Part shown: positions 1 through 64,000 of the stretch, one piece after another
How the letters are laid out: each line of letters begins with the position of its first letter
How positions within the stretch are numbered: the stretch's first letter is position 1
Assembly: GCA_028749115.1 (NCBI GenBank)
Contig: JAQURD010000010.1
Span: 7,596-71,595, forward strand
Length of the DNA: 64,000 bases
Reading direction: 5' to 3'
Origin: Acidobacteriota bacterium
GTDB lineage: Bacteria; Acidobacteriota; Aminicenantia; Aminicenantales; Saccharicenantaceae
Program-made: the position numbers and the translations under genes
Notes under the pieces: generated by a model
Told to the model about the DNA's origin: nothing
Database searches by the model: none
The model's input: only the letters and a program-made list of their open reading frames with translations

Positions 1-2129
1 GTTATTCGGTTTTTAAACTAGAGGCTGAGAAGGAAGAGATCACGGTGGTCGGTATCTTCCCGCCCCTGTCTCCTGGTGAACATCTTAAGCTTTCCGGTCA
101 TTTCGAAGTAAATCAGAAATTTGGCCGTCAATTTCAGATGGAGTCCTTCAGCCTGGCTTTACCTCATTCGACGGTTGGACTGGAAAAATTCCTGGCTTCG
201 GGGCTAATTAAAGGGCTGGGCCCGGTTCTGGCTAAAAGAATTGTAAAAAAGTTTGGTGTGGAAACGGCCAGGATTCTGGATGCTCAGCCAGAAAAATTGA
301 CCGGGGTAGAAGGCATCGGTCAGAAAAAACTCGCTGAGATTTTGAAATCCTGGGAAGAGCACCGGGAGATAAGAGATCTGATGATTTTTCTTCAGGAACA
401 CGGGATATCGGCGACCATGGCTTATAAGATTTACCGGACTTATGGCCGGTCTTCTTTTGATATTCTTAAAAAGAATCCTTATCAACTCTGCCTTGATATC
501 TGGGGGATCGGCTTTAAAACGGCCGATCAGATTGCACTTAAACTCGGCCTGCCGCCAGATTCTCAGGACCGGGTGAAGGCTTTTATACTTTATCTTCTCG
601 AAAAGGATAATGATGAAGGCCACGTTTTTTCTCTAAAGACAGAAGTGGTCAGAAGATGTCAGGAAGAACTGGAGACAGCAAGCGAGCTGGCCGAATTGGC
701 TCTATCGGCTCTGGCCCGGGATCAAGCTCTCGTTCAGGAAAAGACAGCTTCTGGCATTTGTCTTTACCGGCCTTTTTTCTATCAGGCTGAAGAAGAAGTA
801 GCCAGAAGAATGGCCGGTCTGGCCAGTCAGGATTGCCCGGTGCCTGACTTTGATGTTGATAGAAAAATTGAAGAGATAGAAAAAAAGTCCGGCCTGGTCT
901 TTTCGGCTCTCCAGAAAAAGGCTATTAAGAGCAGCCTGCAGAAAAAAATTCTGATTATTACCGGCGGCCCGGGGACCGGTAAGACGACCATCATCCGGGC
1001 GGTGGTTGATATTTTTGATAGCTGGCTAAAAAAAGTTCTGCTGGCCGCTCCCACCGGAAGGGCAGCTAAAAGATTATCAGAGGCTACTGGCCGGGAAGCT
1101 AAGACCATTCATCGCCTGCTTGAATATCGGCCAAAAGAAAGCCGGTTCAAAAGGGGGCTCCATCATCCTCTGCGAGCTGATGCCCTGATTGTTGACGAAG
1201 TCTCTATGGTTGATTTGCCTTTAATGTATAATTTGCTGCAGGCGCTGTCGCCTGATATGAGGTTAATCCTGGTCGGAGATCAGGATCAGCTGCCATCAGT
1301 TGGCCCTGGTAATCTTTTGAGGGATCTGATTGGTTCCGGCCTGGTCGAAGTTATCAAGCTCAACGAAATTTTCCGGCAGGCCAAAGAAAGCCTGATTGTG
1401 ATCAATGCTCACCGCATCAACCAGGGGCAGCCTCTTCTGTATCCACCCCGGGGAGACCCCCAGTCTGACTTTTATTTTCTTCATCAGGAAAATGAGGAAA
1501 AAGTCTTGGGTTTAATTTTAAAATTGTGCCGTTACAACCTGCCGCGGCGTCTCGGAATTAGCCCGCTATCCACCCAAATTCAGGTCATCAGTCCCATGTA
1601 CCGTGGCCTGGCTGGCGTTGACCGGTTAAATATTGAGTTGCAGAAGGCTCTAAATGCAAACTCAGCTTCCTTCAGATTAGGGTCGAAAGAATTCCGGACA
1701 GGTGATAAAGTCATGCAGACCAGAAACAATTATGAGAAAGAAATTTTCAACGGGGATGTGGGGACAGTGGCTCAGATTGATCCCCGCCGGCTGAGCCTGC
1801 TGGTTGATTTTGATGGACGAATTCTCTCCTATGAAAAAGATGAATTGTCTGAAATTGTTCTGGCCTATGCTGTTTCTGTCCACAAAGCTCAGGGCAATGA
1901 ATATCAGGCAGTCGTTATGCCGCTTTTGACCCAGCATTATATTATGCTTCAGAGGAATCTCTTTTATACCGCTCTAACCAGAGCCAAAAAATTGAGTATC
2001 ATCATAGGCTCTTACCGGGCCATGCATATAGCGATTAAAAATAACCGTCCGGTAAACAGGAATTGCTGCCTGAAAGAAAAAATGCAGAGCCTGGTCAAAG
2101 CCCCGCCGGCAAATTTTAGTTTGTATTAA
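1..2129 (+). CDS. recD2: ATP-dependent RecD2-like DNA helicase (5' partial; frame open to window start)
   Basis: Walker A GGPGTGKTT; HhH motifs (GIGFKTADQIA); motif-rich C-terminus typical of the RecD/TraA superfamily. No in-frame stop upstream of the GTG at 45, so the gene likely begins before the window. Confidence 0.8.
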   Translation, partial: YSVFKLEAEKEEITVVGIFPPLSPGEHLKLSGHFEVNQKFGRQFQMESFSLALPHSTVGLEKFLASGLIKGLGPVLAKRIVKKFGVETARILDAQPEKLTGVEGIGQKKLAEILKSWEEHREIRDLMIFLQEHGISATMAYKIYRTYGRSSFDILKKNPYQLCLDIWGIGFKTADQIALKLGLPPDSQDRVKAFILYLLEKDNDEGHVFSLKTEVVRRCQEELETASELAELALSALARDQALVQEKTASGICLYRPFFYQAEEEVARRMAGLASQDCPVPDFDVDRKIEEIEKKSGLVFSALQKKAIKSSLQKKILIITGGPGTGKTTIIRAVVDIFDSWLKKVLLAAPTGRAAKRLSEATGREAKTIHRLLEYRPKESRFKRGLHHPLRADALIVDEVSMVDLPLMYNLLQALSPDMRLILVGDQDQLPSVGPGNLLRDLIGSGLVEVIKLNEIFRQAKESLIVINAHRINQGQPLLYPPRGDPQSDFYFLHQENEEKVLGLILKLCRYNLPRRLGISPLSTQIQVISPMYRGLAGVDRLNIELQKALNANSASFRLGSKEFRTGDKVMQTRNNYEKEIFNGDVGTVAQIDPRRLSLLVDFDGRILSYEKDELSEIVLAYAVSVHKAQGNEYQAVVMPLLTQHYIMLQRNLFYTALTRAKKLSIIIGSYRAMHIAIKNNRPVNRNCCLKEKMQSLVKAPPANFSLY

Positions 2130-2149
2130 CGGCTGAGTCCATTATAATA
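2121..2149 (+). promoter_or_regulatory. putative sigma70-type promoter for the rubredoxin gene
   Basis: TTGTAT (2121-2126), 16-nt spacer, TATAAT (2143-2148). Lies ~30 nt upstream of the SD AGGAGAG and ATG at 2178. Confidence 0.3.
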
Positions 2150-2177
2150 ATTAAATAAGGTAGGAAGGAAAGGAGAG

Positions 2178-2345
2178 ATGACTATGGAAAAATGGGAATG
2201 CACGGCTTGTGGCTATATCTATGATCCCGAGGCAGGGGATCCTGAACATGATATTCCGCCAGGCACGCCATTTGAATCTCTACCTGATGATTGGGTTTGC
2301 CCCCAGTGCGGGGTGAGCAAAGAATTCTTTCAAAAGATAGATTGA
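2178..2345 (+). CDS. rub: rubredoxin (55 aa)
   Basis: [55 protein letters not shown]. Two CxxC(G) knuckles and the classic rubredoxin consensus; strong SD. Below the 60-aa cutoff of the ORF track. Confidence 0.85.
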
Positions 2346-2394
2346 GGCTTGAAATCCGAATGCCAGGTGTGTCCGAAAACCAGGAGCAGGAGAA

Positions 2395-3615
2395 ATGAGA
2401 ACTATTATTCTGGGCCATGGCCTGGCTGGAACTATGGCCGGCAAGACATTGAGGGAACTTGGATCTCCGGCTGAAATTATTATTATTGGTGAAGAAAAGT
2501 ATCCCTATTATCCGCGTCCAAATCTAATTGATTTCATAGCTGGTGATTTACCTCTGAACCGGATGTTTGCCTTTCCGCCGGATTGGGCGGAAAAACAGAA
2601 GATTCAGGTAAATTATGGCCGCAGGATTACCGGTCTCGATAAGGAGAAGATGGCAGTCGAGATTGATGGCCAGGAATGGATCAAAGGTGATAATTTAGTT
2701 TTAGCTACCGGGGCGGCTCCTCTTCTTCCGGGCATTCCGGGTGTAGAAAAAAAGGGGGTCTTCAGCCTCAGGACAATTGATGATGCACAATCTCTACTCG
2801 AGTTTCTGACGGCTGGGCCAGAGCCAGAAGTAGTTGTTCTGGGCGGAGGCTTGCTTGGACTGGAAATTGCCAGGGCTATCCTTAAAAGGGGTTTAAAAAC
2901 AGTAACAGTTGTTGAGTATTTTAACCGGCTTCTGCCCAGGCAACTGGATGAAACCGGTGCCCGGCTTCTTCGGGTGCAGCTCGAAAAGATGGGCCTGAAG
3001 TTTCTTCTGGGGAAAGAAGCGGCTGAAATAGAAGGTGAGGGGAAGGTCAGCCAGATAAAGTTTAAAGACGGCAGCCAGTTGCCGGCTGGAGCAATCATCG
3101 TTGCTGCTGGCGTTAAACCCAGGATAGAACTGGCTTTGAAGGCCGGCCTGAGTTGTAATCGCGGCCTTCTGGTTGATGATTACCTGCAAACAAGCCAGGC
3201 GGGGATTTATGCTGCCGGTGATGTGGCTGAACACCGGGGGCGTATTTATGGTCTGATACCGGCTGCTTTTGACCAGGCCAGAACTGTGGCTTATAACCTG
3301 GCCGGACAGGAGAAAAAATATGAGGGCACAGTCCCGGCTAATACGCTTAAAGTGGCAGGTGTTTTCCTGACAACGGCTGGCCTGATTTTACCTGAAGGGG
3401 AAGGCTTTGAGATTCTGTCCAGGCTGGATGAAGAACAGGGCGTTTATAAAAAACTTGTTTTTAAAGACAACCAACTGGTTGGAGCTATCTGGCTGGGCGT
3501 TAAGAAGGGAGGCCAGGAAATCAGCCGTCTGGTTCAAGCCAGGAAAGATCCCGGCCAATATAAATCTAATTTACTGGCTGATAATTTTGATTTTTCCAGA
3601 TTAAACAATTTATAG
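2395..3615 (+). CDS. FAD-dependent pyridine nucleotide-disulfide oxidoreductase, NADH:rubredoxin oxidoreductase-like
   Basis: N-terminal GxGxxG (ILGHGLAGTMAG) and a second dinucleotide fold (VVLGGGLLGLE); lies immediately downstream of rubredoxin. Confidence 0.75.
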   Translation: MRTIILGHGLAGTMAGKTLRELGSPAEIIIIGEEKYPYYPRPNLIDFIAGDLPLNRMFAFPPDWAEKQKIQVNYGRRITGLDKEKMAVEIDGQEWIKGDNLVLATGAAPLLPGIPGVEKKGVFSLRTIDDAQSLLEFLTAGPEPEVVVLGGGLLGLEIARAILKRGLKTVTVVEYFNRLLPRQLDETGARLLRVQLEKMGLKFLLGKEAAEIEGEGKVSQIKFKDGSQLPAGAIIVAAGVKPRIELALKAGLSCNRGLLVDDYLQTSQAGIYAAGDVAEHRGRIYGLIPAAFDQARTVAYNLAGQEKKYEGTVPANTLKVAGVFLTTAGLILPEGEGFEILSRLDEEQGVYKKLVFKDNQLVGAIWLGVKKGGQEISRLVQARKDPGQYKSNLLADNFDFSRLNNL

Positions 3616-3650
3616 TCATTTAAGCTGATTAGAAGTGAAAGGAGATTACT

Positions 3651-4679
3651 ATGAGAGTGCCTAAAACTGTTCTCGTCTTGATGTTTATCTTGTTTCTTGC
3701 CGTTTCTCTGCCAGCCCAGCTTAAGTTTAATGGTTATTTTTCTTATGAATATTTAAAAAGCCAGAAAGATGGCTTCTATCCTACCGGCACTTTTGACAAT
3801 CTTAATGGTGGGATGCTTCTCTCCGGATCAATTTCTGGCCCGCTAACCTTTAAACTGGAAGCCCTTTTTGACCAGGATGAAAAATTTGATCTGCATCAGG
3901 CTTATATAAATCTGCAAGTCAGCGAAGCCTTTATTTTTAAAATCGGCCGGTTTGAAGTGCCTTTCGGCCATTATAACCTTTACGCCCAGCCGGATAAAAA
4001 CGAAACTGTTTTCCGGCCATTGCCTTTTCACTTTTTCCCTTATCGCTGGGCAGATATTGGCTTTGCCTGGGAAGGAAATTACCACCATTCTATCTACTAT
4101 TCAGTTTATGCTATCAACGGACTGTCGGTTGATGATGATGGCTATCTTGAAACCCCGGCTACCGATATTAATAAAAACAAAGGTCTGGGCGGCCGGCTGG
4201 CCCTGAGAGTGGGCGAGGGGTTTGAAGCGGGCGGGTCATTTTATAGTGGAAGATATGACACCTCCAACTCAAAAAATATCAGATTTGAGGGATTCGATCT
4301 CACCTGGGTAACTACTGGCTGGGAAATCAAGGGTGAGTATGTCAGAACAGAAGTGAAGCATCCTTTTTTAAATGAGACACTCGACTTCGACGGTTACTAC
4401 TTTACAGTGGCTATTATTTTTAGAAACTTTAAGCCTTATTTCAGCTATCAATATTCGATGTTGCCCAACTCGCGCCTGGACGATGAACATGCCCCGCCTT
4501 TAAATGTACTGATTGAAACGATGGTCAAGAAGGATAGAAAAGCCATAGGTTGCAAGTTTGATTTTTTAGAAAATTTTTATGCCAAATTCGAATTTGACTG
4601 GAATAAGGAAAAAAGTCTTGATGGCCCATCTCAGTTAAAAGATAATGCCTATTCTATTCAAATCGGATTTGTTTTCTGA
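3651..4679 (+). CDS. secreted protein, probable outer-membrane beta-barrel (porin-like)
   Basis: Signal peptide MRVPKTVLVLMFILFLAVSLPAQ; aromatic-rich alternating pattern; C-terminal ...IQIGFVF ending in Phe. Confidence 0.45.
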   Translation: MRVPKTVLVLMFILFLAVSLPAQLKFNGYFSYEYLKSQKDGFYPTGTFDNLNGGMLLSGSISGPLTFKLEALFDQDEKFDLHQAYINLQVSEAFIFKIGRFEVPFGHYNLYAQPDKNETVFRPLPFHFFPYRWADIGFAWEGNYHHSIYYSVYAINGLSVDDDGYLETPATDINKNKGLGGRLALRVGEGFEAGGSFYSGRYDTSNSKNIRFEGFDLTWVTTGWEIKGEYVRTEVKHPFLNETLDFDGYYFTVAIIFRNFKPYFSYQYSMLPNSRLDDEHAPPLNVLIETMVKKDRKAIGCKFDFLENFYAKFEFDWNKEKSLDGPSQLKDNAYSIQIGFVF

Positions 4680-4773
4680 GCGCTTCAAGGTTGTCTTTAA
4701 ATCTGGTAGAATGCATTTTGTTTAGCTGCCATCCGGCTAAGCGGACAGATCAAACCGAGGACGGTTAATTAAA

Positions 4774-6105
4774 ATGAGTAATCTGCTGGTTATTGGCGCC
4801 CAATGGGGAGACGAAGGGAAAGGAAAGATAGTTGATTTTTTATCTCCAGCCTTTGACATCGTTGCCAGATATCAGGGTGGTCATAATGCCGGCCATACGG
4901 TTTATCTTAAAGGTAAGAAAATTGTTTTGCATTTAATACCATCCGGCATTCTCCATGCTGACAAGATTGGCATTATTGGCAATGGACTGGTGATCGATCC
5001 GGCCGCCTTTTTTAAGGAACTGGAAGATTTAAAATCGATCGGTGTTGAGGTTAATGAAAAAAGGTTGATGGTCAGCCGCTCAGCCCAGGTTATCATGCCT
5101 TATCATCCGCAGATGGAAAGAGTAAGCGAAGCACAACGCGGGAAAAAAATGATTGGCACCACCTGCCGTGGTATTGGCCCTTGCTATGAAGATAAAGCTG
5201 CCCGCTGGGGAATTCGCCTGGCTGATCTTCTGGAACCTGAAATTCTCCGGGAAAAGATTGAAGAGAATCTGGCCATCAAGAACAAAATTCTAGAAGCCTT
5301 CGGACAGCCAGTTTTTCAGGTCGGCCCGATTTTTGAGCAATATCAGAGATTCGGCGAAAAACTGGCCCCGTTTATTAAAGATGTTTCTGCCTATCTTTAT
5401 CAACAGAGCAAAGCTGGAAAATCAATTTTATTTGAAGGGGCTCAGGGCGTTCTGCTTGACCTGGACCACGGCACTTATCCCTATGTTACCTCATCAAGCT
5501 GCACCGCCGGGGGTGTAGCTACCGGCCTGGGCATCAGCCCGAAACAAATAAGCGGGATTCTGGGCATCGCTAAAGCCTATACCACCAGGGTAGGCAGCGG
5601 CCCGTTTCCTACCGAACTTAAGGATGAAACCGGGGAACTCATTGCCAGGAAAGGCGACGAATTTGGAGCGACAACTGGCCGGCCAAGACGGTGCGGCTGG
5701 TTTGACACCGTGGCTGCCCGTTATGCCTGCAGAATTAATGGCATTGACCTGCTGGCTCTGACCAAACCTGATGTTCTGGAAGGGCTAACTGAAATCAAGG
5801 CCTGCTATGCTTATGAATACAAGGGTTCAAAATTGAAGGATTTTCTGTCTGATCCTTATGTTCTGGACAGGGCGCAACCTGTTTACCGGACTTTTCCTGT
5901 CTGGTCAGGTTCGATTCACTGTTTGAGAGATCAGGAGAAGCTGCCTGCCGGGTTTGTTGATTACTTTCACTGGCTGGAAGATGAGCTGGAAACTCCAGTC
6001 GGGATTATTTCCACCGGTGTAGCCAGAGAAGATATTATTTGTTTTAAAGAGAAATGCAGCCGCCTCCTGGGAACTAAGGCTGAACAGTTGTTGGAAGGAC
6101 TTTAG
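4774..6105 (+). CDS. purA: adenylosuccinate synthetase
   Basis: QWGDEGKGK P-loop, GIGP, TTGRPRRCGW motifs. Confidence 0.95.
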   Translation: MSNLLVIGAQWGDEGKGKIVDFLSPAFDIVARYQGGHNAGHTVYLKGKKIVLHLIPSGILHADKIGIIGNGLVIDPAAFFKELEDLKSIGVEVNEKRLMVSRSAQVIMPYHPQMERVSEAQRGKKMIGTTCRGIGPCYEDKAARWGIRLADLLEPEILREKIEENLAIKNKILEAFGQPVFQVGPIFEQYQRFGEKLAPFIKDVSAYLYQQSKAGKSILFEGAQGVLLDLDHGTYPYVTSSSCTAGGVATGLGISPKQISGILGIAKAYTTRVGSGPFPTELKDETGELIARKGDEFGATTGRPRRCGWFDTVAARYACRINGIDLLALTKPDVLEGLTEIKACYAYEYKGSKLKDFLSDPYVLDRAQPVYRTFPVWSGSIHCLRDQEKLPAGFVDYFHWLEDELETPVGIISTGVAREDIICFKEKCSRLLGTKAEQLLEGL

Positions 6106-6153
6106 CCTGACCTGGCTCCAGGCGAGATTCTAAAAAAGAAAGCTGGAAGATAA

Positions 6154-7302
6154 ATGGAAAGTGGCCACAGGATGATTCAATGGGTAGAGATAGACAGAAA
6201 GGCTTTTCTGAACAATGTGGGAGAGTTTAAGAAACGCCTCGGCCGCACAGCTTTGATGGCGGTCATTAAAGCGAATGCCTATGGTCATGGCCTGTTGCCG
6301 ATGGCCCGCCTGGCGCAGGAAGCAGGCCTCGGCTGGCTGGGGGTGAACAACCTGGAAGAAGGACTGGTTCTCAGGCAAGCTGGTTTCAACCAAAAAATCC
6401 TCATTCTCGGTTATACCGGCCTTGATCAAGCAAAAGAAGTTGTCCAGGCTGATCTGAGAAGTGTTGTCTATAATCTGGAAAGTATCAGGGCTTTAGCCAG
6501 AGCCGCCCGCTGCCTGAGAAAGAAGGCCATCGTTCATCTGAAAATAGAAACTGGCACAAACCGGCAGGGAATTCCAGGCAAAAAACTTGGGGAAATTGTC
6601 AGGGAGCTTAAAAAGCTGCCGGAAATAGAAGTTGAGGGGGTAAGCTCTCATTTTGCCAATATTGAAGATACGACTGATGATTTTTATCCTAAACGTCAAC
6701 TGGCCAATTTTTTAGAAGCTGTTAATTTTTTAGAAAAGAATGGACTGGTCATTCCCATCAAGCATTTGGCCTGTTCGGCTGCGGCTATCCTGTTTCCTGA
6801 GACTTATTTTGATCTGGCCAGGGTTGGCCTCGGGCTCTACGGGCTCTGGTCATCAAGAGAAACTTTGATTTCCTGCCAGCAAAGAGGCCAGGAGCCTTTA
6901 AAACTGAAGCCAGTCCTGAGCTGGCGAACAAGAGTGGCTCAGGTTAAGCCAGTTTCCTCTGGCTCTTATGTTGGCTATGGCTGCACCTACCGGACAACCA
7001 GGGCCAGTAAGCTGGCTGTTATCCCGGTTGGCTATTATGATGGTTATGACCGTTCACTCTCCAATACTGCTTATGTCTTGATTAAAGGGCACAGGGCTCA
7101 AATCAGAGGCCGGATTTGTATGGATTTTATTATGGCCGATGTAACTGATATTCCAGGTGTCAAACTTGAAGACCGGGTGACGCTGCTCGGGTCTGATGGC
7201 CAGGAAAAAATTACAGCCGAGCAATTAGCCAGTCTGGCCGGGACAATTAATTATGAAATCATCACCCGGATTAATCCACTGGTTCCCAGAGTTATTGTCT
7301 AA
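6154..7302 (+). CDS. alr: alanine racemase
   Basis: PLP-lysine motif AVIKANAYGHG; overall Alr length and architecture. Confidence 0.9.
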   Translation: MESGHRMIQWVEIDRKAFLNNVGEFKKRLGRTALMAVIKANAYGHGLLPMARLAQEAGLGWLGVNNLEEGLVLRQAGFNQKILILGYTGLDQAKEVVQADLRSVVYNLESIRALARAARCLRKKAIVHLKIETGTNRQGIPGKKLGEIVRELKKLPEIEVEGVSSHFANIEDTTDDFYPKRQLANFLEAVNFLEKNGLVIPIKHLACSAAAILFPETYFDLARVGLGLYGLWSSRETLISCQQRGQEPLKLKPVLSWRTRVAQVKPVSSGSYVGYGCTYRTTRASKLAVIPVGYYDGYDRSLSNTAYVLIKGHRAQIRGRICMDFIMADVTDIPGVKLEDRVTLLGSDGQEKITAEQLASLAGTINYEIITRINPLVPRVIV

Positions 7303-7319
7303 AGGAGGAGGTAAACGGA

Positions 7320-7730
7320 ATGGAAAGTTTATTAAATTTAAAAACGGGCAGGTTGACACCCGGACAGGTTGATCTTATCCTGAGAACCCTGCCAGTAGAT
7401 ATTTCCTTTGTGGATCAGAGCGATACTGTTGTCTATTATTCTGAGAAAAAAAGAATATTTACGCGGGTTCCAGCCGTCATCGGCCGTAAAGTTCAGAACT
7501 GCCATCCGGCCAAAAGTGTCGGGATAGTTGAGAAAATCTTAAAAGCCTTTAAATCGGGAGAAAAAGAGACGGCTGAGTTCTGGCTGGAAACTGAAGGCCG
7601 CTTTATTCATATCAGATATTTTGCTGTTCGTGATGAAGCTGGAAAATATATGGGCTGTCTGGAAGTCAGCCAGGATGTCACAGAAATAAGACAGCTCACG
7701 GGCCAGCACCGCCTGCTTGACTGGGAATAA
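7320..7730 (+). CDS. conserved hypothetical small protein (possible PAS-like/DUF438-type fold)
   Basis: 136-aa ORF with SD AAGGAGGAGG upstream, coupled to alr; motif ISFVDQSDTVVYYS. Confidence 0.5.
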   Translation: MESLLNLKTGRLTPGQVDLILRTLPVDISFVDQSDTVVYYSEKKRIFTRVPAVIGRKVQNCHPAKSVGIVEKILKAFKSGEKETAEFWLETEGRFIHIRYFAVRDEAGKYMGCLEVSQDVTEIRQLTGQHRLLDWE

Positions 7731-7783
7731 GGCGGCAACGATTTAGGTTGCATTAAATTTTAACCTGAGCTTAAAATAAATAC

Positions 7784-10700
7784 ATGGAGCGAGGCAAAGA
7801 GAATGAAAAGAAGGGCAAGCGGCGGCGATGGCTAAGAGTTACTGTCTGGCTGGCAGGCGGGATAGTAGCCTTAATCATACTGCTGACCTTGCTGGCCAGC
7901 ACGCCACCGGGTAGCCGGCTAATTTTAAACCAGACTGGAAAATGGCTGAAAGACAAAACCGGTTACCAGCTGGAAGCCGGCGGCTTGCGTCTAAATCTCT
8001 TCCGCCTTAAGGCCAGCCTGTCTGGCCTTCGCCTTGAGTCGGTTACTCCAGGCCAGTTGCCGTCAGGCTCTTTGACCTGCGATCGCCTCTCTCTTCAAGT
8101 TGCCTGGTCAACCCTGACCGGTGGGTCAATTAGAATAAAAAATCTTGAAATTAAAAAACCCGTAGCTTATTTAAGGCCGGCTGCTAAAAGTTCGGAGGCT
8201 AAATCACCTGAAGAAGCCCCGCTAAGTACTAGCCACGAGGCAGCCAAACCTTTAGCTTTTCGTCTCGATCATTTTCTACTGGAAGACGGAGAGTTTTCCT
8301 ATAAAGACAAGCCCGGCCGGTTGACAATGAGTCTTTCTGATCTGCAAGCAGCTATTAAATTTGATGAAGCAGGTAACTCCCACCTGGCCGAAATTCAAAC
8401 AGGCCAGGGCAGCTTTGTTTTTGGTGGGAGACAGGTTAATCTGGATTCTTTAAAATTAAAAGCCTCACTCACAGACGATAAAATTAAAATAGAAAACTTA
8501 AACATCAAGGCCATTGGCTCAGAATTCTTTATATCAGGTGAAATTAATGATTATCTAAATAAGCCAGATCTGGCACTTTTGAGTTCAGGTAAAATTAATC
8601 TGTCTGAAGTCAGTGCTTTAATTGGTCCGCCTGATTCTTTTTCTGGCCTGGTCGGCTGGAAATTAAAAGCTCATGGGTCAATTGACTGGCCGCTGATTTC
8701 AGGGGAAATAACCGGCCAGAATTTAAAGGTCATGAATTTGACCAGCGTCGAGCTAAAGGCGGACCTCGAACCAGAAAGTGATTCTTCTACCCGGATTAAA
8801 GCCGGAATTAATCTAACACCGGGTTCAATGGCTATTGAGGCGATGATTCCCCGGGCTTTAAAAGGTGATTTTACGGGGAGGGTTGATTTTAGCCAGCTTC
8901 CCCTTAATGATATTTTTGCTTTTCTCCCTGATTTACCTGTAGCATCTGACTCTTTACTTAATGGCTATGTTGAACTGTCTGGACAGAACCTTAACCTTCA
9001 GGAAATTAAGGCACAAAGCCAGTTAAGTCTTCAGGCTGGAAAGGGAGAAAATGAAACTAAGCCAGGAAGTCGGCCTCTTGTCCCTTTATCAGGAAAGGTA
9101 ATAGCTTCCCTGGATAAAGGGGAAATAATCATTTCTGAGTTAAATCTTCAGACGCTGGACACCAGTCTAAGTCTTGAAGGCAGAGCAACGGAAAAGAAAC
9201 ACATTTCAGGCCGGTTGAGGCTTAAAGTTGATGATCTTAACCGGATGATTAATTCTTTAAAGTCTTCAGGCCTGGAACAGAGCCTCCCTGAATTAGGTGC
9301 CAGCTTAAAAAGCCTGCCGGAGCTAAAAGGATCATTGGGCCTCGAAGCCAGGGTGTCAGGTTCTTTTAGCCGGCCTGAACTTGAATTGAATCTGGGAGTA
9401 GAAAATCTATCTTTAAATAATCTGACTGTGCCCGGGATTAAGATAAAAGCTGATGGTAATTTAAATGGTGTTAACCTTCGTCAGTTTGAAGTGGTTTTCA
9501 GGGATGGTCAGATGACTGCCTCAGGGCGGCTGGCCAGGAATTCTGGTCGTTCAGTCTCACCCTTCAGCCTGAATGGCCAGGTTGAACTGAATAAAATTGA
9601 TTTAAGCCAGATAGCCGATTTTCTCGGTGAAAGCTATAAAAACTATATGAATGGCTGGCTGTCTGGCACAGTTTCAGCCTCTGGCCCTGTCAACTTTCTT
9701 CAATCGAATTTTAATTTGACAGTTGATCATCCTCAGATTCAAAATCTGAAAATTGATTTGCTGCAACTCAGGGGTGAATATATCAATGAGGAAATTAAAC
9801 TGGAGGAGATGCTGCTTGTCTGGCCGGGAGGTCAAATTGCTGGCCGTTTAGGCTTCAGACTGGCCACCGGTGAAATTATGGCGGATTTAAGCGGCGAGAA
9901 GTTAAAAGCCAGTTATTTTAGCTCTTTACTGCCTGCTCTTTCGGCTGGAGAGCTTGATTTTAAACTGACTGCTTCCGGTCCCTATCTTGCTCCCATCGCC
10001 GATTTAAAGATTGTCGGTCAGGGTTTTATGATCGGGCAGTTCTGGTTTCCTTATTTCGAGTTAGGAGTTAAATCTGATGGCCAGAAAGCACTGGCCAATT
10101 TCAGTGTTCCCCGCTTTAATCTCAATCTGGCCAGCCAGCTTGAACTGGCTCAGCCTTACCGGTTGACTGGTGAGATGATGATTAAAGATCTGGCGTTGGC
10201 CAATCTGGCCGGTATTCTGCCGACTGTCGAAGAGGAGGTGCCAGAGGTAGCTGTCACCGCCAGGCTGAATTTCTCTCTTCCTCTGACCAGGCCGGAGGAA
10301 GTTCAGGCTGAGTTTAGATTTGAAAATTTTGATTTTGCCGGCCTATCTGCTTTCCTGCCAGCTCTTAAAGATATGAATCCAGGCGGTGGTGCCAATGGCT
10401 CAATAAGATTAAATGGATTTTCACCTGATCTGGCTGCTACCAGCCTTGACCTGGAAATTCCTGAACTTAATCTTACACTTAATAACATTCCGGTCAAAAG
10501 TGATGGGTCATTGAGTCTTCATGTAAAAGACAGAGTCCTGGAAATAGATAGTTTCACCTTGTTAGCCCCTCATTCCCGGATTGAATTATCGGGGCGGTCT
10601 GAAATTAAAGAACTTAATAACCCCGGTCTTGATTTTTCTTTAATTGGCCAGCTTGGTATGGAAGATATCAATCCGCTCCTGTCCGGAATGTCGGCTGGCG

Positions 10701-13700
10701 GGAGAACAGACCTCCGGGTCGGCTTAAAAGGCAGCCTGCAACAGCCGGTGATTGACGGGCAGGTGGAGCTTCAACAGGTATTCTTACGCCTTCAGGATTT
10801 ACCACTGGTGGTCAGCGGAGTTCAAGGCCGGGTGACCATAGACAATTCACAATTAAAAGTTGATAAGCTGACGGGCGAAGCAAATTCAGGCAGGTTTACC
10901 GCTTCGGGCCAGGCGGATATTGGACCGTCTTTTTCTATTCCTGGAGCCAGACTGGACTTTAAGCTGTATGATTTTGATCTTAATTATCCTCCCGGGCTGA
11001 ACAGCCTGTCCAGGGCCAACCTGAGCCTGACTAAAAGGGAGAACCGCTGGCTTGCGTCGGGCAGCCTGACGGTGGTTAATGCCAGTTATCTTCAGGATTT
11101 TTATCCCAGTACTCAGGGATTAAAAATGGTTTTTACTCCGGTTTCACCTGCCGGTAGTGAACTGCCTCCTTTTCTTTATGATCTGGCTCTGGATGTTAAT
11201 CTCAGGACTATTAATAACATCATTGTCAAAAATAACCTGGCGGATCTCGAGCTCAAAGCCAATTTGAATTTAAAAGGAACGGTTCCTGCTCCAGTTCTGT
11301 CTGGCCGGGCTGAGAATGCTTATCCTGGCGAAATTATTATTGGTGATAGAAAATATACGGTCGAAAGGCTGCGGGTTGATTTTCTTGGCCGTGAGGATCT
11401 GGAGCCTAATCTGGACATTCTTCTCAAGAGTACGGTTTATGATCAGCAGGAAGAGCTGGAGGTTAGCCTGGTTCTGGCTGGAACTCCTTCAGATTTAAAA
11501 TTTTCGCTGACTTCCAATCCGTCCAGATCAACTGAAGATTTGGCTTCGCTGCTTCTTACCGGCAAAAGCTTAAAGGAGGTACAGGGCTCAGCTCTCAATA
11601 CCATTAGCGGCCAGCTCGTCCAGTTTTTCTCGAGCCCTCTGACTTCACCTGTAACCAAGACTCTTGAGAAGTGGCTCAAAGCGGAAGATGTTGTTCTGGA
11701 GCCATTGAATATTGCCACTTTGCAGGATCCAGGTGCCCGGCTGACTATCAAGAAAAGAATGACCAGAGAGGCGGCTATAACTTATTCGATCGATCTAACT
11801 AACAGCCAGAATCAAACCTGGATTTTTGATTACCAGTTGAAGCGCAATTTTTCCTTAAGAGGATTTCGCCAGGATAATGGTGTGGTTGGGGCCAACCTCA
11901 GACATAGAATTCCGATTGGAGGTAAATCCGGTAGGAAATCGTCGAGGCCAGCTACTGCCGGGAAAAAGCTGGAAAGAATAGAAATTACTGGTGATACTGC
12001 CTTTCCGCCGGACCACCTGGAAAAAGTGCTTAAATTAAAGGCCGGGAAAAAATATAATTCTTCAGACCGGGCAAAAGCTCTCAGCCGGCTGGATGCTTTC
12101 TACCGGAAAAAAGGCTATGTCAATTATAAAGTAACCACTGAGTCAGAATCTACTGACCAGGAGACTGATATCATCAAATTAAACATTCAGGCCAATCAAC
12201 CAGTTAATTTTAAATTCGGTGGTGATAAAATATCGAGAAAAATTAGAAAGAAGGTTTTAAACTCCTGGGTAAGCCGGCTGCCAGAAGAAGCCAACCTTTA
12301 TCAGCTTCGGTCAAATCTCTTAGGGGAATTAAACCGTCAGGAGTTTTACCGGGCTGAAGTCCAGATCAGCAAAAATCAAAAAATTGACAGCACTGAATAT
12401 GTCATTGATATCAAGAAAAATGGCAGGTGGAAAATAGCCTCATTCGAGCTTGAGGGCCAGCCTGTCTTTGATCCCTCTCTCCTGAAACGGGTCTTTGCTA
12501 ATTATTTTGGAGCTAAAGCTAGAGGCATATGGAACCTGGTTTATGACCGAAGGGTAGCCATTGAGCTTCTTCAGTACTTTTACCTGGAAAACGGCTATTT
12601 GAAGGCCAGGATAGGCAATCCCGTTATCGAAGAAAATGAAGCAAAAAGGCTTTTATCTATTAGATTAAAAATTGAAGCCGGGGCTCAAAGCCGGGTAGCT
12701 TCCCTGGACATGGCCGGCAATAGTTATTTTAAAGAGGACGAGTTACTGCCTGATCTGGAGTTAAAACCAGGCAGTATCTTTAGCTGGCCAGCTTTAAGCC
12801 AGTCCCGGGTGACTATCATTAATAAATACCGCGGAGCTGGTTTCAAAGAGGTCACCGTTGAAGCCAGGGCAGAGGCCAGAAAAGACAGCCCCGATTATGA
12901 AGTAAATTTCGTCATCAATGAAGGCCAGATATATAGAATTTCACAGATTGAAATAGCCGGTTCCAGACGGACAAAGCCAGCTTTCATCTTGAAGGCTGCC
13001 GGTCTTAGAACGGGTGAAGCGCTCAGCCTGGAAAGGCTGGCTGAGGCCCAGAAAAATTTATATGACACCTCTGTCTTCCAGGCAGTTAACGTCAGTTCGA
13101 CACCAGAGGAGGAGAAAAATTATCAAGAAAAAGTGACCCTGAGGCTCAGAGAAGCTCCCTGGCTAAGCTTGACTTATGGCCTTCAATATAATTCTGAAAC
13201 CTATTTTGAGGGCTTTGGCCAGGTTGATATTAATAACCTTTTCGGCCGCGGCTGGAACAGCCTCATTTATTTCAGGGCTAACTCCAGACTGCAGGAAGCC
13301 AGATTTTCTTTGAAGGTGCCCTACACCTTTTCCAGAAAGACTGATTTTCTGCTGTCCACTTATTATTCAAAATATACCAAAGACCTGTATATAACTGAGG
13401 AAATTGGAGCCAGTTTACAGCAGAAAATTATGATGATTAAAGGTTTTGACCTCAGTTGGGTTTACAAATTATCAAAAATACATGATTACGAAAAAGAACC
13501 AAGTTGGCCGTTTCCTTATGATGTGAAAGTGACCAGTTCTGAACTATCTCTTTTGCTTGGCCGGGATACCAGAGATGACCGCTTTGACCCGCACGGTGGC
13601 TCCCTGCTGTCAGTCAGTTTGAGTTATTCCCCCCGGTTTCTTGGCTCGACCCTTTCTTATTTTCGCTCTTTTTCTCAATATACCATGTACAGAGATATCT

Positions 13701-14128
13701 GGCCGGACTTTATCTGGGCTTCCTGCTACCGGCTGGGTTTAGCCAGTGCTTTTGGCGACACCTTGATTCCCAGCAAAAGATTTTTTGCTGGTGGTGGAAC
13801 AAGTATCAGGGGTTTCAAGCTGGATGCCGTTGGGCCACTCGATTTCTGGACAGGCCTGCCAGCTGGCGGGGAAGCTACTATTATCATTAACCAGGAATTG
13901 CGCTTCCCGATTTATAAAATGTTTCGCGGTGTGATTTTTCTTGATGCTGGCAATGTCTATTCAACTCTCCGGGATTTTAATCCACTTCGGCTGAGGACTG
14001 GAGCCGGACTCGGGTTGAGAATAAACACTCCGGTTGGTCTTCTCCGGGTTGATTATGGCTTCAATCTGAAACCGAGATCAGGAGAACCTCGTACTACTAT
14101 CTTCTTCAGTCTGGGGCAGGCTTTTTAA
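7784..14128 (+). CDS. TamB/AsmA-like translocation-assembly protein fused to POTRA plus Omp85 (TamA/BamA-like) beta-barrel, 2114 aa
   Basis: N-terminal signal-anchor helix (WLRVTVWLAGGIVALIILLTLL). Long repetitive beta-rich region with a DUF490-like segment (...GDRKYTVERLRVDFLGREDLEPNLDILLKSTVYDQQEELEVSLVLAGTPSDLKFSLTSNP...). Basic Gly-rich linker. POTRA domains (LERIEITGDTAFPPDHLEKVLKLKAGKKYN...). Omp85 barrel motifs RFFAGGGTSIRGF, FLDAGNVY, GLGLRINTPVGLLRVDYGFNL, with C-terminal ...SLGQAF. Confidence 0.8.
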   Translation: MERGKENEKKGKRRRWLRVTVWLAGGIVALIILLTLLASTPPGSRLILNQTGKWLKDKTGYQLEAGGLRLNLFRLKASLSGLRLESVTPGQLPSGSLTCDRLSLQVAWSTLTGGSIRIKNLEIKKPVAYLRPAAKSSEAKSPEEAPLSTSHEAAKPLAFRLDHFLLEDGEFSYKDKPGRLTMSLSDLQAAIKFDEAGNSHLAEIQTGQGSFVFGGRQVNLDSLKLKASLTDDKIKIENLNIKAIGSEFFISGEINDYLNKPDLALLSSGKINLSEVSALIGPPDSFSGLVGWKLKAHGSIDWPLISGEITGQNLKVMNLTSVELKADLEPESDSSTRIKAGINLTPGSMAIEAMIPRALKGDFTGRVDFSQLPLNDIFAFLPDLPVASDSLLNGYVELSGQNLNLQEIKAQSQLSLQAGKGENETKPGSRPLVPLSGKVIASLDKGEIIISELNLQTLDTSLSLEGRATEKKHISGRLRLKVDDLNRMINSLKSSGLEQSLPELGASLKSLPELKGSLGLEARVSGSFSRPELELNLGVENLSLNNLTVPGIKIKADGNLNGVNLRQFEVVFRDGQMTASGRLARNSGRSVSPFSLNGQVELNKIDLSQIADFLGESYKNYMNGWLSGTVSASGPVNFLQSNFNLTVDHPQIQNLKIDLLQLRGEYINEEIKLEEMLLVWPGGQIAGRLGFRLATGEIMADLSGEKLKASYFSSLLPALSAGELDFKLTASGPYLAPIADLKIVGQGFMIGQFWFPYFELGVKSDGQKALANFSVPRFNLNLASQLELAQPYRLTGEMMIKDLALANLAGILPTVEEEVPEVAVTARLNFSLPLTRPEEVQAEFRFENFDFAGLSAFLPALKDMNPGGGANGSIRLNGFSPDLAATSLDLEIPELNLTLNNIPVKSDGSLSLHVKDRVLEIDSFTLLAPHSRIELSGRSEIKELNNPGLDFSLIGQLGMEDINPLLSGMSAGGRTDLRVGLKGSLQQPVIDGQVELQQVFLRLQDLPLVVSGVQGRVTIDNSQLKVDKLTGEANSGRFTASGQADIGPSFSIPGARLDFKLYDFDLNYPPGLNSLSRANLSLTKRENRWLASGSLTVVNASYLQDFYPSTQGLKMVFTPVSPAGSELPPFLYDLALDVNLRTINNIIVKNNLADLELKANLNLKGTVPAPVLSGRAENAYPGEIIIGDRKYTVERLRVDFLGREDLEPNLDILLKSTVYDQQEELEVSLVLAGTPSDLKFSLTSNPSRSTEDLASLLLTGKSLKEVQGSALNTISGQLVQFFSSPLTSPVTKTLEKWLKAEDVVLEPLNIATLQDPGARLTIKKRMTREAAITYSIDLTNSQNQTWIFDYQLKRNFSLRGFRQDNGVVGANLRHRIPIGGKSGRKSSRPATAGKKLERIEITGDTAFPPDHLEKVLKLKAGKKYNSSDRAKALSRLDAFYRKKGYVNYKVTTESESTDQETDIIKLNIQANQPVNFKFGGDKISRKIRKKVLNSWVSRLPEEANLYQLRSNLLGELNRQEFYRAEVQISKNQKIDSTEYVIDIKKNGRWKIASFELEGQPVFDPSLLKRVFANYFGAKARGIWNLVYDRRVAIELLQYFYLENGYLKARIGNPVIEENEAKRLLSIRLKIEAGAQSRVASLDMAGNSYFKEDELLPDLELKPGSIFSWPALSQSRVTIINKYRGAGFKEVTVEARAEARKDSPDYEVNFVINEGQIYRISQIEIAGSRRTKPAFILKAAGLRTGEALSLERLAEAQKNLYDTSVFQAVNVSSTPEEEKNYQEKVTLRLREAPWLSLTYGLQYNSETYFEGFGQVDINNLFGRGWNSLIYFRANSRLQEARFSLKVPYTFSRKTDFLLSTYYSKYTKDLYITEEIGASLQQKIMMIKGFDLSWVYKLSKIHDYEKEPSWPFPYDVKVTSSELSLLLGRDTRDDRFDPHGGSLLSVSLSYSPRFLGSTLSYFRSFSQYTMYRDIWPDFIWASCYRLGLASAFGDTLIPSKRFFAGGGTSIRGFKLDAVGPLDFWTGLPAGGEATIIINQELRFPIYKMFRGVIFLDAGNVYSTLRDFNPLRLRTGAGLGLRINTPVGLLRVDYGFNLKPRSGEPRTTIFFSLGQAF

Positions 14129-14134
14129 GGTTTT

Positions 14135-14782
14135 TCAACCAATCTTGCTGAGCAGGCTTTTAACCTGAGCTGCTTCGGGTGCATTGGGAGCCAGCTGGAC
14201 AAAGTTGTTGAAGTGGACAATCATCAAGTCCTTCCGGCCTTTCTGGTTATAAGCCAGCGCTAACTGATAATGGCCATAAGCGTGAGTGCCTCTAAGCTGC
14301 AGGCATTTTTCCAGGTCAGCAATGGCCAGGTCAAGTTTCTTCTGGTAGCCGCGGAGGAGCCCCCGGTGAAAATAGGCCTCAGCGCAGTTCGGGTCTTTTT
14401 GAATAGCCAGATTGAGCTGGGTTTCAGCACTGGCATAATTAGACTTTCTTATATAATACTGTCCTTTACCGATATAACCATAGGGAGAATTGGGATCGCT
14501 CTGCACAATCTTATTAAAATAAGTCAGGGCTGCTTCAGGATTGTTCTTCTTGATTAAAACTGAACCGAGATAATAGTAAAGATCGTTATTGACATAATTT
14601 TCGGTAATGAGTTTATCAAAGATAGCCTTTGCCTGATCTGTCTGTCCGCCTTCAAAAAGGGCGATGCCAGATTTTAGCCTGTCTAATTGGCTGGTCTGAG
14701 CAACAGCCATTTGACCCAGGAAGAAAATAGCCAGGATGAAAACAAAAAGTCTTAAATAAGCAGCCTCATTTGTTTTCTTCAT
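14135..14782 (-). CDS. TPR-repeat secreted/lipoprotein-like protein
   Basis: Signal peptide; multiple 34-aa TPR-like repeats (AxxYxxxG patterns). Confidence 0.7.
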   Translation of the reverse strand: MKKTNEAAYLRLFVFILAIFFLGQMAVAQTSQLDRLKSGIALFEGGQTDQAKAIFDKLITENYVNNDLYYYLGSVLIKKNNPEAALTYFNKIVQSDPNSPYGYIGKGQYYIRKSNYASAETQLNLAIQKDPNCAEAYFHRGLLRGYQKKLDLAIADLEKCLQLRGTHAYGHYQLALAYNQKGRKDLMIVHFNNFVQLAPNAPEAAQVKSLLSKIG

Positions 14783-15012
14783 TGATTCCTCCTATTTAAT
14801 CTCTAATCTTAAGATAAGCAGAATTATCTTCAATCAGACTTATATTACTTATATCACAATTGCAATCATTGGAGCAAATCCAGTCAGTCGGCGATTAAAA
14901 AGTAAGCGGTAGCTCAAAATACCTCGTAAGAAGCAGGTCATTGACAGGTTGTCTTTTAAGCATGTAAACTAATTATAGTCAATGAAGACGGGTTAAAATG
15001 AGGAGGGAAAAA

Positions 15013-15219
15013 ATGACCGGAAAAAAGAAAAAGACACCAGCCAGAAATCAGGCAACTGCCAAAAAGTCTGTGACTAAAAAGGCGGCCGCTTATAAAAAGG
15101 GCTTCGAATGCAAAGCCTGTGGCTACCGGCTGGTCATCGACAGAGATTGTAATTGCGGTGAAGAACACGTTATTCTTTGCTGCGGTCAGCCGATGAAAAA
15201 TGTGAAAATCGCCAGGTAA
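15013..15219 (+). CDS. small Lys-rich / Cys-cluster protein (zinc-ribbon-like), likely starts at ATG 15013
   Basis: SD AGGAGGG sits 7 nt upstream of ATG 15013 (the track start 14998 lies inside the SD region). Lys-rich N-terminus MTGKKKKTPARNQATAKKSVTKK; Cys cluster CKACGY...CNCGEEHVILCCGQ. Located upstream of the CDF transporter on the same strand. Confidence 0.5.
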   Translation: MTGKKKKTPARNQATAKKSVTKKAAAYKKGFECKACGYRLVIDRDCNCGEEHVILCCGQPMKNVKIAR

Positions 15220-15298
15220 TTGTTTTATCTGCTAGCAGAAAGCTAGCCTGGTTGGTCAGGTAGCTTTCTTTTCTAAGTAATCTTGTGCGGAGGAAAGG

Positions 15299-16192
15299 GT
15301 GAGTGTAGATGTTTTTCAAAAAAAGAAACTAGGTTACGTCGAAGGCTATATTTCTATTTTCCTTAATATCGCGCTTTTTATTCTAAAATTTATAGTCGGT
15401 CAGAGAGTCGGTTCAGTGGCCATGATGGCTGATGCCTGGCATACGCTGTCAGATACGCTGACCTCAATGGTGGTCATTGTTGGTTTCTGGCTGGCTTCCA
15501 GGCCGGCTGATAAAGAGCATGTTTTTGGCCACGGTAAAGCTGAATCTGTAGCTTCCATTGTTATTGCTACCCTGTTAGGCGTCGTCGGCGGTTATTTCTG
15601 TTACGAATCTGTCTTTAAATTAATTCATCGCCAGGCGATGAGCTTCAGCCTGCTGGCCATTGCAGTCTTTGCTATCTCGGCTGTTCTTAAGGAGGCACTG
15701 GCTCAGTTTGCTTTCTGGGCAGGGAAAAAGGTTGATTCCTCTTCCCTCCGGGCAGACGGCTGGCATCACCGGAGCGATGCCGTGGCTTCTCTTATAATCG
15801 TGGTTGGTGCCCTTTTCGGCCAGAGGTTCTGGTGGCTGGATGGGGTTCTGGGGATAGGGGTTTCCCTTTTGATACTGAATGCGGGCTTTACCATCATCCG
15901 GAATTCAGCCAGCTATTTAATTGGTGAAAGCCCGTCTGATGATGTGGTGAAACGTGTTAAGGCCTTAGTTGAGGCAGAATTTCCTCAACTCGAGGGTATT
16001 CATCATCTCCATGTCCATAGTTACGGTGAACATAGTGAGGTGACGGCTCATCTTAAAGTGCCTGGGGCCATGCGTGTGGATCAGGCTCATGCTATGGCGA
16101 CCAAAGTCGAAGAAATGATGAAAAAAGAATTCGAAGGGGATGTAACCATTCATGTCGAACCAGAAAAACATGGTCAGGACGGAAACGACTGA
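15299..16192 (+). CDS. cation diffusion facilitator (CDF) family metal efflux transporter
   Basis: Six TM helices, HTLSDTL signature, His-rich C-terminal cytoplasmic domain. Confidence 0.85.
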   Translation: MSVDVFQKKKLGYVEGYISIFLNIALFILKFIVGQRVGSVAMMADAWHTLSDTLTSMVVIVGFWLASRPADKEHVFGHGKAESVASIVIATLLGVVGGYFCYESVFKLIHRQAMSFSLLAIAVFAISAVLKEALAQFAFWAGKKVDSSSLRADGWHHRSDAVASLIIVVGALFGQRFWWLDGVLGIGVSLLILNAGFTIIRNSASYLIGESPSDDVVKRVKALVEAEFPQLEGIHHLHVHSYGEHSEVTAHLKVPGAMRVDQAHAMATKVEEMMKKEFEGDVTIHVEPEKHGQDGND

Positions 16193-16982
16193 ACGCCGGA
16201 CTGGTGATTATTTTAAGTTTTTAGGGACAGGCGGTGCGCGGTTTGTTGTGGCCAAACAACTCCGGGCCTCGGGCGGCATTTATCTAAATTTTGCCGGCAA
16301 AAAAATGATATTTGATCCCGGGCCGGGGGCCCTGGTCAGACTGGTTCGCAGCCGTCCGCCGATCGACCCCACTACCCTGGAAGCTCTTTTCCTCACCCAC
16401 AAGCATATTGACCACTCAAATGATGTCAATATACTAATTGAGGCTATAACTTCCGGCGGGCTGAAAAGGAGAGGAGTGCTGTTTGCTCCTGAAGAATGCC
16501 TGGAGGGAAAAGAGGCGGTGATCCTTAATTACCTCAAAGGTTATCTGGAGCGGATTGAAATTCTCCAGGCTGAAAAGGAATACCGGCTGGGAGAGGTTAA
16601 ATTTAAAACGTCAGTGGCACATCATCATGAAGCCGAAACCTATGGCTTAAAATTTTATCTGCCAGCGGGAACAGTTGGATTTTTAACTGATACAAAATTT
16701 TTCCCTGGCTTGATCGAAGCCTATGGCGATGTTGATTTTCTGGTTATTAATCTTGTCAGGATAAAAGCTCAGGAAGATGATCATATCCTGCACATGGGGG
16801 CTGATGAGGCAGCTGAGATTATCAGTGATATAAAGCCCAGGCGAGCTTATTTGACTCACTTCGGGATGACCATGCTCAGGGCTGATCCGGGGAAAGTGGC
16901 TGAAAGGCTGAGTGAGATCACAGGTGTTGAAGTTAGAGCTGCTTATGATGGGCTGACGGTTGAGGTTCAACCGGATCATTAA
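16152..16982 (+). CDS. MBL-fold metallo-hydrolase (true start probably internal, near 16170)
   Basis: FLGTGGA N-terminal motif and HxHxDH motif (THKHIDHSND). Overlaps the 3' end of the CDF gene by 23-41 nt. Confidence 0.8.
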   Translation: MSNQKNMVRTETTERRTGDYFKFLGTGGARFVVAKQLRASGGIYLNFAGKKMIFDPGPGALVRLVRSRPPIDPTTLEALFLTHKHIDHSNDVNILIEAITSGGLKRRGVLFAPEECLEGKEAVILNYLKGYLERIEILQAEKEYRLGEVKFKTSVAHHHEAETYGLKFYLPAGTVGFLTDTKFFPGLIEAYGDVDFLVINLVRIKAQEDDHILHMGADEAAEIISDIKPRRAYLTHFGMTMLRADPGKVAERLSEITGVEVRAAYDGLTVEVQPDH

Positions 16983-17098
16983 AGCTTGCCTAATTCCTAC
17001 TAAAATGGTAGTATATAGATTGAAACTGAAGGCTAAATAGTTTAAACTAATAAAAGCTCAAGGCATAAACACTGCTTTGAGATTAAGGAGAGAGAACG

Positions 17099-17317
17099 AT
17101 GAAAGAAAAAGTTGAGGAAGTACTTAACAAGATAAGACCGTCTCTTCAAGCTGATGGCGGGGATGTTGAACTGGTAGATGTGGTTGATGGCGTAGTCTCT
17201 GTTCGTCTGGTCGGAGTCTGCGGCGGCTGCCCCATGTCCCAGATGACTCTGAAGATGGGTATTGAGCGGTTGCTCAAAAAAGAAATTCCAGAAATTAAGA
17301 GTGTGGTTTCGGTCTAA
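17099..17317 (+). CDS. NifU-like Fe-S cluster assembly domain protein (Nfu)
   Basis: GGDVELVDV...VRLVGVCGGCPMSQMTLKMGIE, a classic NifU C-terminal domain with a CxxC motif. Confidence 0.8.
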   Translation: MKEKVEEVLNKIRPSLQADGGDVELVDVVDGVVSVRLVGVCGGCPMSQMTLKMGIERLLKKEIPEIKSVVSV

Positions 17318-17431
17318 TGGTGGCTGCTTTCTGGCCGTTTGCAGCCTTATTTTTAACAAGGCTGAAAAGAGGAAGAAAGAAGCAGCAGGCTGTTTAAAAG
17401 CCTGTTCTGGCCAGAGGGCAGGAAGATTTTA

Positions 17432-18355
17432 ATGCCGGTAAACCATGTGGGACAAGATCAATTGAAAAAAAAGATTGAAGACCTGAAACAAGCGAAACAG
17501 GCGATTATTTTTGCCCATAATTACCAGCCAGCTGAGATTCAGGACATAGCTGATGTGGTTGGTGATTCCTTAGAGCTAAGCCGCCTGGCGGCTCAGGTCA
17601 AGGCCAGGATGATTATTTTCGCTGGTGTTTATTTTATGGCCGAAACCGCCAAAATTCTCGCTCCTGATAAAAAGGTTATCTTGCCTGAACCAGAAGCTGG
17701 CTGTCCCCTGGCTGACATGGCCAACCGGCCTGACCTGTGTGAGATGAAGAAAAAATTCCCTGGACGGAAAGTGATATCTTATGTCAATACGACAGCCGGA
17801 GTAAAAGCAGAGACAGATATCTGCTGTACATCAGCCAATGCGGTCAAACTGGTTAGTTGTCTGCCTGATGAAGAAATAATATTTGTGCCCGACCGCAACT
17901 TAGCCAGTTATGTCAGATTAAAAACTGGTAAGCGCCTTATCGCCTGGAATGGCTATTGCCCGGTTCATGAAGAGATTAGAGTTACTCATCTTCTGGAAGC
18001 GAAGACGTCTCATCCCGAAGCAGAAATCTGGGCCCATCCTGAATGCCGGCCTGAAGTCCTGGAAAAGGCAGACCGGATTCTGTCCACCGGACAGATGATG
18101 AAAGAAGCCAGGCTAACGGCTGCCCGGGAAATCATTGTGGCTACCGAAACAGGACTTCTACACCGGCTAAGCCAGGAAAATCCCGGCAAAAAATTTTATC
18201 CAGCCAGGGCAGAAGCCATCTGCCAGGAGATGAAAAAAATCAGTCCGGAGAAAGTTTACCGGGCTTTGCTGGAGGAAAAGACAGAAGTTGTAGTTGATGA
18301 AGAGGTGGCAGCTAAAGCCAGGGCGGCCATTAACCGGATGATAGAGTTTGTCTGA
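17432..18355 (+). CDS. nadA: quinolinate synthase
   Basis: NadA-length protein with conserved FVPDRNLA and Cys/His-rich cluster regions. Confidence 0.9.
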   Translation: MPVNHVGQDQLKKKIEDLKQAKQAIIFAHNYQPAEIQDIADVVGDSLELSRLAAQVKARMIIFAGVYFMAETAKILAPDKKVILPEPEAGCPLADMANRPDLCEMKKKFPGRKVISYVNTTAGVKAETDICCTSANAVKLVSCLPDEEIIFVPDRNLASYVRLKTGKRLIAWNGYCPVHEEIRVTHLLEAKTSHPEAEIWAHPECRPEVLEKADRILSTGQMMKEARLTAAREIIVATETGLLHRLSQENPGKKFYPARAEAICQEMKKISPEKVYRALLEEKTEVVVDEEVAAKARAAINRMIEFV

Positions 18356-18441
18356 TGAAGCCAGACCAGGAGTAGCCCGCCATCTGACTAGATTTATCAA
18401 AAATAAACGTATGTAAATCTAAAGGAGGACAAGGAGAAGAA

Positions 18442-18945
18442 ATGAAAAAAATCACTGAAAATACTCTCAAAGAGGCTCTGTCCGGTGAAAGTCAGGCTCA
18501 TCTAAGATATAAGTTCTATGCTGAACAGGCCAGAAAAGAAAACTTGTCAAACATTGCCAGGCTGTTTGAAGCTGCTTCCTGGTCAGAGCAAGTTCATGCC
18601 ACTAACTATTTAAAAGTTCTCGACGGGGAAGGGAAGACGGCAGATAATCTGGATAAAGCTGTGCAGGGGGAAACTTTTGAAGTTGAAGAGATGTATCCGG
18701 CTTACTTAGCAATGGCTAAAGAACAGGGCGAAAATAAGGCGGCTACCTTCTATCAATTTGCCCTGGCAGCGGAGCAAGTTCATGCCAGCCTTTACAGCCG
18801 GGCAAAAGAAGCGGCGGCTCAGGGAAAAGATGTAGAACTTCCAGAGATTTATGTCTGCCCGGTATGTGGTTTTACTATGGAGGGCGAGTCGCCTGAACGC
18901 TGCCCGGTCTGTGGTGCCCCTAAAAATAAATTTGTAGCTTTTTGA
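18442..18945 (+). CDS. rbr: rubrerythrin
   Basis: N-terminal ferritin-like diiron four-helix motifs (E...ExxH twice) plus C-terminal rubredoxin-like CPVCG...CPVCG. Confidence 0.9.
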   Translation: MKKITENTLKEALSGESQAHLRYKFYAEQARKENLSNIARLFEAASWSEQVHATNYLKVLDGEGKTADNLDKAVQGETFEVEEMYPAYLAMAKEQGENKAATFYQFALAAEQVHASLYSRAKEAAAQGKDVELPEIYVCPVCGFTMEGESPERCPVCGAPKNKFVAF

Positions 18946-19246
18946 GAGCCTCTGGCTACAGGGATAGATAATTAACCTGAATTGCTCAAAATAAGATGGG
19001 CCAGTTTGCATTATCAGTCTGGATAAAGAAAACTACAGGACATAAAATCAGCACATAATACGTAATACGATTTTCTTAAATCGCTTATGTCTTACAACTT
19101 ACCCTTTGTCTCCCCTGATTTTTTCTCAATTATGATTAAAAATCCAGAGACAAACTTACCCTTCTTAATAATACAGGTTAAATTTTCTGTCTAAAAAATC
19201 AGGCTAAATCTTTAGAATTTCTTGGTGGTTTGTTCAGGCTTAGAAA

Positions 19247-19417
19247 CTAAAGGCCTTTAATGATTGAGGCTAGGCCCAGGATTATAAAGCCGACTAATAC
19301 CAGCCACCAGGAATTAGGTGTTAGAAAGGGAATGGCAACGAATTTCCCCACAACTCCGAGAAGGCCAATGATAATGGAGATCCACCAGACAAAAGACTTA
19401 GGAGCATTTGTTTTCAT
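19247..19417 (-). CDS. small membrane protein (56 aa, two TM segments), absent from the ORF track
   Basis: Minus-strand ORF MKTNAPKSFVWWISIIIGLLGVVGKFVAIPFLTPNSWWLVLVGFIILGLASIIKGL. Perfect SD AAAGGAGGT 8 nt upstream (revcomp of 19421-19430). Internal two-unit repeat (S-F/W-W then a hydrophobic helix). Confidence 0.5.
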   Translation of the reverse strand: MKTNAPKSFVWWISIIIGLLGVVGKFVAIPFLTPNSWWLVLVGFIILGLASIIKGL

Positions 19418-19780
19418 AGATAAACCTCCTTTAATTTTTTTATATCTACCAAATTATACCCTTCTTCGTTAAAATTCTACCTAATAGCCATCAATGGGTC
19501 AAGTATTTTTTTTAAGCTTGTTGCCGGGCTGTCAGATTAATAAAAATGCCCAATACTAATCCCTGTCCCTGCCAGAAAATCAAATCCTGTTCTTCTCTCC
19601 CTTCCCCCCCTGGGTTACTGCTCTTAAGAAAGTTCTAAAGCCAATGGGTGTAAAATACTGGATATTATATTTCTTCCGGAAGCGACATGACTCTGGCTTC
19701 AGGAACCGGCCAGGTTACATTTGCCTGTTATCTGGCTTTTTTTAGGTGAGAAAAGCTGATAAAATACAAAGGGAGTTAAA

Positions 19781-20896
19781 ATGAAAAACGCTTGGAAAGT
19801 TGGCCGTATCGCTGGCATCGAGATTAAGATTGACTCGAGCTGGATAATTATCTTTCTACTATTTACTTTTTCCTTAGCTGCTTTTTATTTTCCTCATACT
19901 TTCCTGTTGGTTAACCATGGCTATTACTGGCTTCTTGGCCTTGTTACCAGCTTGCTGGTCTTTGCCTCGGTCTTGTTTCATGAATTGGCTCACTCTGTGG
20001 TAGCCCGGAGGCAGGGGGAAAAAGTTGAGGACATTACTCTTTTTATTCTTGGTGGTGTGGCTCGCATAAGCGAGGAGCTCAAAGAGCCAAAAAAGGAATT
20101 TTATTTAGCCTTAGCGGGTCCTGCCTCCAGTTTTGTACTGGGTGGTTTTTTTCTGCTCTTATCATTTGGTTTAAAAAATATTTCCCATCCGCTGCAGATT
20201 GCCTCGGCTTATCTGGCTTACGTTAATCTAGTGCTGGGGGGATTTAATCTGCTGCCTGGTTTCCCGATGGATGGTGGGCGTGTACTTAGGGCTGTCCTTT
20301 GGCGGGCAACCGGCGACTTGAAGAAAGCCACCAGAATAGCTTCCGGCGTCGGGCAGGGCATTGCCTTTTTCCTGATTTTCATTGGCCTGGTGCAGTTTTT
20401 CCGCGGAAACCTGGGTGGGTTATGGATGGTGCTGATTGGCTGGTTCCTCCACAGTGCTTCAGTTCAGGGCTATTCGCAGGTAGTATTAAGATCGGTTCTG
20501 CAGGGTTTTAGAGCCGCTGATTTAATGGAAAGAAACTTTATTTCGGTTAATCCCGAGCTGCCGGTTGAAACCCTTGTTCATGATTACATCCTTAAAAAGC
20601 ATGAAAGGGTATTTCTGGTCACAGATGATGATATCTTTCTCGGTCTGGTCTGTCTGGAAGATGTCAAAAAATTTCCACGCTCGCGCTGGCCGGAACTCAG
20701 GGTCAGCCAGATCATGACACCGGTCGAAAAAATTGTTTCTATCAGGCCGGAAGCTAATGGAGATGAGGTCTTGAACAGCCTGGTTAATAACGAGGTCAAT
20801 CAATTGCCGGTGCTGGAAAACGGCCGGGTGGTGGGAATTATCAGCCGGACTGATTTGCTCCGTATTCTTCAACTCCGGACTGATCTTGGTATCTGA
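19781..20896 (+). CDS. site-2 protease family (M50) zinc metalloprotease with tandem CBS domains
   Basis: TM-embedded HELAH (HExxH), NLLPGFPMDGG motif, C-terminal CBS pair. Confidence 0.85.
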   Translation: MKNAWKVGRIAGIEIKIDSSWIIIFLLFTFSLAAFYFPHTFLLVNHGYYWLLGLVTSLLVFASVLFHELAHSVVARRQGEKVEDITLFILGGVARISEELKEPKKEFYLALAGPASSFVLGGFFLLLSFGLKNISHPLQIASAYLAYVNLVLGGFNLLPGFPMDGGRVLRAVLWRATGDLKKATRIASGVGQGIAFFLIFIGLVQFFRGNLGGLWMVLIGWFLHSASVQGYSQVVLRSVLQGFRAADLMERNFISVNPELPVETLVHDYILKKHERVFLVTDDDIFLGLVCLEDVKKFPRSRWPELRVSQIMTPVEKIVSIRPEANGDEVLNSLVNNEVNQLPVLENGRVVGIISRTDLLRILQLRTDLGI

Positions 20897-20916
20897 TCTT
20901 AGATGTCTAGAATGAG

Positions 20917-21678
20917 GTGAAAAATACCATGGGCGAGGCAGGGAAAAACCAAAAAGGGAGAAAAGAAGCTGGCCTATCACGGAAGATATCAAAAAGTTCT
21001 CCGCATGAGTTTCCCCATACTGAACGGGCAGCCAGAGTTGTAAAAATAATAAAAATTCTCAGGCAGGAATATCCATCACCCCGGACAGCTCTTCACTACC
21101 GGACACCGCTGGAGCTATTAATTGCCACCATTCTGGCTGCTCAGTGCACCGATGAACGGGTCAATAAGATCACACCCGGCCTTTTTAAGAAATATCCGGC
21201 AGTTGAAGATTTTGCCCGGGCAAAACAGGAAGAATTAGAAAATGATATCCGTTCGGCCGGCTTTTTCCGGAATAAGGCCAGGAATATAATTGCCCTATCG
21301 AAAAAGCTGGTAGAGGAATACGGCGGGAAGGTACCAGATTCGATGGAGGAGCTGATAAAACTGCCGGGTGTGGCCAGAAAGACGGCCAATATTGTGCTGG
21401 CTTCAGCTTTTAAAAAGGCTGAAGGCATTGCTGTTGATACTCATGTAAAGAGGCTGGCCGGAAGATTTGAACTCAGTCAGGAGACGCAGCCAGAAAAAAT
21501 AGAAAAGGATCTTATGGCGATTGTGCCGAAGGCCGACTGGCTGGATTTTAATTTTCTGCTGGTCGAGCACGGGCGGAAAGTCTGCCGGGCGAGAAAACCG
21601 CGCTGTCTGGAATGCATACTCCAGGAAATTTGTCCTTCTTTTGAGAAACTGGCTGGGACAGGGAAGAAGGAGAGATAA
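20917..21678 (+). CDS. nth: endonuclease III (HhH-GPD DNA glycosylase) with basic N-terminal extension
   Basis: HhH-GPD motif LPGVARKTANIVL; C-terminal 4Fe-4S loop Cx6CxxCxxxxxC. Confidence 0.85.
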   Translation: MKNTMGEAGKNQKGRKEAGLSRKISKSSPHEFPHTERAARVVKIIKILRQEYPSPRTALHYRTPLELLIATILAAQCTDERVNKITPGLFKKYPAVEDFARAKQEELENDIRSAGFFRNKARNIIALSKKLVEEYGGKVPDSMEELIKLPGVARKTANIVLASAFKKAEGIAVDTHVKRLAGRFELSQETQPEKIEKDLMAIVPKADWLDFNFLLVEHGRKVCRARKPRCLECILQEICPSFEKLAGTGKKER

Positions 21679-22695
21679 ATGCCACGGCGTGAGGCGATGC
21701 TTTATGACCGGCTCGAAGGTCAGCGGGCTGAGTGCCATCTGTGTGCCCACCGCTGCGTGCTTAAGGCTGGTCAGTTTGGTATTTGTGGGGTCAGGCAGAA
21801 TGTGGAAGGTGTGCTTTATACATATGCCTATGAAGAGGTTATTGCTGCCCACATTGATCCGATCGAGAAAAAGCCATTTTTCCACTTTTTGCCCGGAAGC
21901 GAGGCTTTGTCTTTAGCTACCATCGGCTGCAATTTTCAGTGCCCCTTCTGCCAGAACTGGGAAATTTCTCAAGCCAGAACTTCGGATGGAAGAGAGGGGA
22001 CAGGAGGGAGTTATCTGCCGGTTAAGGAAGTAATCAGACGGGCAAAAATTAATCACTGTGCTAGCATTTCTTATACCTATACTGAACCAACTATCTTTTT
22101 CGAATATGCCTTTGATGTGGCCAGACTGGCTAAGGAAGCCGGGATTAGAAATAATTTTGTGACCAACGGTTTTATAACGCCCGAGGCTCTGGAGACCATC
22201 AAGCCTTATTTAGATGCCGCCAATGTTGATTTGAAATTCTTCCGGGAAGAAAAATATCAGAAAATCTGCAAAGCCAGGCTTCAGCCCGTTCTGGACTCAA
22301 TAAAGAAGATGAAAGAATTGAACATCTGGGTGGAGGTCACGACGCTCGTTATCCCCGGGGAAAATGATTCGCGGCAAGAGCTTCAGGATATGGCCAGGTT
22401 TTTAGCCAGTATTGATCCCGATATTCCCTGGCATCTGAGCCGCTTTCATCCTGACTATAAATACCTTGACAACGAGGCTACACCTGTGGAGACGCTGAGG
22501 ATGGCCCGTGACATTGGCCGGGAGGCCGGGCTGAATTATATTTATGTGGGGAATGTCTGGGGCGAGGGAGAAGATACGATTTGTCCGCAATGCGGGGCGC
22601 TGCTCATTGAGAGGGAAGGTTTTGCGGTCAGGGAGAACAGAATTAAGGCCGGTCATTGCCCCGATTGCGGCCGCCGCATCGCCGGTGTTTTCTAA
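21679..22695 (+). CDS. radical SAM enzyme (AmmeMemoRadiSam-system / PFL-activase-like subfamily)
   Basis: CNFQCPFCQN (CxxxCxxC), N-terminal CHLCAHRC Cys cluster, and C-terminal CPQCG...CPDCG zinc-ribbon-like pair. Confidence 0.75.
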   Translation: MPRREAMLYDRLEGQRAECHLCAHRCVLKAGQFGICGVRQNVEGVLYTYAYEEVIAAHIDPIEKKPFFHFLPGSEALSLATIGCNFQCPFCQNWEISQARTSDGREGTGGSYLPVKEVIRRAKINHCASISYTYTEPTIFFEYAFDVARLAKEAGIRNNFVTNGFITPEALETIKPYLDAANVDLKFFREEKYQKICKARLQPVLDSIKKMKELNIWVEVTTLVIPGENDSRQELQDMARFLASIDPDIPWHLSRFHPDYKYLDNEATPVETLRMARDIGREAGLNYIYVGNVWGEGEDTICPQCGALLIEREGFAVRENRIKAGHCPDCGRRIAGVF

Positions 22696-22980
22696 AAACA
22701 GGGGACGCAATCTATATTTCCTATTTTTTATAAGACACCTGAGATGAGCACCAGCGATTCTGGCTTGATTATGTTCATTTCCGGTGAAATAATAAATAAC
22801 AAGAGTGAATTTCTATCGGCTTAATTTGATAATATAAAGAATCAGAGCTCGAAGCCATTACTTTCTAAAAAGGAATCAGAAAAAATGAACGATTACCTCT
22901 CAGCCTTATTGGAGGTGAAGACAGTGACTTCTGCTTTTGCTCCTGGTAAAAGCGAGGCAATTATAAGTTTTTAAAAGCAA

Positions 22981-23454
22981 ATGAACAAAAAAATAGGAAA
23001 TATAAATTGTGTCCCTATTTTAAAGTATGAATTTTTGCCTCATATGGCCGATGCCAAATTCCGTGCCTATGGGCATTCGCTGGAGGAAGTGCTGGCCAAT
23101 GCGGCCGAGGCCATGGTCTCTTTGATGTGGGAGGCAGACAAAATAAGGCCGCTCAGGAGAGAATCAATAAGAGTTGAGGCCTCAAACCTCGAGCAGCTAA
23201 CCGTCAAGTTTTTAACTGAATTCCTCTATCTTTTTGAAGTCAAATCGTTTCTGTTGACGAATGTGGAATCTATAAAAATTGAGGAAGTTAAAAGAGATAC
23301 GGGGGAGCTTTTCCGCCTGGAGGCGGAGGTGGTAGGAGATGACACTCCTCCTGGATATGAAGTTTACGGGCTGGTTAAGGCTGTAACTTATAATGAAATG
23401 AAAATCGAGAAAATTGAAGAAGGCTGGAGGTTAGAAGTCGTCGTTGATATGTGA
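22981..23454 (+). CDS. archease (RtcB activator)
   Basis: YEFLPHMADAKFRAYGHSLEEVLANAAEAM N-terminal archease signature; directly upstream of rtcB. Confidence 0.8.
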   Translation: MNKKIGNINCVPILKYEFLPHMADAKFRAYGHSLEEVLANAAEAMVSLMWEADKIRPLRRESIRVEASNLEQLTVKFLTEFLYLFEVKSFLLTNVESIKIEEVKRDTGELFRLEAEVVGDDTPPGYEVYGLVKAVTYNEMKIEKIEEGWRLEVVVDM

Positions 23455-24883
23455 GGGAAAAATGGATTTAGTTAAAGTGAGCGAGTATGTCTGGGAAATA
23501 CCAAAGTCTGGTCAGATGCGAGTTCCGGCCAGGATTTATGCTTCCCGGCGGCTTATTGACTTAGCCGGGCGGGACCAGACTTTACAGCAGGCTAAGAATG
23601 TAGCCTGTCTCTCAGGCATTCAGACCATGTCCTACGTCATGCCGGATGCCCATCAGGGCTATGGTTTTCCGATTGGCGGGGTGGCGGCTTTTGACCTTGA
23701 TGAAGGAATTATTTCTCCGGGTGGAGTTGGTTATGACATTAACTGTGGGGTCAGGCTGCTGCGAACAGATCTTAAGGAGAGTGACCTTATTGCCAGAAAA
23801 AAAGAGCTGCTGGCCGAAATCTTTAAAGAAGTTCCGGCCGGCGTAGGGAAGGGTGGAGTTACCAGGCTCAACAGCCGTGTCCTCAAAGAAATTTTGATCA
23901 AAGGCGCCAGATGGGCGGTTGAGCAGGGCTATGGCTCGGCCGAAGACCTCGACCGGACAGAAGAAGGCGGGCAGATGAAGGAGGCCTCCTGCGAATTTAT
24001 TTCAGACAGGGCGATGGAGAGAGGCCTTCCACAGCTGGGGACGCTCGGCGCAGGTAATCATTTCCTGGAGGTTCAGAAAGTTGACGAAATTTATGATGAA
24101 AAAGTCGCCAGGGTGTTTGGCATTGAGGATAAGGATCAGATTCTGGTTATGATTCACTGTGGGAGCCGTGGACTCGGCCATCAAATTGCTACCGATTATA
24201 TTGAGCTCATGGAAAACGAGTTTGGTTTTAAAGACCTGCCGGATCGCGAACTGATCAACGCGCCCTTTAAGTCCAGACTCGGCCAGCAGTATTATCGGTC
24301 AATGTGTGCCGCCGTCAATTATGCCTTTGCCAACCGGCAGATGATTGCTCACTGGGTGAGAAATGTCTTTGAGAAGGTGATGGGTGAAGCTAGAGGGATA
24401 CGGCAGATTTATGATGTCTGTCATAATGTGGCTAAGGTTGAAAAGCATACAGTTAGTGGAAAGGAGAAGCTCCTCTGTGTCCACCGCAAAGGTGCCACGC
24501 GGAGTTTTGGTCAGGGGCGGCCGGAGATTCCAGCCGTTTATCGCCAGGTCGGGCAGCCGGTTTTAATCCCGGGAAGTATGGGTACCGCCTCATATGTTCT
24601 GGTTGGGACAGAGGAAGCCGAGGAGAAAAGTTTTAGCTCAACCGCTCACGGAGCAGGTCGGGTGATGAGCCGCAACGAAGCTTTGCGTCGTTTTCGCGGC
24701 GAGCAGATCAGGGATGAACTGGCCAGAAAAGGCATCGAGCTAAAAGCGGCGAGCTGGAAAGGTGTGGCCGAGGAGGCAGCGGCAGCTTACAAGGATGTGG
24801 ACGAAGTGGTCAAAGTCTCGCATGAGACTGGCCTGGGGAAATTAGTCGCGCGTCTCGTCCCGGTCGGCGTGATGAAAGGCTAA
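23444..24883 (+). CDS. rtcB: RNA-splicing ligase RtcB (likely true start ATG 23462 with SD GAGGG)
   Basis: GYDINCG, NHF, HNVA, GAGR motifs of the RtcB family. Confidence 0.9.
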   Translation: MICEGKMDLVKVSEYVWEIPKSGQMRVPARIYASRRLIDLAGRDQTLQQAKNVACLSGIQTMSYVMPDAHQGYGFPIGGVAAFDLDEGIISPGGVGYDINCGVRLLRTDLKESDLIARKKELLAEIFKEVPAGVGKGGVTRLNSRVLKEILIKGARWAVEQGYGSAEDLDRTEEGGQMKEASCEFISDRAMERGLPQLGTLGAGNHFLEVQKVDEIYDEKVARVFGIEDKDQILVMIHCGSRGLGHQIATDYIELMENEFGFKDLPDRELINAPFKSRLGQQYYRSMCAAVNYAFANRQMIAHWVRNVFEKVMGEARGIRQIYDVCHNVAKVEKHTVSGKEKLLCVHRKGATRSFGQGRPEIPAVYRQVGQPVLIPGSMGTASYVLVGTEEAEEKSFSSTAHGAGRVMSRNEALRRFRGEQIRDELARKGIELKAASWKGVAEEAAAAYKDVDEVVKVSHETGLGKLVARLVPVGVMKG

Positions 24884-25478
24884 AGACAGGGGCGCACATA
24901 GTTGTCCCCTGTTTATAGACATCGCTGACTTCAATTGACGGTAGTTCCAGAGGCGCCGTTCGCCACAGCTCAATAGAGGCGGTGGCTTCAACCGGCCTTT
25001 TTCTGTCGATAGCGACATAGACTACCGGATGATTGGCATCCGCCCAAACCCTCGTCACGACTTTACCATCTCCCTCGCCGGCCTGAATTTCGATAGCGGC
25101 CTGGCTTAAGCGGAGAGTCTGACTGAAGGCTTTTGATTGGAGGAGGGGATTGGGATTGAGATGCACTCTTACCCGGCCGAGTTTAAGCAGGCGGCAGTTA
25201 TCATCCCAGGAATCGGTTTTGCCAATATAAAAAAGGAGGTCGCCGCTTTCTTCCACCCAGACGTTGAGACTGATATCTTCATTTCCGGCCGACATTGTTC
25301 CCCAGGTATTCGCGCTGGGGGAAGTCCAGACGATGTTGTATTTATCCAGGCTGCGGACAGGATCATAACCACTTCTTATACAACCATGAATAATTAGTGA
25401 GATTAAAATCAATAATGATGTCCGGGTAAATAAAGCCAGGCTGGATGAGGTTGGCTCTGGGATATGGGATTTTTTCAT
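24810..25478 (-). CDS. hypothetical lipoprotein
   Basis: MKKSH...LILISLIIHGC lipobox-like signal. The 3' end overlaps the rtcB 3' end by ~74 nt, convergently. Confidence 0.45.
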   Translation of the reverse strand: MKKSHIPEPTSSSLALFTRTSLLILISLIIHGCIRSGYDPVRSLDKYNIVWTSPSANTWGTMSAGNEDISLNVWVEESGDLLFYIGKTDSWDDNCRLLKLGRVRVHLNPNPLLQSKAFSQTLRLSQAAIEIQAGEGDGKVVTRVWADANHPVVYVAIDRKRPVEATASIELWRTAPLELPSIEVSDVYKQGTTMCAPVFSLSSRRPGRDARLISPGQSHARL

Positions 25479-25724
25479 CGCAGTTAGCATGGATCTTTCC
25501 TTTTTCCTTTTTTACATCAACCGCTGCTGATTATCAACGGGGATCAGCTGTGCCAGATAAGGCTGTTATGTCTCCGCAGTGTCAATTACCAGGGTAAACA
25601 AAACGAAAAAAATATATTTTTAAATTAGTACTTGACAAATAGTAACGAATACATTACATTATGAGTCGTATGGGTAACATTTTGATACCCGTAGGTAATT
25701 AGGTAATAATGAAAGGAAAAAAAC

Positions 25725-26174
25725 ATGAACGAAAGCATTGAACGCCTTGATCAGAAACGGAAAGGAGCTCTGAAGACCTACGTGCTTGGTGGCTTGCTTT
25801 TCTATGGCGCCTGGATTTTCAGGTTTATATTACGGGAAACAGGACATCTAACCGACGCTCTCGATTATGCCATTGCTGTGCCCTTTGCCATTGGCGTGAT
25901 TATCTTGCTTTATTCATTTGTCAGGGTGCTTCAGGTTCGACGGGCAATGGAGAAAAATCCTGAGTTCATGGAAGCTCTGGATGACGAGCGGGTCAGGATA
26001 AACATTCTTCTGGCCTTTAAGTTCGGTTTTTTTGCCATCCTGGCCGGGTTGATCTTTTTTGCTGTTTTTAACTTCTTTTCTCCCATCAAGGACGTTAACG
26101 CCATTTTCATAGGGCTTCTGTTGTTAGGGGCTTTTGCTTACGTGTTGAAATTCTACATTCTGGAAAGGGATTAA
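25725..26174 (+). CDS. membrane protein (4 TM), partner of the downstream HTH regulator
   Basis: Four hydrophobic helices; a 3-nt gap to the next gene suggests an operon. Confidence 0.5.
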   Translation: MNESIERLDQKRKGALKTYVLGGLLFYGAWIFRFILRETGHLTDALDYAIAVPFAIGVIILLYSFVRVLQVRRAMEKNPEFMEALDDERVRINILLAFKFGFFAILAGLIFFAVFNFFSPIKDVNAIFIGLLLLGAFAYVLKFYILERD

Positions 26175-26176
26175 CC

Positions 26177-26419
26177 ATGCCAGGGGATAAACTCCACAAT
26201 ACCCTGAAAGTCCATCGTGCCCGGCTGGACTGGACACAGGAAGAACTGGCGAGCCGGGTAGGCGTTACTCGCAAGACCATTAACACTATCGAAAACTGCG
26301 TCTTTGTGCCCTCCACTGTGCTGGCTCTCAAGCTGGCCAGGGTTTTCGGCGTCAAGGTCGAAGACCTCTTCCAGCTGGCAGATGAGGACAGCTCGGGAAT
26401 AATGGAGAAAACGGACTGA
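26177..26419 (+). CDS. XRE-family (Cro/C1-type) helix-turn-helix transcriptional regulator
   Basis: QEELASRVGVTRKTINTIENCVFVPSTVLALKLARVFGVKVEDLF, a canonical short XRE HTH. Confidence 0.8.
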   Translation: MPGDKLHNTLKVHRARLDWTQEELASRVGVTRKTINTIENCVFVPSTVLALKLARVFGVKVEDLFQLADEDSSGIMEKTD

Positions 26420-26449
26420 TTCGACAACCGGGAAAACGGGCGACAATTA

Positions 26450-28159
26450 TCATAAGAGTGACAGAAGCCTGTTAAGAGGCAGGGTGTTGACAACATCCTG
26501 CCTGGTCAGCCAGGCCCGGCGGGCAATCCCCAGCCCATAGCGCATCATGCCAAATCCATGGGCATAGTGAGTATCGGTGCCAATCGAAATCAAAACGCCC
26601 TTCTCTTTAGCTTTTTTCAAATTAAATTCATCCAGGTCCAGGCGATCATAATAGGCATTAAGTTCAAGGATTTTCTTATGTTCAGCTGCCGCTTCGATAA
26701 TTTTATCCACATCAACATCGTAGCCCTCTCGCCCGGAAATAAGTCTGCCCGTCGGATGACCGATGATATTGACTGACGGATGCTTTACGGCAGCGATAAT
26801 TCTTTCGGTAACATTTTTCTTAAAGCCAGAATGAATGGAAGCCACCACGATATCGAGCTTCTTCAGCAGTTCTTCCGGGCAGTTAATTGTGCCATCGCCC
26901 AGAATGTCCACTTCTATTCCTTTGAGGAGTTTAATTCCTTTAAGCTGGCTATTGAGCTTATCTATCTCTTCGATTTGCTCGGCCAGGCGGTCCGGGCTCA
27001 AACCGTGGGCATATCTCGCTGCCTGAGAATGATCACAGATGGCGATATAGCTATAACCCAGCTTTTTCCCGTGCTCGGCCACCTCTTCGAGGCTCATCAT
27101 TCCGTCGCTCCAGTTGCTGTGAACATGGAGATCGCCTTTGATGTCTGCTGCCTCGACAATGACCGGCAGCTTTCCCTCGATGGCCAGTTCTATTTCTCCA
27201 CGATCCTCACGCATCTCCGGGGGGAAAACCGGCAGGCCAAAAACTCCATAAACTTCCTCTTCGCTTTTCCCGGCGATTTTTTTCTCTCCGCGAAAAACTC
27301 CATATTCTGAAATTTTGAGTCCCTTATCCTTAGCCAGTCCGCGCAGCTTGATGTTATGAGCCTTGGAGCCGGTAAAATACTGCAGAGCGGCCCCGTATTC
27401 ATCCTGTTCGACAATTCTTAAATCTACCTGACGCTCTCCCAGCTCAGTTTGAATTAAAATTGAACCCTTGGTTTCACCTTCAGCCAGAACCCTGATCGTC
27501 TTCGGAAACGCCACAAAGTGCTTTATAATTTTTTGCCCATCGCGGCCAGTAGCCAGAATATCAATATCGCCAACTGTTTCTTTCATTCGCCGCAGCGAGC
27601 CGGCCGTCGAGATATGGCTCAAGCCTTCAAACTTTTTTAGGTATTCGATAACTTCCTCGGCAATGGTCATAGCCTCATAAATCGGCATTCTTTCCTGGGC
27701 ATGCTCAAAAAGCTCGATGCCCTTTTTAATATTTTCAACTTTCTTTTCTCCCATCCCGTAAAGTTTTTCCAGGCTGCCATCATCAATTATGCGCTTTAAG
27801 TCATCCAGGTTGTTAACCTTTAGTTCCTGGTGCATCAGGTGGATAGTTCTGCCACCCAGGCCTGGAATTTCCAGAAGCCGCAGCAAGCTTTCAGGCACCT
27901 CTTTCATCACTTCTTCATACCTGGTCATTTTGCCCGTCTGGAGATACTCTTCGATTTTCTCAGCCATGCCCTTGCCGATGCCAGAAATCTCCGACAGTTT
28001 CCCCTGGGCTACCAGCTCGGCCACATCTGCGGTCAAGTCCTCGAGAACCCTGGCCGCCTTCTGGTATGCTACCACCTTAAAGCCTGTTTCTCCCTTGATT
28101 TCCAGGGCGTCAGCAATACGGTAAAAAAGATTGGCAATTTCTTTATTTTTGTTCTCCAT
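26450..28159 (-). CDS. polX: DNA polymerase X family protein with C-terminal PHP phosphoesterase domain
   Basis: N-terminal HhH (GIGKGMAEKI), a Pol beta-like nucleotidyltransferase core, and PHP motifs HVHSNWSDG. Confidence 0.9.
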   Translation of the reverse strand: MENKNKEIANLFYRIADALEIKGETGFKVVAYQKAARVLEDLTADVAELVAQGKLSEISGIGKGMAEKIEEYLQTGKMTRYEEVMKEVPESLLRLLEIPGLGGRTIHLMHQELKVNNLDDLKRIIDDGSLEKLYGMGEKKVENIKKGIELFEHAQERMPIYEAMTIAEEVIEYLKKFEGLSHISTAGSLRRMKETVGDIDILATGRDGQKIIKHFVAFPKTIRVLAEGETKGSILIQTELGERQVDLRIVEQDEYGAALQYFTGSKAHNIKLRGLAKDKGLKISEYGVFRGEKKIAGKSEEEVYGVFGLPVFPPEMREDRGEIELAIEGKLPVIVEAADIKGDLHVHSNWSDGMMSLEEVAEHGKKLGYSYIAICDHSQAARYAHGLSPDRLAEQIEEIDKLNSQLKGIKLLKGIEVDILGDGTINCPEELLKKLDIVVASIHSGFKKNVTERIIAAVKHPSVNIIGHPTGRLISGREGYDVDVDKIIEAAAEHKKILELNAYYDRLDLDEFNLKKAKEKGVLISIGTDTHYAHGFGMMRYGLGIARRAWLTRQDVVNTLPLNRLLSLL

Positions 28160-28316
28160 CCTGACCTCTTTGATATGATTTTATATTACATTCCCGATTT
28201 AAACAAATCCCTGTCTCAGGTTATATTCTTAATTTCCACTTTCTGCGCCCTGATTTTTCTTTATTTACAGAGACTAGCTGGCCTGGTTTTAATTGTTGGT
28301 GAGTAATCGAGGCCAA

Positions 28317-29597
28317 TCAGCCGCTTTTTCCCTCCAGCCTGATCTTAATTGAATTAGCGTGGCCTTCTAAGCCTTCTGCCTGAGCTAAGTGCCGGGCAGC
28401 CGGGCCTATTTCCATTAACCCCTTTTTTGAAACCCTAAGCGCTGTCTGGACTTTTAAAAAATCCCTGACGCTCAACCCGCCGGTGTAACGCGAAGCAGAA
28501 TTGGTAGGCAAAATGTGATTTAACCCCGAGCTATAATCCCCGAGAACCTCAGAAGCATATTCGCCAACAAACAGTGAACCGTAATTTTGCAGTCTGTCTA
28601 TAATTCGCTCCGGTCTTTCCATGAAAACAGCCAGATGTTCTGGTGCCATTCTGTTAGCCAGAGTAACCGCCTCTTCCACATTTTTGACAATAATTATCAG
28701 GCCATTTTTCGTCAGTGATGTTCTTACCGTCTCTCGAGTTGAGATTTTTTCGACCTCTTTCTCAATTTTCTTGTTGACTTTTCTGGCCAGCACTAAATCT
28801 GTTGTAATTAAAACCGGCCTGGCCCGGAAGTCATGCTCAGCCTGAGCGATAAGGTCAGCAGCGATAAAAGCAGGATTGGCTTTTTCATCAGCGATGATTA
28901 GCAGCTCTGTTGGGCCGGCAATAAAATCTATTCCCACCTGGCCAAAAAGTTCTTTTTTAGCTGCGGTGACATAAAGATTTCCCGGGCCGACGATTTTATC
29001 AACTTTTTTAATTGATTCTGTTCCCAGAGCCATGGCGGCTATAGCTTGAGCTCCGCCCAGTCTGTAAACCTCATCTACCTGGCTGAGCCGGGCAGCATAA
29101 AGAAGAGCCGGGTGGAGACTGCCTTCAAACGATGGGGGAGAGCAGACTATGATTTTTTTCACCCCGGCCAACCTGGCTGGAATGGCAGCCATTAATAGTG
29201 ATGAAAACAGCGGGTATCTTCCGCCGGGGACATAAATCCCGACCCGGTTAACAGGAATAATCTTTTGCTCGGCTGTGACTCCAGGCTTGATTTTAACGTT
29301 CAGGCTTTTCAGACTGGACAGTTGCGACCGGCTCATAACTTTTAGATTTTTGGCCGCTTGAGCCATAGCTTTTTTCAGGCTGCTCCCCACTTTTTTTCCT
29401 GCACTTTTTATTTCCTGCTGGCTTAGCCTAAAATCGTTAAGGTTTACGCCATCATACAAAAGAGTAAATTTTTTCAGAGCCTCATCGCCTTTCTGTCTTA
29501 CTTCCTCAATTATCTGGCGGACATCTACCAGGCACTCTGGCTCAGCATAATCAAAAAAAGTTTTTTGAATTTCTTTCCCCCGGCAAATTTTAAGCAT
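28317..29597 (-). CDS. hisD: histidinol dehydrogenase
   Basis: HisD length and motifs (GPGNLYV, AGPTE, QAEHD). Confidence 0.9.
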   Translation of the reverse strand: MLKICRGKEIQKTFFDYAEPECLVDVRQIIEEVRQKGDEALKKFTLLYDGVNLNDFRLSQQEIKSAGKKVGSSLKKAMAQAAKNLKVMSRSQLSSLKSLNVKIKPGVTAEQKIIPVNRVGIYVPGGRYPLFSSLLMAAIPARLAGVKKIIVCSPPSFEGSLHPALLYAARLSQVDEVYRLGGAQAIAAMALGTESIKKVDKIVGPGNLYVTAAKKELFGQVGIDFIAGPTELLIIADEKANPAFIAADLIAQAEHDFRARPVLITTDLVLARKVNKKIEKEVEKISTRETVRTSLTKNGLIIIVKNVEEAVTLANRMAPEHLAVFMERPERIIDRLQNYGSLFVGEYASEVLGDYSSGLNHILPTNSASRYTGGLSVRDFLKVQTALRVSKKGLMEIGPAARHLAQAEGLEGHANSIKIRLEGKSG

Positions 29598-30861
29598 CCT
29601 GGCCTCCTTTTGATTTCTTTCTTCTGCGTCTGGCCAGCTCTCCGCTTACAGCTTTAAGATCGATTTTTTCTTTAGCCAGAAGAACAGTTATAAAATAAAT
29701 AAGATCAGCCGCTTCCCAGATAACTTCCGGACGGCTTCCGGCCGTAATCAATTCCTGTGCTTCTTCGAGAATTTTTTCTCTAACTTTCCGCTCATCAAGC
29801 TGAGCTGTGTAAGAGCCGGCTCGGGGGCTTTGCAGCCTGTCTTTCACTACCTGATAAAGATCTTCCAGCCTGAATTCCCGGTCGCCAAAGCAAGAGTAGC
29901 TACCGCGGTGACAGGCACCACTTCCGGTCTGTTTGACAGTCAATTTAACCGTGTCTCCATCACAATCGCTGCGGACGCTTCTTAATAGTTGCTTATTTCC
30001 TGACGATTCGCCTTTTCGCCACAGGCGGTTTCGAGACCTGGAAAAATACCAGGCTTCGCCTGTCTGCAGGGTTTTCCTTAATGATTCCTTAGAGCTCCAG
30101 GCCAGCATCAAAGTTCGTCCTTCCTCATCTGAGACGATGGTCGGCAGGAGATCACTCTTCCAGTTAAGTCCGGCGACGAAGGCTTCTTCCAGCCTGATTT
30201 TTCCTGAATAAACGGCCAGTCCTATCTGAACATTAAAATCCAGGCGGCTCAGGTTTTCGATATCAGTCAGAGTAGTAACACCGCCCGAAGCGGTTATTGG
30301 CCGGGCTGTTTCTTTTCTGATCTTCTGAAAGAAATCAAGGTCGATTCCCTGAAGGCAGCCTTCTTTATCTATGCAGGTAATCAGTAATTCAGAGCCATAT
30401 TCTTCTACCTGTTTTATAGCTTCGACGAGTCCAATACCGGCCGCCTTTTTCCAGCCATTAATCATGACCTGACCGTCGAGGCAATCAAGGGCCAAAATAA
30501 TTTTTTCCCGCCCGGCCACGGCTTGAAGCTGCTGCAAAAAATTATGATTTATCTGGCTGTTTTCCCAGAGGCCTGTCCCGACTATTATCTGGCTGGCTCC
30601 AAGCTCAATAATTTTTTGAGCTTTGTCTATACTTCTGATGCCGCCGCCAACCCGGCATTCGGCTAAGGCACAGATTTCAGTTATGATCTGACTGTTATTT
30701 CCTGTCCCCTTGGCGGCGTCAAGGTCAATAACGGCTAAAGGACCGAAGCGGGAGAACTCTTCAGCTATTTTGACAGGTGAGTCAACTTCTAATACTCTGT
30801 CTTTACCCTGCCTGAGCTGAACAGCTCGGCCCTCTGATAAATCTACGGAGGAAATAATCAT
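29590..30861 (-). CDS. hisA-hisIE: trifunctional HisA-HisI-HisE fusion (ProFAR isomerase + PR-AMP cyclohydrolase + PR-ATP pyrophosphatase)
   Basis: N-terminal HisA (IISSVDLSEGRAVQLRQG ... GLAVYSGK), then HisI (EGRTLMLAWSSKESLRKTLQTGEAWYFSRSRNRLWRKGESSGNKQ...CDGD...CH), then HisE (SYTAQL...ILEEAQEL), all in one 423-aa ORF. Confidence 0.8.
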   Translation of the reverse strand: MIISSVDLSEGRAVQLRQGKDRVLEVDSPVKIAEEFSRFGPLAVIDLDAAKGTGNNSQIITEICALAECRVGGGIRSIDKAQKIIELGASQIIVGTGLWENSQINHNFLQQLQAVAGREKIILALDCLDGQVMINGWKKAAGIGLVEAIKQVEEYGSELLITCIDKEGCLQGIDLDFFQKIRKETARPITASGGVTTLTDIENLSRLDFNVQIGLAVYSGKIRLEEAFVAGLNWKSDLLPTIVSDEEGRTLMLAWSSKESLRKTLQTGEAWYFSRSRNRLWRKGESSGNKQLLRSVRSDCDGDTVKLTVKQTGSGACHRGSYSCFGDREFRLEDLYQVVKDRLQSPRAGSYTAQLDERKVREKILEEAQELITAGSRPEVIWEAADLIYFITVLLAKEKIDLKAVSGELARRRRKKSKGGQDA

Positions 30862-31622
30862 CGGACTTTTACTCCTTTACTTTTTAGATAGTTTTTTATT
30901 TTCGAGATAGTTAACTGGCCGAAGTGGAGGAGGCTGGCCAGGAGGACAGCATCAGCCTTACCGGTATTTATGGCCTCATAAATATCTTCAAGACGGCCTG
31001 CTCCTCCCGAAGCAATGACCGGCACGCTGACTTTGTCTGAAATGATGCGGAGAAGTTCAAGGTCGTAGCCTTCTTTAGTGCCGTCACGGTCAATAGAATT
31101 AAGGAGGATTTCACCAGCCCCGAGTTCTATTCCTTTTCTGGCCCAGTCAACAGCCTCAAGGCCCGAATCAATTCTTCCCCCCTTCATAAAGGCATGCCAG
31201 CCCTGACCAGTGCGGCCAGCATCAATGGAGAGAACAACAGATTGCGAGCCAAAAGCTAAAGAGGCCTCTCTTAACAGGGATGGATTCTCCAGGGCGGCTG
31301 TGCAGATAGAAACTTTATCAGCTCCGGCTCTTAAGAGTTCTTTAATATCGGAAAGACTTTTGACCCCGCCCCCAGCACAAAGTGGAATAAAGATAACTCT
31401 GGAGACTTTTTCCACGATTTCAATTAATGTCTTACGGCTTTTCCAGGAAGCACCAATATCGAGAAAAGTTAATTCATCTGCTCCCTCCTCATAGTAGCGT
31501 TGAGCCAATCTTACGGGGTCGCCGGCCGGAACCAGATTCTTAAACCTGATACCCTTAAAAACTCCTCCCTCATCTACATCAAGACAGGGAATGATTCTGG
31601 TGGCTAACATTTTGCACTCCAA
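30858..31622 (-). CDS. hisF: imidazole glycerol phosphate synthase cyclase subunit
   Basis: RIIPCLDV..., an (ba)8 HisF signature. Confidence 0.9.
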   Translation of the reverse strand: MECKMLATRIIPCLDVDEGGVFKGIRFKNLVPAGDPVRLAQRYYEEGADELTFLDIGASWKSRKTLIEIVEKVSRVIFIPLCAGGGVKSLSDIKELLRAGADKVSICTAALENPSLLREASLAFGSQSVVLSIDAGRTGQGWHAFMKGGRIDSGLEAVDWARKGIELGAGEILLNSIDRDGTKEGYDLELLRIISDKVSVPVIASGGAGRLEDIYEAINTGKADAVLLASLLHFGQLTISKIKNYLKSKGVKVR

Positions 31623-32209
31623 TTTAACAGCAGTTTGAGACCAGCCGGGCCGCTTTTTTCGGGATGAAATTGCACACCGTAGATATTGCCTTGCTTGATG
31701 GCTGAGATAAAATTTCCACCGTAAGAGGTTAAAGCCAGCACTTTATCGTTATCGCTTTTATCCAGAACGGCGTAGCTGTGAACAAAATAAAAATATTCGC
31801 GGTTTTTTATCCCCTCAAACAAAGAATCGCTCTGGCTAAGCTCAATTTCATTCCAGCCGGTATGAGGCACTTTAACAGAGGGTAATTTAAGGCATTTCCC
31901 TATGAAAAATCCCAGGCCAGGTTCTTCAGGCGATTCTTCACTTCCTTCGAAAAGAAGCTGAAGCCCCAGGCAGATACCCAGAAATGGCCGGTTTTCTTTC
32001 AGCCAGTTTTTGATAGCCGGCCACAGTCCTCTTCTTTTAAGCTCACGAACAGCATAACCAAAAGCACCGACACCCGGGACCACCAGCTTATCCAGGCTAT
32101 TGTCCATCTGTTCCTCACTTGTAATAAGCCTGTTTTTGAAACCTAAGGTTTCAAAGGCTCTCCGGACAGAATTTAAGTTGCCTGCTCCATAATCAATGAG
32201 GCCGATCAT
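31604..32209 (-). CDS. hisH: imidazole glycerol phosphate synthase glutamine amidotransferase subunit
   Basis: IGLIDYGAGNLNSV, GICLGLQLL (catalytic Cys), HPEKS. Confidence 0.9.
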   Translation of the reverse strand: MIGLIDYGAGNLNSVRRAFETLGFKNRLITSEEQMDNSLDKLVVPGVGAFGYAVRELKRRGLWPAIKNWLKENRPFLGICLGLQLLFEGSEESPEEPGLGFFIGKCLKLPSVKVPHTGWNEIELSQSDSLFEGIKNREYFYFVHSYAVLDKSDNDKVLALTSYGGNFISAIKQGNIYGVQFHPEKSGPAGLKLLLNWSAKC

Positions 32210-32799
32210 CGGTCAATTACTCCTTTGAGACTGGGTATAACCTCTTTGTTCCAGGTAATGGAACAGGCCATGTGGAGTGCCCGGCCAAAGGCTTTAAATA
32301 TAGCTTCAGCCTGGTGATGATTGCTCCGGGCAGATGGAGCGACAATGGCAACATTAGCCATAAGCCCGGTGGAAAAAGCCTGGAAAAAATCCTCAAGCAA
32401 ATTAAAGTCGAAACCTCCACCCCAGCCTTTTCTAAAAGTTGTCCGGTATTGAAGATATGGCCGGCCCCCCAGGTCCACCGCTACCATAGCCAGAGCCTCA
32501 TCCATAGGAATTATGGCCTGGCCAGCGCGGTTTATTCCTTTGGCCTCTCCCAGAGCCTGAAGAAAAATTTTCCCCAGCACCAGTCCGGTATCCTCAACCA
32601 GATGGTGCTCGTCAACTTTGACATCTCCCCGGGCAGAAAGTGTCAGGTCGAACCGGCCATGAAATGACATCGTCTCAAGCATATGAGTGAGAAAACCAAC
32701 CGGTGTCACGATGTCATGTTTACCCGATCCATCAATGAGGAGAGAAGCCTTAATTTCAGTTTCAGAAGTCTTTCTGGCTAAGTCTGCCAAGCGGTTCAT
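32206..32799 (-). CDS. hisB: imidazoleglycerol-phosphate dehydratase (monofunctional)
   Basis: IGPD motifs (RxTxETxI, HHLVED, and similar). Confidence 0.9.
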   Translation of the reverse strand: MNRLADLARKTSETEIKASLLIDGSGKHDIVTPVGFLTHMLETMSFHGRFDLTLSARGDVKVDEHHLVEDTGLVLGKIFLQALGEAKGINRAGQAIIPMDEALAMVAVDLGGRPYLQYRTTFRKGWGGGFDFNLLEDFFQAFSTGLMANVAIVAPSARSNHHQAEAIFKAFGRALHMACSITWNKEVIPSLKGVIDR

Positions 32800-32845
32800 T
32801 TCAAACCTCCTTAAAATATATCCTTAAAATGTAAAATGTCTCTGG

Positions 32846-33913
32846 TTACCGACAGCCAGTAACCTCTTTTTCGATGTCCCTCAATTTGTTGATTAAAAAG
32901 TCATTCTCGGCGGGACTGCCAACAGTTACCCGGACCTTATTTTGAAATTCTGGCAGGTCAAACCAGCGGACAAGAACATCTCGTTCAAGAAGCCTATTAA
33001 AGACTTCACGGGCATTTAAAGTGGAAGATTCGAGGAGAAAAAAATTGGCAGAGGAGGGAAGAGCTTTAAATACCTTAAAGCTCAGGAGCTCCTCGTAAAT
33101 CCTTTTTCTTTCTGCTTTGATTTTTTCAACCAGATCGGTGACTAATTCATTTTCAGCGAGGAGAATTTCGGCCGCAGTCTGTTGAAAAAGTCCAACAGAA
33201 AAAGGCAGCCTGGCTTTTTTCAGCTGATTAACTACCGATGGTGCTCCCAGAAGGTAACCAAGACGGGCTCCGGCCAGGCCAAAAGCTTTGGAAAAGGTGC
33301 GTAGAATTATTAGATTCTCATAGTTTTTAAGTAATGGCTGGCCGGTAATTCCGGAGAATTCAACATAAGCTTCATCCAGAATGACTGGCAAGTCCACTTT
33401 CTGCAAAAGATAGTCAATATCTTCAAGGCCCATCATCGAGCCGGTGGGATTATTAGGAGAAGTGAGAAAAATGAGGCCGGCGGCCTGTGCCTGCTCGATG
33501 ATTTTCTGAAGGTCGAAACTGAAGTCGGGCTTAAGGTTTATTTCTATTATTTCTATATCAAGAATTGTGGCTACTCTTTTATAAATAGAAAAGCCTGGCC
33601 TGACGGTTAAAATCCTGTCTCCCTTGCTGGCGAAGCTGCAGATGATGGTCTGGATTAATTCATTTGAGCCGTTCCCCAGAAGAATGCCCTCTGAAGAGTG
33701 GCCGGCATAATCGGCCAGCCTGGTAAGAAGCTCGGTATTTTCTTCCCGTGGATAGCGGTTCCAGTTAGTCCTGTCTAATTTTTTAAAAATCTTTTCTTTA
33801 ATGGCCGGCGGCCAATCAAAAGGGGATTCATTCTGATTGAGCTTAACGGCGGCGGGCCGGCCTGGAACAGAATATGGTTCAAGTTTCAGGATGCTGTTTT
33901 TGATGTAGCTCAT
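32846..33913 (-). CDS. hisC: histidinol-phosphate aminotransferase
   Basis: Class II aminotransferase; PLP lysine region FSKAFGLAGARLGY. Confidence 0.85.
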   Translation of the reverse strand: MSYIKNSILKLEPYSVPGRPAAVKLNQNESPFDWPPAIKEKIFKKLDRTNWNRYPREENTELLTRLADYAGHSSEGILLGNGSNELIQTIICSFASKGDRILTVRPGFSIYKRVATILDIEIIEINLKPDFSFDLQKIIEQAQAAGLIFLTSPNNPTGSMMGLEDIDYLLQKVDLPVILDEAYVEFSGITGQPLLKNYENLIILRTFSKAFGLAGARLGYLLGAPSVVNQLKKARLPFSVGLFQQTAAEILLAENELVTDLVEKIKAERKRIYEELLSFKVFKALPSSANFFLLESSTLNAREVFNRLLERDVLVRWFDLPEFQNKVRVTVGSPAENDFLINKLRDIEKEVTGCR

Positions 33914-34779
33914 ATGATCACCTTTTTAATTTCATATTCGAGAATATCTGTGGCTCCCATTTTTTTGAGGAGAGGAATCAATTTTGTCGCCTCTTTTTTG
34001 CGGACAGCAACCTTGACGGCATAGCCTTTTTCGTCATAGAGAAGGGAAACGGTTGGAGCTCTCATGCAGGGTAAGACAGGAACAATTTCCTCCAGTTTAT
34101 CTTTGGGAAGATTCATCTCCAGCATGACCCGTTCCCGGGCATTAAGAACAGATTCAAAAAGCATGTTAAGCTCCCCGATTTTTTCTTTTTTCCAGGTGTC
34201 CTGAAGCGACACCGGATTGGCAATAAAGCGGGTCGAAGAGGAAAGAATTCTATCTATTATCTTGAGCCCGTTTTCTTTAAGAGTTTTGCCGGTAGAGGTA
34301 TTATCAATAATCAGATCAGCATCCTGAGGCGGGAAAGCTTCAGTCGCACCATAGGTTCTGATGAAGACATAGTCAAAAGTTTCCTTCTCTAAATATTTTC
34401 TCGAAATGTTTTCATATTCGGAAGCGACGATGAGGCGCCTGGTTCTTAGCTGTTGTTTGGTAATGGCCGTTTGAGCCGCCGAGACAATTTCCACCGGGTC
34501 AAAACCGGTGTCCAGGATTTCTTCGACGCGGCTGCCCGTTTCTACTATCCAGTCATAGCCGGTAAAACCAGCGTCATGAGAGCCTATCTCCACCAGTTGA
34601 GCAATATTCTGCGGTTTCATCAACTTGGCTTCAATTTGCGGGTCGCCTGTGCGAGGATAATAAGCACGGTCATCTACTTCGAGAAAGAGGCCAGCTTCAA
34701 GAAGAAGATTGGCCACGGCCGGGAAAATCTTACCCTTGGGTATTAATAGTTTTAATTTTTGATTAACCCTATCTGCCAA
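33910..34779 (-). CDS. hisG: ATP phosphoribosyltransferase, long form; probable TTG start at 34779
   Basis: LKLLIPKGK... HisG N-terminus. SD AGGAGG lies 5 nt upstream of TTG 34779. The track's GTG 34854 would add a non-conserved 25-aa extension. Confidence 0.8.
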   Translation of the reverse strand: MADRVNQKLKLLIPKGKIFPAVANLLLEAGLFLEVDDRAYYPRTGDPQIEAKLMKPQNIAQLVEIGSHDAGFTGYDWIVETGSRVEEILDTGFDPVEIVSAAQTAITKQQLRTRRLIVASEYENISRKYLEKETFDYVFIRTYGATEAFPPQDADLIIDNTSTGKTLKENGLKIIDRILSSSTRFIANPVSLQDTWKKEKIGELNMLFESVLNARERVMLEMNLPKDKLEEIVPVLPCMRAPTVSLLYDEKGYAVKVAVRKKEATKLIPLLKKMGATDILEYEIKKVII

Positions 34780-35589
34780 CTTAACCTCCTTTTTCGTCTC
34801 CTGATAAGGACAAAAAGACAGAAAGACAGGAATATTTAAATCCGGATTTTCCACTCATCGAATTCCAGGGCTGAAATTAAGGTGAGGCCGGACAAAAACG
34901 AGCGGCAGAATTATTCACTCATCCTTAAATCGTCCAGGAAAGAGATGAGGGAAAAAGGAAGGTTAGGTTCAATGCAGACAGGTATTGGTGAGACAATACT
35001 TGATGTAATATTTATTTTTGGTCTGCATAGCAGGATGATATTAGCAGCCTTTGATAGTGCTGTCAAGCTTTCGACGGCTCTTTGTTATTTACAGTTGAAA
35101 AGTGAACTGTTAATGGAGCATTCCATCTATAGGAGTAATAAATGGAAAGGACACACGAGCATGTTGGCCCAGAAATCTCTTTTGCCTTAGTGAAAGAAGA
35201 ACTGTCAATTTTTACCGGCGTATAGAGTTCTACAACCATCAAATTCCTCTCCTGAAGTCCCCATCGTGAGCAAGTGGATATCCATTTAGTCTCTGACCTT
35301 AAATGTGGCTTACTTGAACTTCTGCCTCTGGTGGAATAACCAGTTCATTAACCCTGTTACCTGACCTTATCAGACTTTCCGAGAGTCCACTTTTCAACTA
35401 TTGCTAACAATCCTGTACATACTATTGACAAGCTTGATAGAATAAATTATAAGAAAATCGGAACATGAGGGGAAAAGCAAAGAAATGCAGTTATCAGAGA
35501 GGCCAAAGGAAACTGCAAACACAGAGCCTTAATTTGTTTGGTAGTATTAAAATTCTATATAGAAATAACAAAGATTAAAGGGGGGTAAA

Positions 35590-36723
35590 ATGAAAAAATT
35601 TGTGTTGAGACTCTTCTTGGTTGAGTCGGCTGTTATTTTTTTGATTTTTTCTTCAGTTTTGCTAAAAGCTGATGATATAAAGATCAGGATCGAAAACGGC
35701 ATAGAGGTTATTTATAACCCAGAAAAGCCCGTTCCTCCCAAGGGCTCAGCGGCCAAGATTGTACTTAGACAGGAATTCTCAATTGGAGTGGGAAGGTTTG
35801 ATGAGGATAGGTTTGGAGAGTTGACCTCTATGGATGTAGATAGTGATGGAAACATATATATTCTGGACGGCAAGGAGAAAAGGATAAAGGTCTTTGACAG
35901 TGCCGGGAAGATTATAAATAAATTTGGGAAGGAAGGCCAGGGGCCAGGTGAGCTGAACTTACCTGTGTCTCTTCAAATAACTCCTGCCAGAGAAATAGTC
36001 ATTGGTGATGCCTCAAACCAGAAATTGATGTTTTTTTCTCTTGAGGGGAAGTTCTTGAGAGAAATGTCTACGGCTACAAAGGCTCGGGGTCTGGTTCTCC
36101 CTTTATTTGATTCTCAGGGAAATATCATTGGACAGCAGATTGTGCAAGCTGAGGGAAAGATTATCCGTGAAGTCAGAAAATATGACCACGAGTTGAATTC
36201 GCTCTTTACCATGGCTTCGGTGGATATTACAGGTGTTATACAGGGGAAAATCGATCCTTTCCGCATGGTATTTTCTTATCAGTTTGGAAAGGATAATATC
36301 ATCTATTGCAGTGACTTGGATAAATATGAAATTGAGATCTTCAGTCCAGAAGGGAAACTGATCAAAAGAATATTGAAAGACTATGTTCCCGTTAAACTAA
36401 GGGAAAAAGATAAAGAAGAATTTTTTGGCCGAATGCCGGAAATAGACCCTCAAGCTAAAGGGAGAATAAAGTTTTCAGAATATTTTCCTGCTTATCAGAA
36501 TTTTACCATGGACGAGCAGTGGAGGTTATTTGTCAGGACATTCGAGAAAGGAAAAAACAAAGGAGAGTACTACCTGGATGTGTTCGATGAAGAAGGAAAG
36601 TACATAGCGAAATTCTCCTTCAAAGGAGAGCCCCGGGCCTGGAGAGGAAACAAACTATATGCTATGGAGGAAGATGAGAGCGGATTTCAAACATTAAAGA
36701 TCTACAGTGTCTGCTGGGAATGA
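35590..36723 (+). CDS. secreted NHL-repeat / 6-bladed beta-propeller-like protein
   Basis: Signal peptide; repeated ...DxDGNIYIxD... blades. Confidence 0.55.
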   Translation: MKKFVLRLFLVESAVIFLIFSSVLLKADDIKIRIENGIEVIYNPEKPVPPKGSAAKIVLRQEFSIGVGRFDEDRFGELTSMDVDSDGNIYILDGKEKRIKVFDSAGKIINKFGKEGQGPGELNLPVSLQITPAREIVIGDASNQKLMFFSLEGKFLREMSTATKARGLVLPLFDSQGNIIGQQIVQAEGKIIREVRKYDHELNSLFTMASVDITGVIQGKIDPFRMVFSYQFGKDNIIYCSDLDKYEIEIFSPEGKLIKRILKDYVPVKLREKDKEEFFGRMPEIDPQAKGRIKFSEYFPAYQNFTMDEQWRLFVRTFEKGKNKGEYYLDVFDEEGKYIAKFSFKGEPRAWRGNKLYAMEEDESGFQTLKIYSVCWE

Positions 36724-36964
36724 TGGCTATGTCTTGGAATCTATTCATGCTGATTGTTATTCTTTAGATTGAGACGGCAAGGTGCATCCTTCTATTCTGG
36801 GTCATGGGTTATTGAGGGTATCTAATTAGCTAAGTAAGAAAGGGATACTAGTTTCAGGGGGGAGGAGTATGCTCAATTCGGCAGAGGCGTAATCTGGAAA
36901 CAGTTAAGAAGAGGTTGAAGGTACTAAAGGAGAAAGCAGCGAAAGGAGGCCTAGTCCATATACT

Positions 36965-37495
36965 GAGAGGCAGCTTCAGTCCTTAGAGAATTTGAGAGGG
37001 AGCGAGAGGAAAGTCTGGAAGAGATTGAGACTTACCATCCTGGGTATCTAATAGCCCAGGACACTTACTTTGTGGACTAGATATTAAGAGTGCGTGGCGA
37101 ATTTATCAGCAGACTGTTCTTGATACTTACTCCAGTGTAGCTTTCGCTAAGGTTTACACAGCTAAGGTGCCATTGACGGCGGCTGATCTGTTGAATGACC
37201 GCGTTCTTTTGTTTTTTAGAGATCAGGATTTGACGGTGCTGTGCGTCCTGACTGACAGAGAGACAGAATACTGCGGGGTAGCAGATAAACATCCTTTTGA
37301 AAGAGTTTTATAAAGTTGTCTTTCACTAGAAGATCTATACTATGCTGGATGAGTTACAGAAGGACCTTGACGCCAGCTTGAAGATATATAATAATCAGCG
37401 CACGCATCAAGGGAAACGGTGCCAGAGTCGGACACCGATGGAAACGTTTATTGCTGGAATAGAGCTCGATAGACAAATAATTTAGCCCGGGAATT
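36965..37495 (+). pseudogene. degraded DDE (rve-core) transposase remnant, IS481-like
   Basis: Recognisable ...IETYHPGYLIAQDTYFVD then a frameshift, ...RIYQQTVLDTYSSVAFAKVYTAKVPLTAADLLNDRV...LTDRETEYCG then a deletion of the DDE core, then ...KIYTMLDELQKDLDASLKIYNNQRTHQGKRCQSRTPMETF with an internal TAG. Multiple frames and stops show it is non-functional. Confidence 0.6.
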
Positions 37496-37628
37496 TAATG
37501 GAGGCCCCGACACTCGTCAACTTTAGTGTTGTTTGAACTAATTTTAAGACTCAAGATACTATGATGTATTCTACTCAGACTAAAAAAATTATAAACTTAA
37601 TCTATTAGCACAAGAAGGAGAAAAAGCT

Positions 37629-38660
37629 ATGAACAAAATATTTCCAATAAATGTTAATCTCGTATTTCAGCCTCTTAAGGTTATGTTTACAACATTTAAG
37701 ATAGTTTTTACTTGGTTATTGTGGCAATTGATGTGTATGTTTTGTTTTTTTTTCATACTGGTGTCATATAAGACATCTCTTTTGATGGCAAGCATATTAG
37801 CGTTTATTTTAACTCTGATTGTTTTAATTAAGATAGCAATTCACGAATACGGACATCTAGCCGTTGCGATTAGTGAAAATAAAGGATTGGTTTCATTAAA
37901 CCTCAGAAGAGGAGGGCCTTTAGGTTTCACTGTTTGCTATTCATATTGTCCACCCTTAAATCTTTCCAGCCGGGCGGCATTCTATATGAGCGGTCCGGCT
38001 CTTTCTCTTATTTTTGATCCGGTACTATTTTGCTTGGGAGCGCTTCTTTTAAGCGAGACTATGCTTAGGCCAGGATTGTTGACGTGGAGCAATAAGTTAA
38101 TTATATTAGGTATAATTTTTGTTGTGCCGATTTTTCAAATCATACTGTCTTATGTGATATCAAAGCCATCACAGGAGGGAGGAGACTACAGCAGGTTAAA
38201 AATGCTTAATCTTATGGGTTTACCGCCAGTAAAATTTAACGATTTAATCTCGGTTTTAATAAGCATTATCAATTATACGAGAGGGAAAGGAACAATCAAT
38301 ATAAAAAAGTTGTTAGAATTGAAACCTGTTTTTAATTTTCCTTATAATATCGAAGATCAAAAAACCATAAAAATTAATTTAGATAGTACAAATCATTTTT
38401 ATATTAGGGGAAAGGAAGCGGAAGTTGGAAGGAAAATAACTGGTACACATTCTATAAGCGAAATAATAAAAGACAGCGGTAGTGACAATGAAATATTAGA
38501 AATAATAATAAAATTTTATATGTGTTATATTGTGTCAATACCGCCTATATATTCAAAAATATCACCAGAGGATTTAATTCCATTCAAGATTGACTTTATT
38601 GAATTCTATAAGAAAATGATAGCAAAATATTTTAGTTCGAGTTTCTATTTTTCTGGATGA
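37629..38660 (+). CDS. polytopic membrane protein with TM-embedded HExxH, a putative intramembrane zinc metalloprotease (S2P/M50-like)
   Basis: LIKIAIHEYGHLAVAIS inside a hydrophobic helix; many TM segments; AT-rich codon usage like the rest of the island. Confidence 0.4.
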   Translation: MNKIFPINVNLVFQPLKVMFTTFKIVFTWLLWQLMCMFCFFFILVSYKTSLLMASILAFILTLIVLIKIAIHEYGHLAVAISENKGLVSLNLRRGGPLGFTVCYSYCPPLNLSSRAAFYMSGPALSLIFDPVLFCLGALLLSETMLRPGLLTWSNKLIILGIIFVVPIFQIILSYVISKPSQEGGDYSRLKMLNLMGLPPVKFNDLISVLISIINYTRGKGTINIKKLLELKPVFNFPYNIEDQKTIKINLDSTNHFYIRGKEAEVGRKITGTHSISEIIKDSGSDNEILEIIIKFYMCYIVSIPPIYSKISPEDLIPFKIDFIEFYKKMIAKYFSSSFYFSG

Positions 38661-39006
38661 CAATAAAGTTGCTAGCTGTTAAGCTTTCTGTTAATTTCCG
38701 GAGCCAAATTATTTTGTCTGGCCAAGTACTGAGATACCCTATGAAAACATTTATGTTGTTTTCTAACGAGAATTTGCTGAGCTGGTGTATAAGAAATAGT
38801 CAGCAGACTTTCCACCTTTACAGAGTGATAATAATTATCGGATGGCCTTTTTATATTGTTTGGGGCTAAAGAGATGGTTTATGCGAAGTTTGATTTTTAA
38901 GAAAGGAAAAACCGTATTAAAACAAAAAAAAAGAGATATCAATTCAATTGACAATAAACCGTAGGAATATTAATTTTATTATCTTAATGCAAAGAAGGAG
39001 GCTGAT

Positions 39007-39201
39007 ATGGACGAAAGAGAAGAGCTAATATATGAATCACCTTTAGCAATTACAGCAAATGATGTGTTTCTATTTTCAGTCGAAGCGGGAAGTGAGGCTG
39101 CGGCAGTGGCCGTTGTGGCTGTCGTGGCGGTAGTGGCTGTTGTTGCTGTTGTTGCCGTTGTGGCTGTTGTTGCCACTGTTGCAGTACCGGCGGCATACTA
39201 G
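39007..39201 (+). CDS. candidate RiPP precursor peptide: 33-aa leader plus (V-V-A)n hydrophobic repeat core
   Basis: MDEREELIYESPLAITANDVFLFSVEAGSEAAA | VAVVAVVAVVAVVAVVAVVAVVATVAVPAAY. SD AAGGAGG 5 nt upstream. Immediately upstream of an RRE-rSAM gene on the same strand; hairpin terminator just downstream. Confidence 0.7.
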   Translation: MDEREELIYESPLAITANDVFLFSVEAGSEAAAVAVVAVVAVVAVVAVVAVVAVVATVAVPAAY

Positions 39202-39216
39202 AAAAAATCTTTTTTT

Positions 39217-39240
39217 CTGCACTCAGCAGAGTGCAGTTTA
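39217..39240 (+). terminator. putative intrinsic terminator/attenuator hairpin after the precursor gene
   Basis: CTGCACTC-agca-GAGTGCAG 8-bp stem followed by TTTA. The T-tail is weak, suggesting a partial terminator. Confidence 0.4.
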
Positions 39241-39364
39241 GCTGGGCTAAGATAAGCCTCGCCTTTTTAGGAAATATGTCGGAGATCATGTGCATTAGAA
39301 CGTGTCTGGAATTTTTAGAGTAAATAGAAGGAAGGGCAGTTTCTTTTTGAATAAGAAGTAAAAA

Positions 39365-41107
39365 ATGTTTGATGACACGAAATTGGGTTTGGGCAATAAT
39401 GTCAGTGGCAATTTTTTGGCATTAACTCCAGTTCCCTTACGAGAAGCATCTTGGTATTTTGATGAAAAAACAGGTCGTGTTGTTATTTTAGTTTACCCTA
39501 AAAGGCTAATATTAGGAAAAGCTCAGTCTATGATTTGGAAACATGTTGATGGATTCAATACTGTTAATGATATAGCCAGTATTTTACATCATGATATGGA
39601 TATTAATGTTATCAGGGCAGCATTTAAAGAATTTGAATACAAAAACATAGCAAGAATGAAAGATATTAAAAATTCTTTTTGGGGTGATATCTCCGATAAT
39701 AATAAAAAGATAGACATAATTGAAGATCCAATGGGTTCTGATACTGGTGCTGATTTGATTTTGATAGTGCCTCCACAGTCTATAAGGTGTTTTTCGCTTG
39801 GAGCGATCAGCCTAGCACCTCCATTAGGATTGATGTATATCGCTTCAAATTTAATTTTAAATGGATATAAGGTTAAGATATTAGATCTAAGTGACAAGAC
39901 AAAACTTTCAAAAGATAGTTTTCATGATTATCTTGACAAAAACAGGCCAAAAGCTGTTGGAATTACTTGTTGGTCTGAATTTATGGAAAATGCTTTAGAA
40001 TTAGCCAAAACAACCAAAGAATATAATCCTGAAATAGCTGTCATCTTAGGCGGTCCACATGTTACCTTCATGGCTGACGAATGTTTTAAAGAAAATGATT
40101 ATGTTGACGTAGTTTGCCGGCATGAAGGTGAATACAGTATGATAGAGTTAATGGATTTCTATAAATGGAAAAAGGGTTCTTTGCAAGATATTTTAGGCAT
40201 AACATATCGTGAGCAGAAAACAGGTTCTGTCGTACGTAATCGAAGTAGAGCCTTTATAAAAGAATTAGATGAATTACCATTTCCAGCCCGCCATCTGATA
40301 GATTTCTCAAAGTATACAAAGCCTATGTTTATGATCACTAGCAGAGGCTGCACAGGTAAATGTAAATTTTGTGCAGGGACTACAATGGGGAGACGATATA
40401 GATTTAGACATCCTGATAAGGTTGCACAAGAAATAGAAGAGATAATTAGAGATTATAAACCAGAGGAGATTTATATTGTAGATGATGCCTTTACTATTAT
40501 TCCTGATCGTGCAAAAGAGATCTGCGCTTACTTAAAAAACTCGGATATAAGATGGTTCTGTGAATCACGAGTTGATGCTGTAAACGAAGAATTACTAAGG
40601 ATATTTTATGAATCTGGCTGTAGATATATTCAATTCGGAATAGAATCTGGCTCTCAACAGATTTTAGATGCTATCAAAAAGGAAACGACTTTAACAGAGG
40701 TCGAAAATGCCGTTAAATGTGCAACTGAAGCTGGCATCAAAGTAGCTTGTTCTTTCATAATAGGACACTTCGATGATACAGATGAAACAATTCAAGAAAC
40801 AATTGCACTAATGAAATATTTAAAAGACAAATATAATGTGGCTTTATTTTGTGGCCCGAATGTCATATTTCCTGGCACGTATCAGTATGCACATAGAGAG
40901 TCTTTAGGATTAGACTTTCAACTAAAATCTTGGAGTGCCAATATAATGGGGCATACAGTTACGCCAACTAAGTACCTTTCATATGAAAAACTTAGACGTT
41001 ATGTATTTGAAGCAATTGAATTATGTATGCCGACAGTCATTGATCTTGCTAAAGAGAAGAATCGTGAATTATATGGTAGTGAATGGCCAGATCGATTGGG
41101 TAGGTAA
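39365..41107 (+). CDS. B12-binding-domain radical SAM enzyme with N-terminal PqqD-like RiPP recognition element (RRE)
   Basis: N-terminal ~100 aa PqqD-like (IWKHVDGFNTVNDIASIL); cobalamin-binding-type Rossmann domain; radical SAM CTGKCKFC (CxxxCxxC) within ITSRGCTGKCKFCAG. Confidence 0.85.
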   Translation: MFDDTKLGLGNNVSGNFLALTPVPLREASWYFDEKTGRVVILVYPKRLILGKAQSMIWKHVDGFNTVNDIASILHHDMDINVIRAAFKEFEYKNIARMKDIKNSFWGDISDNNKKIDIIEDPMGSDTGADLILIVPPQSIRCFSLGAISLAPPLGLMYIASNLILNGYKVKILDLSDKTKLSKDSFHDYLDKNRPKAVGITCWSEFMENALELAKTTKEYNPEIAVILGGPHVTFMADECFKENDYVDVVCRHEGEYSMIELMDFYKWKKGSLQDILGITYREQKTGSVVRNRSRAFIKELDELPFPARHLIDFSKYTKPMFMITSRGCTGKCKFCAGTTMGRRYRFRHPDKVAQEIEEIIRDYKPEEIYIVDDAFTIIPDRAKEICAYLKNSDIRWFCESRVDAVNEELLRIFYESGCRYIQFGIESGSQQILDAIKKETTLTEVENAVKCATEAGIKVACSFIIGHFDDTDETIQETIALMKYLKDKYNVALFCGPNVIFPGTYQYAHRESLGLDFQLKSWSANIMGHTVTPTKYLSYEKLRRYVFEAIELCMPTVIDLAKEKNRELYGSEWPDRLGR

Positions 41108-41113
41108 GACGGT

Positions 41114-42035
41114 TTATGCTAATCCCCTGAGGATGGATAAGGCTCCTGGCAAGAGTGTCAGACGAAGATGTATTTTATAAATTTCAAAAAATGACAGAGA
41201 GAAGGAATAGTTTATAGACGGGAGCGTTTCCCATGTGCTGGGCAGCGCGATAAGACTCAAAATGACCTGATTAGGTTGGTCTACGTTCACCCCCTCCAGT
41301 AGATAAGGGTAAAGCTTATGACCAGGAGAGGAAAAACCTATCCTCCTATGGGGATAGATGGCCTGAAGTCCTAAACGTCTGAAAAGCTTCCTCACCCGCT
41401 TGGCATTTACCCCATAGCCCTGAGCCCTTAACCAGGCGGTCATCCTCCTTACCCCATAAAACGGTGTTCTGGTAAACTCTTCATCTATGAGCCTCATCAA
41501 CTCAAGATTACAGTCATCATTGACCACTGAGCTGTAATAGTATGAGGACCTCAGAAGATTTAATAGCTCACACTGCCGGACCACCGCTATCTCCTCGTTA
41601 TTCCTCTCCACCAACTGCCTCTTCTCCTCTACTGAAGCTGCCGAAATTTTTTTTTAAGCCAATCGTTCTCTACCTTGAGCTGCCCTATCTGCTGGTAAAG
41701 CTCCGCCTCCTTCTGGTCTCGTTCCTCATCTGTTCTCTTCCTCCGGTCCGAAAACAACTCAGGTAATGCATTCAGCAGATGTTCCTTCCATTGACTAACC
41801 TGGTTAGGATGAACCCCATACTCACTGGCTACCTGGGCAACAGTCTTCTCCCCTTTGACCGCCTCCAGCGCCACCCTGGCCTTAAAGGCCGCTTCATACT
41901 GTCGTCTTTTCATACTGGCCATTTTACCATACCTCCTCCAGAGTTATGGCAGGTCATTTCCCACCTTATTGCCCTGTCCAGTTTTTGGGGAGAACCTCAC
42001 CTAGTAGATCCTTGACAACTGTTCATTTGCTCATA
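41114..42035 (-). mobile_element. truncated IS3-family element (orfA intact, orfB 3'-truncated)
   Basis: orfA 41629..41922 (HTH, MASMKRRQYEAAFKARVALEAV...). A10 slippery run at ~41646-41656 typical of an IS3 -1 frameshift. orfB' 41114..41614 (...RRMTAWLRAQGYGVNAKRVRKLFRRLGL...) lacks the DDE integrase core. Putative left end TGAGCAAATGAAC (revcomp of 42021-42033). Confidence 0.65.
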
Positions 42036-42100
42036 CCTGCTTCTTCTAATGGCAAATTAGTGCTCTCTAATGAGACCAAAAGGTGCAGTCAAATATCAAC

Positions 42101-44224
42101 CTATAGAACTTTTTCACCTCTCTCTAATTTAAAGAAAACAAACCATACAAAAATTGCTACTATTGCCAATATTAGATCTAACGAGACAAGCCTCTTTAGC
42201 CATACTAAGGTTTCAGTTGAGTCAATAAGTTGTGCCAGAATACCCCTCTGAGCAATGCAGGCTGGGTTTAGCTTGAACAATATAGATGTATCAGGAATAT
42301 TTACCGCTCCTGAAATAGCCACAGGTAAGATTAGAAATAACTCTAGAACTGCTAATGTTATGCTTACTCCGGATGTTATGGAAGGGAAAATAATAATCGA
42401 TAGACAGCTAATAGATAATCCTAAAAGAACACATATTAATAAAAGTTTGCAGATCAGAAATATACTTATTTCAAAGCCACTAATAAAACTTATACCTATC
42501 ATCAGGGAGGCAACTACTATAGAGGCAAAAATAGCTGTTAACATGATACTTGTTAGAAAATCGAAATGGCTTAATGGAGTCAATCGTAAGGCATCTAATG
42601 TTTCCATCTGTTTCTCTTTAGCCATAACAGAAGATAGGCCCATACTGATAACCACTATTTGTATGACAATAAAAATCGTGAATAGAAAAAAACTTAAATT
42701 CATTCCTTTTATTTTCTTAAATATTAATGAGTATTTTCCTTTTTCTCCAGCTTCTTCTAAGATTATTCTTCTTATTATATTAGCTACAATAAAAGACTGT
42801 GGTTGCCTGGCGTCGTCCATAATTATTTCGATAAAGGGACTATTATCCCGGGAAGATATTAAGATTGCACTTAAGACTAGTTTTTTCTGAATCAGGGCTC
42901 TGGCCTCATTAACACTTTTCACCTGATGATAAGAATAAGGAGTTTTTTTAGTTAAGTTTATTAACACCTGGTTTGATAACTCATCATTAGTAGAATATAA
43001 TGCAACTTTGCTTCTCTCAAGATAAGGTAACTGCATATTTATTAATAAAACTATAGTTATAAATAGGAAAAAGAGCACAAGCACTAATATTATCTTAAAA
43101 CTTAGTAATTCCTTTATATTCTTCGAAACCATAGTTAGAACTCTATTTCTATATTTGAAATTTAACCTAACTGTTGGTATCCGGTGAAATTTTGGAATGA
43201 TCCTTTTGCTTGTAGCTGAGAAGGCACCTAAAATAAATTTAAATAGAAAGGCAGTGACTATTGTTCCAAAAAAGAAAAAAAACACAATATTCCAGCTCAG
43301 GCTTGATACATTTAAGAGTATTTGCTGAGATGCAGAAGATGGAAGGATGTAATTATATTTTGCAATCAATTCTAAACGATCAACAAACACGGAAGGTGTA
43401 ATAAAAATAATTGCTGCTATCGATGAATAAGTATATACAGAAATTGCAGTTCTGGCCGACATAGCAATTTCTAATCCTAGGTAAGCATAAAATATACTTA
43501 AGATTAAGAAAATCACTAAAGCTTTTAATTTATAGCTGAATGGTTCTTGTAAAAAGGATAATGATATAGAGATAACAGGTAATATTATTAATGCATAAAA
43601 TATCAATTTAGAGATTATTATTTGGATTTTCCTAGCACCACTCATGTTTATAGCATCCAGTAGTCCCTTATCTTTCTCGTAGATAATATTGTGAACAAAC
43701 ATATTCAGGCCTAAAAGTGGCAGCATGACCTGCAATAAGATTAGAAAAATACGTGTTGGGATTCTTACGCTCCTTAGGTTACTGATATAAATATTTATCG
43801 CTTTGCTTTTATCTTTAGAAATAGCCTCTGATATCAATGCCGATGATAGTTCTTGAACTATAGGATTATTATCACTGATAATTATTTGAAGGGCTGGTAA
43901 TCCGGATTCTCCTTTAATAAAATCTATTGCTGCTATTACTTGCCCTTTCATTATTAATTGTTCTGCTTTTGAAAAATCGCTTATTTCTATTATTTTAAAG
44001 GCGGGATATCGTTCTATTTCCTCAGCTATGGTCTTATGGACAGCTTGTTTAGATTGAACAATGGCTAGTGGGAATTTGTTTCCCTTAACATTGCCAAAAT
44101 AACTAAAAATTAAAAGGATAGATAAAGGAGACAATATTATAATAAAATTAAACTTATTTTTTAAAAATAATTTAATTTCTTTTTGTATTAAGAACAAAAT
44201 ATTCTTCATTATGTCTTTCACCAA
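42101..44224 (-). CDS. ABC-2 type transporter permease (large, two-module)
   Basis: Two blocks of ~6 TM helices separated by extracytoplasmic segments; the 53-nt overlap with the upstream ATPase gene suggests translational coupling. Confidence 0.7.
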   Translation of the reverse strand: MVKDIMKNILFLIQKEIKLFLKNKFNFIIILSPLSILLIFSYFGNVKGNKFPLAIVQSKQAVHKTIAEEIERYPAFKIIEISDFSKAEQLIMKGQVIAAIDFIKGESGLPALQIIISDNNPIVQELSSALISEAISKDKSKAINIYISNLRSVRIPTRIFLILLQVMLPLLGLNMFVHNIIYEKDKGLLDAINMSGARKIQIIISKLIFYALIILPVISISLSFLQEPFSYKLKALVIFLILSIFYAYLGLEIAMSARTAISVYTYSSIAAIIFITPSVFVDRLELIAKYNYILPSSASQQILLNVSSLSWNIVFFFFFGTIVTAFLFKFILGAFSATSKRIIPKFHRIPTVRLNFKYRNRVLTMVSKNIKELLSFKIILVLVLFFLFITIVLLINMQLPYLERSKVALYSTNDELSNQVLINLTKKTPYSYHQVKSVNEARALIQKKLVLSAILISSRDNSPFIEIIMDDARQPQSFIVANIIRRIILEEAGEKGKYSLIFKKIKGMNLSFFLFTIFIVIQIVVISMGLSSVMAKEKQMETLDALRLTPLSHFDFLTSIMLTAIFASIVVASLMIGISFISGFEISIFLICKLLLICVLLGLSISCLSIIIFPSITSGVSITLAVLELFLILPVAISGAVNIPDTSILFKLNPACIAQRGILAQLIDSTETLVWLKRLVSLDLILAIVAIFVWFVFFKLERGEKVL

Positions 44225-45128
44225 TTATCTTCATAAAAGCTTCTTGTAGAGAAGGTCTGACTTTTTCAATTGTTTTAATCTCGACGCCACTTTCCTTTAT
44301 GATGTCATTTAAAGACCCAATAAAAGAGACAATATCTGTCGAGACTTTATTAAAGGTTAAGACATCGCAGCTCTCATTTTCTAAAACACTAAATGAGCTA
44401 AACTGTTTAGGATTGATCCTGGCACTAAAACATACTCTATATAAGTTTTCAAGTGAAGCTTCAGAACATAATTGTTCAGTAGATCCACTAGCGGTTATTT
44501 TCCCATGATGAAGGATGGCTATCCTATTACACAATATTTCTGCCTCGTCAAGATAATGGGTGGTAATAAATATAGTTTTGCCCCGGTTATTCAAATTTGA
44601 TATCAATCTTCTTACAAATTGATCAGTTTGAGGATCTAGGCCAACCGTCGGTTCATCGAGGAAAAGAACTTCAGGATCGTGGATCAACGCTCTTCCTATA
44701 AGAAGTTTTTGTTTCATTCCTTTTGAATATTTATATACGTTTTCGTTTGCTCTGTCTTCCAATTTCATCAGTTTAAGCATATTTTCAGCAGATTGTTTGG
44801 GCTGAGGCAATCCATATAGCTGCGCAAACAAATATAGATTATAAAAACCTGAAAGGTTTTCATAAAGATTCTGATTTTCGAAAACTACACCGATAATTCT
44901 TTTTATACGTTTCTGGTATTTTTTTAGGTCAAGATTTCTAATCAGAATTTGCCCACTACTTGGCTCAATTAATCCACATAGCATTTTTAATATTGTGCTC
45001 TTACCTGCTCCATTTGGACCAAGCAACCCAAAAATTTCTCCTTCTTTCACACTTATACTTATATTGTCTACTGCTATCAATTCCCCATATTTCTTAGTGA
45101 TAGCCTTCATTTCAATTGCAGATTGCAT
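44172..45128 (-). CDS. ABC transporter ATP-binding protein
   Basis: Walker A GPNGAGKST, signature LSGGMKQK-like (YSKGMKQKLLIGRAL), Walker B LFLDEPT, H-loop. Confidence 0.9.
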   Translation of the reverse strand: MQSAIEMKAITKKYGELIAVDNISISVKEGEIFGLLGPNGAGKSTILKMLCGLIEPSSGQILIRNLDLKKYQKRIKRIIGVVFENQNLYENLSGFYNLYLFAQLYGLPQPKQSAENMLKLMKLEDRANENVYKYSKGMKQKLLIGRALIHDPEVLFLDEPTVGLDPQTDQFVRRLISNLNNRGKTIFITTHYLDEAEILCNRIAILHHGKITASGSTEQLCSEASLENLYRVCFSARINPKQFSSFSVLENESCDVLTFNKVSTDIVSFIGSLNDIIKESGVEIKTIEKVRPSLQEAFMKIIGERHNEEYFVLNTKRN

Positions 45129-45145
45129 TGATTATCCTCGCCTGC

Positions 45146-46492
45146 CTACTTACCTAGAGTCCACATTACTTCTTCTATAACATTCTTGTAACAGTCACAA
45201 CAAGGGTTATTTTCTGTCAATGAACCAAACTCCAGAGCCAAAACTCTACATCCGCCGCCGCAATAATATCTATACTCACAAGCTGAACAGTTCTTAAATT
45301 TATCAACTGTAACCTCTTGATAAATCTCAGAAGCTTTTTTATTTATTTCTGAAAAGTCTTCAACGTAAGTATTTCCAATTTTATATTTATGATCGTGTAA
45401 TAAAGGACATGGATATACTGAACCGTCTGGACTTATACTCAATGTATTTATGCCTAATCCGCAGTTTAGGTATTTATGAGTATTAAATGGAGAATACACC
45501 ATATCGCCAGCAGTCTTAAGCGTAATTTGAACTTTCTTTTTCTTTAGAAGAAATGAATAGAATAGTTCCCTGCTTTGTTGAAAAACGGAAATGAAATTAC
45601 ATCTTTTTGAAAAATCATTTGTTTCAGTTTCAATAGCCGGTATCAAGCACTTTATTTCTAAAGTACATTTACTATCATTTATAGGTTCAAGTATATTTGA
45701 GAGCTTAGATATATTTTGCTCATTTACCAGGGCGGAAATCAATATGCTTTTTAATCCAGCCTTCTTGAGCATTTTGACATTTTCGATAGCCAAATCCACT
45801 GATGAAGAATTTTCTATTTCAATATTGATTTGAATACTTTTAAAACAAGATACTAATATGTTGGCCATATCAATCCCAATAGGAGCTGAGTCTAAAATAA
45901 GATTTAGAGGATTGGTGGCTATTTTCATACAGTCAATTAAATGTTCTTTTTGTAATGTTTCTAAATCGGAGGATATTAATAACTGGGTTAATTGATAATT
46001 ATTTAACTGGTGAAATAGCCTAGCTAACTCGTCAGATGTCATAATATGTTCTGATTCTTCCGAATCGTTGCATGCATAGCCATATTGACATTGACGATAT
46101 GATAATTTTTTTAAATGGATCCATACAAATTTCAAATCAACAATACCTGGCATCGGCGCTGTTTTATCGCCAATTATTCGAGCGTCTTTTGCCTTTTCTA
46201 AAAATGTTCTTACATCTTCTTCAATCAATCGTGCAGGAACATCCCAGCACTTAGCTATTTTATCAACTATTTCTGTAAATAGAGGATTTTCAAAATAAGA
46301 TTTGATTATGTCCATTCCAACACGGTTAGATCTCATCCAACCCATATGCTTCCCGTTAACTATTAGGTACTCATTTCCTTTCTTTTTAATATTGAGGTCA
46401 GAAGATAAATTAAAATTAAGTTTTTCAATTTTAGGTTTACCTTTTAATTGGTTAGGACTCTCCATATGCTTATTCTCCTTCTCTTGAATCAA
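45146..46492 (-). CDS. RRE-containing SPASM-domain radical-SAM-like peptide maturase (non-canonical cluster motif)
   Basis: N-terminal PqqD-like RRE (YLIVNGKHMGWMRSNRVGMDIIKSYFENPLF...). C-terminal SPASM Cys array (CGLGINTLSISPDGSVYPC ... CSACEYRYYCGGGC ... CC). Where CxxxCxxC is expected, the sequence reads SYRQCQYGYACNDS (Cx5C only). Confidence 0.7.
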   Translation of the reverse strand: MIQEKENKHMESPNQLKGKPKIEKLNFNLSSDLNIKKKGNEYLIVNGKHMGWMRSNRVGMDIIKSYFENPLFTEIVDKIAKCWDVPARLIEEDVRTFLEKAKDARIIGDKTAPMPGIVDLKFVWIHLKKLSYRQCQYGYACNDSEESEHIMTSDELARLFHQLNNYQLTQLLISSDLETLQKEHLIDCMKIATNPLNLILDSAPIGIDMANILVSCFKSIQINIEIENSSSVDLAIENVKMLKKAGLKSILISALVNEQNISKLSNILEPINDSKCTLEIKCLIPAIETETNDFSKRCNFISVFQQSRELFYSFLLKKKKVQITLKTAGDMVYSPFNTHKYLNCGLGINTLSISPDGSVYPCPLLHDHKYKIGNTYVEDFSEINKKASEIYQEVTVDKFKNCSACEYRYYCGGGCRVLALEFGSLTENNPCCDCYKNVIEEVMWTLGK

Positions 46493-47342
46493 AACACGTT
46501 TCCCGTTATAAAATAGGGAATTTAACTACACAAAGTTTTTATTCAACATTTACATGAAGAGCAATGGTATCGATTGCTCGATATTTCATCATCATTTGGA
46601 AAAATTCCTACGATTAGCATTATTCTGCATACTTTTCAAATTTTTTTCTGCTTGAAGAAGCATGAAACTAGATAGAGGATATATTGCCTTACAGCTCAGC
46701 ACCTGGCCTTCTATCTTAAATGCCGTTATAGCCTCCTGCCTAAAATACATAACTATCCTTGCTACCGCCTCTACTTTGTTTGTCCCAACATCCATTTTTT
46801 ATAGTTCATGCTTAGCCATTATGCTAAGGACCCTCAGCTTGGCGGCCTCTATAGCTATGAATGCAAAGCCTATATATTCCTCTTATACCTTGACTTACAA
46901 CAAAGCCACACCATTGGCTATAATTTCTTCTAATAGTGATTTATATATTAGTTCTTCTTTTTTGCCCGTAGTTACCTCCTTATTTTAGCTGCAAGAGTCA
47001 AGCTAATATTCATGAGACTTAATGTCAATCAAATTGATATCTTTTTTTTTTCGTTTTGGTATGGTTTTTTTCGTTTCTTATAAATTCAGATTCGGCATAA
47101 ATCCATGTCTTTAGCGCAAAATAATAATAAAAAGACTATTTTCCCCCCACCCTTACTATTCGGAAGATTCCACTGCAAATTAGCTAGCCATTCTGAGGGG
47201 AAGGCAGCAGCTTTTAGCGCAGTGATTGGAATAAGTGGCCAGGATGGGTTAGAAGCATAGCGGTGTGTTGGGTAATCTCAGATGGAAGGGGTATTTTAAA
47301 CCTCTGAGGAATAGAAATTATACTGAATAAGGAGGCGTCAGG

Positions 47343-47621
47343 ATGAAGCTAAGGAAATGGAGTTCAGAGGAGAAGATGGCGATTGTGCTGGAGGGGTTAA
47401 AGGGGAAAAAATCGGTGGCTGAGATATGTCGGGAACATCAGATAAGCCAGGCATTGTATTATCGGTGGCGGGACAGGTTTTTGGAGGCTGGTCAGAAGGG
47501 GTTAAGCAATGGGGGCAGTGAGGATGAGACGAAGGCGCTTCAAACCCAGATAGAGAAACTGGAGAAGATAATAGGGCGACAGACGATTGCCATCGAGGCT
47601 TTAAAAAAACTCAAGAGTTAA
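47343..47621 (+). CDS. IS3-family transposase OrfA (second, unrelated copy); downstream orfB reduced to a ~100-nt fragment
   Basis: MKLRKWSSEEKMAIVLEGLKGKKSVAEICREHQISQALYYRWRDRF... (HTH_Tnp_1-like). 47640-47710 encodes an OrfB N-terminal fragment (...LREEGMSLKSACEALKISLSW) and then decays. Confidence 0.7.
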   Translation: MKLRKWSSEEKMAIVLEGLKGKKSVAEICREHQISQALYYRWRDRFLEAGQKGLSNGGSEDETKALQTQIEKLEKIIGRQTIAIEALKKLKS

Positions 47622-47918
47622 TCTCGGAGAAGAAGACGAAGCTGATGAGGGAGGAAGGGATGAGCCTGAAATCAGCTTGTGAAGCTCTGAAGATAAGTCT
47701 GAGCTGGCGGTAAGGGAGTTCAAGCATGAGCTGGGTCGAGACAAAAGTCGGTAAGTCAAACCAGATAGACGACTCATTTGAAAAGAACTCTATCTCTCAA
47801 TGTGAGAAAAAGTGTGTTGCTTTTCGGGGTGAAGTGCAATTTTGCCACTTGATTTATTAGTTCGAATGATAATAATATTTTATTCGAAGATTTTTTTCCT
47901 GAAAGAAAGGGGGAATAA

Positions 47919-48632
47919 GTGGCTAGCCAAATTTCTATTATATCTGAAGATAAAAGTTTCCTTAGTTGGATATCAAAAGCTGTTAATGGGTCAAATTTAA
48001 ATCTTAAGATCAATGAAGGCATTAATAACGGCAATGCCAAGCCCGCGCTGATTCTTCTATCTTGTAACTATCTTTGCCAATATGGGAAATGTTCAAATAA
48101 ATTCTTTACCGCTGCTCAGTTTCCTGAGATTCCTCTTGCTGTAGCCCGACCAATTCATTTGAAAAACTTTAAAGAAGGACAGAGTGATTTTTTGATTTCG
48201 TTTTTAAGAGGCGAGAATGTGACACATATAAAAACACTATCGGAAAAATTAGCAACATGTGCCTATTCAAGTAATCCATCAATTTCTAAAATCGAAACTC
48301 TCTTTAAAATCATTCAGGTTCAGAAACAAATTGTCGAATCTAAAGGTAAGGTTTTTGAAGTCTCGGAGCTATCGAGAAATGTGGGTCTTTCGGTTTCTTG
48401 GTTTTCAACGAAATTTAAAGAAATGTCGGGGATTCCGTTGAAAACATATGCAAACAAGATAAGGCTTTGTCATTCCCTTTGGGAACTTATCTCCACTTAT
48501 AGTCCTATCAAATCAATTGCTATTGATTTCGGATATAAACCACTATCTTTTAGCATGAGATTTCATGAAAAAATAGGAATATGGCCTTCTGAGGTGAGAA
48601 GAAGAAGACGAAGTGGTCAACACCGTGTCTAG
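47919..48632 (+). CDS. AraC-family transcriptional regulator (GTG start)
   Basis: C-terminal AraC-type dual HTH (ELSRNVGLSVSWFSTKFKEMSGIPLKTYANKIRLCHSLWEL...IAIDFGYKPLSFSMRFHEKIG). SD AAGGGGG upstream. AT-rich like the island. Confidence 0.7.
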   Translation: MASQISIISEDKSFLSWISKAVNGSNLNLKINEGINNGNAKPALILLSCNYLCQYGKCSNKFFTAAQFPEIPLAVARPIHLKNFKEGQSDFLISFLRGENVTHIKTLSEKLATCAYSSNPSISKIETLFKIIQVQKQIVESKGKVFEVSELSRNVGLSVSWFSTKFKEMSGIPLKTYANKIRLCHSLWELISTYSPIKSIAIDFGYKPLSFSMRFHEKIGIWPSEVRRRRRSGQHRV

Positions 48633-48740
48633 CCCAGTTTTAAGGTGTATTTTTATCATTATACGGCTGCATATATAGACAAGTCGGTATACAGCAATCA
48701 GCTAATTGACAATCAGGAGGGTTCCTTTTATCTTAAAGGC

Positions 48741-50258
48741 ATGAAAATTATTCTGGCTGGATATAACTTTGATTCGGAAGTCATCGAGGAACTCAAGAAA
48801 AATTCACCGGAGAGGCAGGATATCACACCTGAAACCGTCTCGGCTGCCTATGCCCGCATTTCGCGCGACCCACGACCGGTTAATGAACTCAGAGCTGTAG
48901 CCAGAGCCGAGGTGGAGAGGGCCCGCCGCTCGAATCAAAATATCATCTTCAAAATGGGCCATCATTCGGTGGCCGAGCATGCTGTCTTCAATTTTGACCT
49001 CATTGGATTGAGCCGCCTGGCCATCGAGGAGGTCGAGCATTTCCGCCTCTGTTCCTACACCGAAAAATCCCAGCGCTACATCACCCTTGACGGCGATTAT
49101 GTTTTACCGGAGGAAATAAAACAGGCCGGGCCAGAATTGGAGGAACTTTTTGTCGAGACAATTGAAGCCCAGAATGAAGCCTATCGCTATTTTTATAGAC
49201 GGCTGCGGGAGCATTTTTTTAAAAAATACGAGAAGCAGGCTGCTAATCCTAAAAACGAGCCAATTCTTGATGGCTGGGCTAAAGAAGATGCCCGTTATGT
49301 GGTAGGTCTGGCGACCAAAGGGCAGCTGGGACTGACGGCCAATGCTCGCAATCTGGAACTGATCATCAGGCGTCTCGCTGCTAAGAAAAATGCCGAGCTG
49401 CAAGAGCTAAGACGCCAGCTCTATGAACTGGCCAAGAAAGTGGCGCCATCCATTATTCTTTTTACCGAGGCTTCACCTTATGAAGCCGAAATGATGGCCA
49501 GTGTTGGCCGGGAAGCTCAGTGTCTTCTGGCTAAAGAAAAAAGTGCTCGGAAACAGGCAGCTAGATCAGCCTTAAAAGAGATTGAACTGGCAGAATATTC
49601 TGAAAATGGCGATGAACTCATTCTGGCCGGATTGCTCTTTTCGACGGCTGGTTTGTCCTACAAAGAAGCTCTAAAGAAAGTTAGCCGCTTCAGCCAGCAG
49701 CAAAAGCTTGAGCTGGTGAAGCGCGTCTTTGAGAATATGGAATTTTATGATGTTCCCCCACGGGAATTCGAGCTGGCCGGGCTGACCTATGATCTGATCG
49801 TTTCCGCTTCCTGCTTTGCCCAGCTTAAACGTCATAGAATGATGACGCTGCTGGCTCAGCCTTATGACCCGGCTCTGAGTGTGACGGTTCCGCCTTCCAT
49901 CAAAGAAATAAAAGAACAGAAAAAATTTATGGAAATAATCAGAAAAACAGATAAAACCTGGCAGATTCTTAAGAAGGGAGTCGGACCGGCCGCTGATTAT
50001 ATTCTGACCAATGCTCATCGCCGGCGGGTAACCGTCAAAGCCTGCGTCAGAGAGCTTTATCATCTGTCGAGGCTGCGGGAAGATGCCACGGCTCAGTGGG
50101 AGATAAGGCAAGTCTCGGCCGGGATGTCAGCACTGGCAAAAAAAGTTTTCCCGGTGACGGCCAGGCTGCTGGGTGGCAAAGACAGTTATCCCCGGCTTTA
50201 CAAAAAGCTATTTGACCGACTGCCTAAAATGCAACCTCCGCCTTTATTCTTTGACTGA
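48741..50258 (+). CDS. tandem ThyX-like (flavin-dependent thymidylate synthase fold) protein with divergent active-site motifs; alternative start 48645
   Basis: First half carries ...HFRLCSYTEKSQRYI (ThyX RHR...SxRY region, but RHR reads HFR). Second half carries KRHRMMT without a following S..RY. About twice the normal ThyX length. Confidence 0.5.
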   Translation: MKIILAGYNFDSEVIEELKKNSPERQDITPETVSAAYARISRDPRPVNELRAVARAEVERARRSNQNIIFKMGHHSVAEHAVFNFDLIGLSRLAIEEVEHFRLCSYTEKSQRYITLDGDYVLPEEIKQAGPELEELFVETIEAQNEAYRYFYRRLREHFFKKYEKQAANPKNEPILDGWAKEDARYVVGLATKGQLGLTANARNLELIIRRLAAKKNAELQELRRQLYELAKKVAPSIILFTEASPYEAEMMASVGREAQCLLAKEKSARKQAARSALKEIELAEYSENGDELILAGLLFSTAGLSYKEALKKVSRFSQQQKLELVKRVFENMEFYDVPPREFELAGLTYDLIVSASCFAQLKRHRMMTLLAQPYDPALSVTVPPSIKEIKEQKKFMEIIRKTDKTWQILKKGVGPAADYILTNAHRRRVTVKACVRELYHLSRLREDATAQWEIRQVSAGMSALAKKVFPVTARLLGGKDSYPRLYKKLFDRLPKMQPPPLFFD

Positions 50259-50344
50259 ACCACTAATTTTAGTTGGGATTAGAATCCCGCCTTTTACTTT
50301 TGTCCTGCAGTCCTGGCCATTTGATTAAGGACTGACAGCCTCTT

Positions 50345-50989
50345 TTAAACTGAAGTCACTTTTCTCTTTCTGGTAAAGCCAATGATAGCCAGAATTACGG
50401 CAATGGCCAGCAGAATGGCCAGAATGGTTATAGTGCTGTTCTTGGAAGCCAGCCCCTCATTCATCCTGGTATTCAGTTCTTCTATTTCCTTATTCAGTGA
50501 GGCGATTTTAGATTTATTCTCCTCATCCGTCTTTTTAAGGGCTTCTTCGCTCTCCTTCAGGTTGTTGATTTCAGAGTTCTTAGCCTCAATTTCAGCTTCC
50601 TTCTCTTTTACTTCATTCCGTAGTCTGGCAATAGTGTTGTTAAGGGCCCTCACCCTTTTGGATGAATCAGCCTGGGATTTATCACTGGCGGTGATGAGAT
50701 CAGCTTTTTCTTTTTCCAGGTCATTTATCTTTGCCTTTAAAGAGTCCAGGCTGGCATTTAGTTTGGCATTCTCAGCTTTAGCCTCTTCCAGAGCCTTTTG
50801 AGCTTCGGCCAGAGATTGTTCCAGCTCAGCTTTCTGGGCTTCCAGTGTTGACAGGCGGGCGTTCGCTTCTCCTAGCTGTTCTTCTGTAGTTACCAGCTGT
50901 TTCTTAGATGTAGAAGCACAACCTGTCATCATTAGAATAACGGCCAGAAAAGCTGTCAGGACAAAAAATAATGAATATTTCCGCTTCAT
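50345..50989 (-). CDS. coiled-coil lipoprotein with C-terminal TM anchor
   Basis: True start ATG 50989 with SD AAGGAGGAGC. Lipobox LMMTGC; long heptad-like E/K/A/L-rich region; C-terminal ITILAILLAIAVILAIIGF. Confidence 0.6.
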   Translation of the reverse strand: MKRKYSLFFVLTAFLAVILMMTGCASTSKKQLVTTEEQLGEANARLSTLEAQKAELEQSLAEAQKALEEAKAENAKLNASLDSLKAKINDLEKEKADLITASDKSQADSSKRVRALNNTIARLRNEVKEKEAEIEAKNSEINNLKESEEALKKTDEENKSKIASLNKEIEELNTRMNEGLASKNSTITILAILLAIAVILAIIGFTRKRKVTSV

Positions 50990-51230
50990 TGCTCCTCCTT
51001 TAATTGTTTTTATTTTTGCTATCGGAACTGCCTTTATGGCAGCAACTTCGCAAACTCTGTCTATATTATTTCTTAAAAGGATAGCTTGAGTCAAAGGGAA
51101 AATAGACTTTTTTAGCAAAAAGAGGCAAATGATCAAAAAACGAACCGGCAAGTAGCCCTGAAGTCTTGAGCAGGCAAAAAAAACAGTTTGTTTTCTATGT
51201 CTGCTGTTTTTATAATATAGACAGTGAGTC

Positions 51231-51569
51231 ATGACTATTGACAGTTATTCATTTGGCCGGATGGTCATAGACGGCCGGGCTTATACCTCTGACCTTATTA
51301 TCGTCGGCGGCGAGGTTTTTCCCAACTGGTGGAGAAAAGAGGGGCATCATCTCCAGCCAGATGATTTAAAGACCGTCATCGACAAGAAGCCCGATGTCCT
51401 GGTCATTGGAACCGGTGCTTATGGCGTGATGACTGTACCGGCTGAGACTCTAAATTATTTAGAAGAGGCCGGCATCGAAGTCATTTCACAGCCGACAGGT
51501 GAGGCCGCGGAGACCTTCAATCAAATCACCGACAGAAAAAAGGCCGCCGCCTTCCATCTGACTTGCTGA
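51231..51569 (+). CDS. Mth938-like (DUF498) domain protein, copy 1
   Basis: IDSYSFGRMVIDGRAYTSDLIIVGGEVFPNWWRKEGHHL...AAFHLTC; matches the MTH938-family pattern (VIDG..Y..D.II...WWRKEGH.L..EDL...AAFHLTC). Confidence 0.6.
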   Translation: MTIDSYSFGRMVIDGRAYTSDLIIVGGEVFPNWWRKEGHHLQPDDLKTVIDKKPDVLVIGTGAYGVMTVPAETLNYLEEAGIEVISQPTGEAAETFNQITDRKKAAAFHLTC

Positions 51570-51599
51570 AGTCTGCTAATCATGAGCTTTGCCCAATGG

Positions 51600-51760
51600 A
51601 AAAGAGTTATTCTGGGATGCTCTTATAAAGTGCCAGAATCTCAGAAAAATGGCGGTCAATTACTGATGTTTGGTGCTGAGACTTGATCGGGAAAAGACTG
51701 CACCTTTTAAAAACATCTCCATCATCTGGTTGCCATTCAGATAATCGCTAGGAAAATCTT
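51600..51760 (+). pseudogene. frameshifted remnant of the 85-87-aa family seen at 54550 and 57668
   Basis: DNA nearly identical to 57830-57930 (aatctcagaaaaatggcggtcaattactg...), but with an indel that breaks the frame. Confidence 0.4.
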
Positions 51761-51809
51761 GCGAGTATATGCTATATGGCTTAACTGTCTTCCTATTAAA
51801 TATTCAGGC

Positions 51810-52940
51810 TTAGTTTTTCCCTTCGGGAATCTTAACATACCTGCATTTCTCAATTCGTATCCTGTCTCCATAGTCTACCACTATATATTTGGCGGCATGA
51901 ACCTCAGGTTTAATAACTTTGCCATTAATATTGATTTCTTTAGTTTGTTCAGGATTTATTCTAAATTTGACGGCATGATTATGGCCCCATCCCTTTTTCT
52001 GACCTGAAAGCCGGGGAAAACAAATAAGATTTTCAGGATCCTTGCCCAGCATCAGATCGCCATTACTAATGGAAATGCTCATGGAATTCAACAAAGCATA
52101 CCACTCATCCTGACGGCCGTTGACCTGGAAACCTCTTTTGTTAAACAAAATATTTCCACTTTTCCACTCGACGACAGCTACACCAGCCATAAACTTGTGT
52201 TCTTTAAAATCATCTAAACGATAGCCAACTGCTATATACTGGTCATCCTGATCGTCCAGGAAAAAACTTTTGTCAATGTTTCCGCCTATGTCTTGTATTT
52301 GCCAGTAAGTTTTATTGGGCTCAGAGTAGCTTTTCAGGCAAAGAGTAGCACCAATTCCGATGACATATAAACCACCTTCGCCCAATGGCAACAGCGTGCC
52401 AATCTTGACGCTTTTGTCTTTCATAGCTGGCAGGTCAATGATTGCTTTTTCCCGGCCGGTATGACTATCGATAATGGAGACGGGACCGATCTGTGAAGGA
52501 CCCGGGATCAAGGCAATATCTTTGCCATCCGGTGACGGGCAAGGCCATCTTCCCTCAGTATCCACTACATAAAGTTCCTTTCCCGAGATGTCCAGGGCTT
52601 TGAGGCGATAACAATCACCTCCATCTGAGTCGACAAGAATAACCTTATTATCTTTTGTCATATGGCCAAGGTAATAATTGTCTTCAAGGAAAAAGTCGGC
52701 TGTCAGGGTATTGTCAGAGCTAAAGAACTGGAATCTTCGGGGTAAGTGCTGGGTAAGCAGCACGAGATCTGGCACATCCTGTAAAAAGGAGAGAGCTTTA
52801 GCCTTCGATGACGAGATCGAAAAAGCTTTATATTTCCATCCCGGCGGTACCGGCTTTTCTAAAACGGTTTCAACCTGAGCCAGAGAATAGCTTAGCATGA
52901 TGCCCAAAAATAAAACTGCAAAAGGAATAATTTTTTTCAT
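51810..52940 (-). CDS. secreted beta-propeller-like protein (true start MKKIIP at 52940)
   Basis: SD GGAGG 6 nt upstream of ATG 52940; signal peptide MKKIIPFAVLFLGIMLSYSLAQ; repeated D/G-rich blade-like segments. Confidence 0.5.
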   Translation of the reverse strand: MKKIIPFAVLFLGIMLSYSLAQVETVLEKPVPPGWKYKAFSISSSKAKALSFLQDVPDLVLLTQHLPRRFQFFSSDNTLTADFFLEDNYYLGHMTKDNKVILVDSDGGDCYRLKALDISGKELYVVDTEGRWPCPSPDGKDIALIPGPSQIGPVSIIDSHTGREKAIIDLPAMKDKSVKIGTLLPLGEGGLYVIGIGATLCLKSYSEPNKTYWQIQDIGGNIDKSFFLDDQDDQYIAVGYRLDDFKEHKFMAGVAVVEWKSGNILFNKRGFQVNGRQDEWYALLNSMSISISNGDLMLGKDPENLICFPRLSGQKKGWGHNHAVKFRINPEQTKEININGKVIKPEVHAAKYIVVDYGDRIRIEKCRYVKIPEGKN

Positions 52941-52954
52941 CTGATTCCTCCAAA

Positions 52955-53737
52955 TTAACATTCATTTAGCTTGTTGGTAGGACATGTCTTTATACCATTG
53001 ACGCTATATTCTAGATGAAGATGAGCTCCGGTTGAGGTGCCAGAATTATCACATTTGCCGACTTCGGTCAGACCGCCAGTAACCTTAGTCCCTACAGTCA
53101 ATCCAACCCCTGAAGGATCATCGGCAGATCCTTTTAAGTGGGCATATACCCAGTAATTACCTTCAGGGTCTCTTATTTTGACGTAATAACCATATCCCGT
53201 TAATTTTCCTGTACTATCGACTTGACTCCCAACATAGACTACCTCTCCATCGCAAACCGAATACGCTTCTTTACCATCAATTCCTTCGATCCAGAGATCC
53301 AATGCATCATGGGTTCCGGTCTTACTGGAAGAACGGGGATCATTGCAGTCGGCAGTGATTGTCAGCCCTGATGTATGGAAGATAGACTGCTCATAGCAAT
53401 CGACAAATCCATCAGAATTGTTGTCGTAGGAATTATGGGGATTAACTGTTACATCGCTGCTGCCACCACCTCCTCCAGGTGGCCAATCAGCATCAGTTTC
53501 ACTGCCGCCATATCCATAATCTTCCCAGTAATAATAGGTTACATAGTAGCAATCGGTATAAGGAGTGTATGTGGTAACAGAATTTCCACCTACAGATGTA
53601 GTTATAACGGCTATAGTGGTGTAACAAACAAAATCAGTGTCAGCCCGCATGTTTGGCCATAACACATAAACTAACCCTATAAAAAAAGAGAGAAAAATGA
53701 AGAAGGCAAGCCAGCTTTTTTCTCTTATTTTGGACAA
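52955..53737 (-). CDS. M23 family (LytM-type) metallopeptidase, membrane anchored; TTG start
   Basis: HDALDL (HxxxD) and HLHLE (HxH) zinc ligands; N-terminal TM helix; Gly-rich linker. SD AAGGGAGG 7 nt upstream of TTG 53737. Confidence 0.75.
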   Translation of the reverse strand: MSKIREKSWLAFFIFLSFFIGLVYVLWPNMRADTDFVCYTTIAVITTSVGGNSVTTYTPYTDCYYVTYYYWEDYGYGGSETDADWPPGGGGGSSDVTVNPHNSYDNNSDGFVDCYEQSIFHTSGLTITADCNDPRSSSKTGTHDALDLWIEGIDGKEAYSVCDGEVVYVGSQVDSTGKLTGYGYYVKIRDPEGNYWVYAHLKGSADDPSGVGLTVGTKVTGGLTEVGKCDNSGTSTGAHLHLEYSVNGIKTCPTNKLNEC

Positions 53738-54001
53738 TATTACCTCCCTTCTGTCTTCCTATAAAAAAAATATATAGTACAAGGTAATTTTTTGTCAAGA
53801 TTTGAAGGGTCTTTTAGCCAAAACTGTCGGGCAAAAATAATGTGGCGAGAATTCCTTGAAAGATAACAATTTAGAAAGTGGATTTGGAATTTTCGACCAT
53901 TCTGTTTAAAATAAACTTGCCTTTAATTCAGGGCAGAGCGAAGTAAGAATCTTTCCTTTGAGGAGGGGTAGATAAAGATTGAAAGCTATTCATTTGGCCG
54001 G

Positions 54002-54310
54002 ATGGTTATTGACGGCCGGGCTTATACCTCTGACCTTATTATCGTCGGCGGCGAGGTTTTTCCCAACTGGTGGAGAAAAGAGGGACACCGCCTGCAGCCT
54101 GAGGACCTAAAGACTATCACCGAAAGGCAGCCTGAGGTTCTGGTGATAGGGACAGGCGCTCATGGCATTATGTCCGTGCCGGCCGAAACCCTAAAGTATT
54201 TAGAAGAGGCCGGCATCGAAGTCATTTCACAGCCGACAGGTGAGGCCGCGGAGACCTTCAATCAAATCACCGACAGAAAAAAGGCCGCCGCCTTCCACCT
54301 GACCTGCTGA
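54002..54310 (+). CDS. Mth938-like (DUF498) domain protein, copy 2 (canonical ATG of copy 1 mutated to ATA; ATG 54002 internal)
   Basis: Paralogue of 51231..51569; 5' ~90 nt and 3' ~110 nt are near-identical, the middle ~70% identical. Confidence 0.55.
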   Translation: MVIDGRAYTSDLIIVGGEVFPNWWRKEGHRLQPEDLKTITERQPEVLVIGTGAHGIMSVPAETLKYLEEAGIEVISQPTGEAAETFNQITDRKKAAAFHLTC

Positions 54311-54549
54311 GGTTGGTAAAAAAGGGGATAAAATAGGCAATATAATCTATATTTCCTATTTTTTGCATGAGGAGAAAAGGTCATTTTAAATTTTATAGGG
54401 GACGGGAAACTTCTTTAATTGTAAGCTTACTTACCGGCAGCAATTGTCTTGTCTCTCTAGGCAAACTGAGCTGAAGCGTCGGAGAACATTATAAATTTAG
54501 ATATACCATGACAAATTTGATTTATTTCCTAGACTCATGAGATCAGCGC

Positions 54550-54807
54550 TTGAGAAAGGAATCATTACCGGCCAGTTTTGAGGAAAAGCTCCCGTCCGAG
54601 ATCGAAATTGAAAGAGCCATAAACTTTGGCGGTTTTGATTATATTAAAGAAGTCCAGGGAAAATACGGAATGGAGAAGTTTATAGATGTTCTTATGACTC
54701 GGCAGAATCTCAGGAAAATGCCGGTCAATTACTGGTGTTTGGTGCTTGGTCTTGAGTGGAAAAAGCCGTCGCTTTCAAAAACATTTCTACTGTTTGATCA
54801 CCATTAA
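54550..54807 (+). CDS. small conserved hypothetical protein (85 aa), paralogue of 57668..57931
   Basis: Shared core EIEIERAINFGGFDYIKEVQ.KYG..KF..VLMTR.NLRKM.VNYWCLVLGL. Confidence 0.5.
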   Translation: MRKESLPASFEEKLPSEIEIERAINFGGFDYIKEVQGKYGMEKFIDVLMTRQNLRKMPVNYWCLVLGLEWKKPSLSKTFLLFDHH

Positions 54808-54997
54808 GATAGTCCCGGAAAAAGTCGGCTACCATGGTATTATCAGGGCTAAGGAACTGAAATATTCGGGGTAAAGGCTGGGTATGAAGCACAAGATCAC
54901 GTATTTCCTGTAAAAATGGGAAAACCTTAGTCTTCGATGGCGAGATTGAAAAATAAGAAATATAGATTATGCCCACTGTTTCTCCCTTGTTTCTCAT
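54725..54997 (-). pseudogene. truncated paralogue of the N-terminal region of the 51810..52940 beta-propeller gene
   Basis: FSISPSKTKVFPFLQEIRDLVLHTQPLPRIFQFLSPDNTMVADFF aligns to FSISSSKAKALSFLQDVPDLVLLTQHLPRRFQFFSSDNTLTADFF and then terminates. Confidence 0.4.
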
Positions 54998-55165
54998 AGG
55001 AAAGGCCTCAGTCCCGTTGACTTTCGTTTTGTGGCTAATTTATAATTTCTCACACAGGCAGGTATTGATGATAGTGTTGATGCTTTTATCGTCGTAAGAA
55101 GAGTTTTTTATGCCATTTGAGGTGTAGCCAAGAGGCCTGAATAAGTTTTAAGAAGGAGGAAAGAA

Positions 55166-57247
55166 ATGAAAAGAAGCTTTGTCCCAAAGGCCTGTTTGTG
55201 TTTATTTCTGGCTATAGTCATAGTCTTGCCATTAGCAGCTGAAAAAAAATATAAAGAAGGTCTTGATGCTTTAAATGCCGGTAAATACAATGAAGCCATT
55301 GCCTTTTTCCAGAAACAGGTTGAAAAGGAGAAAGATTCAGGCGAGTTAGCTTCCCATAGTTCGTTTTTACTTGGACTCTCATATTATAATAATCGACAAT
55401 ATCCGGAAGCTATTAAGTATTTGGACCGCGCCATAAAAATATATAGAGAGGGCATGCATGCTTACATCCTCGGTGATGCCTGGTATTTCTGGCTGGGTAA
55501 AGCTTACTATGACAATGGGCAATATAAAGAGGCCATCCCTTGTTTTAGGAAAGCCAGTGACGTAGCGTTCCTTATGCCTGCTAAAAAATACGATGACGCA
55601 CCAAATATCCCGGAAGTCCGGTTCGGGAAGGAATATTATATTCCTTTATCCCCTCCAAAGTATGCTTGCTATTTATGGCTCGGGAATGCTTTGTATTCCG
55701 ATGGTCAATATGAAGAAGCTATAGGCGCATTAAATAAAGCCATTGAATTAAATCCAAAAGGCTCAGGCTATTGCCGCACCATGGTGGCTGCTTCTTTTCG
55801 TGAATTAAAAAAATATGAAGAAGCTATTAAAACCGCTCAAGATGCGATCAACCTCCAACCTGATGACTTTACATATATGGTTCTGGCCTCAATTTATCGT
55901 GACCAGGGAGAAAATCAAGCTGCAATTTCTACTTATCAAAAGGCAATTGGGCTCAAGCCAGATAACGTTGATGCCTATGTCAACATAGCCAGTCTCTACA
56001 TGTCAGATGAGAAATACAGTGAGGCAGCAGATATTTTGAAGAAAGCTCCATCTTCTCCTAAGGTCGGTCTTAACCTGTGCTTAAGCCTGATGGGCGCTGG
56101 GAAATATGATGAAGCCATTTCAGCTTGCGGCGATGAAATCAAAAAATGGACGATGACAGGCGTCGGAATCGAGATAGCCCTGGTTGATAAATATCCAGTA
56201 GTGACAGCAGTCATGCCGTCCTTTGCTGCAGAGAGGGCGAAAATTCAAGCTGGAGATAAGATAGTTAGTATCAATGGGATATCCGCTCGTGGTCTGGAAG
56301 TAGAGAAAATTAAACAACTTTTGGGTCCTGAGGAAGGTACCCAGGTGACCTTAGTTATCGAAAGAAAAAGTGAGAAAACACCGCTAAATGTTATTCTGAC
56401 CAGTGAATTTAGGATTAACACTAATGCTGCCACCAGTTTCGGGATGAGGAGTATGCTCGAATTCATAACTGGCAGGGTGGAGGAAGCTGATAAGGATGCT
56501 AAAAACGCCTTTGGTCTTGATCCAAACAATCTTTGGACAAAAAGAGCGATAAGTCTTACTCAGATTGGCTGGAACAGCCAGAAAACTGGAGGCGAGAATC
56601 TGGCCGAAACAATAAAAATGCTGTCTGGAATGGCTGAAGATTTTGACCATTTATTGCTGGCCCTGGCTTATTGCCGAACAGGGAACTTTAGCCAGGCAGC
56701 CGAAACTTATGCTTCGGTTCCCGGAGAGTATATCGAGTCAATAAATGTCTTTCGCCATGAGTTTGTTGCTGCTGTTTTAGAAGCCTTAGAGCCATACACC
56801 GAGAAGGAAAAAGAATTGATTAAAACTCTTGAAGAAAAGGGTCGGTATAAAGAAGCTTTGAATGAATATGCGCAGTTAGTCAAGATTTCTTCAGATAAGG
56901 AGGCGAGCCAGATAAGAAAACATGTAGGCCAATTAATGAAAACCACACCCGATCTGGTCAGTCTGCCCGAGGAGGCCAGGAAACACATTTTACGGGCTGA
57001 GGTTCTAAATGGTGATAAGAATTTTACCCGGGCGGTAGCTGAGTATAATGAAGCTCTGAAAATTGCTCCATTCTATTCCGAAACTTATAGAGCAATAGCT
57101 CTTACCTATGAAGAGCTTAAGGCTTACAATCAGGCGATAAAAAGCTTGAACGCCTACCTAGAGCTATGTCCTGATGCCCCTGATGCCAGGGCCTTAATGG
57201 ATAAAATAATAAAGTGGGAATTTCTTCTGGAAGAGCAAAAGAAATAG
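55166..57247 (+). CDS. secreted TPR-repeat protein with internal PDZ domain
   Basis: Signal peptide; multiple TPR units (YNEAIxxxxKA patterns); PDZ segment IALVDKYPVVTAVMPSFAAERAKIQAGDKIVSINGISARGLEVEKIKQLL. Confidence 0.7.
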   Translation: MKRSFVPKACLCLFLAIVIVLPLAAEKKYKEGLDALNAGKYNEAIAFFQKQVEKEKDSGELASHSSFLLGLSYYNNRQYPEAIKYLDRAIKIYREGMHAYILGDAWYFWLGKAYYDNGQYKEAIPCFRKASDVAFLMPAKKYDDAPNIPEVRFGKEYYIPLSPPKYACYLWLGNALYSDGQYEEAIGALNKAIELNPKGSGYCRTMVAASFRELKKYEEAIKTAQDAINLQPDDFTYMVLASIYRDQGENQAAISTYQKAIGLKPDNVDAYVNIASLYMSDEKYSEAADILKKAPSSPKVGLNLCLSLMGAGKYDEAISACGDEIKKWTMTGVGIEIALVDKYPVVTAVMPSFAAERAKIQAGDKIVSINGISARGLEVEKIKQLLGPEEGTQVTLVIERKSEKTPLNVILTSEFRINTNAATSFGMRSMLEFITGRVEEADKDAKNAFGLDPNNLWTKRAISLTQIGWNSQKTGGENLAETIKMLSGMAEDFDHLLLALAYCRTGNFSQAAETYASVPGEYIESINVFRHEFVAAVLEALEPYTEKEKELIKTLEEKGRYKEALNEYAQLVKISSDKEASQIRKHVGQLMKTTPDLVSLPEEARKHILRAEVLNGDKNFTRAVAEYNEALKIAPFYSETYRAIALTYEELKAYNQAIKSLNAYLELCPDAPDARALMDKIIKWEFLLEEQKK

Positions 57248-57374
57248 CTAAAAATAGAGGACACAGGAAATAGAGAACACAAGTTAGTCTTCCCAATTTT
57301 ATTGTCGATTTCATGATACATGATATAGGGTATAAGACGTAGGAGAGAAATTTGAACACCTTGGTATCGAGCTT

Positions 57375-57671
57375 ATGGAAAAAGATACAATAACTCTTTT
57401 CCCTTCATCCGAAAAGCTGAAGTTTTCTCTCTTTTATTTCCCATATAAACTCTTGCTTCCAGCCTTTGGCGACTTATCGCGTCTGGTGCGGCTCAAGTTC
57501 GGGGTCGATGAAAAGTACGATTATAATTTAAAGATATCGATGGTTTACTTTGATGACGCAGAGCCAGAGCTTGAGTCGATTATTATGATTGATAAATCGG
57601 GAGAATTTCGACCGATTAAGGATAAAGAATGGCAAGACATCAAGGATTTTTTTATAGAGTTTAACCGGTGA
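57375..57671 (+). CDS. hypothetical protein, translationally coupled (ATGA overlap) to the 57668 gene
   Basis: 98-aa ORF ending 4 nt into the start of the next gene. Confidence 0.4.
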   Translation: MEKDTITLFPSSEKLKFSLFYFPYKLLLPAFGDLSRLVRLKFGVDEKYDYNLKISMVYFDDAEPELESIIMIDKSGEFRPIKDKEWQDIKDFFIEFNR

Positions 57672-57931
57672 GAAAAGAGTTATTCTGGGACAGATTTGAA
57701 GAAAAAATCACGCTGGAGATTGAGATTGAAAGGGCTATAAACTTTGGTGGCTTTGATTATATTAAAGAAGTTCAAGAAAAATACGGACTGCAGAAATTTG
57801 TAGCTGTTCTAATGACTCGGCGAAATCTCAGAAAAATGGCGGTCAATTACTGGTGTTTAGTGCTTGGACTTGACCGGGCCGAAACCGCCGCCTTTAAAAA
57901 CCCTCCCATCATTTGGTCGCCGTACAGATAA
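57668..57931 (+). CDS. small conserved hypothetical protein (87 aa), paralogue of 54550..54807
   Basis: See 54550; about 65% aa identity over the core. Confidence 0.5.
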   Translation: MRKELFWDRFEEKITLEIEIERAINFGGFDYIKEVQEKYGLQKFVAVLMTRRNLRKMAVNYWCLVLGLDRAETAAFKNPPIIWSPYR

Positions 57932-58194
57932 TTCATAGCGATCAGAACTGAAAAAAAGAAAATATAGAATGTGTCTACTGTTTTTCTTTTTTAGGGCTGA
58001 AGCACGAAGCTGCATTTAAAGCTGCCATAAATTGCAATAGATTATTTGCTTTGACTAATTTCCTGGCTGAGTTTTATAATGGAGGGGCCAGGCAGAAGGC
58101 GGAGTTGATATCCTAACAGAAAGCCTGTAAAGACTTAGACTTTAGAATCTGAGAACCAGCGGGGCTTTTTAAAATCTCAAGGCAAGAGGTTGTG

Positions 58195-61100
58195 ATGTTT
58201 GTCCAGCGTCATCATAGAGATTTGAACAGGTGGAAATCCAGAAAGAGGAGCGGGCTGACTGTTCGGCTGGCAACTTTTCTAGGCGTTTTCTTTTTGGTTT
58301 TATTATTTCTTGCTGCAACAGCCGACGAACATTTTTCTTCCAGCCTGAAATATAAAGGTCAGAATTCTGCTGGCCAGGAACATAACGTATTTACTTCTCC
58401 AGGCCAATCATTTGGAGCAGAATGTTCTCATAGTTTTCTAATCAAGCAGCTCAGCTATCTCAGCCGTCAAACAAAGGAAAGCGGCTTTCCCGGGTATGAT
58501 GTCCTAACGCCAGATTTCCTGGCAGTAGATTTTGGTTCTTCTTTAAGTTCCAGTATAAATAATGAGACAACATCTTCAGCTTATACCTTGGTTGAGAAGA
58601 GTTCGGAAGATTCTTTCCGGACAACCTCGTCAGGCGTCAACACTAAACCAGATTCCAGCCAGGAACTTACCGGCCGGAAGAAAATTGAGCAACTCATAGC
58701 TGAAGAAAAATTACAATCTGCAGCCGGGGAGTGTGCCGCTCTTCGCCAGGAAGCTCAAAAGGCCAACGACCCTTCACTCTGGACGTGGGCGCTTATAACT
58801 GAAGCTCAGCTCCGGGCCGCAGTGGGCGAGATAGAAAAAGCAGTTGACCTCCTGATGACCGAGCCCTGGCCCGCATCTCCTCTTGAACGCGATCTGCTCA
58901 GCCTGTTTTACGGCAAAGCTCTGGCTGACTATTATCACGCCAATGACTGGGAGATAAACCGGCGAGAGCGGCTTGGCGGCATTAACCGTCATTCTACAGA
59001 CCTGAGCACCTGGACTAAGGATGAATTCTCAGCTGAAATCTGGCAGGCCTTTCTTAGAGCCTGGAAGGATCGTAACCGGCTGGCCCCGGCCCAGGTCTCG
59101 GATTTTCCTGATTTCTGGGAAGCTGGCAATTACCCGTCAGGCGTCCGCGATACCCTGCAGGATGACCTTGTTTACGAGTTAAATGATTTCCTGATTAACT
59201 CTCGTTTCTGGACACCAGGCCAGGCAAATGGCATCTGGTGCCTTGATCTCAATCGGCTACTTTCCTCGGCCGGGAAAACCAGTGGCAAGGAAGCTCTCAG
59301 AATTATTACTTCTTCCGCCAGTCACCCCATCGAGAAGGCTGTGGCTATTCTCAGCGAGCATGAGAACTGGTGCCGGCGCTCGGGGCGCCTGGAAGCTTCT
59401 CTAGAAGCTCGCTTTGAACTTGTCCAGTCTCTTTATATATTTTTTGAAGGAGAGGAACATCAGGCTGCCATCAGGCGTCACCTTGAAAATTATCTGGCAT
59501 CCCCGGCCAATTCCCGCTTACCCTGGTGGGCGATGGGGCAAGCTAAGCTAGCTCAGTGGGTTATGAATGAAGACTTACCGGATGCTCGCTTCAGAGCCAG
59601 GGAAATAGCTCTTAAGGGGGCGAAACGTTTCCCACTTTCCTGGGGTGGCAACTCTTGCCTCCAGCTGGTCAAAAGCATCGAGCGACCGGAATTCTGGATT
59701 GAAACCATGCGGACAGACCTGCCCGGACGTCGTTCGATCCGTATTACCCACTGCAATCTTGAACATCTTTACTTCCGGGCCTTCGCCATCGACCGGGAGA
59801 GTGTACTTCAGAAGTTTATGAACAGTGTCCCCTGGGATTTTTCTTCACGGATAAAAGGCAAGGAGAGAGCCAAAATACTGGCTGCTCGCCGTCCCGATGC
59901 TTCCTGGGTGGTTAACCTTGAAAAGCGGGGTGATTACAGAAACCACACTACTTACTCAGGCTTGCCCGCCGATCTTAAAACAGGCTTTTACCTCATAGTG
60001 GCCTCAGCCAGAGAAGACTTTGCTCTTGACACCAACAATATAATCGGCTTTTTAGTCAGTTTGAGCAACCTGGCAGTTCTGGCGCGCCTTAATGAGGAAG
60101 CCAGAGTAGAAGAGGTAATGGTTCTTTCTGGAGAAACGGGCCAACCAGTTTCTGGAGCCACAGTTGAACTTTATGGCTCCGATTGGAACCTGGGTGAAGA
60201 GTCAAACTTTAAAAAGTTAGATTCCAGGACGACTGATAACAGCGGGCTGGCCCGCTTCGAACTTAAAGAAGGAACAAGATTGGTTTACATCCAGACGGTA
60301 AAAAAAGATGAGGACTTTAGCCTTTCCTCCCGCCAGACATTTACTATCTGGGAAAGTGATGACCGGGAGACAAGGTCATCACTTATTTATACTGACCGTT
60401 CAGTCTATCGTCCCGGCCAGAAAATCCTGTGGAAAGTTCTCGGCTATAAAGGCAAAACAGAATCAGGTCGAATATCTTCTGAGGCCAGAGCTAACATCAC
60501 TGTCTGGCTTGAGGATGAGAACCGGGAGAAAGTGGCCCAGAAAACAGTTGTCACCAATAGTTTTGGTACGGCCAGCGGCGAATTCATCATTCCGGCAGCC
60601 GGGCGGCCGCTCGGTATCTGGCAACTGCGTTCTTCACTCGATGGCGCCGCCTATATCCAGGTCGAGGAATATAAGCGGCCGACTTTCGAGGTCAGTATTA
60701 ATGACCCCGAAAAACCACTCCGCCTTAAACGTCCCGCTAAGCTCAAGCTCAACGCCCGCTATTATTTTGGGCTGCCTGTGTCCGGAGGAAAAGTTATCTG
60801 GAAAGTAGAACGCCAGCCGGTTTATCTGGTGCGATCCTGGTCTTCAATCAGAGGCCGCCTCGAGATCGAGACCATAGCTGGAGGTGAAGGCCATCTGGCT
60901 AACGATGGAACTTTTGAACTTGAGTTCACGCCTGAAGCCAAAGAATCAGAAGAAGCTAAAGAGAGCGGTCTGTTCTATTCATATAGATTATCAGCGGATA
61001 TTACAGACGAGGGCGGCGAAACTCGTTCGGCTGAGCGTAGCTTCAATCTTGGTTTCATAGATGTTGAAGCCAGAGTTAAAGCTGCTAACGGCTTCTATCT

Positions 61101-64000
61101 GACCGGTGAGAAAGCGTCTTTCTCTATCAGCCGGACTGACCTAAATGGGATTCCGAAGCCTGGCCGGGGGACCTGGCGGGTTGTTGAGCTTGTTCAGCCC
61201 GAAAAAACACTTCTGCCAGCTGAGCAGCCTTTGTCTCCGGAACCTGGTACCGTTGACCCGGATTTCCCACCAACTACCGGAGATCTTCAACGGCCGCGCT
61301 GGGAAAAAATCAGCCCGGAAGAGGTTCTGGAACAGTGGGCTGAAGGGAAGGAAGTAGCGGGCGGGACGGCAGAGCATGACGCTAAAGGGCAGGCTATGGC
61401 CGAGGTCCCGGGCCTTTCCTCTGGAGCCTATAAATTCATCTACGAAACCAAAGACGATTTTGGGGTGACTGTGCGGGATGATATCTGCTTTTTGGTAGCC
61501 GGTGGGGACTCAGGCCCGCAACTTAAACTCCCCTTGGTGGTAAAGGCTGAAAAACCAAGCATTCGGGTTGGCGAGACAGCTCATTTTTTAGTTTCGAGTG
61601 GTATTGAGGGCCAACCTATCCGGTTTGAATTCTGGAGTGGCAATCGCCTCAAAGAAAGCCGTTGGCTGACCGCCGGTAAGGATAAAATAATTATCGAGGT
61701 ACCTGTCACCGAGGAGCTCAGGGGCGGATTCAGTGTTCGGGCTACGGCTCTCTGCGATTTTCAATTTATGAGTGAAGAGGCCTCGGTCTTTGTGCCCTGG
61801 GATAACAAGCAGTTGAAGCTGTCTTTCGCCACTTTCCGGGACAAACTCAAACCAGGTGAAGCCGAAACCTGGAAGGTGAAGGTGGAAAGTGCAGACAACA
61901 GGCCAGCGGAAAAGGGGGCAGCTGAAGTTCTGGCTTATATGTATGACAAAAGCCTTGACCTCCTGGCCGCGCACCATTCGCCTTCGGTTTTAGCTCTTTA
62001 TCCAGAGCTGACCGCCTCCAATTCCTGGAAGATAGAGCTGGAAAATCCAGACAGAGTGCTCGAAGTGTCATCAGCAGACTGGGGATTTAGGCCCGATTCT
62101 GAACATTTAAAAGAGGACAAATTCTTTTCTCTCTTCCGCTATGGATATCCGTTCAGAGGTTTTGGTGCTTTAAAAAAAGCAGGCGGGAGAGGAGTGGCCA
62201 CCAGCCGTGGAAACGAGGTGATAGTCGAGGCTGAGGCCCCAATCTTTGATGCTAAAAGCACAATAATGGCCCAGGCCCGGGTCAGTGAGAATTTTGATGA
62301 GAAAAAATACAAAATGAAGACTGAAGCTGAAAAGGCTGTGGAGCTCAGGTCGGATTTTTCAGAAACGGCCTTCTGGCAGCCGCATCTTCTCACGGGAAGC
62401 GACGGTTCGGTCACTATCGAATTTACCGTGCCCGATTCGGTCACTGCCTGGAAGGTGTTGGTCGAAGCTGTGACCCGCGAGCTGGCGGCTGGTTCGCTCG
62501 AGGCTGAAGCCCGGTCAGTCAAGGAACTCATGGTGAGGCCATACCTGCCGCGCTTCTTACGTGAAGGTGATGTGGCGGCGCTTCAGGTCATGGTCCAGAA
62601 CTCTTCCAGGGGCGAGCTTTCAGGACAGGTCACACTCGAAGTCACCGATCCTCAAACGGACGAAAATCTGCTGACGGCTTTTGGACTTGCGCCCGGAAGC
62701 GACAGAAAACCCTTTACGGTTAAACCAGGGCAGGGGAGCGTTGTTACTTTTCCACTCAAGACGCCGGCCCGCCCGGGCACGGTGGCTTTTAAGGTTGTGG
62801 CGACTGCCGGTAATCTGTCTGATGGCGAGCTGCGTCCTTTGCCCATACTTCCTGGCAGGATGCATCTTTCGCAATCACGCTTTGTCGCTCTTAAGGATGA
62901 GAAGCCGCGTCAGGTGGCTTTTGAGGAGATGGCTTCCGACAGCGACACGACGCGTCTCAATGAACAGCTGGTTATAACCGTTGATGGGCAGCTCTTTTAT
63001 AGCCTGCTTGAGTCTTTGCCTTACCTCATTAATTATCCTTATGAGTGTACCGAACAAACCCTTAACCGCTTCCTGGCAACGGGCATCCTGACCAGCCTCT
63101 ACGGTCAGTATCCGGGAGTGGTGCGTCTGGCCAAAGAGTTGAGCAAAAGAGAAACGGCTTATGAGGCTTTTGACCGGAGCGATCCAAACCGTAAGATGGT
63201 GCTCGAGGAAACTCCCTGGCTGGAAGAGGCGCGGGGTGGCGTCAGGGATAAGGCAGGAGCCGGTGATCAGGCTGGCCCGGATCCAGAGCTGGCCAGGGTT
63301 CTTAACCCGCAGGTAGCTGAGGCCGAGCGGAAAGCCAATCTTAAAAAGCTTCTCGATGCACAGCTCGCCTCTGGTGCCTTCCCGTGGTGGCCGGGCGGCC
63401 CGGAATCACCCTATATGACTCTATATATTGTCAACGGCTTGTCGAGGGCAATAGAGTTTGGAGTGGAGGTGCCCAAAGAGCCTGTCTCTAAGGCTATAGA
63501 GTATTTGCATAAACACTATATAGAGAGACTCTCCTTAGAGATGAAAGAAGATAAAAAAGACGGCGAGAGCCCGGGGCTAATCGTTTTCCTTAATTATGTT
63601 CTGACCAATTTCCCCGATAAAAGCTGGACGGGCGAGGCTTTCAATCAGGACGAAAGATCCCGGATGCTTGACTATTCCTTTAAGCACTGGCGCGAGTGTT
63701 CACTCTATCTTAGAGGGCTTCAGGCTCTAACTCTAAAGAGGGCTGGCCGGGTGGGCGACGCTACTCTTGTCTGGGAAAGCGTTATGGATAGAGCCCGCAC
63801 CACCGAAGAGGAGGGGACAAGCTGGATGCCTGAGGAGAGAAGCTGGCTCTGGTATAACGATACCGTTGAGAGCCAGGCTTTTGCCCTGCGCACCTTACTC
63901 GAGCTTAACCCGGCCGATAGCCGGGCGGCGGGAATTGTCCAGTGGCTTTTCCTTAATAAAAAGCTAAACCACTGGAAGTCAACCCGGGCGACAGCTGAGG
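58195..64000 (+). CDS. alpha-2-macroglobulin family protein with thioester site (3' partial, >1930 aa)
   Basis: Frame 1 is open from ATG 58195 to the window end (all track ORFs here are in another frame). Signal peptide; thioester motif PYECTEQTLNRF at ~63037-63072, in frame with the start; A2M-type ...WLFLNKKLNHWKSTRATAE near the end. Confidence 0.8.
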   Translation, partial: MFVQRHHRDLNRWKSRKRSGLTVRLATFLGVFFLVLLFLAATADEHFSSSLKYKGQNSAGQEHNVFTSPGQSFGAECSHSFLIKQLSYLSRQTKESGFPGYDVLTPDFLAVDFGSSLSSSINNETTSSAYTLVEKSSEDSFRTTSSGVNTKPDSSQELTGRKKIEQLIAEEKLQSAAGECAALRQEAQKANDPSLWTWALITEAQLRAAVGEIEKAVDLLMTEPWPASPLERDLLSLFYGKALADYYHANDWEINRRERLGGINRHSTDLSTWTKDEFSAEIWQAFLRAWKDRNRLAPAQVSDFPDFWEAGNYPSGVRDTLQDDLVYELNDFLINSRFWTPGQANGIWCLDLNRLLSSAGKTSGKEALRIITSSASHPIEKAVAILSEHENWCRRSGRLEASLEARFELVQSLYIFFEGEEHQAAIRRHLENYLASPANSRLPWWAMGQAKLAQWVMNEDLPDARFRAREIALKGAKRFPLSWGGNSCLQLVKSIERPEFWIETMRTDLPGRRSIRITHCNLEHLYFRAFAIDRESVLQKFMNSVPWDFSSRIKGKERAKILAARRPDASWVVNLEKRGDYRNHTTYSGLPADLKTGFYLIVASAREDFALDTNNIIGFLVSLSNLAVLARLNEEARVEEVMVLSGETGQPVSGATVELYGSDWNLGEESNFKKLDSRTTDNSGLARFELKEGTRLVYIQTVKKDEDFSLSSRQTFTIWESDDRETRSSLIYTDRSVYRPGQKILWKVLGYKGKTESGRISSEARANITVWLEDENREKVAQKTVVTNSFGTASGEFIIPAAGRPLGIWQLRSSLDGAAYIQVEEYKRPTFEVSINDPEKPLRLKRPAKLKLNARYYFGLPVSGGKVIWKVERQPVYLVRSWSSIRGRLEIETIAGGEGHLANDGTFELEFTPEAKESEEAKESGLFYSYRLSADITDEGGETRSAERSFNLGFIDVEARVKAANGFYLTGEKASFSISRTDLNGIPKPGRGTWRVVELVQPEKTLLPAEQPLSPEPGTVDPDFPPTTGDLQRPRWEKISPEEVLEQWAEGKEVAGGTAEHDAKGQAMAEVPGLSSGAYKFIYETKDDFGVTVRDDICFLVAGGDSGPQLKLPLVVKAEKPSIRVGETAHFLVSSGIEGQPIRFEFWSGNRLKESRWLTAGKDKIIIEVPVTEELRGGFSVRATALCDFQFMSEEASVFVPWDNKQLKLSFATFRDKLKPGEAETWKVKVESADNRPAEKGAAEVLAYMYDKSLDLLAAHHSPSVLALYPELTASNSWKIELENPDRVLEVSSADWGFRPDSEHLKEDKFFSLFRYGYPFRGFGALKKAGGRGVATSRGNEVIVEAEAPIFDAKSTIMAQARVSENFDEKKYKMKTEAEKAVELRSDFSETAFWQPHLLTGSDGSVTIEFTVPDSVTAWKVLVEAVTRELAAGSLEAEARSVKELMVRPYLPRFLREGDVAALQVMVQNSSRGELSGQVTLEVTDPQTDENLLTAFGLAPGSDRKPFTVKPGQGSVVTFPLKTPARPGTVAFKVVATAGNLSDGELRPLPILPGRMHLSQSRFVALKDEKPRQVAFEEMASDSDTTRLNEQLVITVDGQLFYSLLESLPYLINYPYECTEQTLNRFLATGILTSLYGQYPGVVRLAKELSKRETAYEAFDRSDPNRKMVLEETPWLEEARGGVRDKAGAGDQAGPDPELARVLNPQVAEAERKANLKKLLDAQLASGAFPWWPGGPESPYMTLYIVNGLSRAIEFGVEVPKEPVSKAIEYLHKHYIERLSLEMKEDKKDGESPGLIVFLNYVLTNFPDKSWTGEAFNQDERSRMLDYSFKHWRECSLYLRGLQALTLKRAGRVGDATLVWESVMDRARTTEEEGTSWMPEERSWLWYNDTVESQAFALRTLLELNPADSRAAGIVQWLFLNKKLNHWKSTRATAE

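What the first reader, a model, noticed from the sequence alone, without database searches (positions are those of the whole stretch)
39365..41107. RRE-fused cobalamin-type radical SAM enzyme adjacent to the precursor
An N-terminal PqqD-like recognition element, B12-binding domain and CxxxCxxC radical SAM core in one protein is the architecture of class B rSAM peptide tailoring enzymes. With a Val/Ala-only core, the likely chemistry is iterative C-methylation at unactivated carbons.
Basis: partly seen in the sequence, partly recalled or inferred. Interest (0 to 1): 0.8.

Follow-up and report, generated by a model that had tools for sequence, protein, structure and literature searches.

The report
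RRE-fused B12 radical SAM peptide enzyme
This gene encodes an intact peptide-modifying enzyme, made of a leader-peptide docking domain fused to a vitamin-B12-type radical SAM catalyst, that sits beside a peptide gene with an (Ala-Val-Val)n core; it belongs to a widespread peptide natural-product family for which I found no published description, and it most likely adds methyl groups to the valines.

Summary
Window 39365-41107 (+) is one 580-aa ORF. It contains a PqqD-type RRE (about residues 18-100), a B12-binding Rossmann domain (Pfam 2e-21) and a radical SAM core (Pfam 2e-26, C329-x3-C333-x2-C336).

The 64-aa precursor gene (39007-39201) is real:
- It has an AAGGAGG ribosome-binding site.
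- All variation among its VVA repeats falls at third codon positions.
- Its leader carries Y-E-S-P-L-A, the [Y/W]xxPxΦ motif bound by lasso-peptide RREs.

Fifteen independent loci pair an RRE (fused or discrete) and a B12-rSAM with a short peptide that has a [Y/F]xxP leader and an all-aliphatic core. I found no description of this family. The window's enzyme groups with discrete-RRE relatives, so its fusion looks independent.

Methylation of valine is inferred from precedent (PoyC, MpcB, ApyD), not shown. The enzyme falls below every curated family cut-off. The neighbouring RRE-SPASM protein has lost its radical SAM motifs, and IS fragments flank the low-GC island.

Verdict: a new variant of a known kind and a good genome-mining lead.

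The parts
37629..38660 (+). Polytopic membrane protein with an HExxH motif (HEYGH). It is a candidate leader peptidase. Its C-terminal ~125 aa give a weak RRE-like match.
   Evidence: Pfam Peptidase_M50 matches only residues 62-84, E 0.003, below the cut-off. The C-terminus scores 13 bits against the PqqD-only HMM. No homologue was found among 5.8 billion proteins. The role is inferred.
38995..39001 (+). Shine-Dalgarno sequence AAGGAGG, 5 nt before the precursor ATG.
   Evidence: Read directly from the sequence.
39007..39201 (+). Precursor peptide gene, 64 aa: MDEREELIYESPLAITANDVFLFSVEAGSEAAAVAVV(AVV)6ATVAVPAAY.
   Evidence: ORF. A 9-nt tandem repeat is present. The seven VVA units differ only at third codon positions of this frame. 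The same peptide type lies upstream of RRE/B12-rSAM pairs in 15 loci.
39031..39048 (+). Leader motif Y9-E-S-P12-L-A14, which fits [Y/W]xxPx[L/V/I/F/A].
   Evidence: [Y/F]xxP is conserved at the N-terminus of the family's precursors. The motif is bound by lasso and LPP RREs (PMC13381572). Binding here is inferred.
39097..39198 (+). Predicted core, residues 31-64: 17 Val and 14 Ala, plus Thr, Pro and Tyr. The valines are the probable modification sites.
   Evidence: Codon table. The leader/core boundary is inferred, not mapped.
39217..39259 (+). Two stem-loops after the precursor stop codon: CTGCACTC-AGCA-GAGTGCAG followed by TTT, and GGGCT..AGCCT followed by a T-rich tail. They are possible partial terminators between the precursor and enzyme genes.
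   Evidence: Sequence and terminator-like scan. Function is inferred.
39365..41107 (+). RRE-B12-binding-radical SAM enzyme, 580 aa.
39416..39664 (+). PqqD-like RRE domain, residues ~18-100 (four β-strands, three helices, then one β-strand). A low-confidence linker follows, up to about residue 130.
39755..40147 (+). Rossmann B12-binding domain, residues ~131-261, including the conserved GGPH(V)T and R-x-EGE motifs.
   Evidence: Pfam PF02310 at 2.1e-21. Invariant columns G229, G230, H232, E254, G255, E256. pLDDT 92-98.
40331..40810 (+). Radical SAM core, residues 323-482. The cluster cysteines C329, C333 and C336 are encoded at 40349-40372.
   Evidence: Pfam PF04055 at 2.2e-26. Invariant cysteines.
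41114..41922 (-). Truncated IS3-family transposase remnant (OrfA HTH plus the OrfB HTH_21 domain only). It separates the enzyme gene from the transporter genes.
   Evidence: Pfam HTH_Tnp_1 and HTH_21, with no catalytic domain.
42101..44224 (-). ABC-2 type permease, 707 aa. It is the probable exporter or immunity component.
   Evidence: Pfam ABC2_membrane_3 at 3.8e-18.
44172..45128 (-). ABC transporter ATPase, DrrA-like.
   Evidence: Pfam ABC_tran at 6.6e-34; NCBIfam drrA at 281 bits.
45146..46492 (-). RRE plus degenerate radical SAM barrel plus SPASM protein. The radical SAM cluster motif and the GGE motif are lost. Seven SPASM cysteines are kept.
   Evidence: Pfam PqqD at 7.5e-6 and SPASM at 3.7e-8, with no Radical_SAM hit. 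Alignment with intact relatives.

Best explanation
The gene encodes a class B (cobalamin-type) radical SAM enzyme with its own N-terminal PqqD-like RiPP recognition element.

Proposed mechanism:
1. The RRE binds the leader of the adjacent 64-aa precursor through the lasso-type motif Y9-E-S-P12-L-A14. This docking holds the all-aliphatic (Ala-Val-Val)n core at the active site.
2. The [4Fe-4S] cluster, ligated by C329/C333/C336, cleaves SAM to a 5'-deoxyadenosyl radical.
3. That radical abstracts a hydrogen from an unactivated side-chain carbon.
4. Methylcobalamin, held by the Rossmann domain, delivers a methyl group to that carbon.
5. The cycle repeats along the core. The most likely product is tert-leucine, formed by β-methylation of up to 17 valines.
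6. The HExxH membrane protein upstream would remove the leader, and the DrrAB-like ABC-2 transporter would export the very hydrophobic product.

What is shown:
- the domain architecture
- the RRE fold
- the intact catalytic motifs
- the coding status of the precursor
- the family-wide link between the RRE/B12-rSAM pair and peptides with a [Y/F]xxP leader and an aliphatic core

What is inferred:
- cobalamin use
- methyl transfer
- the target atom
- iteration along the core
- the peptidase and exporter roles
For: Architecture:
- Pfam B12-binding at 2e-21 and Radical_SAM at 2e-26.
- The CxxxCxxC motif and 56 conserved columns are retained.
- The AF2 model has pLDDT 82.7. Its best PDB matches are TsrM, AprD4, MgmA, OxsB, CysS and TokK.

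RRE:
- The A2 profile gives 2268 hits. Of the 116 short top hits, 115 are Pfam PqqD.
- The query scores 37.9 bits against a PqqD-only HMM built without it.
- The profile hits TbiB1 at 1.8e-15 and PqqD at 1.8e-12 in the PDB.

Precursor:
- Shine-Dalgarno sequence AAGGAGG.
- Repeat variation confined to third codon positions.
- Leader motif shared with upstream peptides in 15 loci. It matches the motif that RREs of lasso and LPP systems bind (PMC13381572).

Chemistry by precedent:
- Six of the ten best NCBIfam matches are methyltransferases: ApyD, PhpK, HpnR, Sden_1168, the PoyB/C-type family and MgmA.
- The B12-rSAM MpcB β-methylates Val, Ile, Pro and Thr in clavusporins, and polytheonamides and bottromycins carry B12-rSAM-installed methyl groups (bioRxiv 10.1101/2024.01.23.576971).
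- ApyD is an RRE-containing B12-rSAM that makes β-methyl-Tyr (PMC10635010).
- The RRE/B12-rSAM pair is the only tailoring module present in all of the family loci I fetched. Only 10 of those loci have an intact SPASM partner within the fetched flanks, and the window's copy is degenerate. The family-defining modification must therefore fall on aliphatic residues.
Against: - No experiment or diagnostic sequence feature separates methyl transfer from other B12-rSAM chemistries.
- The enzyme is below the curated cut-off of every NCBIfam family. The best scores are HpnJ at 189 against 578 and ApyD at 178 against 750.
- The nearest relatives are only 44% identical.
- The best PDB sequence hit is AprD4. 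From memory, it has a B12-like domain but does not use cobalamin.
- Pfam's own PqqD model does not reach significance on the N-terminus.
- The high-confidence RRE model depends on an alignment dominated by PqqD proteins.
- The cluster sits in an IS-flanked island, and its SPASM partner is catalytically dead. The pathway may no longer be complete.
Confidence: 0.6

Rival explanations
1. The architecture and substrate are the same, but the chemistry is different. The enzyme would use the 5'-deoxyadenosyl radical, with or without cobalamin, for a non-methylating change of aliphatic residues. Candidates are Cα epimerisation, desaturation, or a C-C link such as cyclopropane formation.
For: - B12-domain radical SAM enzymes also catalyse ring contraction, cyclisation, C-S and C-P bond formation, and dehydration (PMC10635010 discussion; PMC13331322).
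- The top NCBIfam matches include HpnJ and BchE.
- AprD4 is the best PDB sequence hit.
- Valine-to-cyclopropylglycine chemistry exists in RiPPs with repeated Val/Ile motifs (PMC10878394).
Against: - The known cyclopropyl synthases are RS-SPASM enzymes with a GYW motif, not B12-domain enzymes (PMC10878394).
- From memory, the known peptide epimerases (PoyD, YydG) lack a B12 domain.
- Every B12-domain radical SAM enzyme acting on a peptide or protein that I checked in the literature is a C-methyltransferase.
Confidence: 0.2
2. The cluster is a decaying, horizontally acquired remnant. The enzyme ORF is still intact, but the pathway no longer yields the original product.
For: - The island has 32-34% GC against about 45% in the flanks.
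- IS3 fragments lie at 41114-41922 and 47343-47621. A short transposase-like ORF fragment at 37342-37485 was judged by eye from its translation; Pfam gave no hit for it.
- The RRE-SPASM partner has lost CxxxCxxC and GGE, while relatives keep them.
- The enzyme is a singleton in 5.8 billion proteins.
Against: - The enzyme keeps all 56 conserved positions.
- The precursor repeats show purely synonymous variation.
- The SPASM ORF is still full-length, with its RRE and seven SPASM cysteines.
- At least 12 family loci function without any SPASM partner in the fetched flanks.
Confidence: 0.15
3. The short ORF is a chance product of a GTT/GCT microsatellite, and the enzyme acts on a non-peptide substrate, as its RRE-less archaeal homologues may do.
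For: - (AVV)4-encoding repeats are common in metagenomes with no rSAM nearby.
- The Bathyarchaeial homologues, at 40-44% identity, have no RRE or peptide gene in their flanks.
Against: - Strong Shine-Dalgarno sequence at the right spacing.
- Variation only at third codon positions.
- A lasso-type leader motif shared with 14 other loci.
- An RRE fused to the enzyme.
- The enzyme groups with the peptide-associated L005 and L008 enzymes, not with the archaeal clade.
Confidence: 0.05

Closest known systems
ApyD (aminopyruvatide pathway, Burkholderia thailandensis), an RRE-containing B12-radical SAM enzyme that makes β-methyltyrosine
   Same: It is a class B radical SAM enzyme carrying an RRE, and it acts on a ribosomal peptide at an unactivated sp3 carbon (PMC10635010). 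It is the second-best NCBIfam match at 178.5 bits.
   Different: - The score is far below the family cut-off of 750.
- The match starts at ApyD model position 17 with the B12 domain. The ApyD model therefore has no N-terminal RRE in front of its B12 domain, and the domain order differs (inference).
- ApyD makes one methylation on a Tyr, in a cluster with a P450 and an MNIO enzyme. Here the core is all-aliphatic and repetitive, and those partners are absent.
PoyB/PoyC-type RiPP C-methyltransferases of polytheonamide (proteusin) biosynthesis, TIGR03975
   Same: These are B12-radical SAM enzymes that act repeatedly on Val-rich hydrophobic cores. From memory, PoyC converts Val to tert-Leu. The predicted product type, a heavily C-methylated aliphatic peptide, is the same.
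   Different: - The score is 123.5 bits against a cut-off of 281.85.
- The precursor has no Nif11/NHLP-type leader.
- The enzyme here has a fused PqqD-type RRE and a lasso-type YxxP leader motif.
- No PoyD-type epimerase is present.
MpcB/MpcC of clavusporin biosynthesis (Streptomyces clavuligerus)
   Same: MpcB is a B12-radical SAM enzyme that β-methylates Val, Ile, Pro and Thr many times in a short hydrophobic ribosomal peptide. The cluster also has a transporter and a peptidase (bioRxiv 10.1101/2024.01.23.576971).
   Different: - MpcB has a CX7CX2C motif and needs a DUF5825 partner.
- The window enzyme has CX3CX2C, an RRE, and no DUF5825 hit among the neighbours I scanned.
Discrete lasso-peptide RREs (TbiB1, TfuB1) and the LPP-family RRE LppB
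   Different: Here the RRE hands the peptide to a B12-radical SAM enzyme, and in this window it is fused to that enzyme. No lasso cyclase or B2 protease is present. The region between helices α2 and α3 is shorter than in typical PqqD proteins.

Membership tests
PqqD-like RiPP recognition element (PF05402; RRE winged-helix fold) | Passes the Pfam PF05402 gathering threshold | tested here: not met
   N-terminal 128 aa: E 0.2, 12.5 bits against a cut-off of 23.4, covering residues 55-87 only. The full-length protein gives no PqqD hit.
PqqD-like RiPP recognition element (PF05402; RRE winged-helix fold) | Profile-level homology to bona fide PqqD/RRE proteins | tested here: met
- Four fused relatives aligned over the region carry a precomputed PF05402 hit.
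PqqD-like RiPP recognition element (PF05402; RRE winged-helix fold) | β-sheet plus three-helix winged-helix fold that superposes on solved RREs | tested here: met
   - The model has pLDDT above 90 for residues 20-100.
- The Foldseek top list is dominated by RREs.
- Caveat: the model rests on a PqqD-rich alignment.
PqqD-like RiPP recognition element (PF05402; RRE winged-helix fold) | A cognate leader with a recognition motif is encoded nearby | tested here: met
   Y9-E-S-P-L-A14 in the adjacent precursor. [Y/F]xxP is present in the upstream peptides of 15 loci. The motif is defined in PMC13381572.
PqqD-like RiPP recognition element (PF05402; RRE winged-helix fold) | Physically binds the leader peptide | not testable with these tools
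   This needs a binding assay or a co-folding prediction.
Class B (cobalamin-dependent) radical SAM enzymes | Rossmann B12-binding domain N-terminal to the radical SAM core | tested here: met
   PF02310 at 76.4 bits against a cut-off of 32.1, residues 151-261. pLDDT 92-98.
Class B (cobalamin-dependent) radical SAM enzymes | Radical SAM core with the CxxxCxxC cluster motif | tested here: met
   PF04055 at 93.4 bits. C329, C333 and C336 are invariant in 50 sequences.
Class B (cobalamin-dependent) radical SAM enzymes | Overall fold like the cobalamin-bound structures | tested here: met
   Foldseek gives TsrM at 9e-23, OxsB at 7e-21, CysS at 8e-21 and TokK at 5e-18. AprD4, a top hit at 2e-22, is from memory cobalamin-independent.
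Class B (cobalamin-dependent) radical SAM enzymes | Actually binds and uses cobalamin | not testable with these tools
   These enzymes bind the cofactor base-off and His-off with no conserved ligand residue (PMC13331322). The query has no His-loop after strand 1, which is consistent with this mode, but that does not prove binding.
PoyB/PoyC-type RiPP C-methyltransferase (TIGR03975) | Score at or above the curated cut-off of 281.85 bits | tested here: not met
   123.5 bits.
ApyD (NF050148) | Score at or above the curated cut-off of 750 bits | tested here: not met
   178.5 bits. The match covers only model positions 17-366 of 645.
MpcB/clavusporin system | CX7CX2C cluster motif and a DUF5825 partner protein | tested here: not met
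   The query has CX3CX2C. No DUF5825 hit was found in the eight cluster proteins scanned. The features are defined in bioRxiv 10.1101/2024.01.23.576971.
Proteusin (polytheonamide-type) RiPPs | Nif11- or NHLP-type leader on the precursor | tested here: not met
   The precursor matches no Pfam or NCBIfam model, even at E up to 10.
Radical SAM cyclopropyl synthases (TvgB/TigE) | RS-SPASM enzyme with a strictly conserved GYW motif | tested here: not met
   - The target has no SPASM domain.
- The neighbouring SPASM protein has no GYW in its sequence and has lost CxxxCxxC.
- The feature is defined in PMC10878394.

The most novel reading that the evidence does not exclude
The window holds the most extreme member of a RiPP class I could not find described. 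In this class a lasso-type YxxP leader is read by a PqqD-like RRE that delivers an all-aliphatic core to a B12-radical SAM enzyme. Here that enzyme would alkylate an (Ala-Val-Val)8 repeat exhaustively. The product would be a peptide with up to 17 tert-leucines, which could act as a membrane-active agent or a surfactant.
Probability: 0.3. Interest if true: 0.75.

Novelty: new variant of a known kind. Interest (0 to 1): 0.55.

Why it matters
- **Chemistry.** C-methylation of unactivated carbons in peptides is rare and synthetically valuable. Only a handful of B12-radical SAM peptide methylases have been characterised.
- **A defined, testable family.** The family has a minimal module of one leader motif, one RRE and one enzyme. 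It is spread across many phyla: Acidobacteriota, Zixibacteria, WOR-3, Ignavibacteria, Chloroflexota, Clostridia and others.
- **A convenient substrate.** The window's (AVV)n precursor is a natural repeat substrate. It would show directly how many sites one enzyme can process, and which ones.
- **Recognition-module reuse.** The link to the lasso-type YxxP/RRE system suggests that different RiPP classes reuse the same recognition module.
- **Fusion history.** The separate fusion of the RRE in this lineage shows how readily that module becomes attached to an enzyme.

Tried and rejected
- **Word-indexed search, N-terminal alignment.** The search found nothing above threshold. The exhaustive representative search was needed instead.
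- **Pfam and NCBIfam on eleven precursor sequences.** No family matched, so no named precursor class applies.
- **Metagenome scan for DNA encoding (AVV)4.** It stopped at its 120-hit limit. None of the 120 loci has a B12-rSAM (apart from one marginal 28.7-bit hit, L139), an RRE or a SPASM gene nearby. These are unrelated microsatellites, so no second (AVV)n precursor was found.
- **Cobalamin riboswitch or any other RNA family in the window.** None reached the gathering score.
- **Homologues of the HExxH membrane protein.** Only the protein itself was found, so its peptidase role stays a guess.
- **BLASTP of the query RRE against the discrete RREs of the two closest loci.** L005 gave E 2e-5. 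L008 gave no alignment, although the HMM detects both.
- **Cyclopropylglycine synthase idea.** I first recalled TvgB as a B12 enzyme. The paper shows it is RS-SPASM with a GYW motif, so I dropped this idea for the target.
- **Literature searches for this family.** I found precedents but no description of the family. Only open-access papers and bioRxiv were searched.
Full report
**Observation**

Window 39365-41107 (+) is one uninterrupted ORF of 580 aa. Pfam assigns a B12-binding domain to residues 151-261 (E 2.1e-21) and a Radical_SAM domain to residues 323-482 (E 2.2e-26), both well above the curated cut-offs. The cluster motif is C329-x3-C333-x2-C336 (ITSRGCTGKCKFCAG).

In an alignment of 50 homologues the query carries the consensus residue at all 24 invariant and 32 near-invariant columns. 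These include the GGPH-x-T and R-x-EGE motifs of the Rossmann domain. The protein is identical to an NCBI entry named only 'radical SAM protein' from an Acidobacteriota MAG. It is a singleton, and the next relative among 5.8 billion proteins is 44% identical.

**Is the N-terminus an RRE?**

Pfam alone says no. The PqqD model gives E 0.2 over residues 55-87. Four lines of evidence say yes.

- **Fused relatives.** Four proteins align over 92% of the query, and their N-termini carry a precomputed PqqD hit.
- **Profile search.** A profile of the five N-termini, run against 1.84 billion representative proteins, gave 2268 hits at E ≤ 0.001. Most were proteins of 90-130 aa. Of the 116 top hits of at most 145 aa, 115 pass Pfam PqqD.
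- **Query left out.** An HMM built from those 116 proteins without the query scores the query N-terminus at 37.9 bits (E 6.5e-14 for one comparison). The match covers profile positions 13-79. The same alignment, searched as a profile against PDB sequences, finds TbiB1 (1.8e-15), PqqD (1.8e-12) and TfuB1.

One caveat applies. The confident model depends on a PqqD-rich alignment. The earlier full-length model, with only five sequences over this region, gave a similar order of elements (two strands, then three helices) at low confidence.

**The catalytic part**

The full-length model has mean pLDDT 82.7, with values above 90 through the Rossmann and TIM-barrel domains. It matches TsrM, AprD4, MgmA, OxsB, CysS and TokK at E 1e-17 to 1e-22.

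Class B enzymes bind cobalamin base-off and without a histidine ligand. The residue under the cobalt differs from enzyme to enzyme (PMC13331322). No sequence test can therefore prove cobalamin binding, and the absence of a His-loop here is as expected. AprD4, which from memory does not use cobalamin, is the best PDB sequence hit. Cofactor use remains an inference.

Against NCBIfam, the enzyme is below every curated cut-off:

| Family | Score (bits) | Cut-off (bits) |
|---|---|---|
| HpnJ | 189 | 578 |
| ApyD | 178.5 | 750 |
| BchE | 171 | 481 |
| PhpK | 150 | 600 |
| PoyB/C-type RiPP C-methyltransferase | 123.5 | 282 |

It is therefore a class B enzyme outside the defined families.

**The precursor**

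The 64-aa ORF at 39007-39201 reads MDEREELIYESPLAITANDVFLFSVEAGSEAAAVAVV(AVV)6ATVAVPAAY. An AAGGAGG Shine-Dalgarno sequence lies 5 nt before its ATG.

The core is encoded by a 9-nt tandem repeat. Among the seven VVA units, every difference falls at a third codon position of this frame, and none at first or second positions. That pattern indicates selection on the protein and rules out the overlapping reverse-strand ORFs. Two stem-loops follow the stop codon (39217-39236, and 39244-39259 with a T-rich tail). They could act as partial terminators, as is common between RiPP precursor and enzyme genes.

**A family**

I fetched loci for the fused relatives, for the closest unfused relatives, and for 79 genome hits. 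I scanned all ORFs in them with HMMs for the RRE, the B12-rSAM and the SPASM enzyme. The RRE is found in two arrangements:

- Fused to the enzyme: L001-L004, L019, L035, L037 and the window.
- Encoded as a ~100-aa protein directly upstream: L005, L008, L023, L024, L029, L031, L034, L045, L051, L053, L055, L087.

In 15 independent loci a short same-strand ORF upstream has an N-terminal [Y/F]xxP motif and an aliphatic C-terminal stretch. Examples:

| Locus | Source | Upstream peptide |
|---|---|---|
| L001 | Zixibacteria | MSYKKPAYHQVEDEVTSFEAPILGIIILAIIIVTLTPGEAQ |
| L037 | Clostridium sp. KNHs205 | MEYNKPIYVEVNDGDDNVSTNGIPVVLILAAIIAGGVSGCTKD |
| L019 | WOR-3 | MAYKAPDYTKQELDGEGMEFLAPSMIIVAIAIIAIAGAPCSG |
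| L024 | Ignavibacteriaceae | MKYEAPEMNYEV...DPVAIAAVILIAAITVAL |
| L025 | Chloroflexota | ...VYESPTIEIEEV...CVVIGAVITGGAIVIAAVID |
| L008 | metagenome | (L)YKKPEF...LPVVIVGAVIVSAVGQG |

The L008 peptide starts at a CTG codon behind AGGAGGTG.

The window's Y9-E-S-P-L-A14 fits the [Y/W]xxPx[L/V/I/F/A] motif. Crystal structures show that motif bound in the hydrophobic cleft of lasso and LPP RREs (PMC13381572). None of the precursors matches an NCBIfam model. Seven literature searches found no description of this family. Only open-access papers and bioRxiv could be searched.

**Fusion history**

In a neighbour-joining tree of 93 catalytic domains, the window enzyme groups with L008 and with the two L005 paralogues. 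All of these have discrete RREs. This group lies apart from the main clade of fused enzymes.

The query RRE aligns with the L005 discrete RRE at E 2e-5. The alignment includes a shared shortening between helices 2 and 3 and a similar SFWGD/SIWGEE tail. The fusion in this lineage therefore appears to be an independent event.

**Mechanism**

The RRE/B12-rSAM pair is the only tailoring module common to the family. At least 12 loci have no SPASM partner in the fetched flanks. The cores contain almost nothing except Ala, Val, Ile, Leu and Gly. The defining modification must therefore fall on aliphatic residues.

C-methylation is the best-supported reading, for these reasons:

- Six of the ten best NCBIfam matches are methyltransferases.
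- MpcB β-methylates Val, Ile, Pro and Thr many times in clavusporins, and polytheonamides and bottromycins carry methyl groups installed by B12-rSAM enzymes (bioRxiv 10.1101/2024.01.23.576971).
- ApyD is an RRE-containing B12-rSAM that makes β-methyl-Tyr (PMC10635010).

For the window this predicts repeated conversion of Val to tert-Leu at up to 17 sites. I put this at about 0.6. Other radical chemistry, such as epimerisation, desaturation or C-C linking, gets about 0.2. The known valine cyclopropanases are RS-SPASM enzymes with a GYW motif (PMC10878394), which neither the target nor its neighbour has.

**The rest of the cluster**

- **Upstream, 37629-38660 (+).** A polytopic membrane protein with an HEYGH motif. 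It gives a weak partial M50 match and a weak RRE-like C-terminus (13 bits). It has no homologue in the database.
- **Downstream, opposite strand.** An ABC-2 permease, a DrrA-like ATPase, and a 448-aa protein with a Pfam-positive PqqD domain and a SPASM domain.
- **That SPASM protein is degenerate.** Aligned with its intact relatives from L005, L008, L002 and L003, it has SYRQCQYGYAC where they have CNLKCxxCY. It has SSDLETL where they have GGEPL. It keeps seven SPASM cysteines. As a radical SAM enzyme it should be dead. It may survive as a leader-binding scaffold, or it may be decaying.
- **The island.** GC content is 32-34% against about 45% in the flanks. Truncated IS3 fragments interrupt it at 41114-41922 and bracket it at 47343-47621. 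This fits horizontal acquisition and leaves open that the pathway is incomplete.

**Verdict**

The enzyme is not a member of any characterised family. It is a new variant of a known kind, an RRE-guided class B radical SAM peptide enzyme. It belongs to a broad family of aliphatic-core RiPPs with a lasso-type leader for which I found no description. It is a worthwhile target for heterologous expression. It is not a categorical surprise.

Noticed in passing
window 45146-46492 (-): A PqqD-RRE plus SPASM protein whose radical SAM cluster motif (CxxxCxxC replaced by SYRQCQYGYAC) and GGE motif (replaced by SSD) are lost. Seven SPASM cysteines and the full-length ORF are kept. Relatives in L005, L008, L002 and L003 are intact. 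It may be a pseudo-enzyme, a scaffold, or a gene in decay.
   Followed up: partly
window 37629-38660 (+): A membrane protein with an HEYGH motif and a weakly RRE-like C-terminus. It has no detectable homologue among 5.8 billion proteins. It is a possible leader peptidase of a new type.
   Followed up: partly
window 7784-14128 (+): A single 2114-aa ORF that combines DUF748, TamB, POTRA and Omp85 domains. TamB-like and TamA-like parts appear fused in one polypeptide, whereas from memory they are separate proteins in Proteobacteria.
   Followed up: no
window 48645-50258 (+): A 537-aa ORF with two Thy1 (ThyX) stretches, about twice the usual ThyX length (from memory). It may be a tandem-fused thymidylate synthase.
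   Followed up: no
window 36700-47700: A low-GC island (32-34% against about 45%). A short transposase-like ORF fragment at 37342-37485 was judged by eye only (no Pfam hit). IS3 remnants lie at 41114-41922 and 47343-47621. A histidine-biosynthesis-type operon (identified by eye, from memory, from the ORF translations) lies directly upstream at 28317-34854 (-).
   Followed up: partly
L008 1822-1953 (+): The family-type precursor (L)YKKPEF...LPVVIVGAVIVSAVGQG begins at a CTG codon, 6 nt after AGGAGGTG. It was not called as a gene, so annotation pipelines probably miss such precursors.
   Followed up: partly
L005 3146-3286 (+): The precursor MYIVPTVL...ATITITITIVGPCPVLP has an ITIT-type core that recalls the clavusporin core KPSVGITITVPFR. 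This locus has two B12-rSAM paralogues, a discrete RRE and an intact RRE-rSAM-SPASM enzyme.
   Followed up: no
L034 3929-4610, L045 4126-4612, L051 3029-3475 (Lachnotalea / Petralouisia): Two or three tandem precursors with an (L/M)xKP leader, a Cys-rich middle (GGE[LM]ACSGNTCSxG[FY]SCxSVDSSGG) and a Gly/Val/Ala tail. They sit beside a discrete RRE, a B12-rSAM, a SPASM enzyme and a second B12-rSAM of about 700 aa. This is a more elaborate branch of the same family.
   Followed up: no
L027 4575-9003 and L028 5938-10329 (Bacillota MAG; Ruminiclostridium hungatei): Three tandem B12-rSAM paralogues with no detectable RRE in the fetched flanks.
   Followed up: no

What the first reader, a model, noticed from the sequence alone, without database searches (positions are those of the whole stretch)
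45146..46492. Second RRE-bearing SPASM protein whose radical-SAM cysteine triad appears degenerate (Cx5C)
The protein has a clear PqqD-like N-terminus and a full seven-Cys SPASM array. At the position where CxxxCxxC is expected it reads SYRQCQYGYACNDS, with two Cys spaced Cx5C and no third Cys nearby. It is either a non-canonical cluster-binding variant or a catalytically dead scaffold that retains auxiliary clusters and peptide binding. Both would be unusual for RiPP maturases.
Basis: seen in the sequence. Interest (0 to 1): 0.7.

Follow-up and report, generated by a model that had tools for sequence, protein, structure and literature searches.

The report
Radical-SAM-dead RRE–SPASM peptide-maturase relative
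This gene encodes a peptide-maturase look-alike that keeps its peptide-docking domain and its two auxiliary iron-sulfur cluster sites but has lost the radical-SAM catalytic site, and the same loss has occurred independently at least three times in one uncharacterised family of peptide gene clusters.

Summary
ORF 45146..46492 (-) encodes a 448-aa protein with a PqqD/RRE domain, a complete 7-Cys SPASM domain, and no CxxxCxxC.

Alignment to its nearest relatives (all canonical) refines the reading. The triad columns read S131-x3-C135-x2-G138, so only the middle Cys survives. C141 is an extra residue. The GGE, TNGT, SxDG and PxGRG motifs are also gone, and PF04055 does not match. An independent assembly is 100% identical.

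Divergence is confined to the rSAM core: identity to canonical relatives is about 0.6 of normal there, against about 1.0 for the RRE and SPASM. In a neutral-decay simulation the ORF almost never stayed stop-free.

The gene belongs to a conserved, uncurated RiPP cluster family: precursor, RRE, B12-rSAM, RRE-rSAM-SPASM and an ABC exporter, plus an M50-like protein in two loci. Two other members (L040, L067) lost the triad independently while their B12-rSAM stayed intact. The window's precursor, with a (VAV)n core, has no Cys. All nine canonical clusters have a Cys in the core.

Best reading: a SAM-cleavage-dead pseudoenzyme kept as a leader-binding, Fe-S accessory protein. Curated pseudo-SAM/SPASM families already exist, so this is a new variant rather than a new kind.

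The parts
45146..46492 (-). RRE / degenerate rSAM core / SPASM protein (448 aa; NCBI start Met10 at 46465)
   Evidence: ORF list. Identical to P0001 'SPASM domain-containing protein [Acidobacteriota bacterium]'. AF2 model pLDDT 84.9, pTM 0.84.
46163..46405 (-). RRE (PqqD-like) domain, residues ~30-110
   Evidence: PF05402 26.6 bits, above the 23.4 cutoff. Three strands and three helices predicted at pLDDT >90. Identity to canonical relatives is 0.93-1.09 of the canonical-canonical value.
45488..46138 (-). Degenerate radical-SAM partial TIM-barrel core, residues 119-335
   Evidence: No Pfam hit at E<=10. Six barrel strands are still predicted. Identity to canonical relatives is only 0.54-0.68 of normal.
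46070..46111 (-). Remnant of the RS-cluster loop, residues 128-141 (K-K-L-S131-Y-R-Q-C135-Q-Y-G138-Y-A-C141)
   Evidence: Alignments. Codons are TCA (S131), TGT (C135), GGC (G138) and TGC (C141). Local pLDDT is 52-62.
45158..45475 (-). SPASM domain with all seven Cys (C344, C362, C402, C405, C411, C415, C432) plus extra C431 and C434
   Evidence: PF13186 and TIGR04085 both above cutoff. These columns are invariant. Conservation ratio 1.05-1.08.
44172..45128 (-). ABC transporter ATPase; its start lies 17 nt past the stop of the SPASM gene
   Evidence: PF00005 E 6.6e-34. The same SPASM-to-ABC adjacency is seen in relative L006 and, a few genes downstream, in L040.
42101..44224 (-). ABC-2 type permease (fused double module, 707 aa)
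   Evidence: PF12698, two matched stretches.
46895..46969 (-). Pseudo-copy of the precursor leader: an AAGGAGG ribosome-binding site (46975-46981), then ACG in place of ATG, then 'TGKKEELIYKSLLEEIIANGVALL' ended by TAA where the real precursor has TCA
   Evidence: Sequence. DNA alignment to 39007... Local alignment score 35 against shuffles of 8.8 +/- 1.3, max 14.
39007..39201 (+). Precursor peptide: leader MDEREELIYESP...VEAGS, core (VAV)n, no Cys
   Evidence: ORF. The leader motif is shared with precursors in L003, L004, L006 and L009. 9-bp tandem repeat.
39365..41107 (+). B12-binding radical SAM enzyme with a fused N-terminal RRE and an intact CTGKCKFC motif
   Evidence: PF02310 and PF04055. 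46% identity to the B12-rSAM beside P0014. The cluster-family RRE profile hits residues 16-109 at E 2.7e-32, but this N-terminus was itself in that profile; the independent match is phmmer with the L003 RRE, E 9e-06.
37629..38660 (+). M50-like HExxH membrane protein with a possible C-terminal RRE-like domain
   Evidence: Weak PF02163 match. Homologous to L006_336 and L003_298, E about 1e-11. hhalign to the RRE profile gives prob 74%, E 2.8e-5.
41114..41922 (-). IS3-family transposase remnant (OrfA plus truncated OrfB) separating the two halves of the cluster
   Evidence: Called IS3-like from the ORF translations by eye, not by a profile search. The independent Logan contig ends next to it at 41963.
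47343..47621 (+). Second IS3-type OrfA fragment bounding the SPASM-ABC segment
   Evidence: Called IS3-like from the ORF translation by eye, not by a profile search. The Logan contig ends at 47347.

Best explanation
The protein descends from a canonical RRE-rSAM-SPASM peptide maturase. It has lost the SAM-binding [4Fe-4S] site and therefore 5'-deoxyadenosyl radical chemistry. It remains under selection for its leader-binding RRE and its two auxiliary-cluster sites.

It sits in a rearranged copy of a conserved RiPP cluster: precursor, RRE, B12-rSAM, RRE-rSAM-SPASM and ABC exporter, with an M50-like protein in some members. The intact B12-rSAM is the working modifier of a Cys-free (VAV)n precursor.

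The ancestral job of the SPASM enzyme was probably a Cys-dependent cross-link. That job became obsolete when the core lost its Cys. The protein persists as a non-catalytic accessory. It binds the precursor leader through the RRE and most likely holds the peptide for, or hands it between, the B12-rSAM and the co-transcribed ABC exporter. Its auxiliary clusters may also serve as a redox relay.

Shown: motif loss, domain-specific conservation, cluster homology and recurrence of the loss. Inferred: no SAM cleavage, cluster occupancy, leader binding and the accessory role.
For: 1. Catalytic site lost.
- The triad columns read S131/C135/G138.
- GGE, TNGT, SxDG and PxGRG are all lost, and 11 aa are deleted after strand 4.
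- PF04055 gives no match even at E<=10.

2. Not an artefact.
- An independent Logan assembly is 100% identical over 5385 bp.
- Restoring the motifs would need many substitutions. S131 is TCA, two changes away from a Cys codon.

3. Selection continues.
- RRE and SPASM identity to canonical relatives equals the canonical-canonical level (ratios 1.09 and 1.08). The core is at 0.54-0.68.
- In a neutral simulation, 20% amino-acid change left the core stop-free in <1% of runs.
- The AF2 model is confident (pLDDT 84.9) and keeps the RRE, barrel and SPASM. The best PDB matches are CteB, SuiB and TigE.

4. Cluster homology.
- The nearest relatives P0014, P0162 and P0165 (canonical, 25-31% identity) lie in the order precursor, RRE, B12-rSAM, SPASM enzyme, with ABC genes and an M50-like protein following in L006.
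- The B12-rSAMs are 46% identical.

5. Recurrence.
- L040 and L067 lost the triad independently. Each has a canonical nearest neighbour.
- Both sit directly beside an intact B12-rSAM with precursors upstream; L040 also keeps ABC transporter genes just downstream.
- Both show the same decay pattern: core 0.44-0.77, RRE and SPASM 0.89-1.01.
- In the GTDB sample, dead forms occur in 2 of 11 B12-paired loci and 0 of 64 others. A hand calculation from these counts gives p about 0.02.

6. Substrate correlation.
- 9 of 9 canonical clusters have at least one Cys in the core.
- The window precursor (EAGS where L003 has EAGC) and all three L040 cores have none.

7. A redox-relay role is plausible. PapB auxiliary clusters mediate intermolecular electron transfer (PMC10470005).
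Against: - There is no biochemical evidence. Cluster content, SAM cleavage and leader binding are all inferred.
- Only one sequence of this exact lineage exists; the next relative is 31% identical. dN/dS therefore cannot be computed.
- The surroundings look decayed. There are IS3 fragments on both sides, the cluster is split and inverted, and the gene's own upstream precursor copy is a pseudogene. This fits an eroding locus.
- L067 breaks the Cys correlation: it has a dead enzyme and one Cys in its core. The correlation rests on 12 clusters; a hand calculation gives p about 0.045.
- Every cluster in the family already has a separate RRE for the B12 enzyme. The RRE of the dead protein is therefore not obviously needed.
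- The AF2 fold is driven by an alignment of canonical enzymes, so it is weak evidence for fold retention.
Confidence: 0.62

Rival explanations
1. Eroding relic. The gene is a maturase on its way to becoming a pseudogene in an IS-disrupted, horizontally acquired island. It is still open but does nothing useful.
For: - The island has low GC (0.32-0.34, against 0.44-0.49 through most of the first 34 kb of the window) and is bounded or interrupted by IS3 fragments.
- The cluster is split into two convergent halves.
- The leader copy just upstream of the gene has ATG changed to ACG and a premature TAA.
- The only intact precursor lacks the Cys that all nine canonical relatives keep.
- No close relative exists in 1.84 billion representatives.
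Against: - The 448-codon ORF is intact in a core that is about 69% A+T. Simulated neutral change of only 20% of core residues left it stop-free in <1% of runs.
- Decay is restricted to the rSAM core, while the RRE and SPASM stay at canonical conservation.
- The same state recurs independently in L040 and L067, each next to an intact B12-rSAM and its precursors.
- The downstream ABC genes are intact and tightly linked.
Confidence: 0.2
2. Non-canonical but active radical SAM enzyme. C135 and C141 plus a third ligand from elsewhere (for example C282 at the end of strand 6, or a non-Cys residue) still hold a SAM-cleaving cluster.
For: - Two Cys remain in the loop, and the Glu of GGE is kept as E178.
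- From my own knowledge, the superfamily tolerates other spacings or remote ligands (ThiC CX2CX4C, HmdB CX5CX2C, Dph2). This was not tested here.
Against: - Both glycines of GGE, the TNGT and SxDG motifs and the strand-6 motif are lost, and 11 residues are deleted.
- The core has no detectable PF04055 similarity.
- The loop is predicted with low confidence.
- The other RS-dead relatives (P0139, P0154, L040, L067) have no pair of Cys in the equivalent loop, so the recurrent trend is loss rather than rewiring.
- No Cys outside the loop is conserved with relatives, apart from the SPASM set.
Confidence: 0.08
3. Sequencing or assembly error in the cluster-binding loop of an otherwise normal maturase.
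For: The source is a metagenome-assembled genome, and only one lineage is known.
Against: - A separately assembled contig from run SRR22315506 is 100% identical over 5385 bp.
- The defects are spread over dozens of codons in frame.
- S131 (TCA) needs two substitutions to become Cys.
Confidence: 0.01

Closest known systems
CteB (SCIFF thioether maturase, PDB 5WGG/5WHY) and other RRE-rSAM-SPASM RiPP maturases (SuiB, TigE, SkfB)
   Same: Same three-part architecture in the same register: query 206-444 aligns to CteB 204-447. CteB is the best structural match (Foldseek E 2.9e-15), and TigE gives TM 0.70. The 7-Cys SPASM is complete, with no eighth Cys just upstream.
   Different: The target has no CxxxCxxC, no GGE and no PF04055 match. 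Its precursor has no Cys to cross-link. It lacks the Gly-Tyr-Trp motif that defines cyclopropyl synthases such as TigE (sequence; motif from PMC10878394).
NCBIfam TIGR04347 'pseudo-SAM/SPASM protein' and TIGR04304 'GeoRSP system SPASM domain protein'
   Same: By their curated names and descriptions, both are SPASM-bearing families whose radical-SAM part is described as pseudo or is not named. I did not inspect their sequences. That is the same kind of protein as the target.
   Different: The target scores 14.8 bits against a cutoff of 525 and 37 bits against a cutoff of 300, so it belongs to neither family. Its nearest relatives are canonical enzymes, so the loss is independent. It carries an RRE and is paired with a B12-rSAM.
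P0014 of Pelotomaculum schinkii (annotated 'AlbA') and its cluster, with P0162 and P0165
   Same: Closest homologues: 25-31% identity over the full length, 0.40 on RRE+SPASM columns. The cluster is homologous: a precursor with the same (L/K)IYxxP...EAG leader, an RRE, a B12-rSAM (46% identity), ABC genes and an M50-like protein.
   Different: These enzymes keep CNLKCxYC and GGEP, and their precursors keep a Cys at the leader/core junction. None has been characterised experimentally, as far as the held literature shows.
Stand-alone PqqD/RRE peptide chaperones (PqqD, MftB, WgkC-type)
   Same: This is the role I propose the protein works like: non-catalytic leader binding that presents a peptide to a radical SAM partner. 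The best NCBIfam match of the N-terminus is the PqqD-family chaperone WgkC (E 1.7e-4).
   Different: The target is a 448-aa three-domain protein that also keeps two auxiliary-cluster sites. Every cluster in this family already has a separate small or fused RRE.

Membership tests
Radical SAM superfamily (PF04055) | CxxxCxxC (or a variant three-Cys motif) after strand 1 that binds the SAM-cleaving [4Fe-4S] cluster | tested here: not met
   The aligned columns read S131, C135 and G138. C141 is the only other Cys in the loop.
Radical SAM superfamily (PF04055) | GGE motif and the other SAM-binding motifs (ribose motif TNG/SxDG, strand-6 motif) | tested here: not met
   SSD(L)E replaces GGE, LDSAP replaces TNGT, the SxDG..H..R segment is deleted, and PAIETE replaces PxGRG.
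Radical SAM superfamily (PF04055) | Profile match above the gathering score | tested here: not met
   No PF04055 hit at E<=0.01 on the whole protein or at E<=10 on residues 119-331.
Radical SAM superfamily (PF04055) | Partial (beta/alpha)6 TIM-barrel fold | tested here: inconclusive
   AF2 predicts six strand-helix units at high pLDDT, and Foldseek hits rSAM-SPASM structures. However, the model was driven by an alignment of canonical enzymes.
Radical SAM superfamily (PF04055) | Reductive cleavage of SAM to 5'-deoxyadenosine | not testable with these tools
   Needs purified, reconstituted protein.
SPASM domain (PF13186 / TIGR04085) | Seven-Cys motif Cx9-15Gx4C ... Cx2Cx5Cx3C ... C and a profile score above cutoff | tested here: met
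   C344, G357, C362, C402, C405, C411, C415 and C432 are present. PF13186 scores 34 bits (cutoff 21.5) and TIGR04085 56.7 bits (cutoff 27).
RRE / PqqD (PF05402) | Profile match above cutoff and a three-strand, three-helix winged-helix topology | tested here: met
   PF05402 scores 26.6 bits (cutoff 23.4) at residues 42-107. The model has E33-38, E41-46, E51-56, H57-68, H72-82 and H87-103 at pLDDT >90. Actual leader binding was not tested.
TIGR04347 pseudo-SAM/SPASM protein family | Equivalog score of at least 525 bits | tested here: not met
   14.8-16.1 bits on the N-terminal part. The family is not among the top 25 for the whole protein.
TIGR04304 GeoRSP system SPASM domain protein | Equivalog score of at least 300 bits | tested here: not met
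   37 bits, covering the SPASM region only.
Thioether-forming sacti-/ranthipeptide maturases (CteB/ScfB TIGR03974, PapB NF047865, StsB NF045574) | Equivalog score above cutoff, an active RS cluster and a Cys-containing substrate core | tested here: not met
   Scores are 42.7, 43.1 and 41.9 bits against cutoffs of 425, 340 and 625. The RS motif is absent. The cluster's precursor has no Cys.
Radical SAM cyclopropyl synthases (TvgB/TigE family) | Gly-Tyr-Trp motif that supplies a Tyr ligand to auxiliary cluster I (PMC10878394) | tested here: not met
   There is no GYW in the sequence. TigE is only a structural neighbour.

The most novel reading that the evidence does not exclude
The RS-dead RRE-SPASM protein is not a passive leftover. 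It would be a dedicated subunit of the B12-radical-SAM machinery. Its RRE would hold the precursor leader, and its two auxiliary [4Fe-4S] clusters would relay electrons to the cobalamin enzyme, which has no auxiliary clusters of its own, or would gate hand-over to the ABC exporter. That would be the first radical-SAM pseudoenzyme with a defined non-catalytic role. It would also explain why the loss recurs specifically in B12-paired clusters.
Probability: 0.2. Interest if true: 0.75.

Novelty: new variant of a known kind. Interest (0 to 1): 0.55.

Why it matters
Auxiliary clusters and RRE domains of rSAM-SPASM maturases are normally studied only as helpers of radical chemistry. This case is a natural separation-of-function variant: the radical site is gone, but the RRE and both auxiliary-cluster sites are conserved at normal levels. 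The same outcome arose three times in one cluster family, always beside an intact B12-rSAM.

If the protein is functional, it offers a direct way to ask what SPASM clusters and fused RREs do apart from catalysis, such as electron relay, peptide chaperoning or coupling to export.

The work also flags an apparently uncharacterised, phylum-spanning RiPP family with V/A/I-rich cores. In that family, loss of the core Cys and loss of the cross-linking enzyme's active site appear to go together.

Tried and rejected
- Word-indexed homologue search with the target found only 13 hits and no full-length relatives. The exhaustive phmmer search was needed.
- A profile search with five RS-dead proteins recovered only P0139. 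The contexts of P0053, P0134 and P0154 could therefore not be read.
- Promoter and terminator scans of 41.9-47.4 kb were at chance level: 22 promoter-like sites against 24 +/- 4.8 expected. Nothing can be said about transcription.
- Cyclopropyl synthase was rejected: TigE is a good structural match, but there is no GYW motif.
- Membership of the curated pseudo-SAM/SPASM or GeoRSP families was rejected on score.
- NCBIfam gave no family above cutoff for any of the eight precursors tested.
- The idea that the dead protein supplies the RRE for an RRE-less B12-rSAM was rejected. Every cluster in the family has a separate or fused RRE.
- Six literature searches for radical-SAM/SPASM pseudoenzymes found nothing relevant; one was swamped by 'pseudo-sample'. 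Haft & Basu 2011 is not held.
- Cys-Cys distances in the AF2 model could not be measured because coordinates are not exposed.
- The 67-aa ORF at 46592..46795 (-), between the pseudo-leader and the gene, has no Pfam hit on record and looked neither like a precursor nor like an RRE by eye. It was left unassigned.
Full report
**Observation.** The ORF at 45146..46492 (-) is real: 448 aa from a TTG start, or 439 aa from Met10 as in the public record P0001, 'SPASM domain-containing protein [Acidobacteriota bacterium]'. It contains SYRQCQYGYACNDS, with C135 and C141. Pfam finds PqqD at 42-107 and SPASM at 344-405, both above their gathering scores. TIGR04085 scores 56.7 bits against a cutoff of 27. 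PF04055 is not found on the whole protein, nor at E<=10 on the isolated core, residues 119-331. This is the only SPASM protein in the window. The other RRE-bearing enzyme is a B12-rSAM.

**What the loop really is.** An exhaustive phmmer search of 1.84 billion representatives gave 3034 hits. The nearest full-length relatives (P0014-P0021, 25-31% identity, E 1e-42 to 1e-28) all carry CNLxCxxC and GGEP. Against them, the three Cys columns of the target read S131, C135 and G138, with no gap. Only the middle Cys survives, and C141 sits three residues beyond the third position. The damage is general. GGE has become SSD(L)E, and TNGT has become LDSAP. The SxDG..H..R segment after strand 4 is deleted, and PxGRG has become PAIETE. 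All seven SPASM cysteines are in invariant columns.

**Not an artefact.** A contig assembled independently from run SRR22315506 matches window 41963..47347 at 100% over 5385 bp. S131 is TCA, two changes from a Cys codon. The other defects are spread over many in-frame codons.

**What is kept.** Identity was measured by domain.
- RRE: target to canonical relatives 0.237, against a canonical-canonical value of 0.217.
- SPASM: 0.380 against 0.351.
- N-terminal half of the core: 0.190 against 0.351.
- C-terminal half of the core: 0.169 against 0.249.

Divergence is therefore confined to the radical-SAM core. A simulation of neutral substitution on the core, which is about 69% A+T, left it stop-free in <1% of runs after only 20% amino-acid change. 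The open 448-codon frame argues for continued selection. AF2, run with a 69-sequence alignment, gives pLDDT 84.9 and pTM 0.84. It predicts a three-strand, three-helix RRE, six barrel strands and the SPASM. The former cluster loop is at pLDDT 52-62. The best PDB matches are CteB, SuiB, TigE, SkfB and anSME. Because the alignment was made of canonical enzymes, the fold result is only supportive.

**Context in the window.** The gene lies in a low-GC island (0.32-0.34). On the plus strand, in order:
- an M50-like HExxH membrane protein (37629..38660);
- a precursor (39007..39201) with leader MDEREELIYESP...VEAGS and a (VAV)n core encoded by a 9-bp tandem repeat;
- an RRE-fused B12-rSAM with an intact CTGKCKFC (39365..41107).

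An IS3 remnant follows. On the minus strand lie the target, an ABC ATPase starting 17 nt past the target's stop, and a fused ABC-2 permease. This segment is bounded by a second IS3 fragment.

About 400 nt upstream of the target is a decayed copy of the precursor leader. It has an AAGGAGG ribosome-binding site, ACG where ATG should be, the peptide 'TGKKEELIYKSLLEEIIANGVALL', and a TAA where the real gene has TCA. Its local alignment score is 35, against 8.8 +/- 1.3 for shuffles.

**The family.** The closest relatives sit in homologous clusters in Pelotomaculum schinkii (L003), a Deltaproteobacteria MAG (L004) and a metagenome contig (L006). The gene order is precursor, stand-alone RRE, B12-rSAM, RRE-rSAM-SPASM. 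In L006 this is followed by an ABC ATPase, an ABC-2 permease and an M50-like protein. The B12 enzymes are 46% identical. The leaders share an (L/K/V)IYxxP motif, and L003 reads ...EFEAGC where the window reads ...VEAGS. A GTDB scan added more B12-paired loci: L009, L010, L013, L016, L020, L023, L029, L040 and L067. NCBIfam places none of the eight precursors tested above a family cutoff. I found no paper on this family, but I made no search aimed specifically at it.

**Recurrent loss.** In L040 (Tissierellales) the SPASM partner has lost all three Cys but keeps GGE. In L067 (Fermentibacteraceae) both are gone. On RRE+SPASM columns each dead protein is closest to a canonical one: window to L003 at 0.40, L040 to L023 at 0.45, L067 to L013 at 0.39. 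That indicates three independent losses.

All three show the same pattern. The core is at 0.44-0.77 of canonical conservation, the RRE at 0.93-1.01 and the SPASM at 0.89-1.05. All B12 partners keep CxxxCxxC. L040 otherwise looks complete, with three precursors, B12-rSAM, RRE, ABC genes and two further large ORFs I did not identify. In the GTDB sample the dead state occurs in 2 of 11 B12-paired loci and 0 of 64 others. A hand calculation from these counts gives p of about 0.02.

Four further RS-dead full-length representatives exist elsewhere (P0053, P0134, P0139, P0154). In all, 5 of 116 top representatives are RS-dead. P0139 sits beside Cys-rich precursors, an ABC exporter and an S8 peptidase, with no active rSAM within 8 kb.

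**Substrate correlation.** All nine canonical clusters with an identifiable precursor have at least one Cys in the core. The window's precursor and all three L040 cores have none. L067 has one. The sample is small; a hand calculation gives p of about 0.045, so this is suggestive only. It fits an ancestral Cys-dependent cross-link that became obsolete.

**Mechanism (inferred).** The protein can no longer bind the RS cluster or SAM, so it cannot make a 5'-deoxyadenosyl radical. It most likely still binds the precursor leader through its RRE and still holds two auxiliary [4Fe-4S] clusters. I propose that it is an accessory to the B12-rSAM pathway, acting as a peptide holder or hand-over factor to the co-transcribed exporter. 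It might also act as an electron relay, by analogy with intermolecular electron transfer through PapB auxiliary clusters (PMC10470005). Every cluster in the family already has a separate RRE, so simple 'RRE donation' is not the explanation.

**Rivals.**
- Eroding relic (0.2). The IS fragments, the pseudo-leader and the Cys-free precursor support it. The open frame, the domain-specific conservation and the recurrence beside intact B12-rSAMs count against it.
- Non-canonical active enzyme (0.08). Two loop Cys and E178 remain, and I could not measure 3D distances. However, every SAM motif is lost, and the sister cases have no pair of Cys in the loop.
- Sequencing or assembly error (0.01).

**Comparison and novelty.** The architecture and fold are those of CteB-type RRE-rSAM-SPASM maturases. 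All equivalog scores are far below cutoff, and two defining features fail: the RS motif and a Cys-containing substrate. It is not a cyclopropyl synthase, because it lacks the GYW motif (PMC10878394). Curated 'pseudo-SAM/SPASM' (TIGR04347) and 'GeoRSP SPASM domain' (TIGR04304) families show that the kind is known to annotators. The target scores 14.8 against 525 and 37 against 300, and arose independently. Searches of the held literature found no study of such pseudoenzymes. I rate it a new variant of a known kind, of moderate interest.

**Limits.** Everything functional is inferred from sequence. There is a single sequence for this lineage, and the samples behind the two enrichment tests are small. 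The AF2 coordinates could not be inspected.

Noticed in passing
window 39007-39201 (+); repeat 39106-39170: The precursor peptide core is almost pure (VAV)n: AAAVAVVAVVAVVAVVAVVAVVAVVATVAVPAAY. It is encoded by a 9-bp tandem repeat (7.2 copies, 82% matches), has no Cys, and lies next to a B12-rSAM. It is a candidate for poly-C-methylated or otherwise modified valines. The product is unknown.
   Followed up: partly
window 46895-46981 (-): A pseudogenised second copy of the precursor leader lies directly upstream of the SPASM gene. The ribosome-binding site is kept, ATG has become ACG, TCA has become TAA, and the core is unrecognisable. This suggests the SPASM-ABC segment came from a second, partly deleted copy of the cluster.
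   Followed up: yes
L003, L004/L008, L006, L009, L010, L013, L016, L020, L023, L029, L040, L067 and window 37.6-47.0 kb: An apparently uncurated RiPP cluster family spans Bacillota, Desulfobacterota, Chloroflexota, Acidobacteriota and others. The short leader has a hydrophobic-Tyr/Phe-x-x-Pro type motif near the N-terminus, and the core is rich in A/V/I/G, usually with one Cys. The clusters also encode a separate RRE, a B12-rSAM, an RRE-rSAM-SPASM and usually an ABC exporter. No NCBIfam precursor model matches above cutoff.
   Followed up: partly
window 37629-38660 (+): An M50-like HExxH polytopic membrane protein is conserved in the cluster family (L006_336, L003_298; E about 1e-11). Its C-terminal ~80 residues resemble the family's RRE (hhalign prob 74%, E 2.8e-5), although Pfam finds nothing there. 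It may be a leader peptidase with its own recognition domain.
   Followed up: partly
L002 (Logan SRR32175933), genes at 259-441, 673-852 and 2941-4254: Another RS-dead RRE-like/SPASM protein (P0139) is the only maturase-like gene in an 8-kb contig. It sits beside two Cys/Thr/Ser-rich precursors (...CLSCTACTGCTWSCTTCG...), an ABC exporter and an S8 peptidase.
   Followed up: partly
window 45190-45201 (-), residues 431-434: The last SPASM cysteine (C432) is embedded in C-C-D-C. Relatives have a single Cys there (DPxC). The two extra cysteines are unique to this protein and are unexplained.
   Followed up: no
window 41114-41922 (-) and 47343-47621 (+); GC profile 38-46 kb: Two different IS3-type fragments bracket the SPASM-ABC segment. 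The independent Logan contig breaks at or next to them. GC falls to 0.32-0.34 here, against 0.44-0.49 through most of the first 34 kb of the window. The region looks like a horizontally acquired, rearranged island.
   Followed up: partly
window 42101-44224 (-): The ABC-2 permease is a 707-aa fusion of two modules. L006 has a single 347-aa permease and L040 has two separate ~380-aa genes. It overlaps the ATPase ORF by 53 nt as listed, so the true start is probably later.
   Followed up: no
window 48645-50258 (+): The ThyX-like protein is unusually long (537 aa), with two matched stretches of the Thy1 profile. It may be an internally duplicated flavin-dependent thymidylate synthase.
   Followed up: no
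window 46592-46795 (-): A 67-aa ORF lies between the pseudo-leader and the SPASM gene. It was called as a gene in the Logan contig and has no Pfam hit on record. By eye it resembles neither a precursor nor an RRE. It is unassigned.
   Followed up: no
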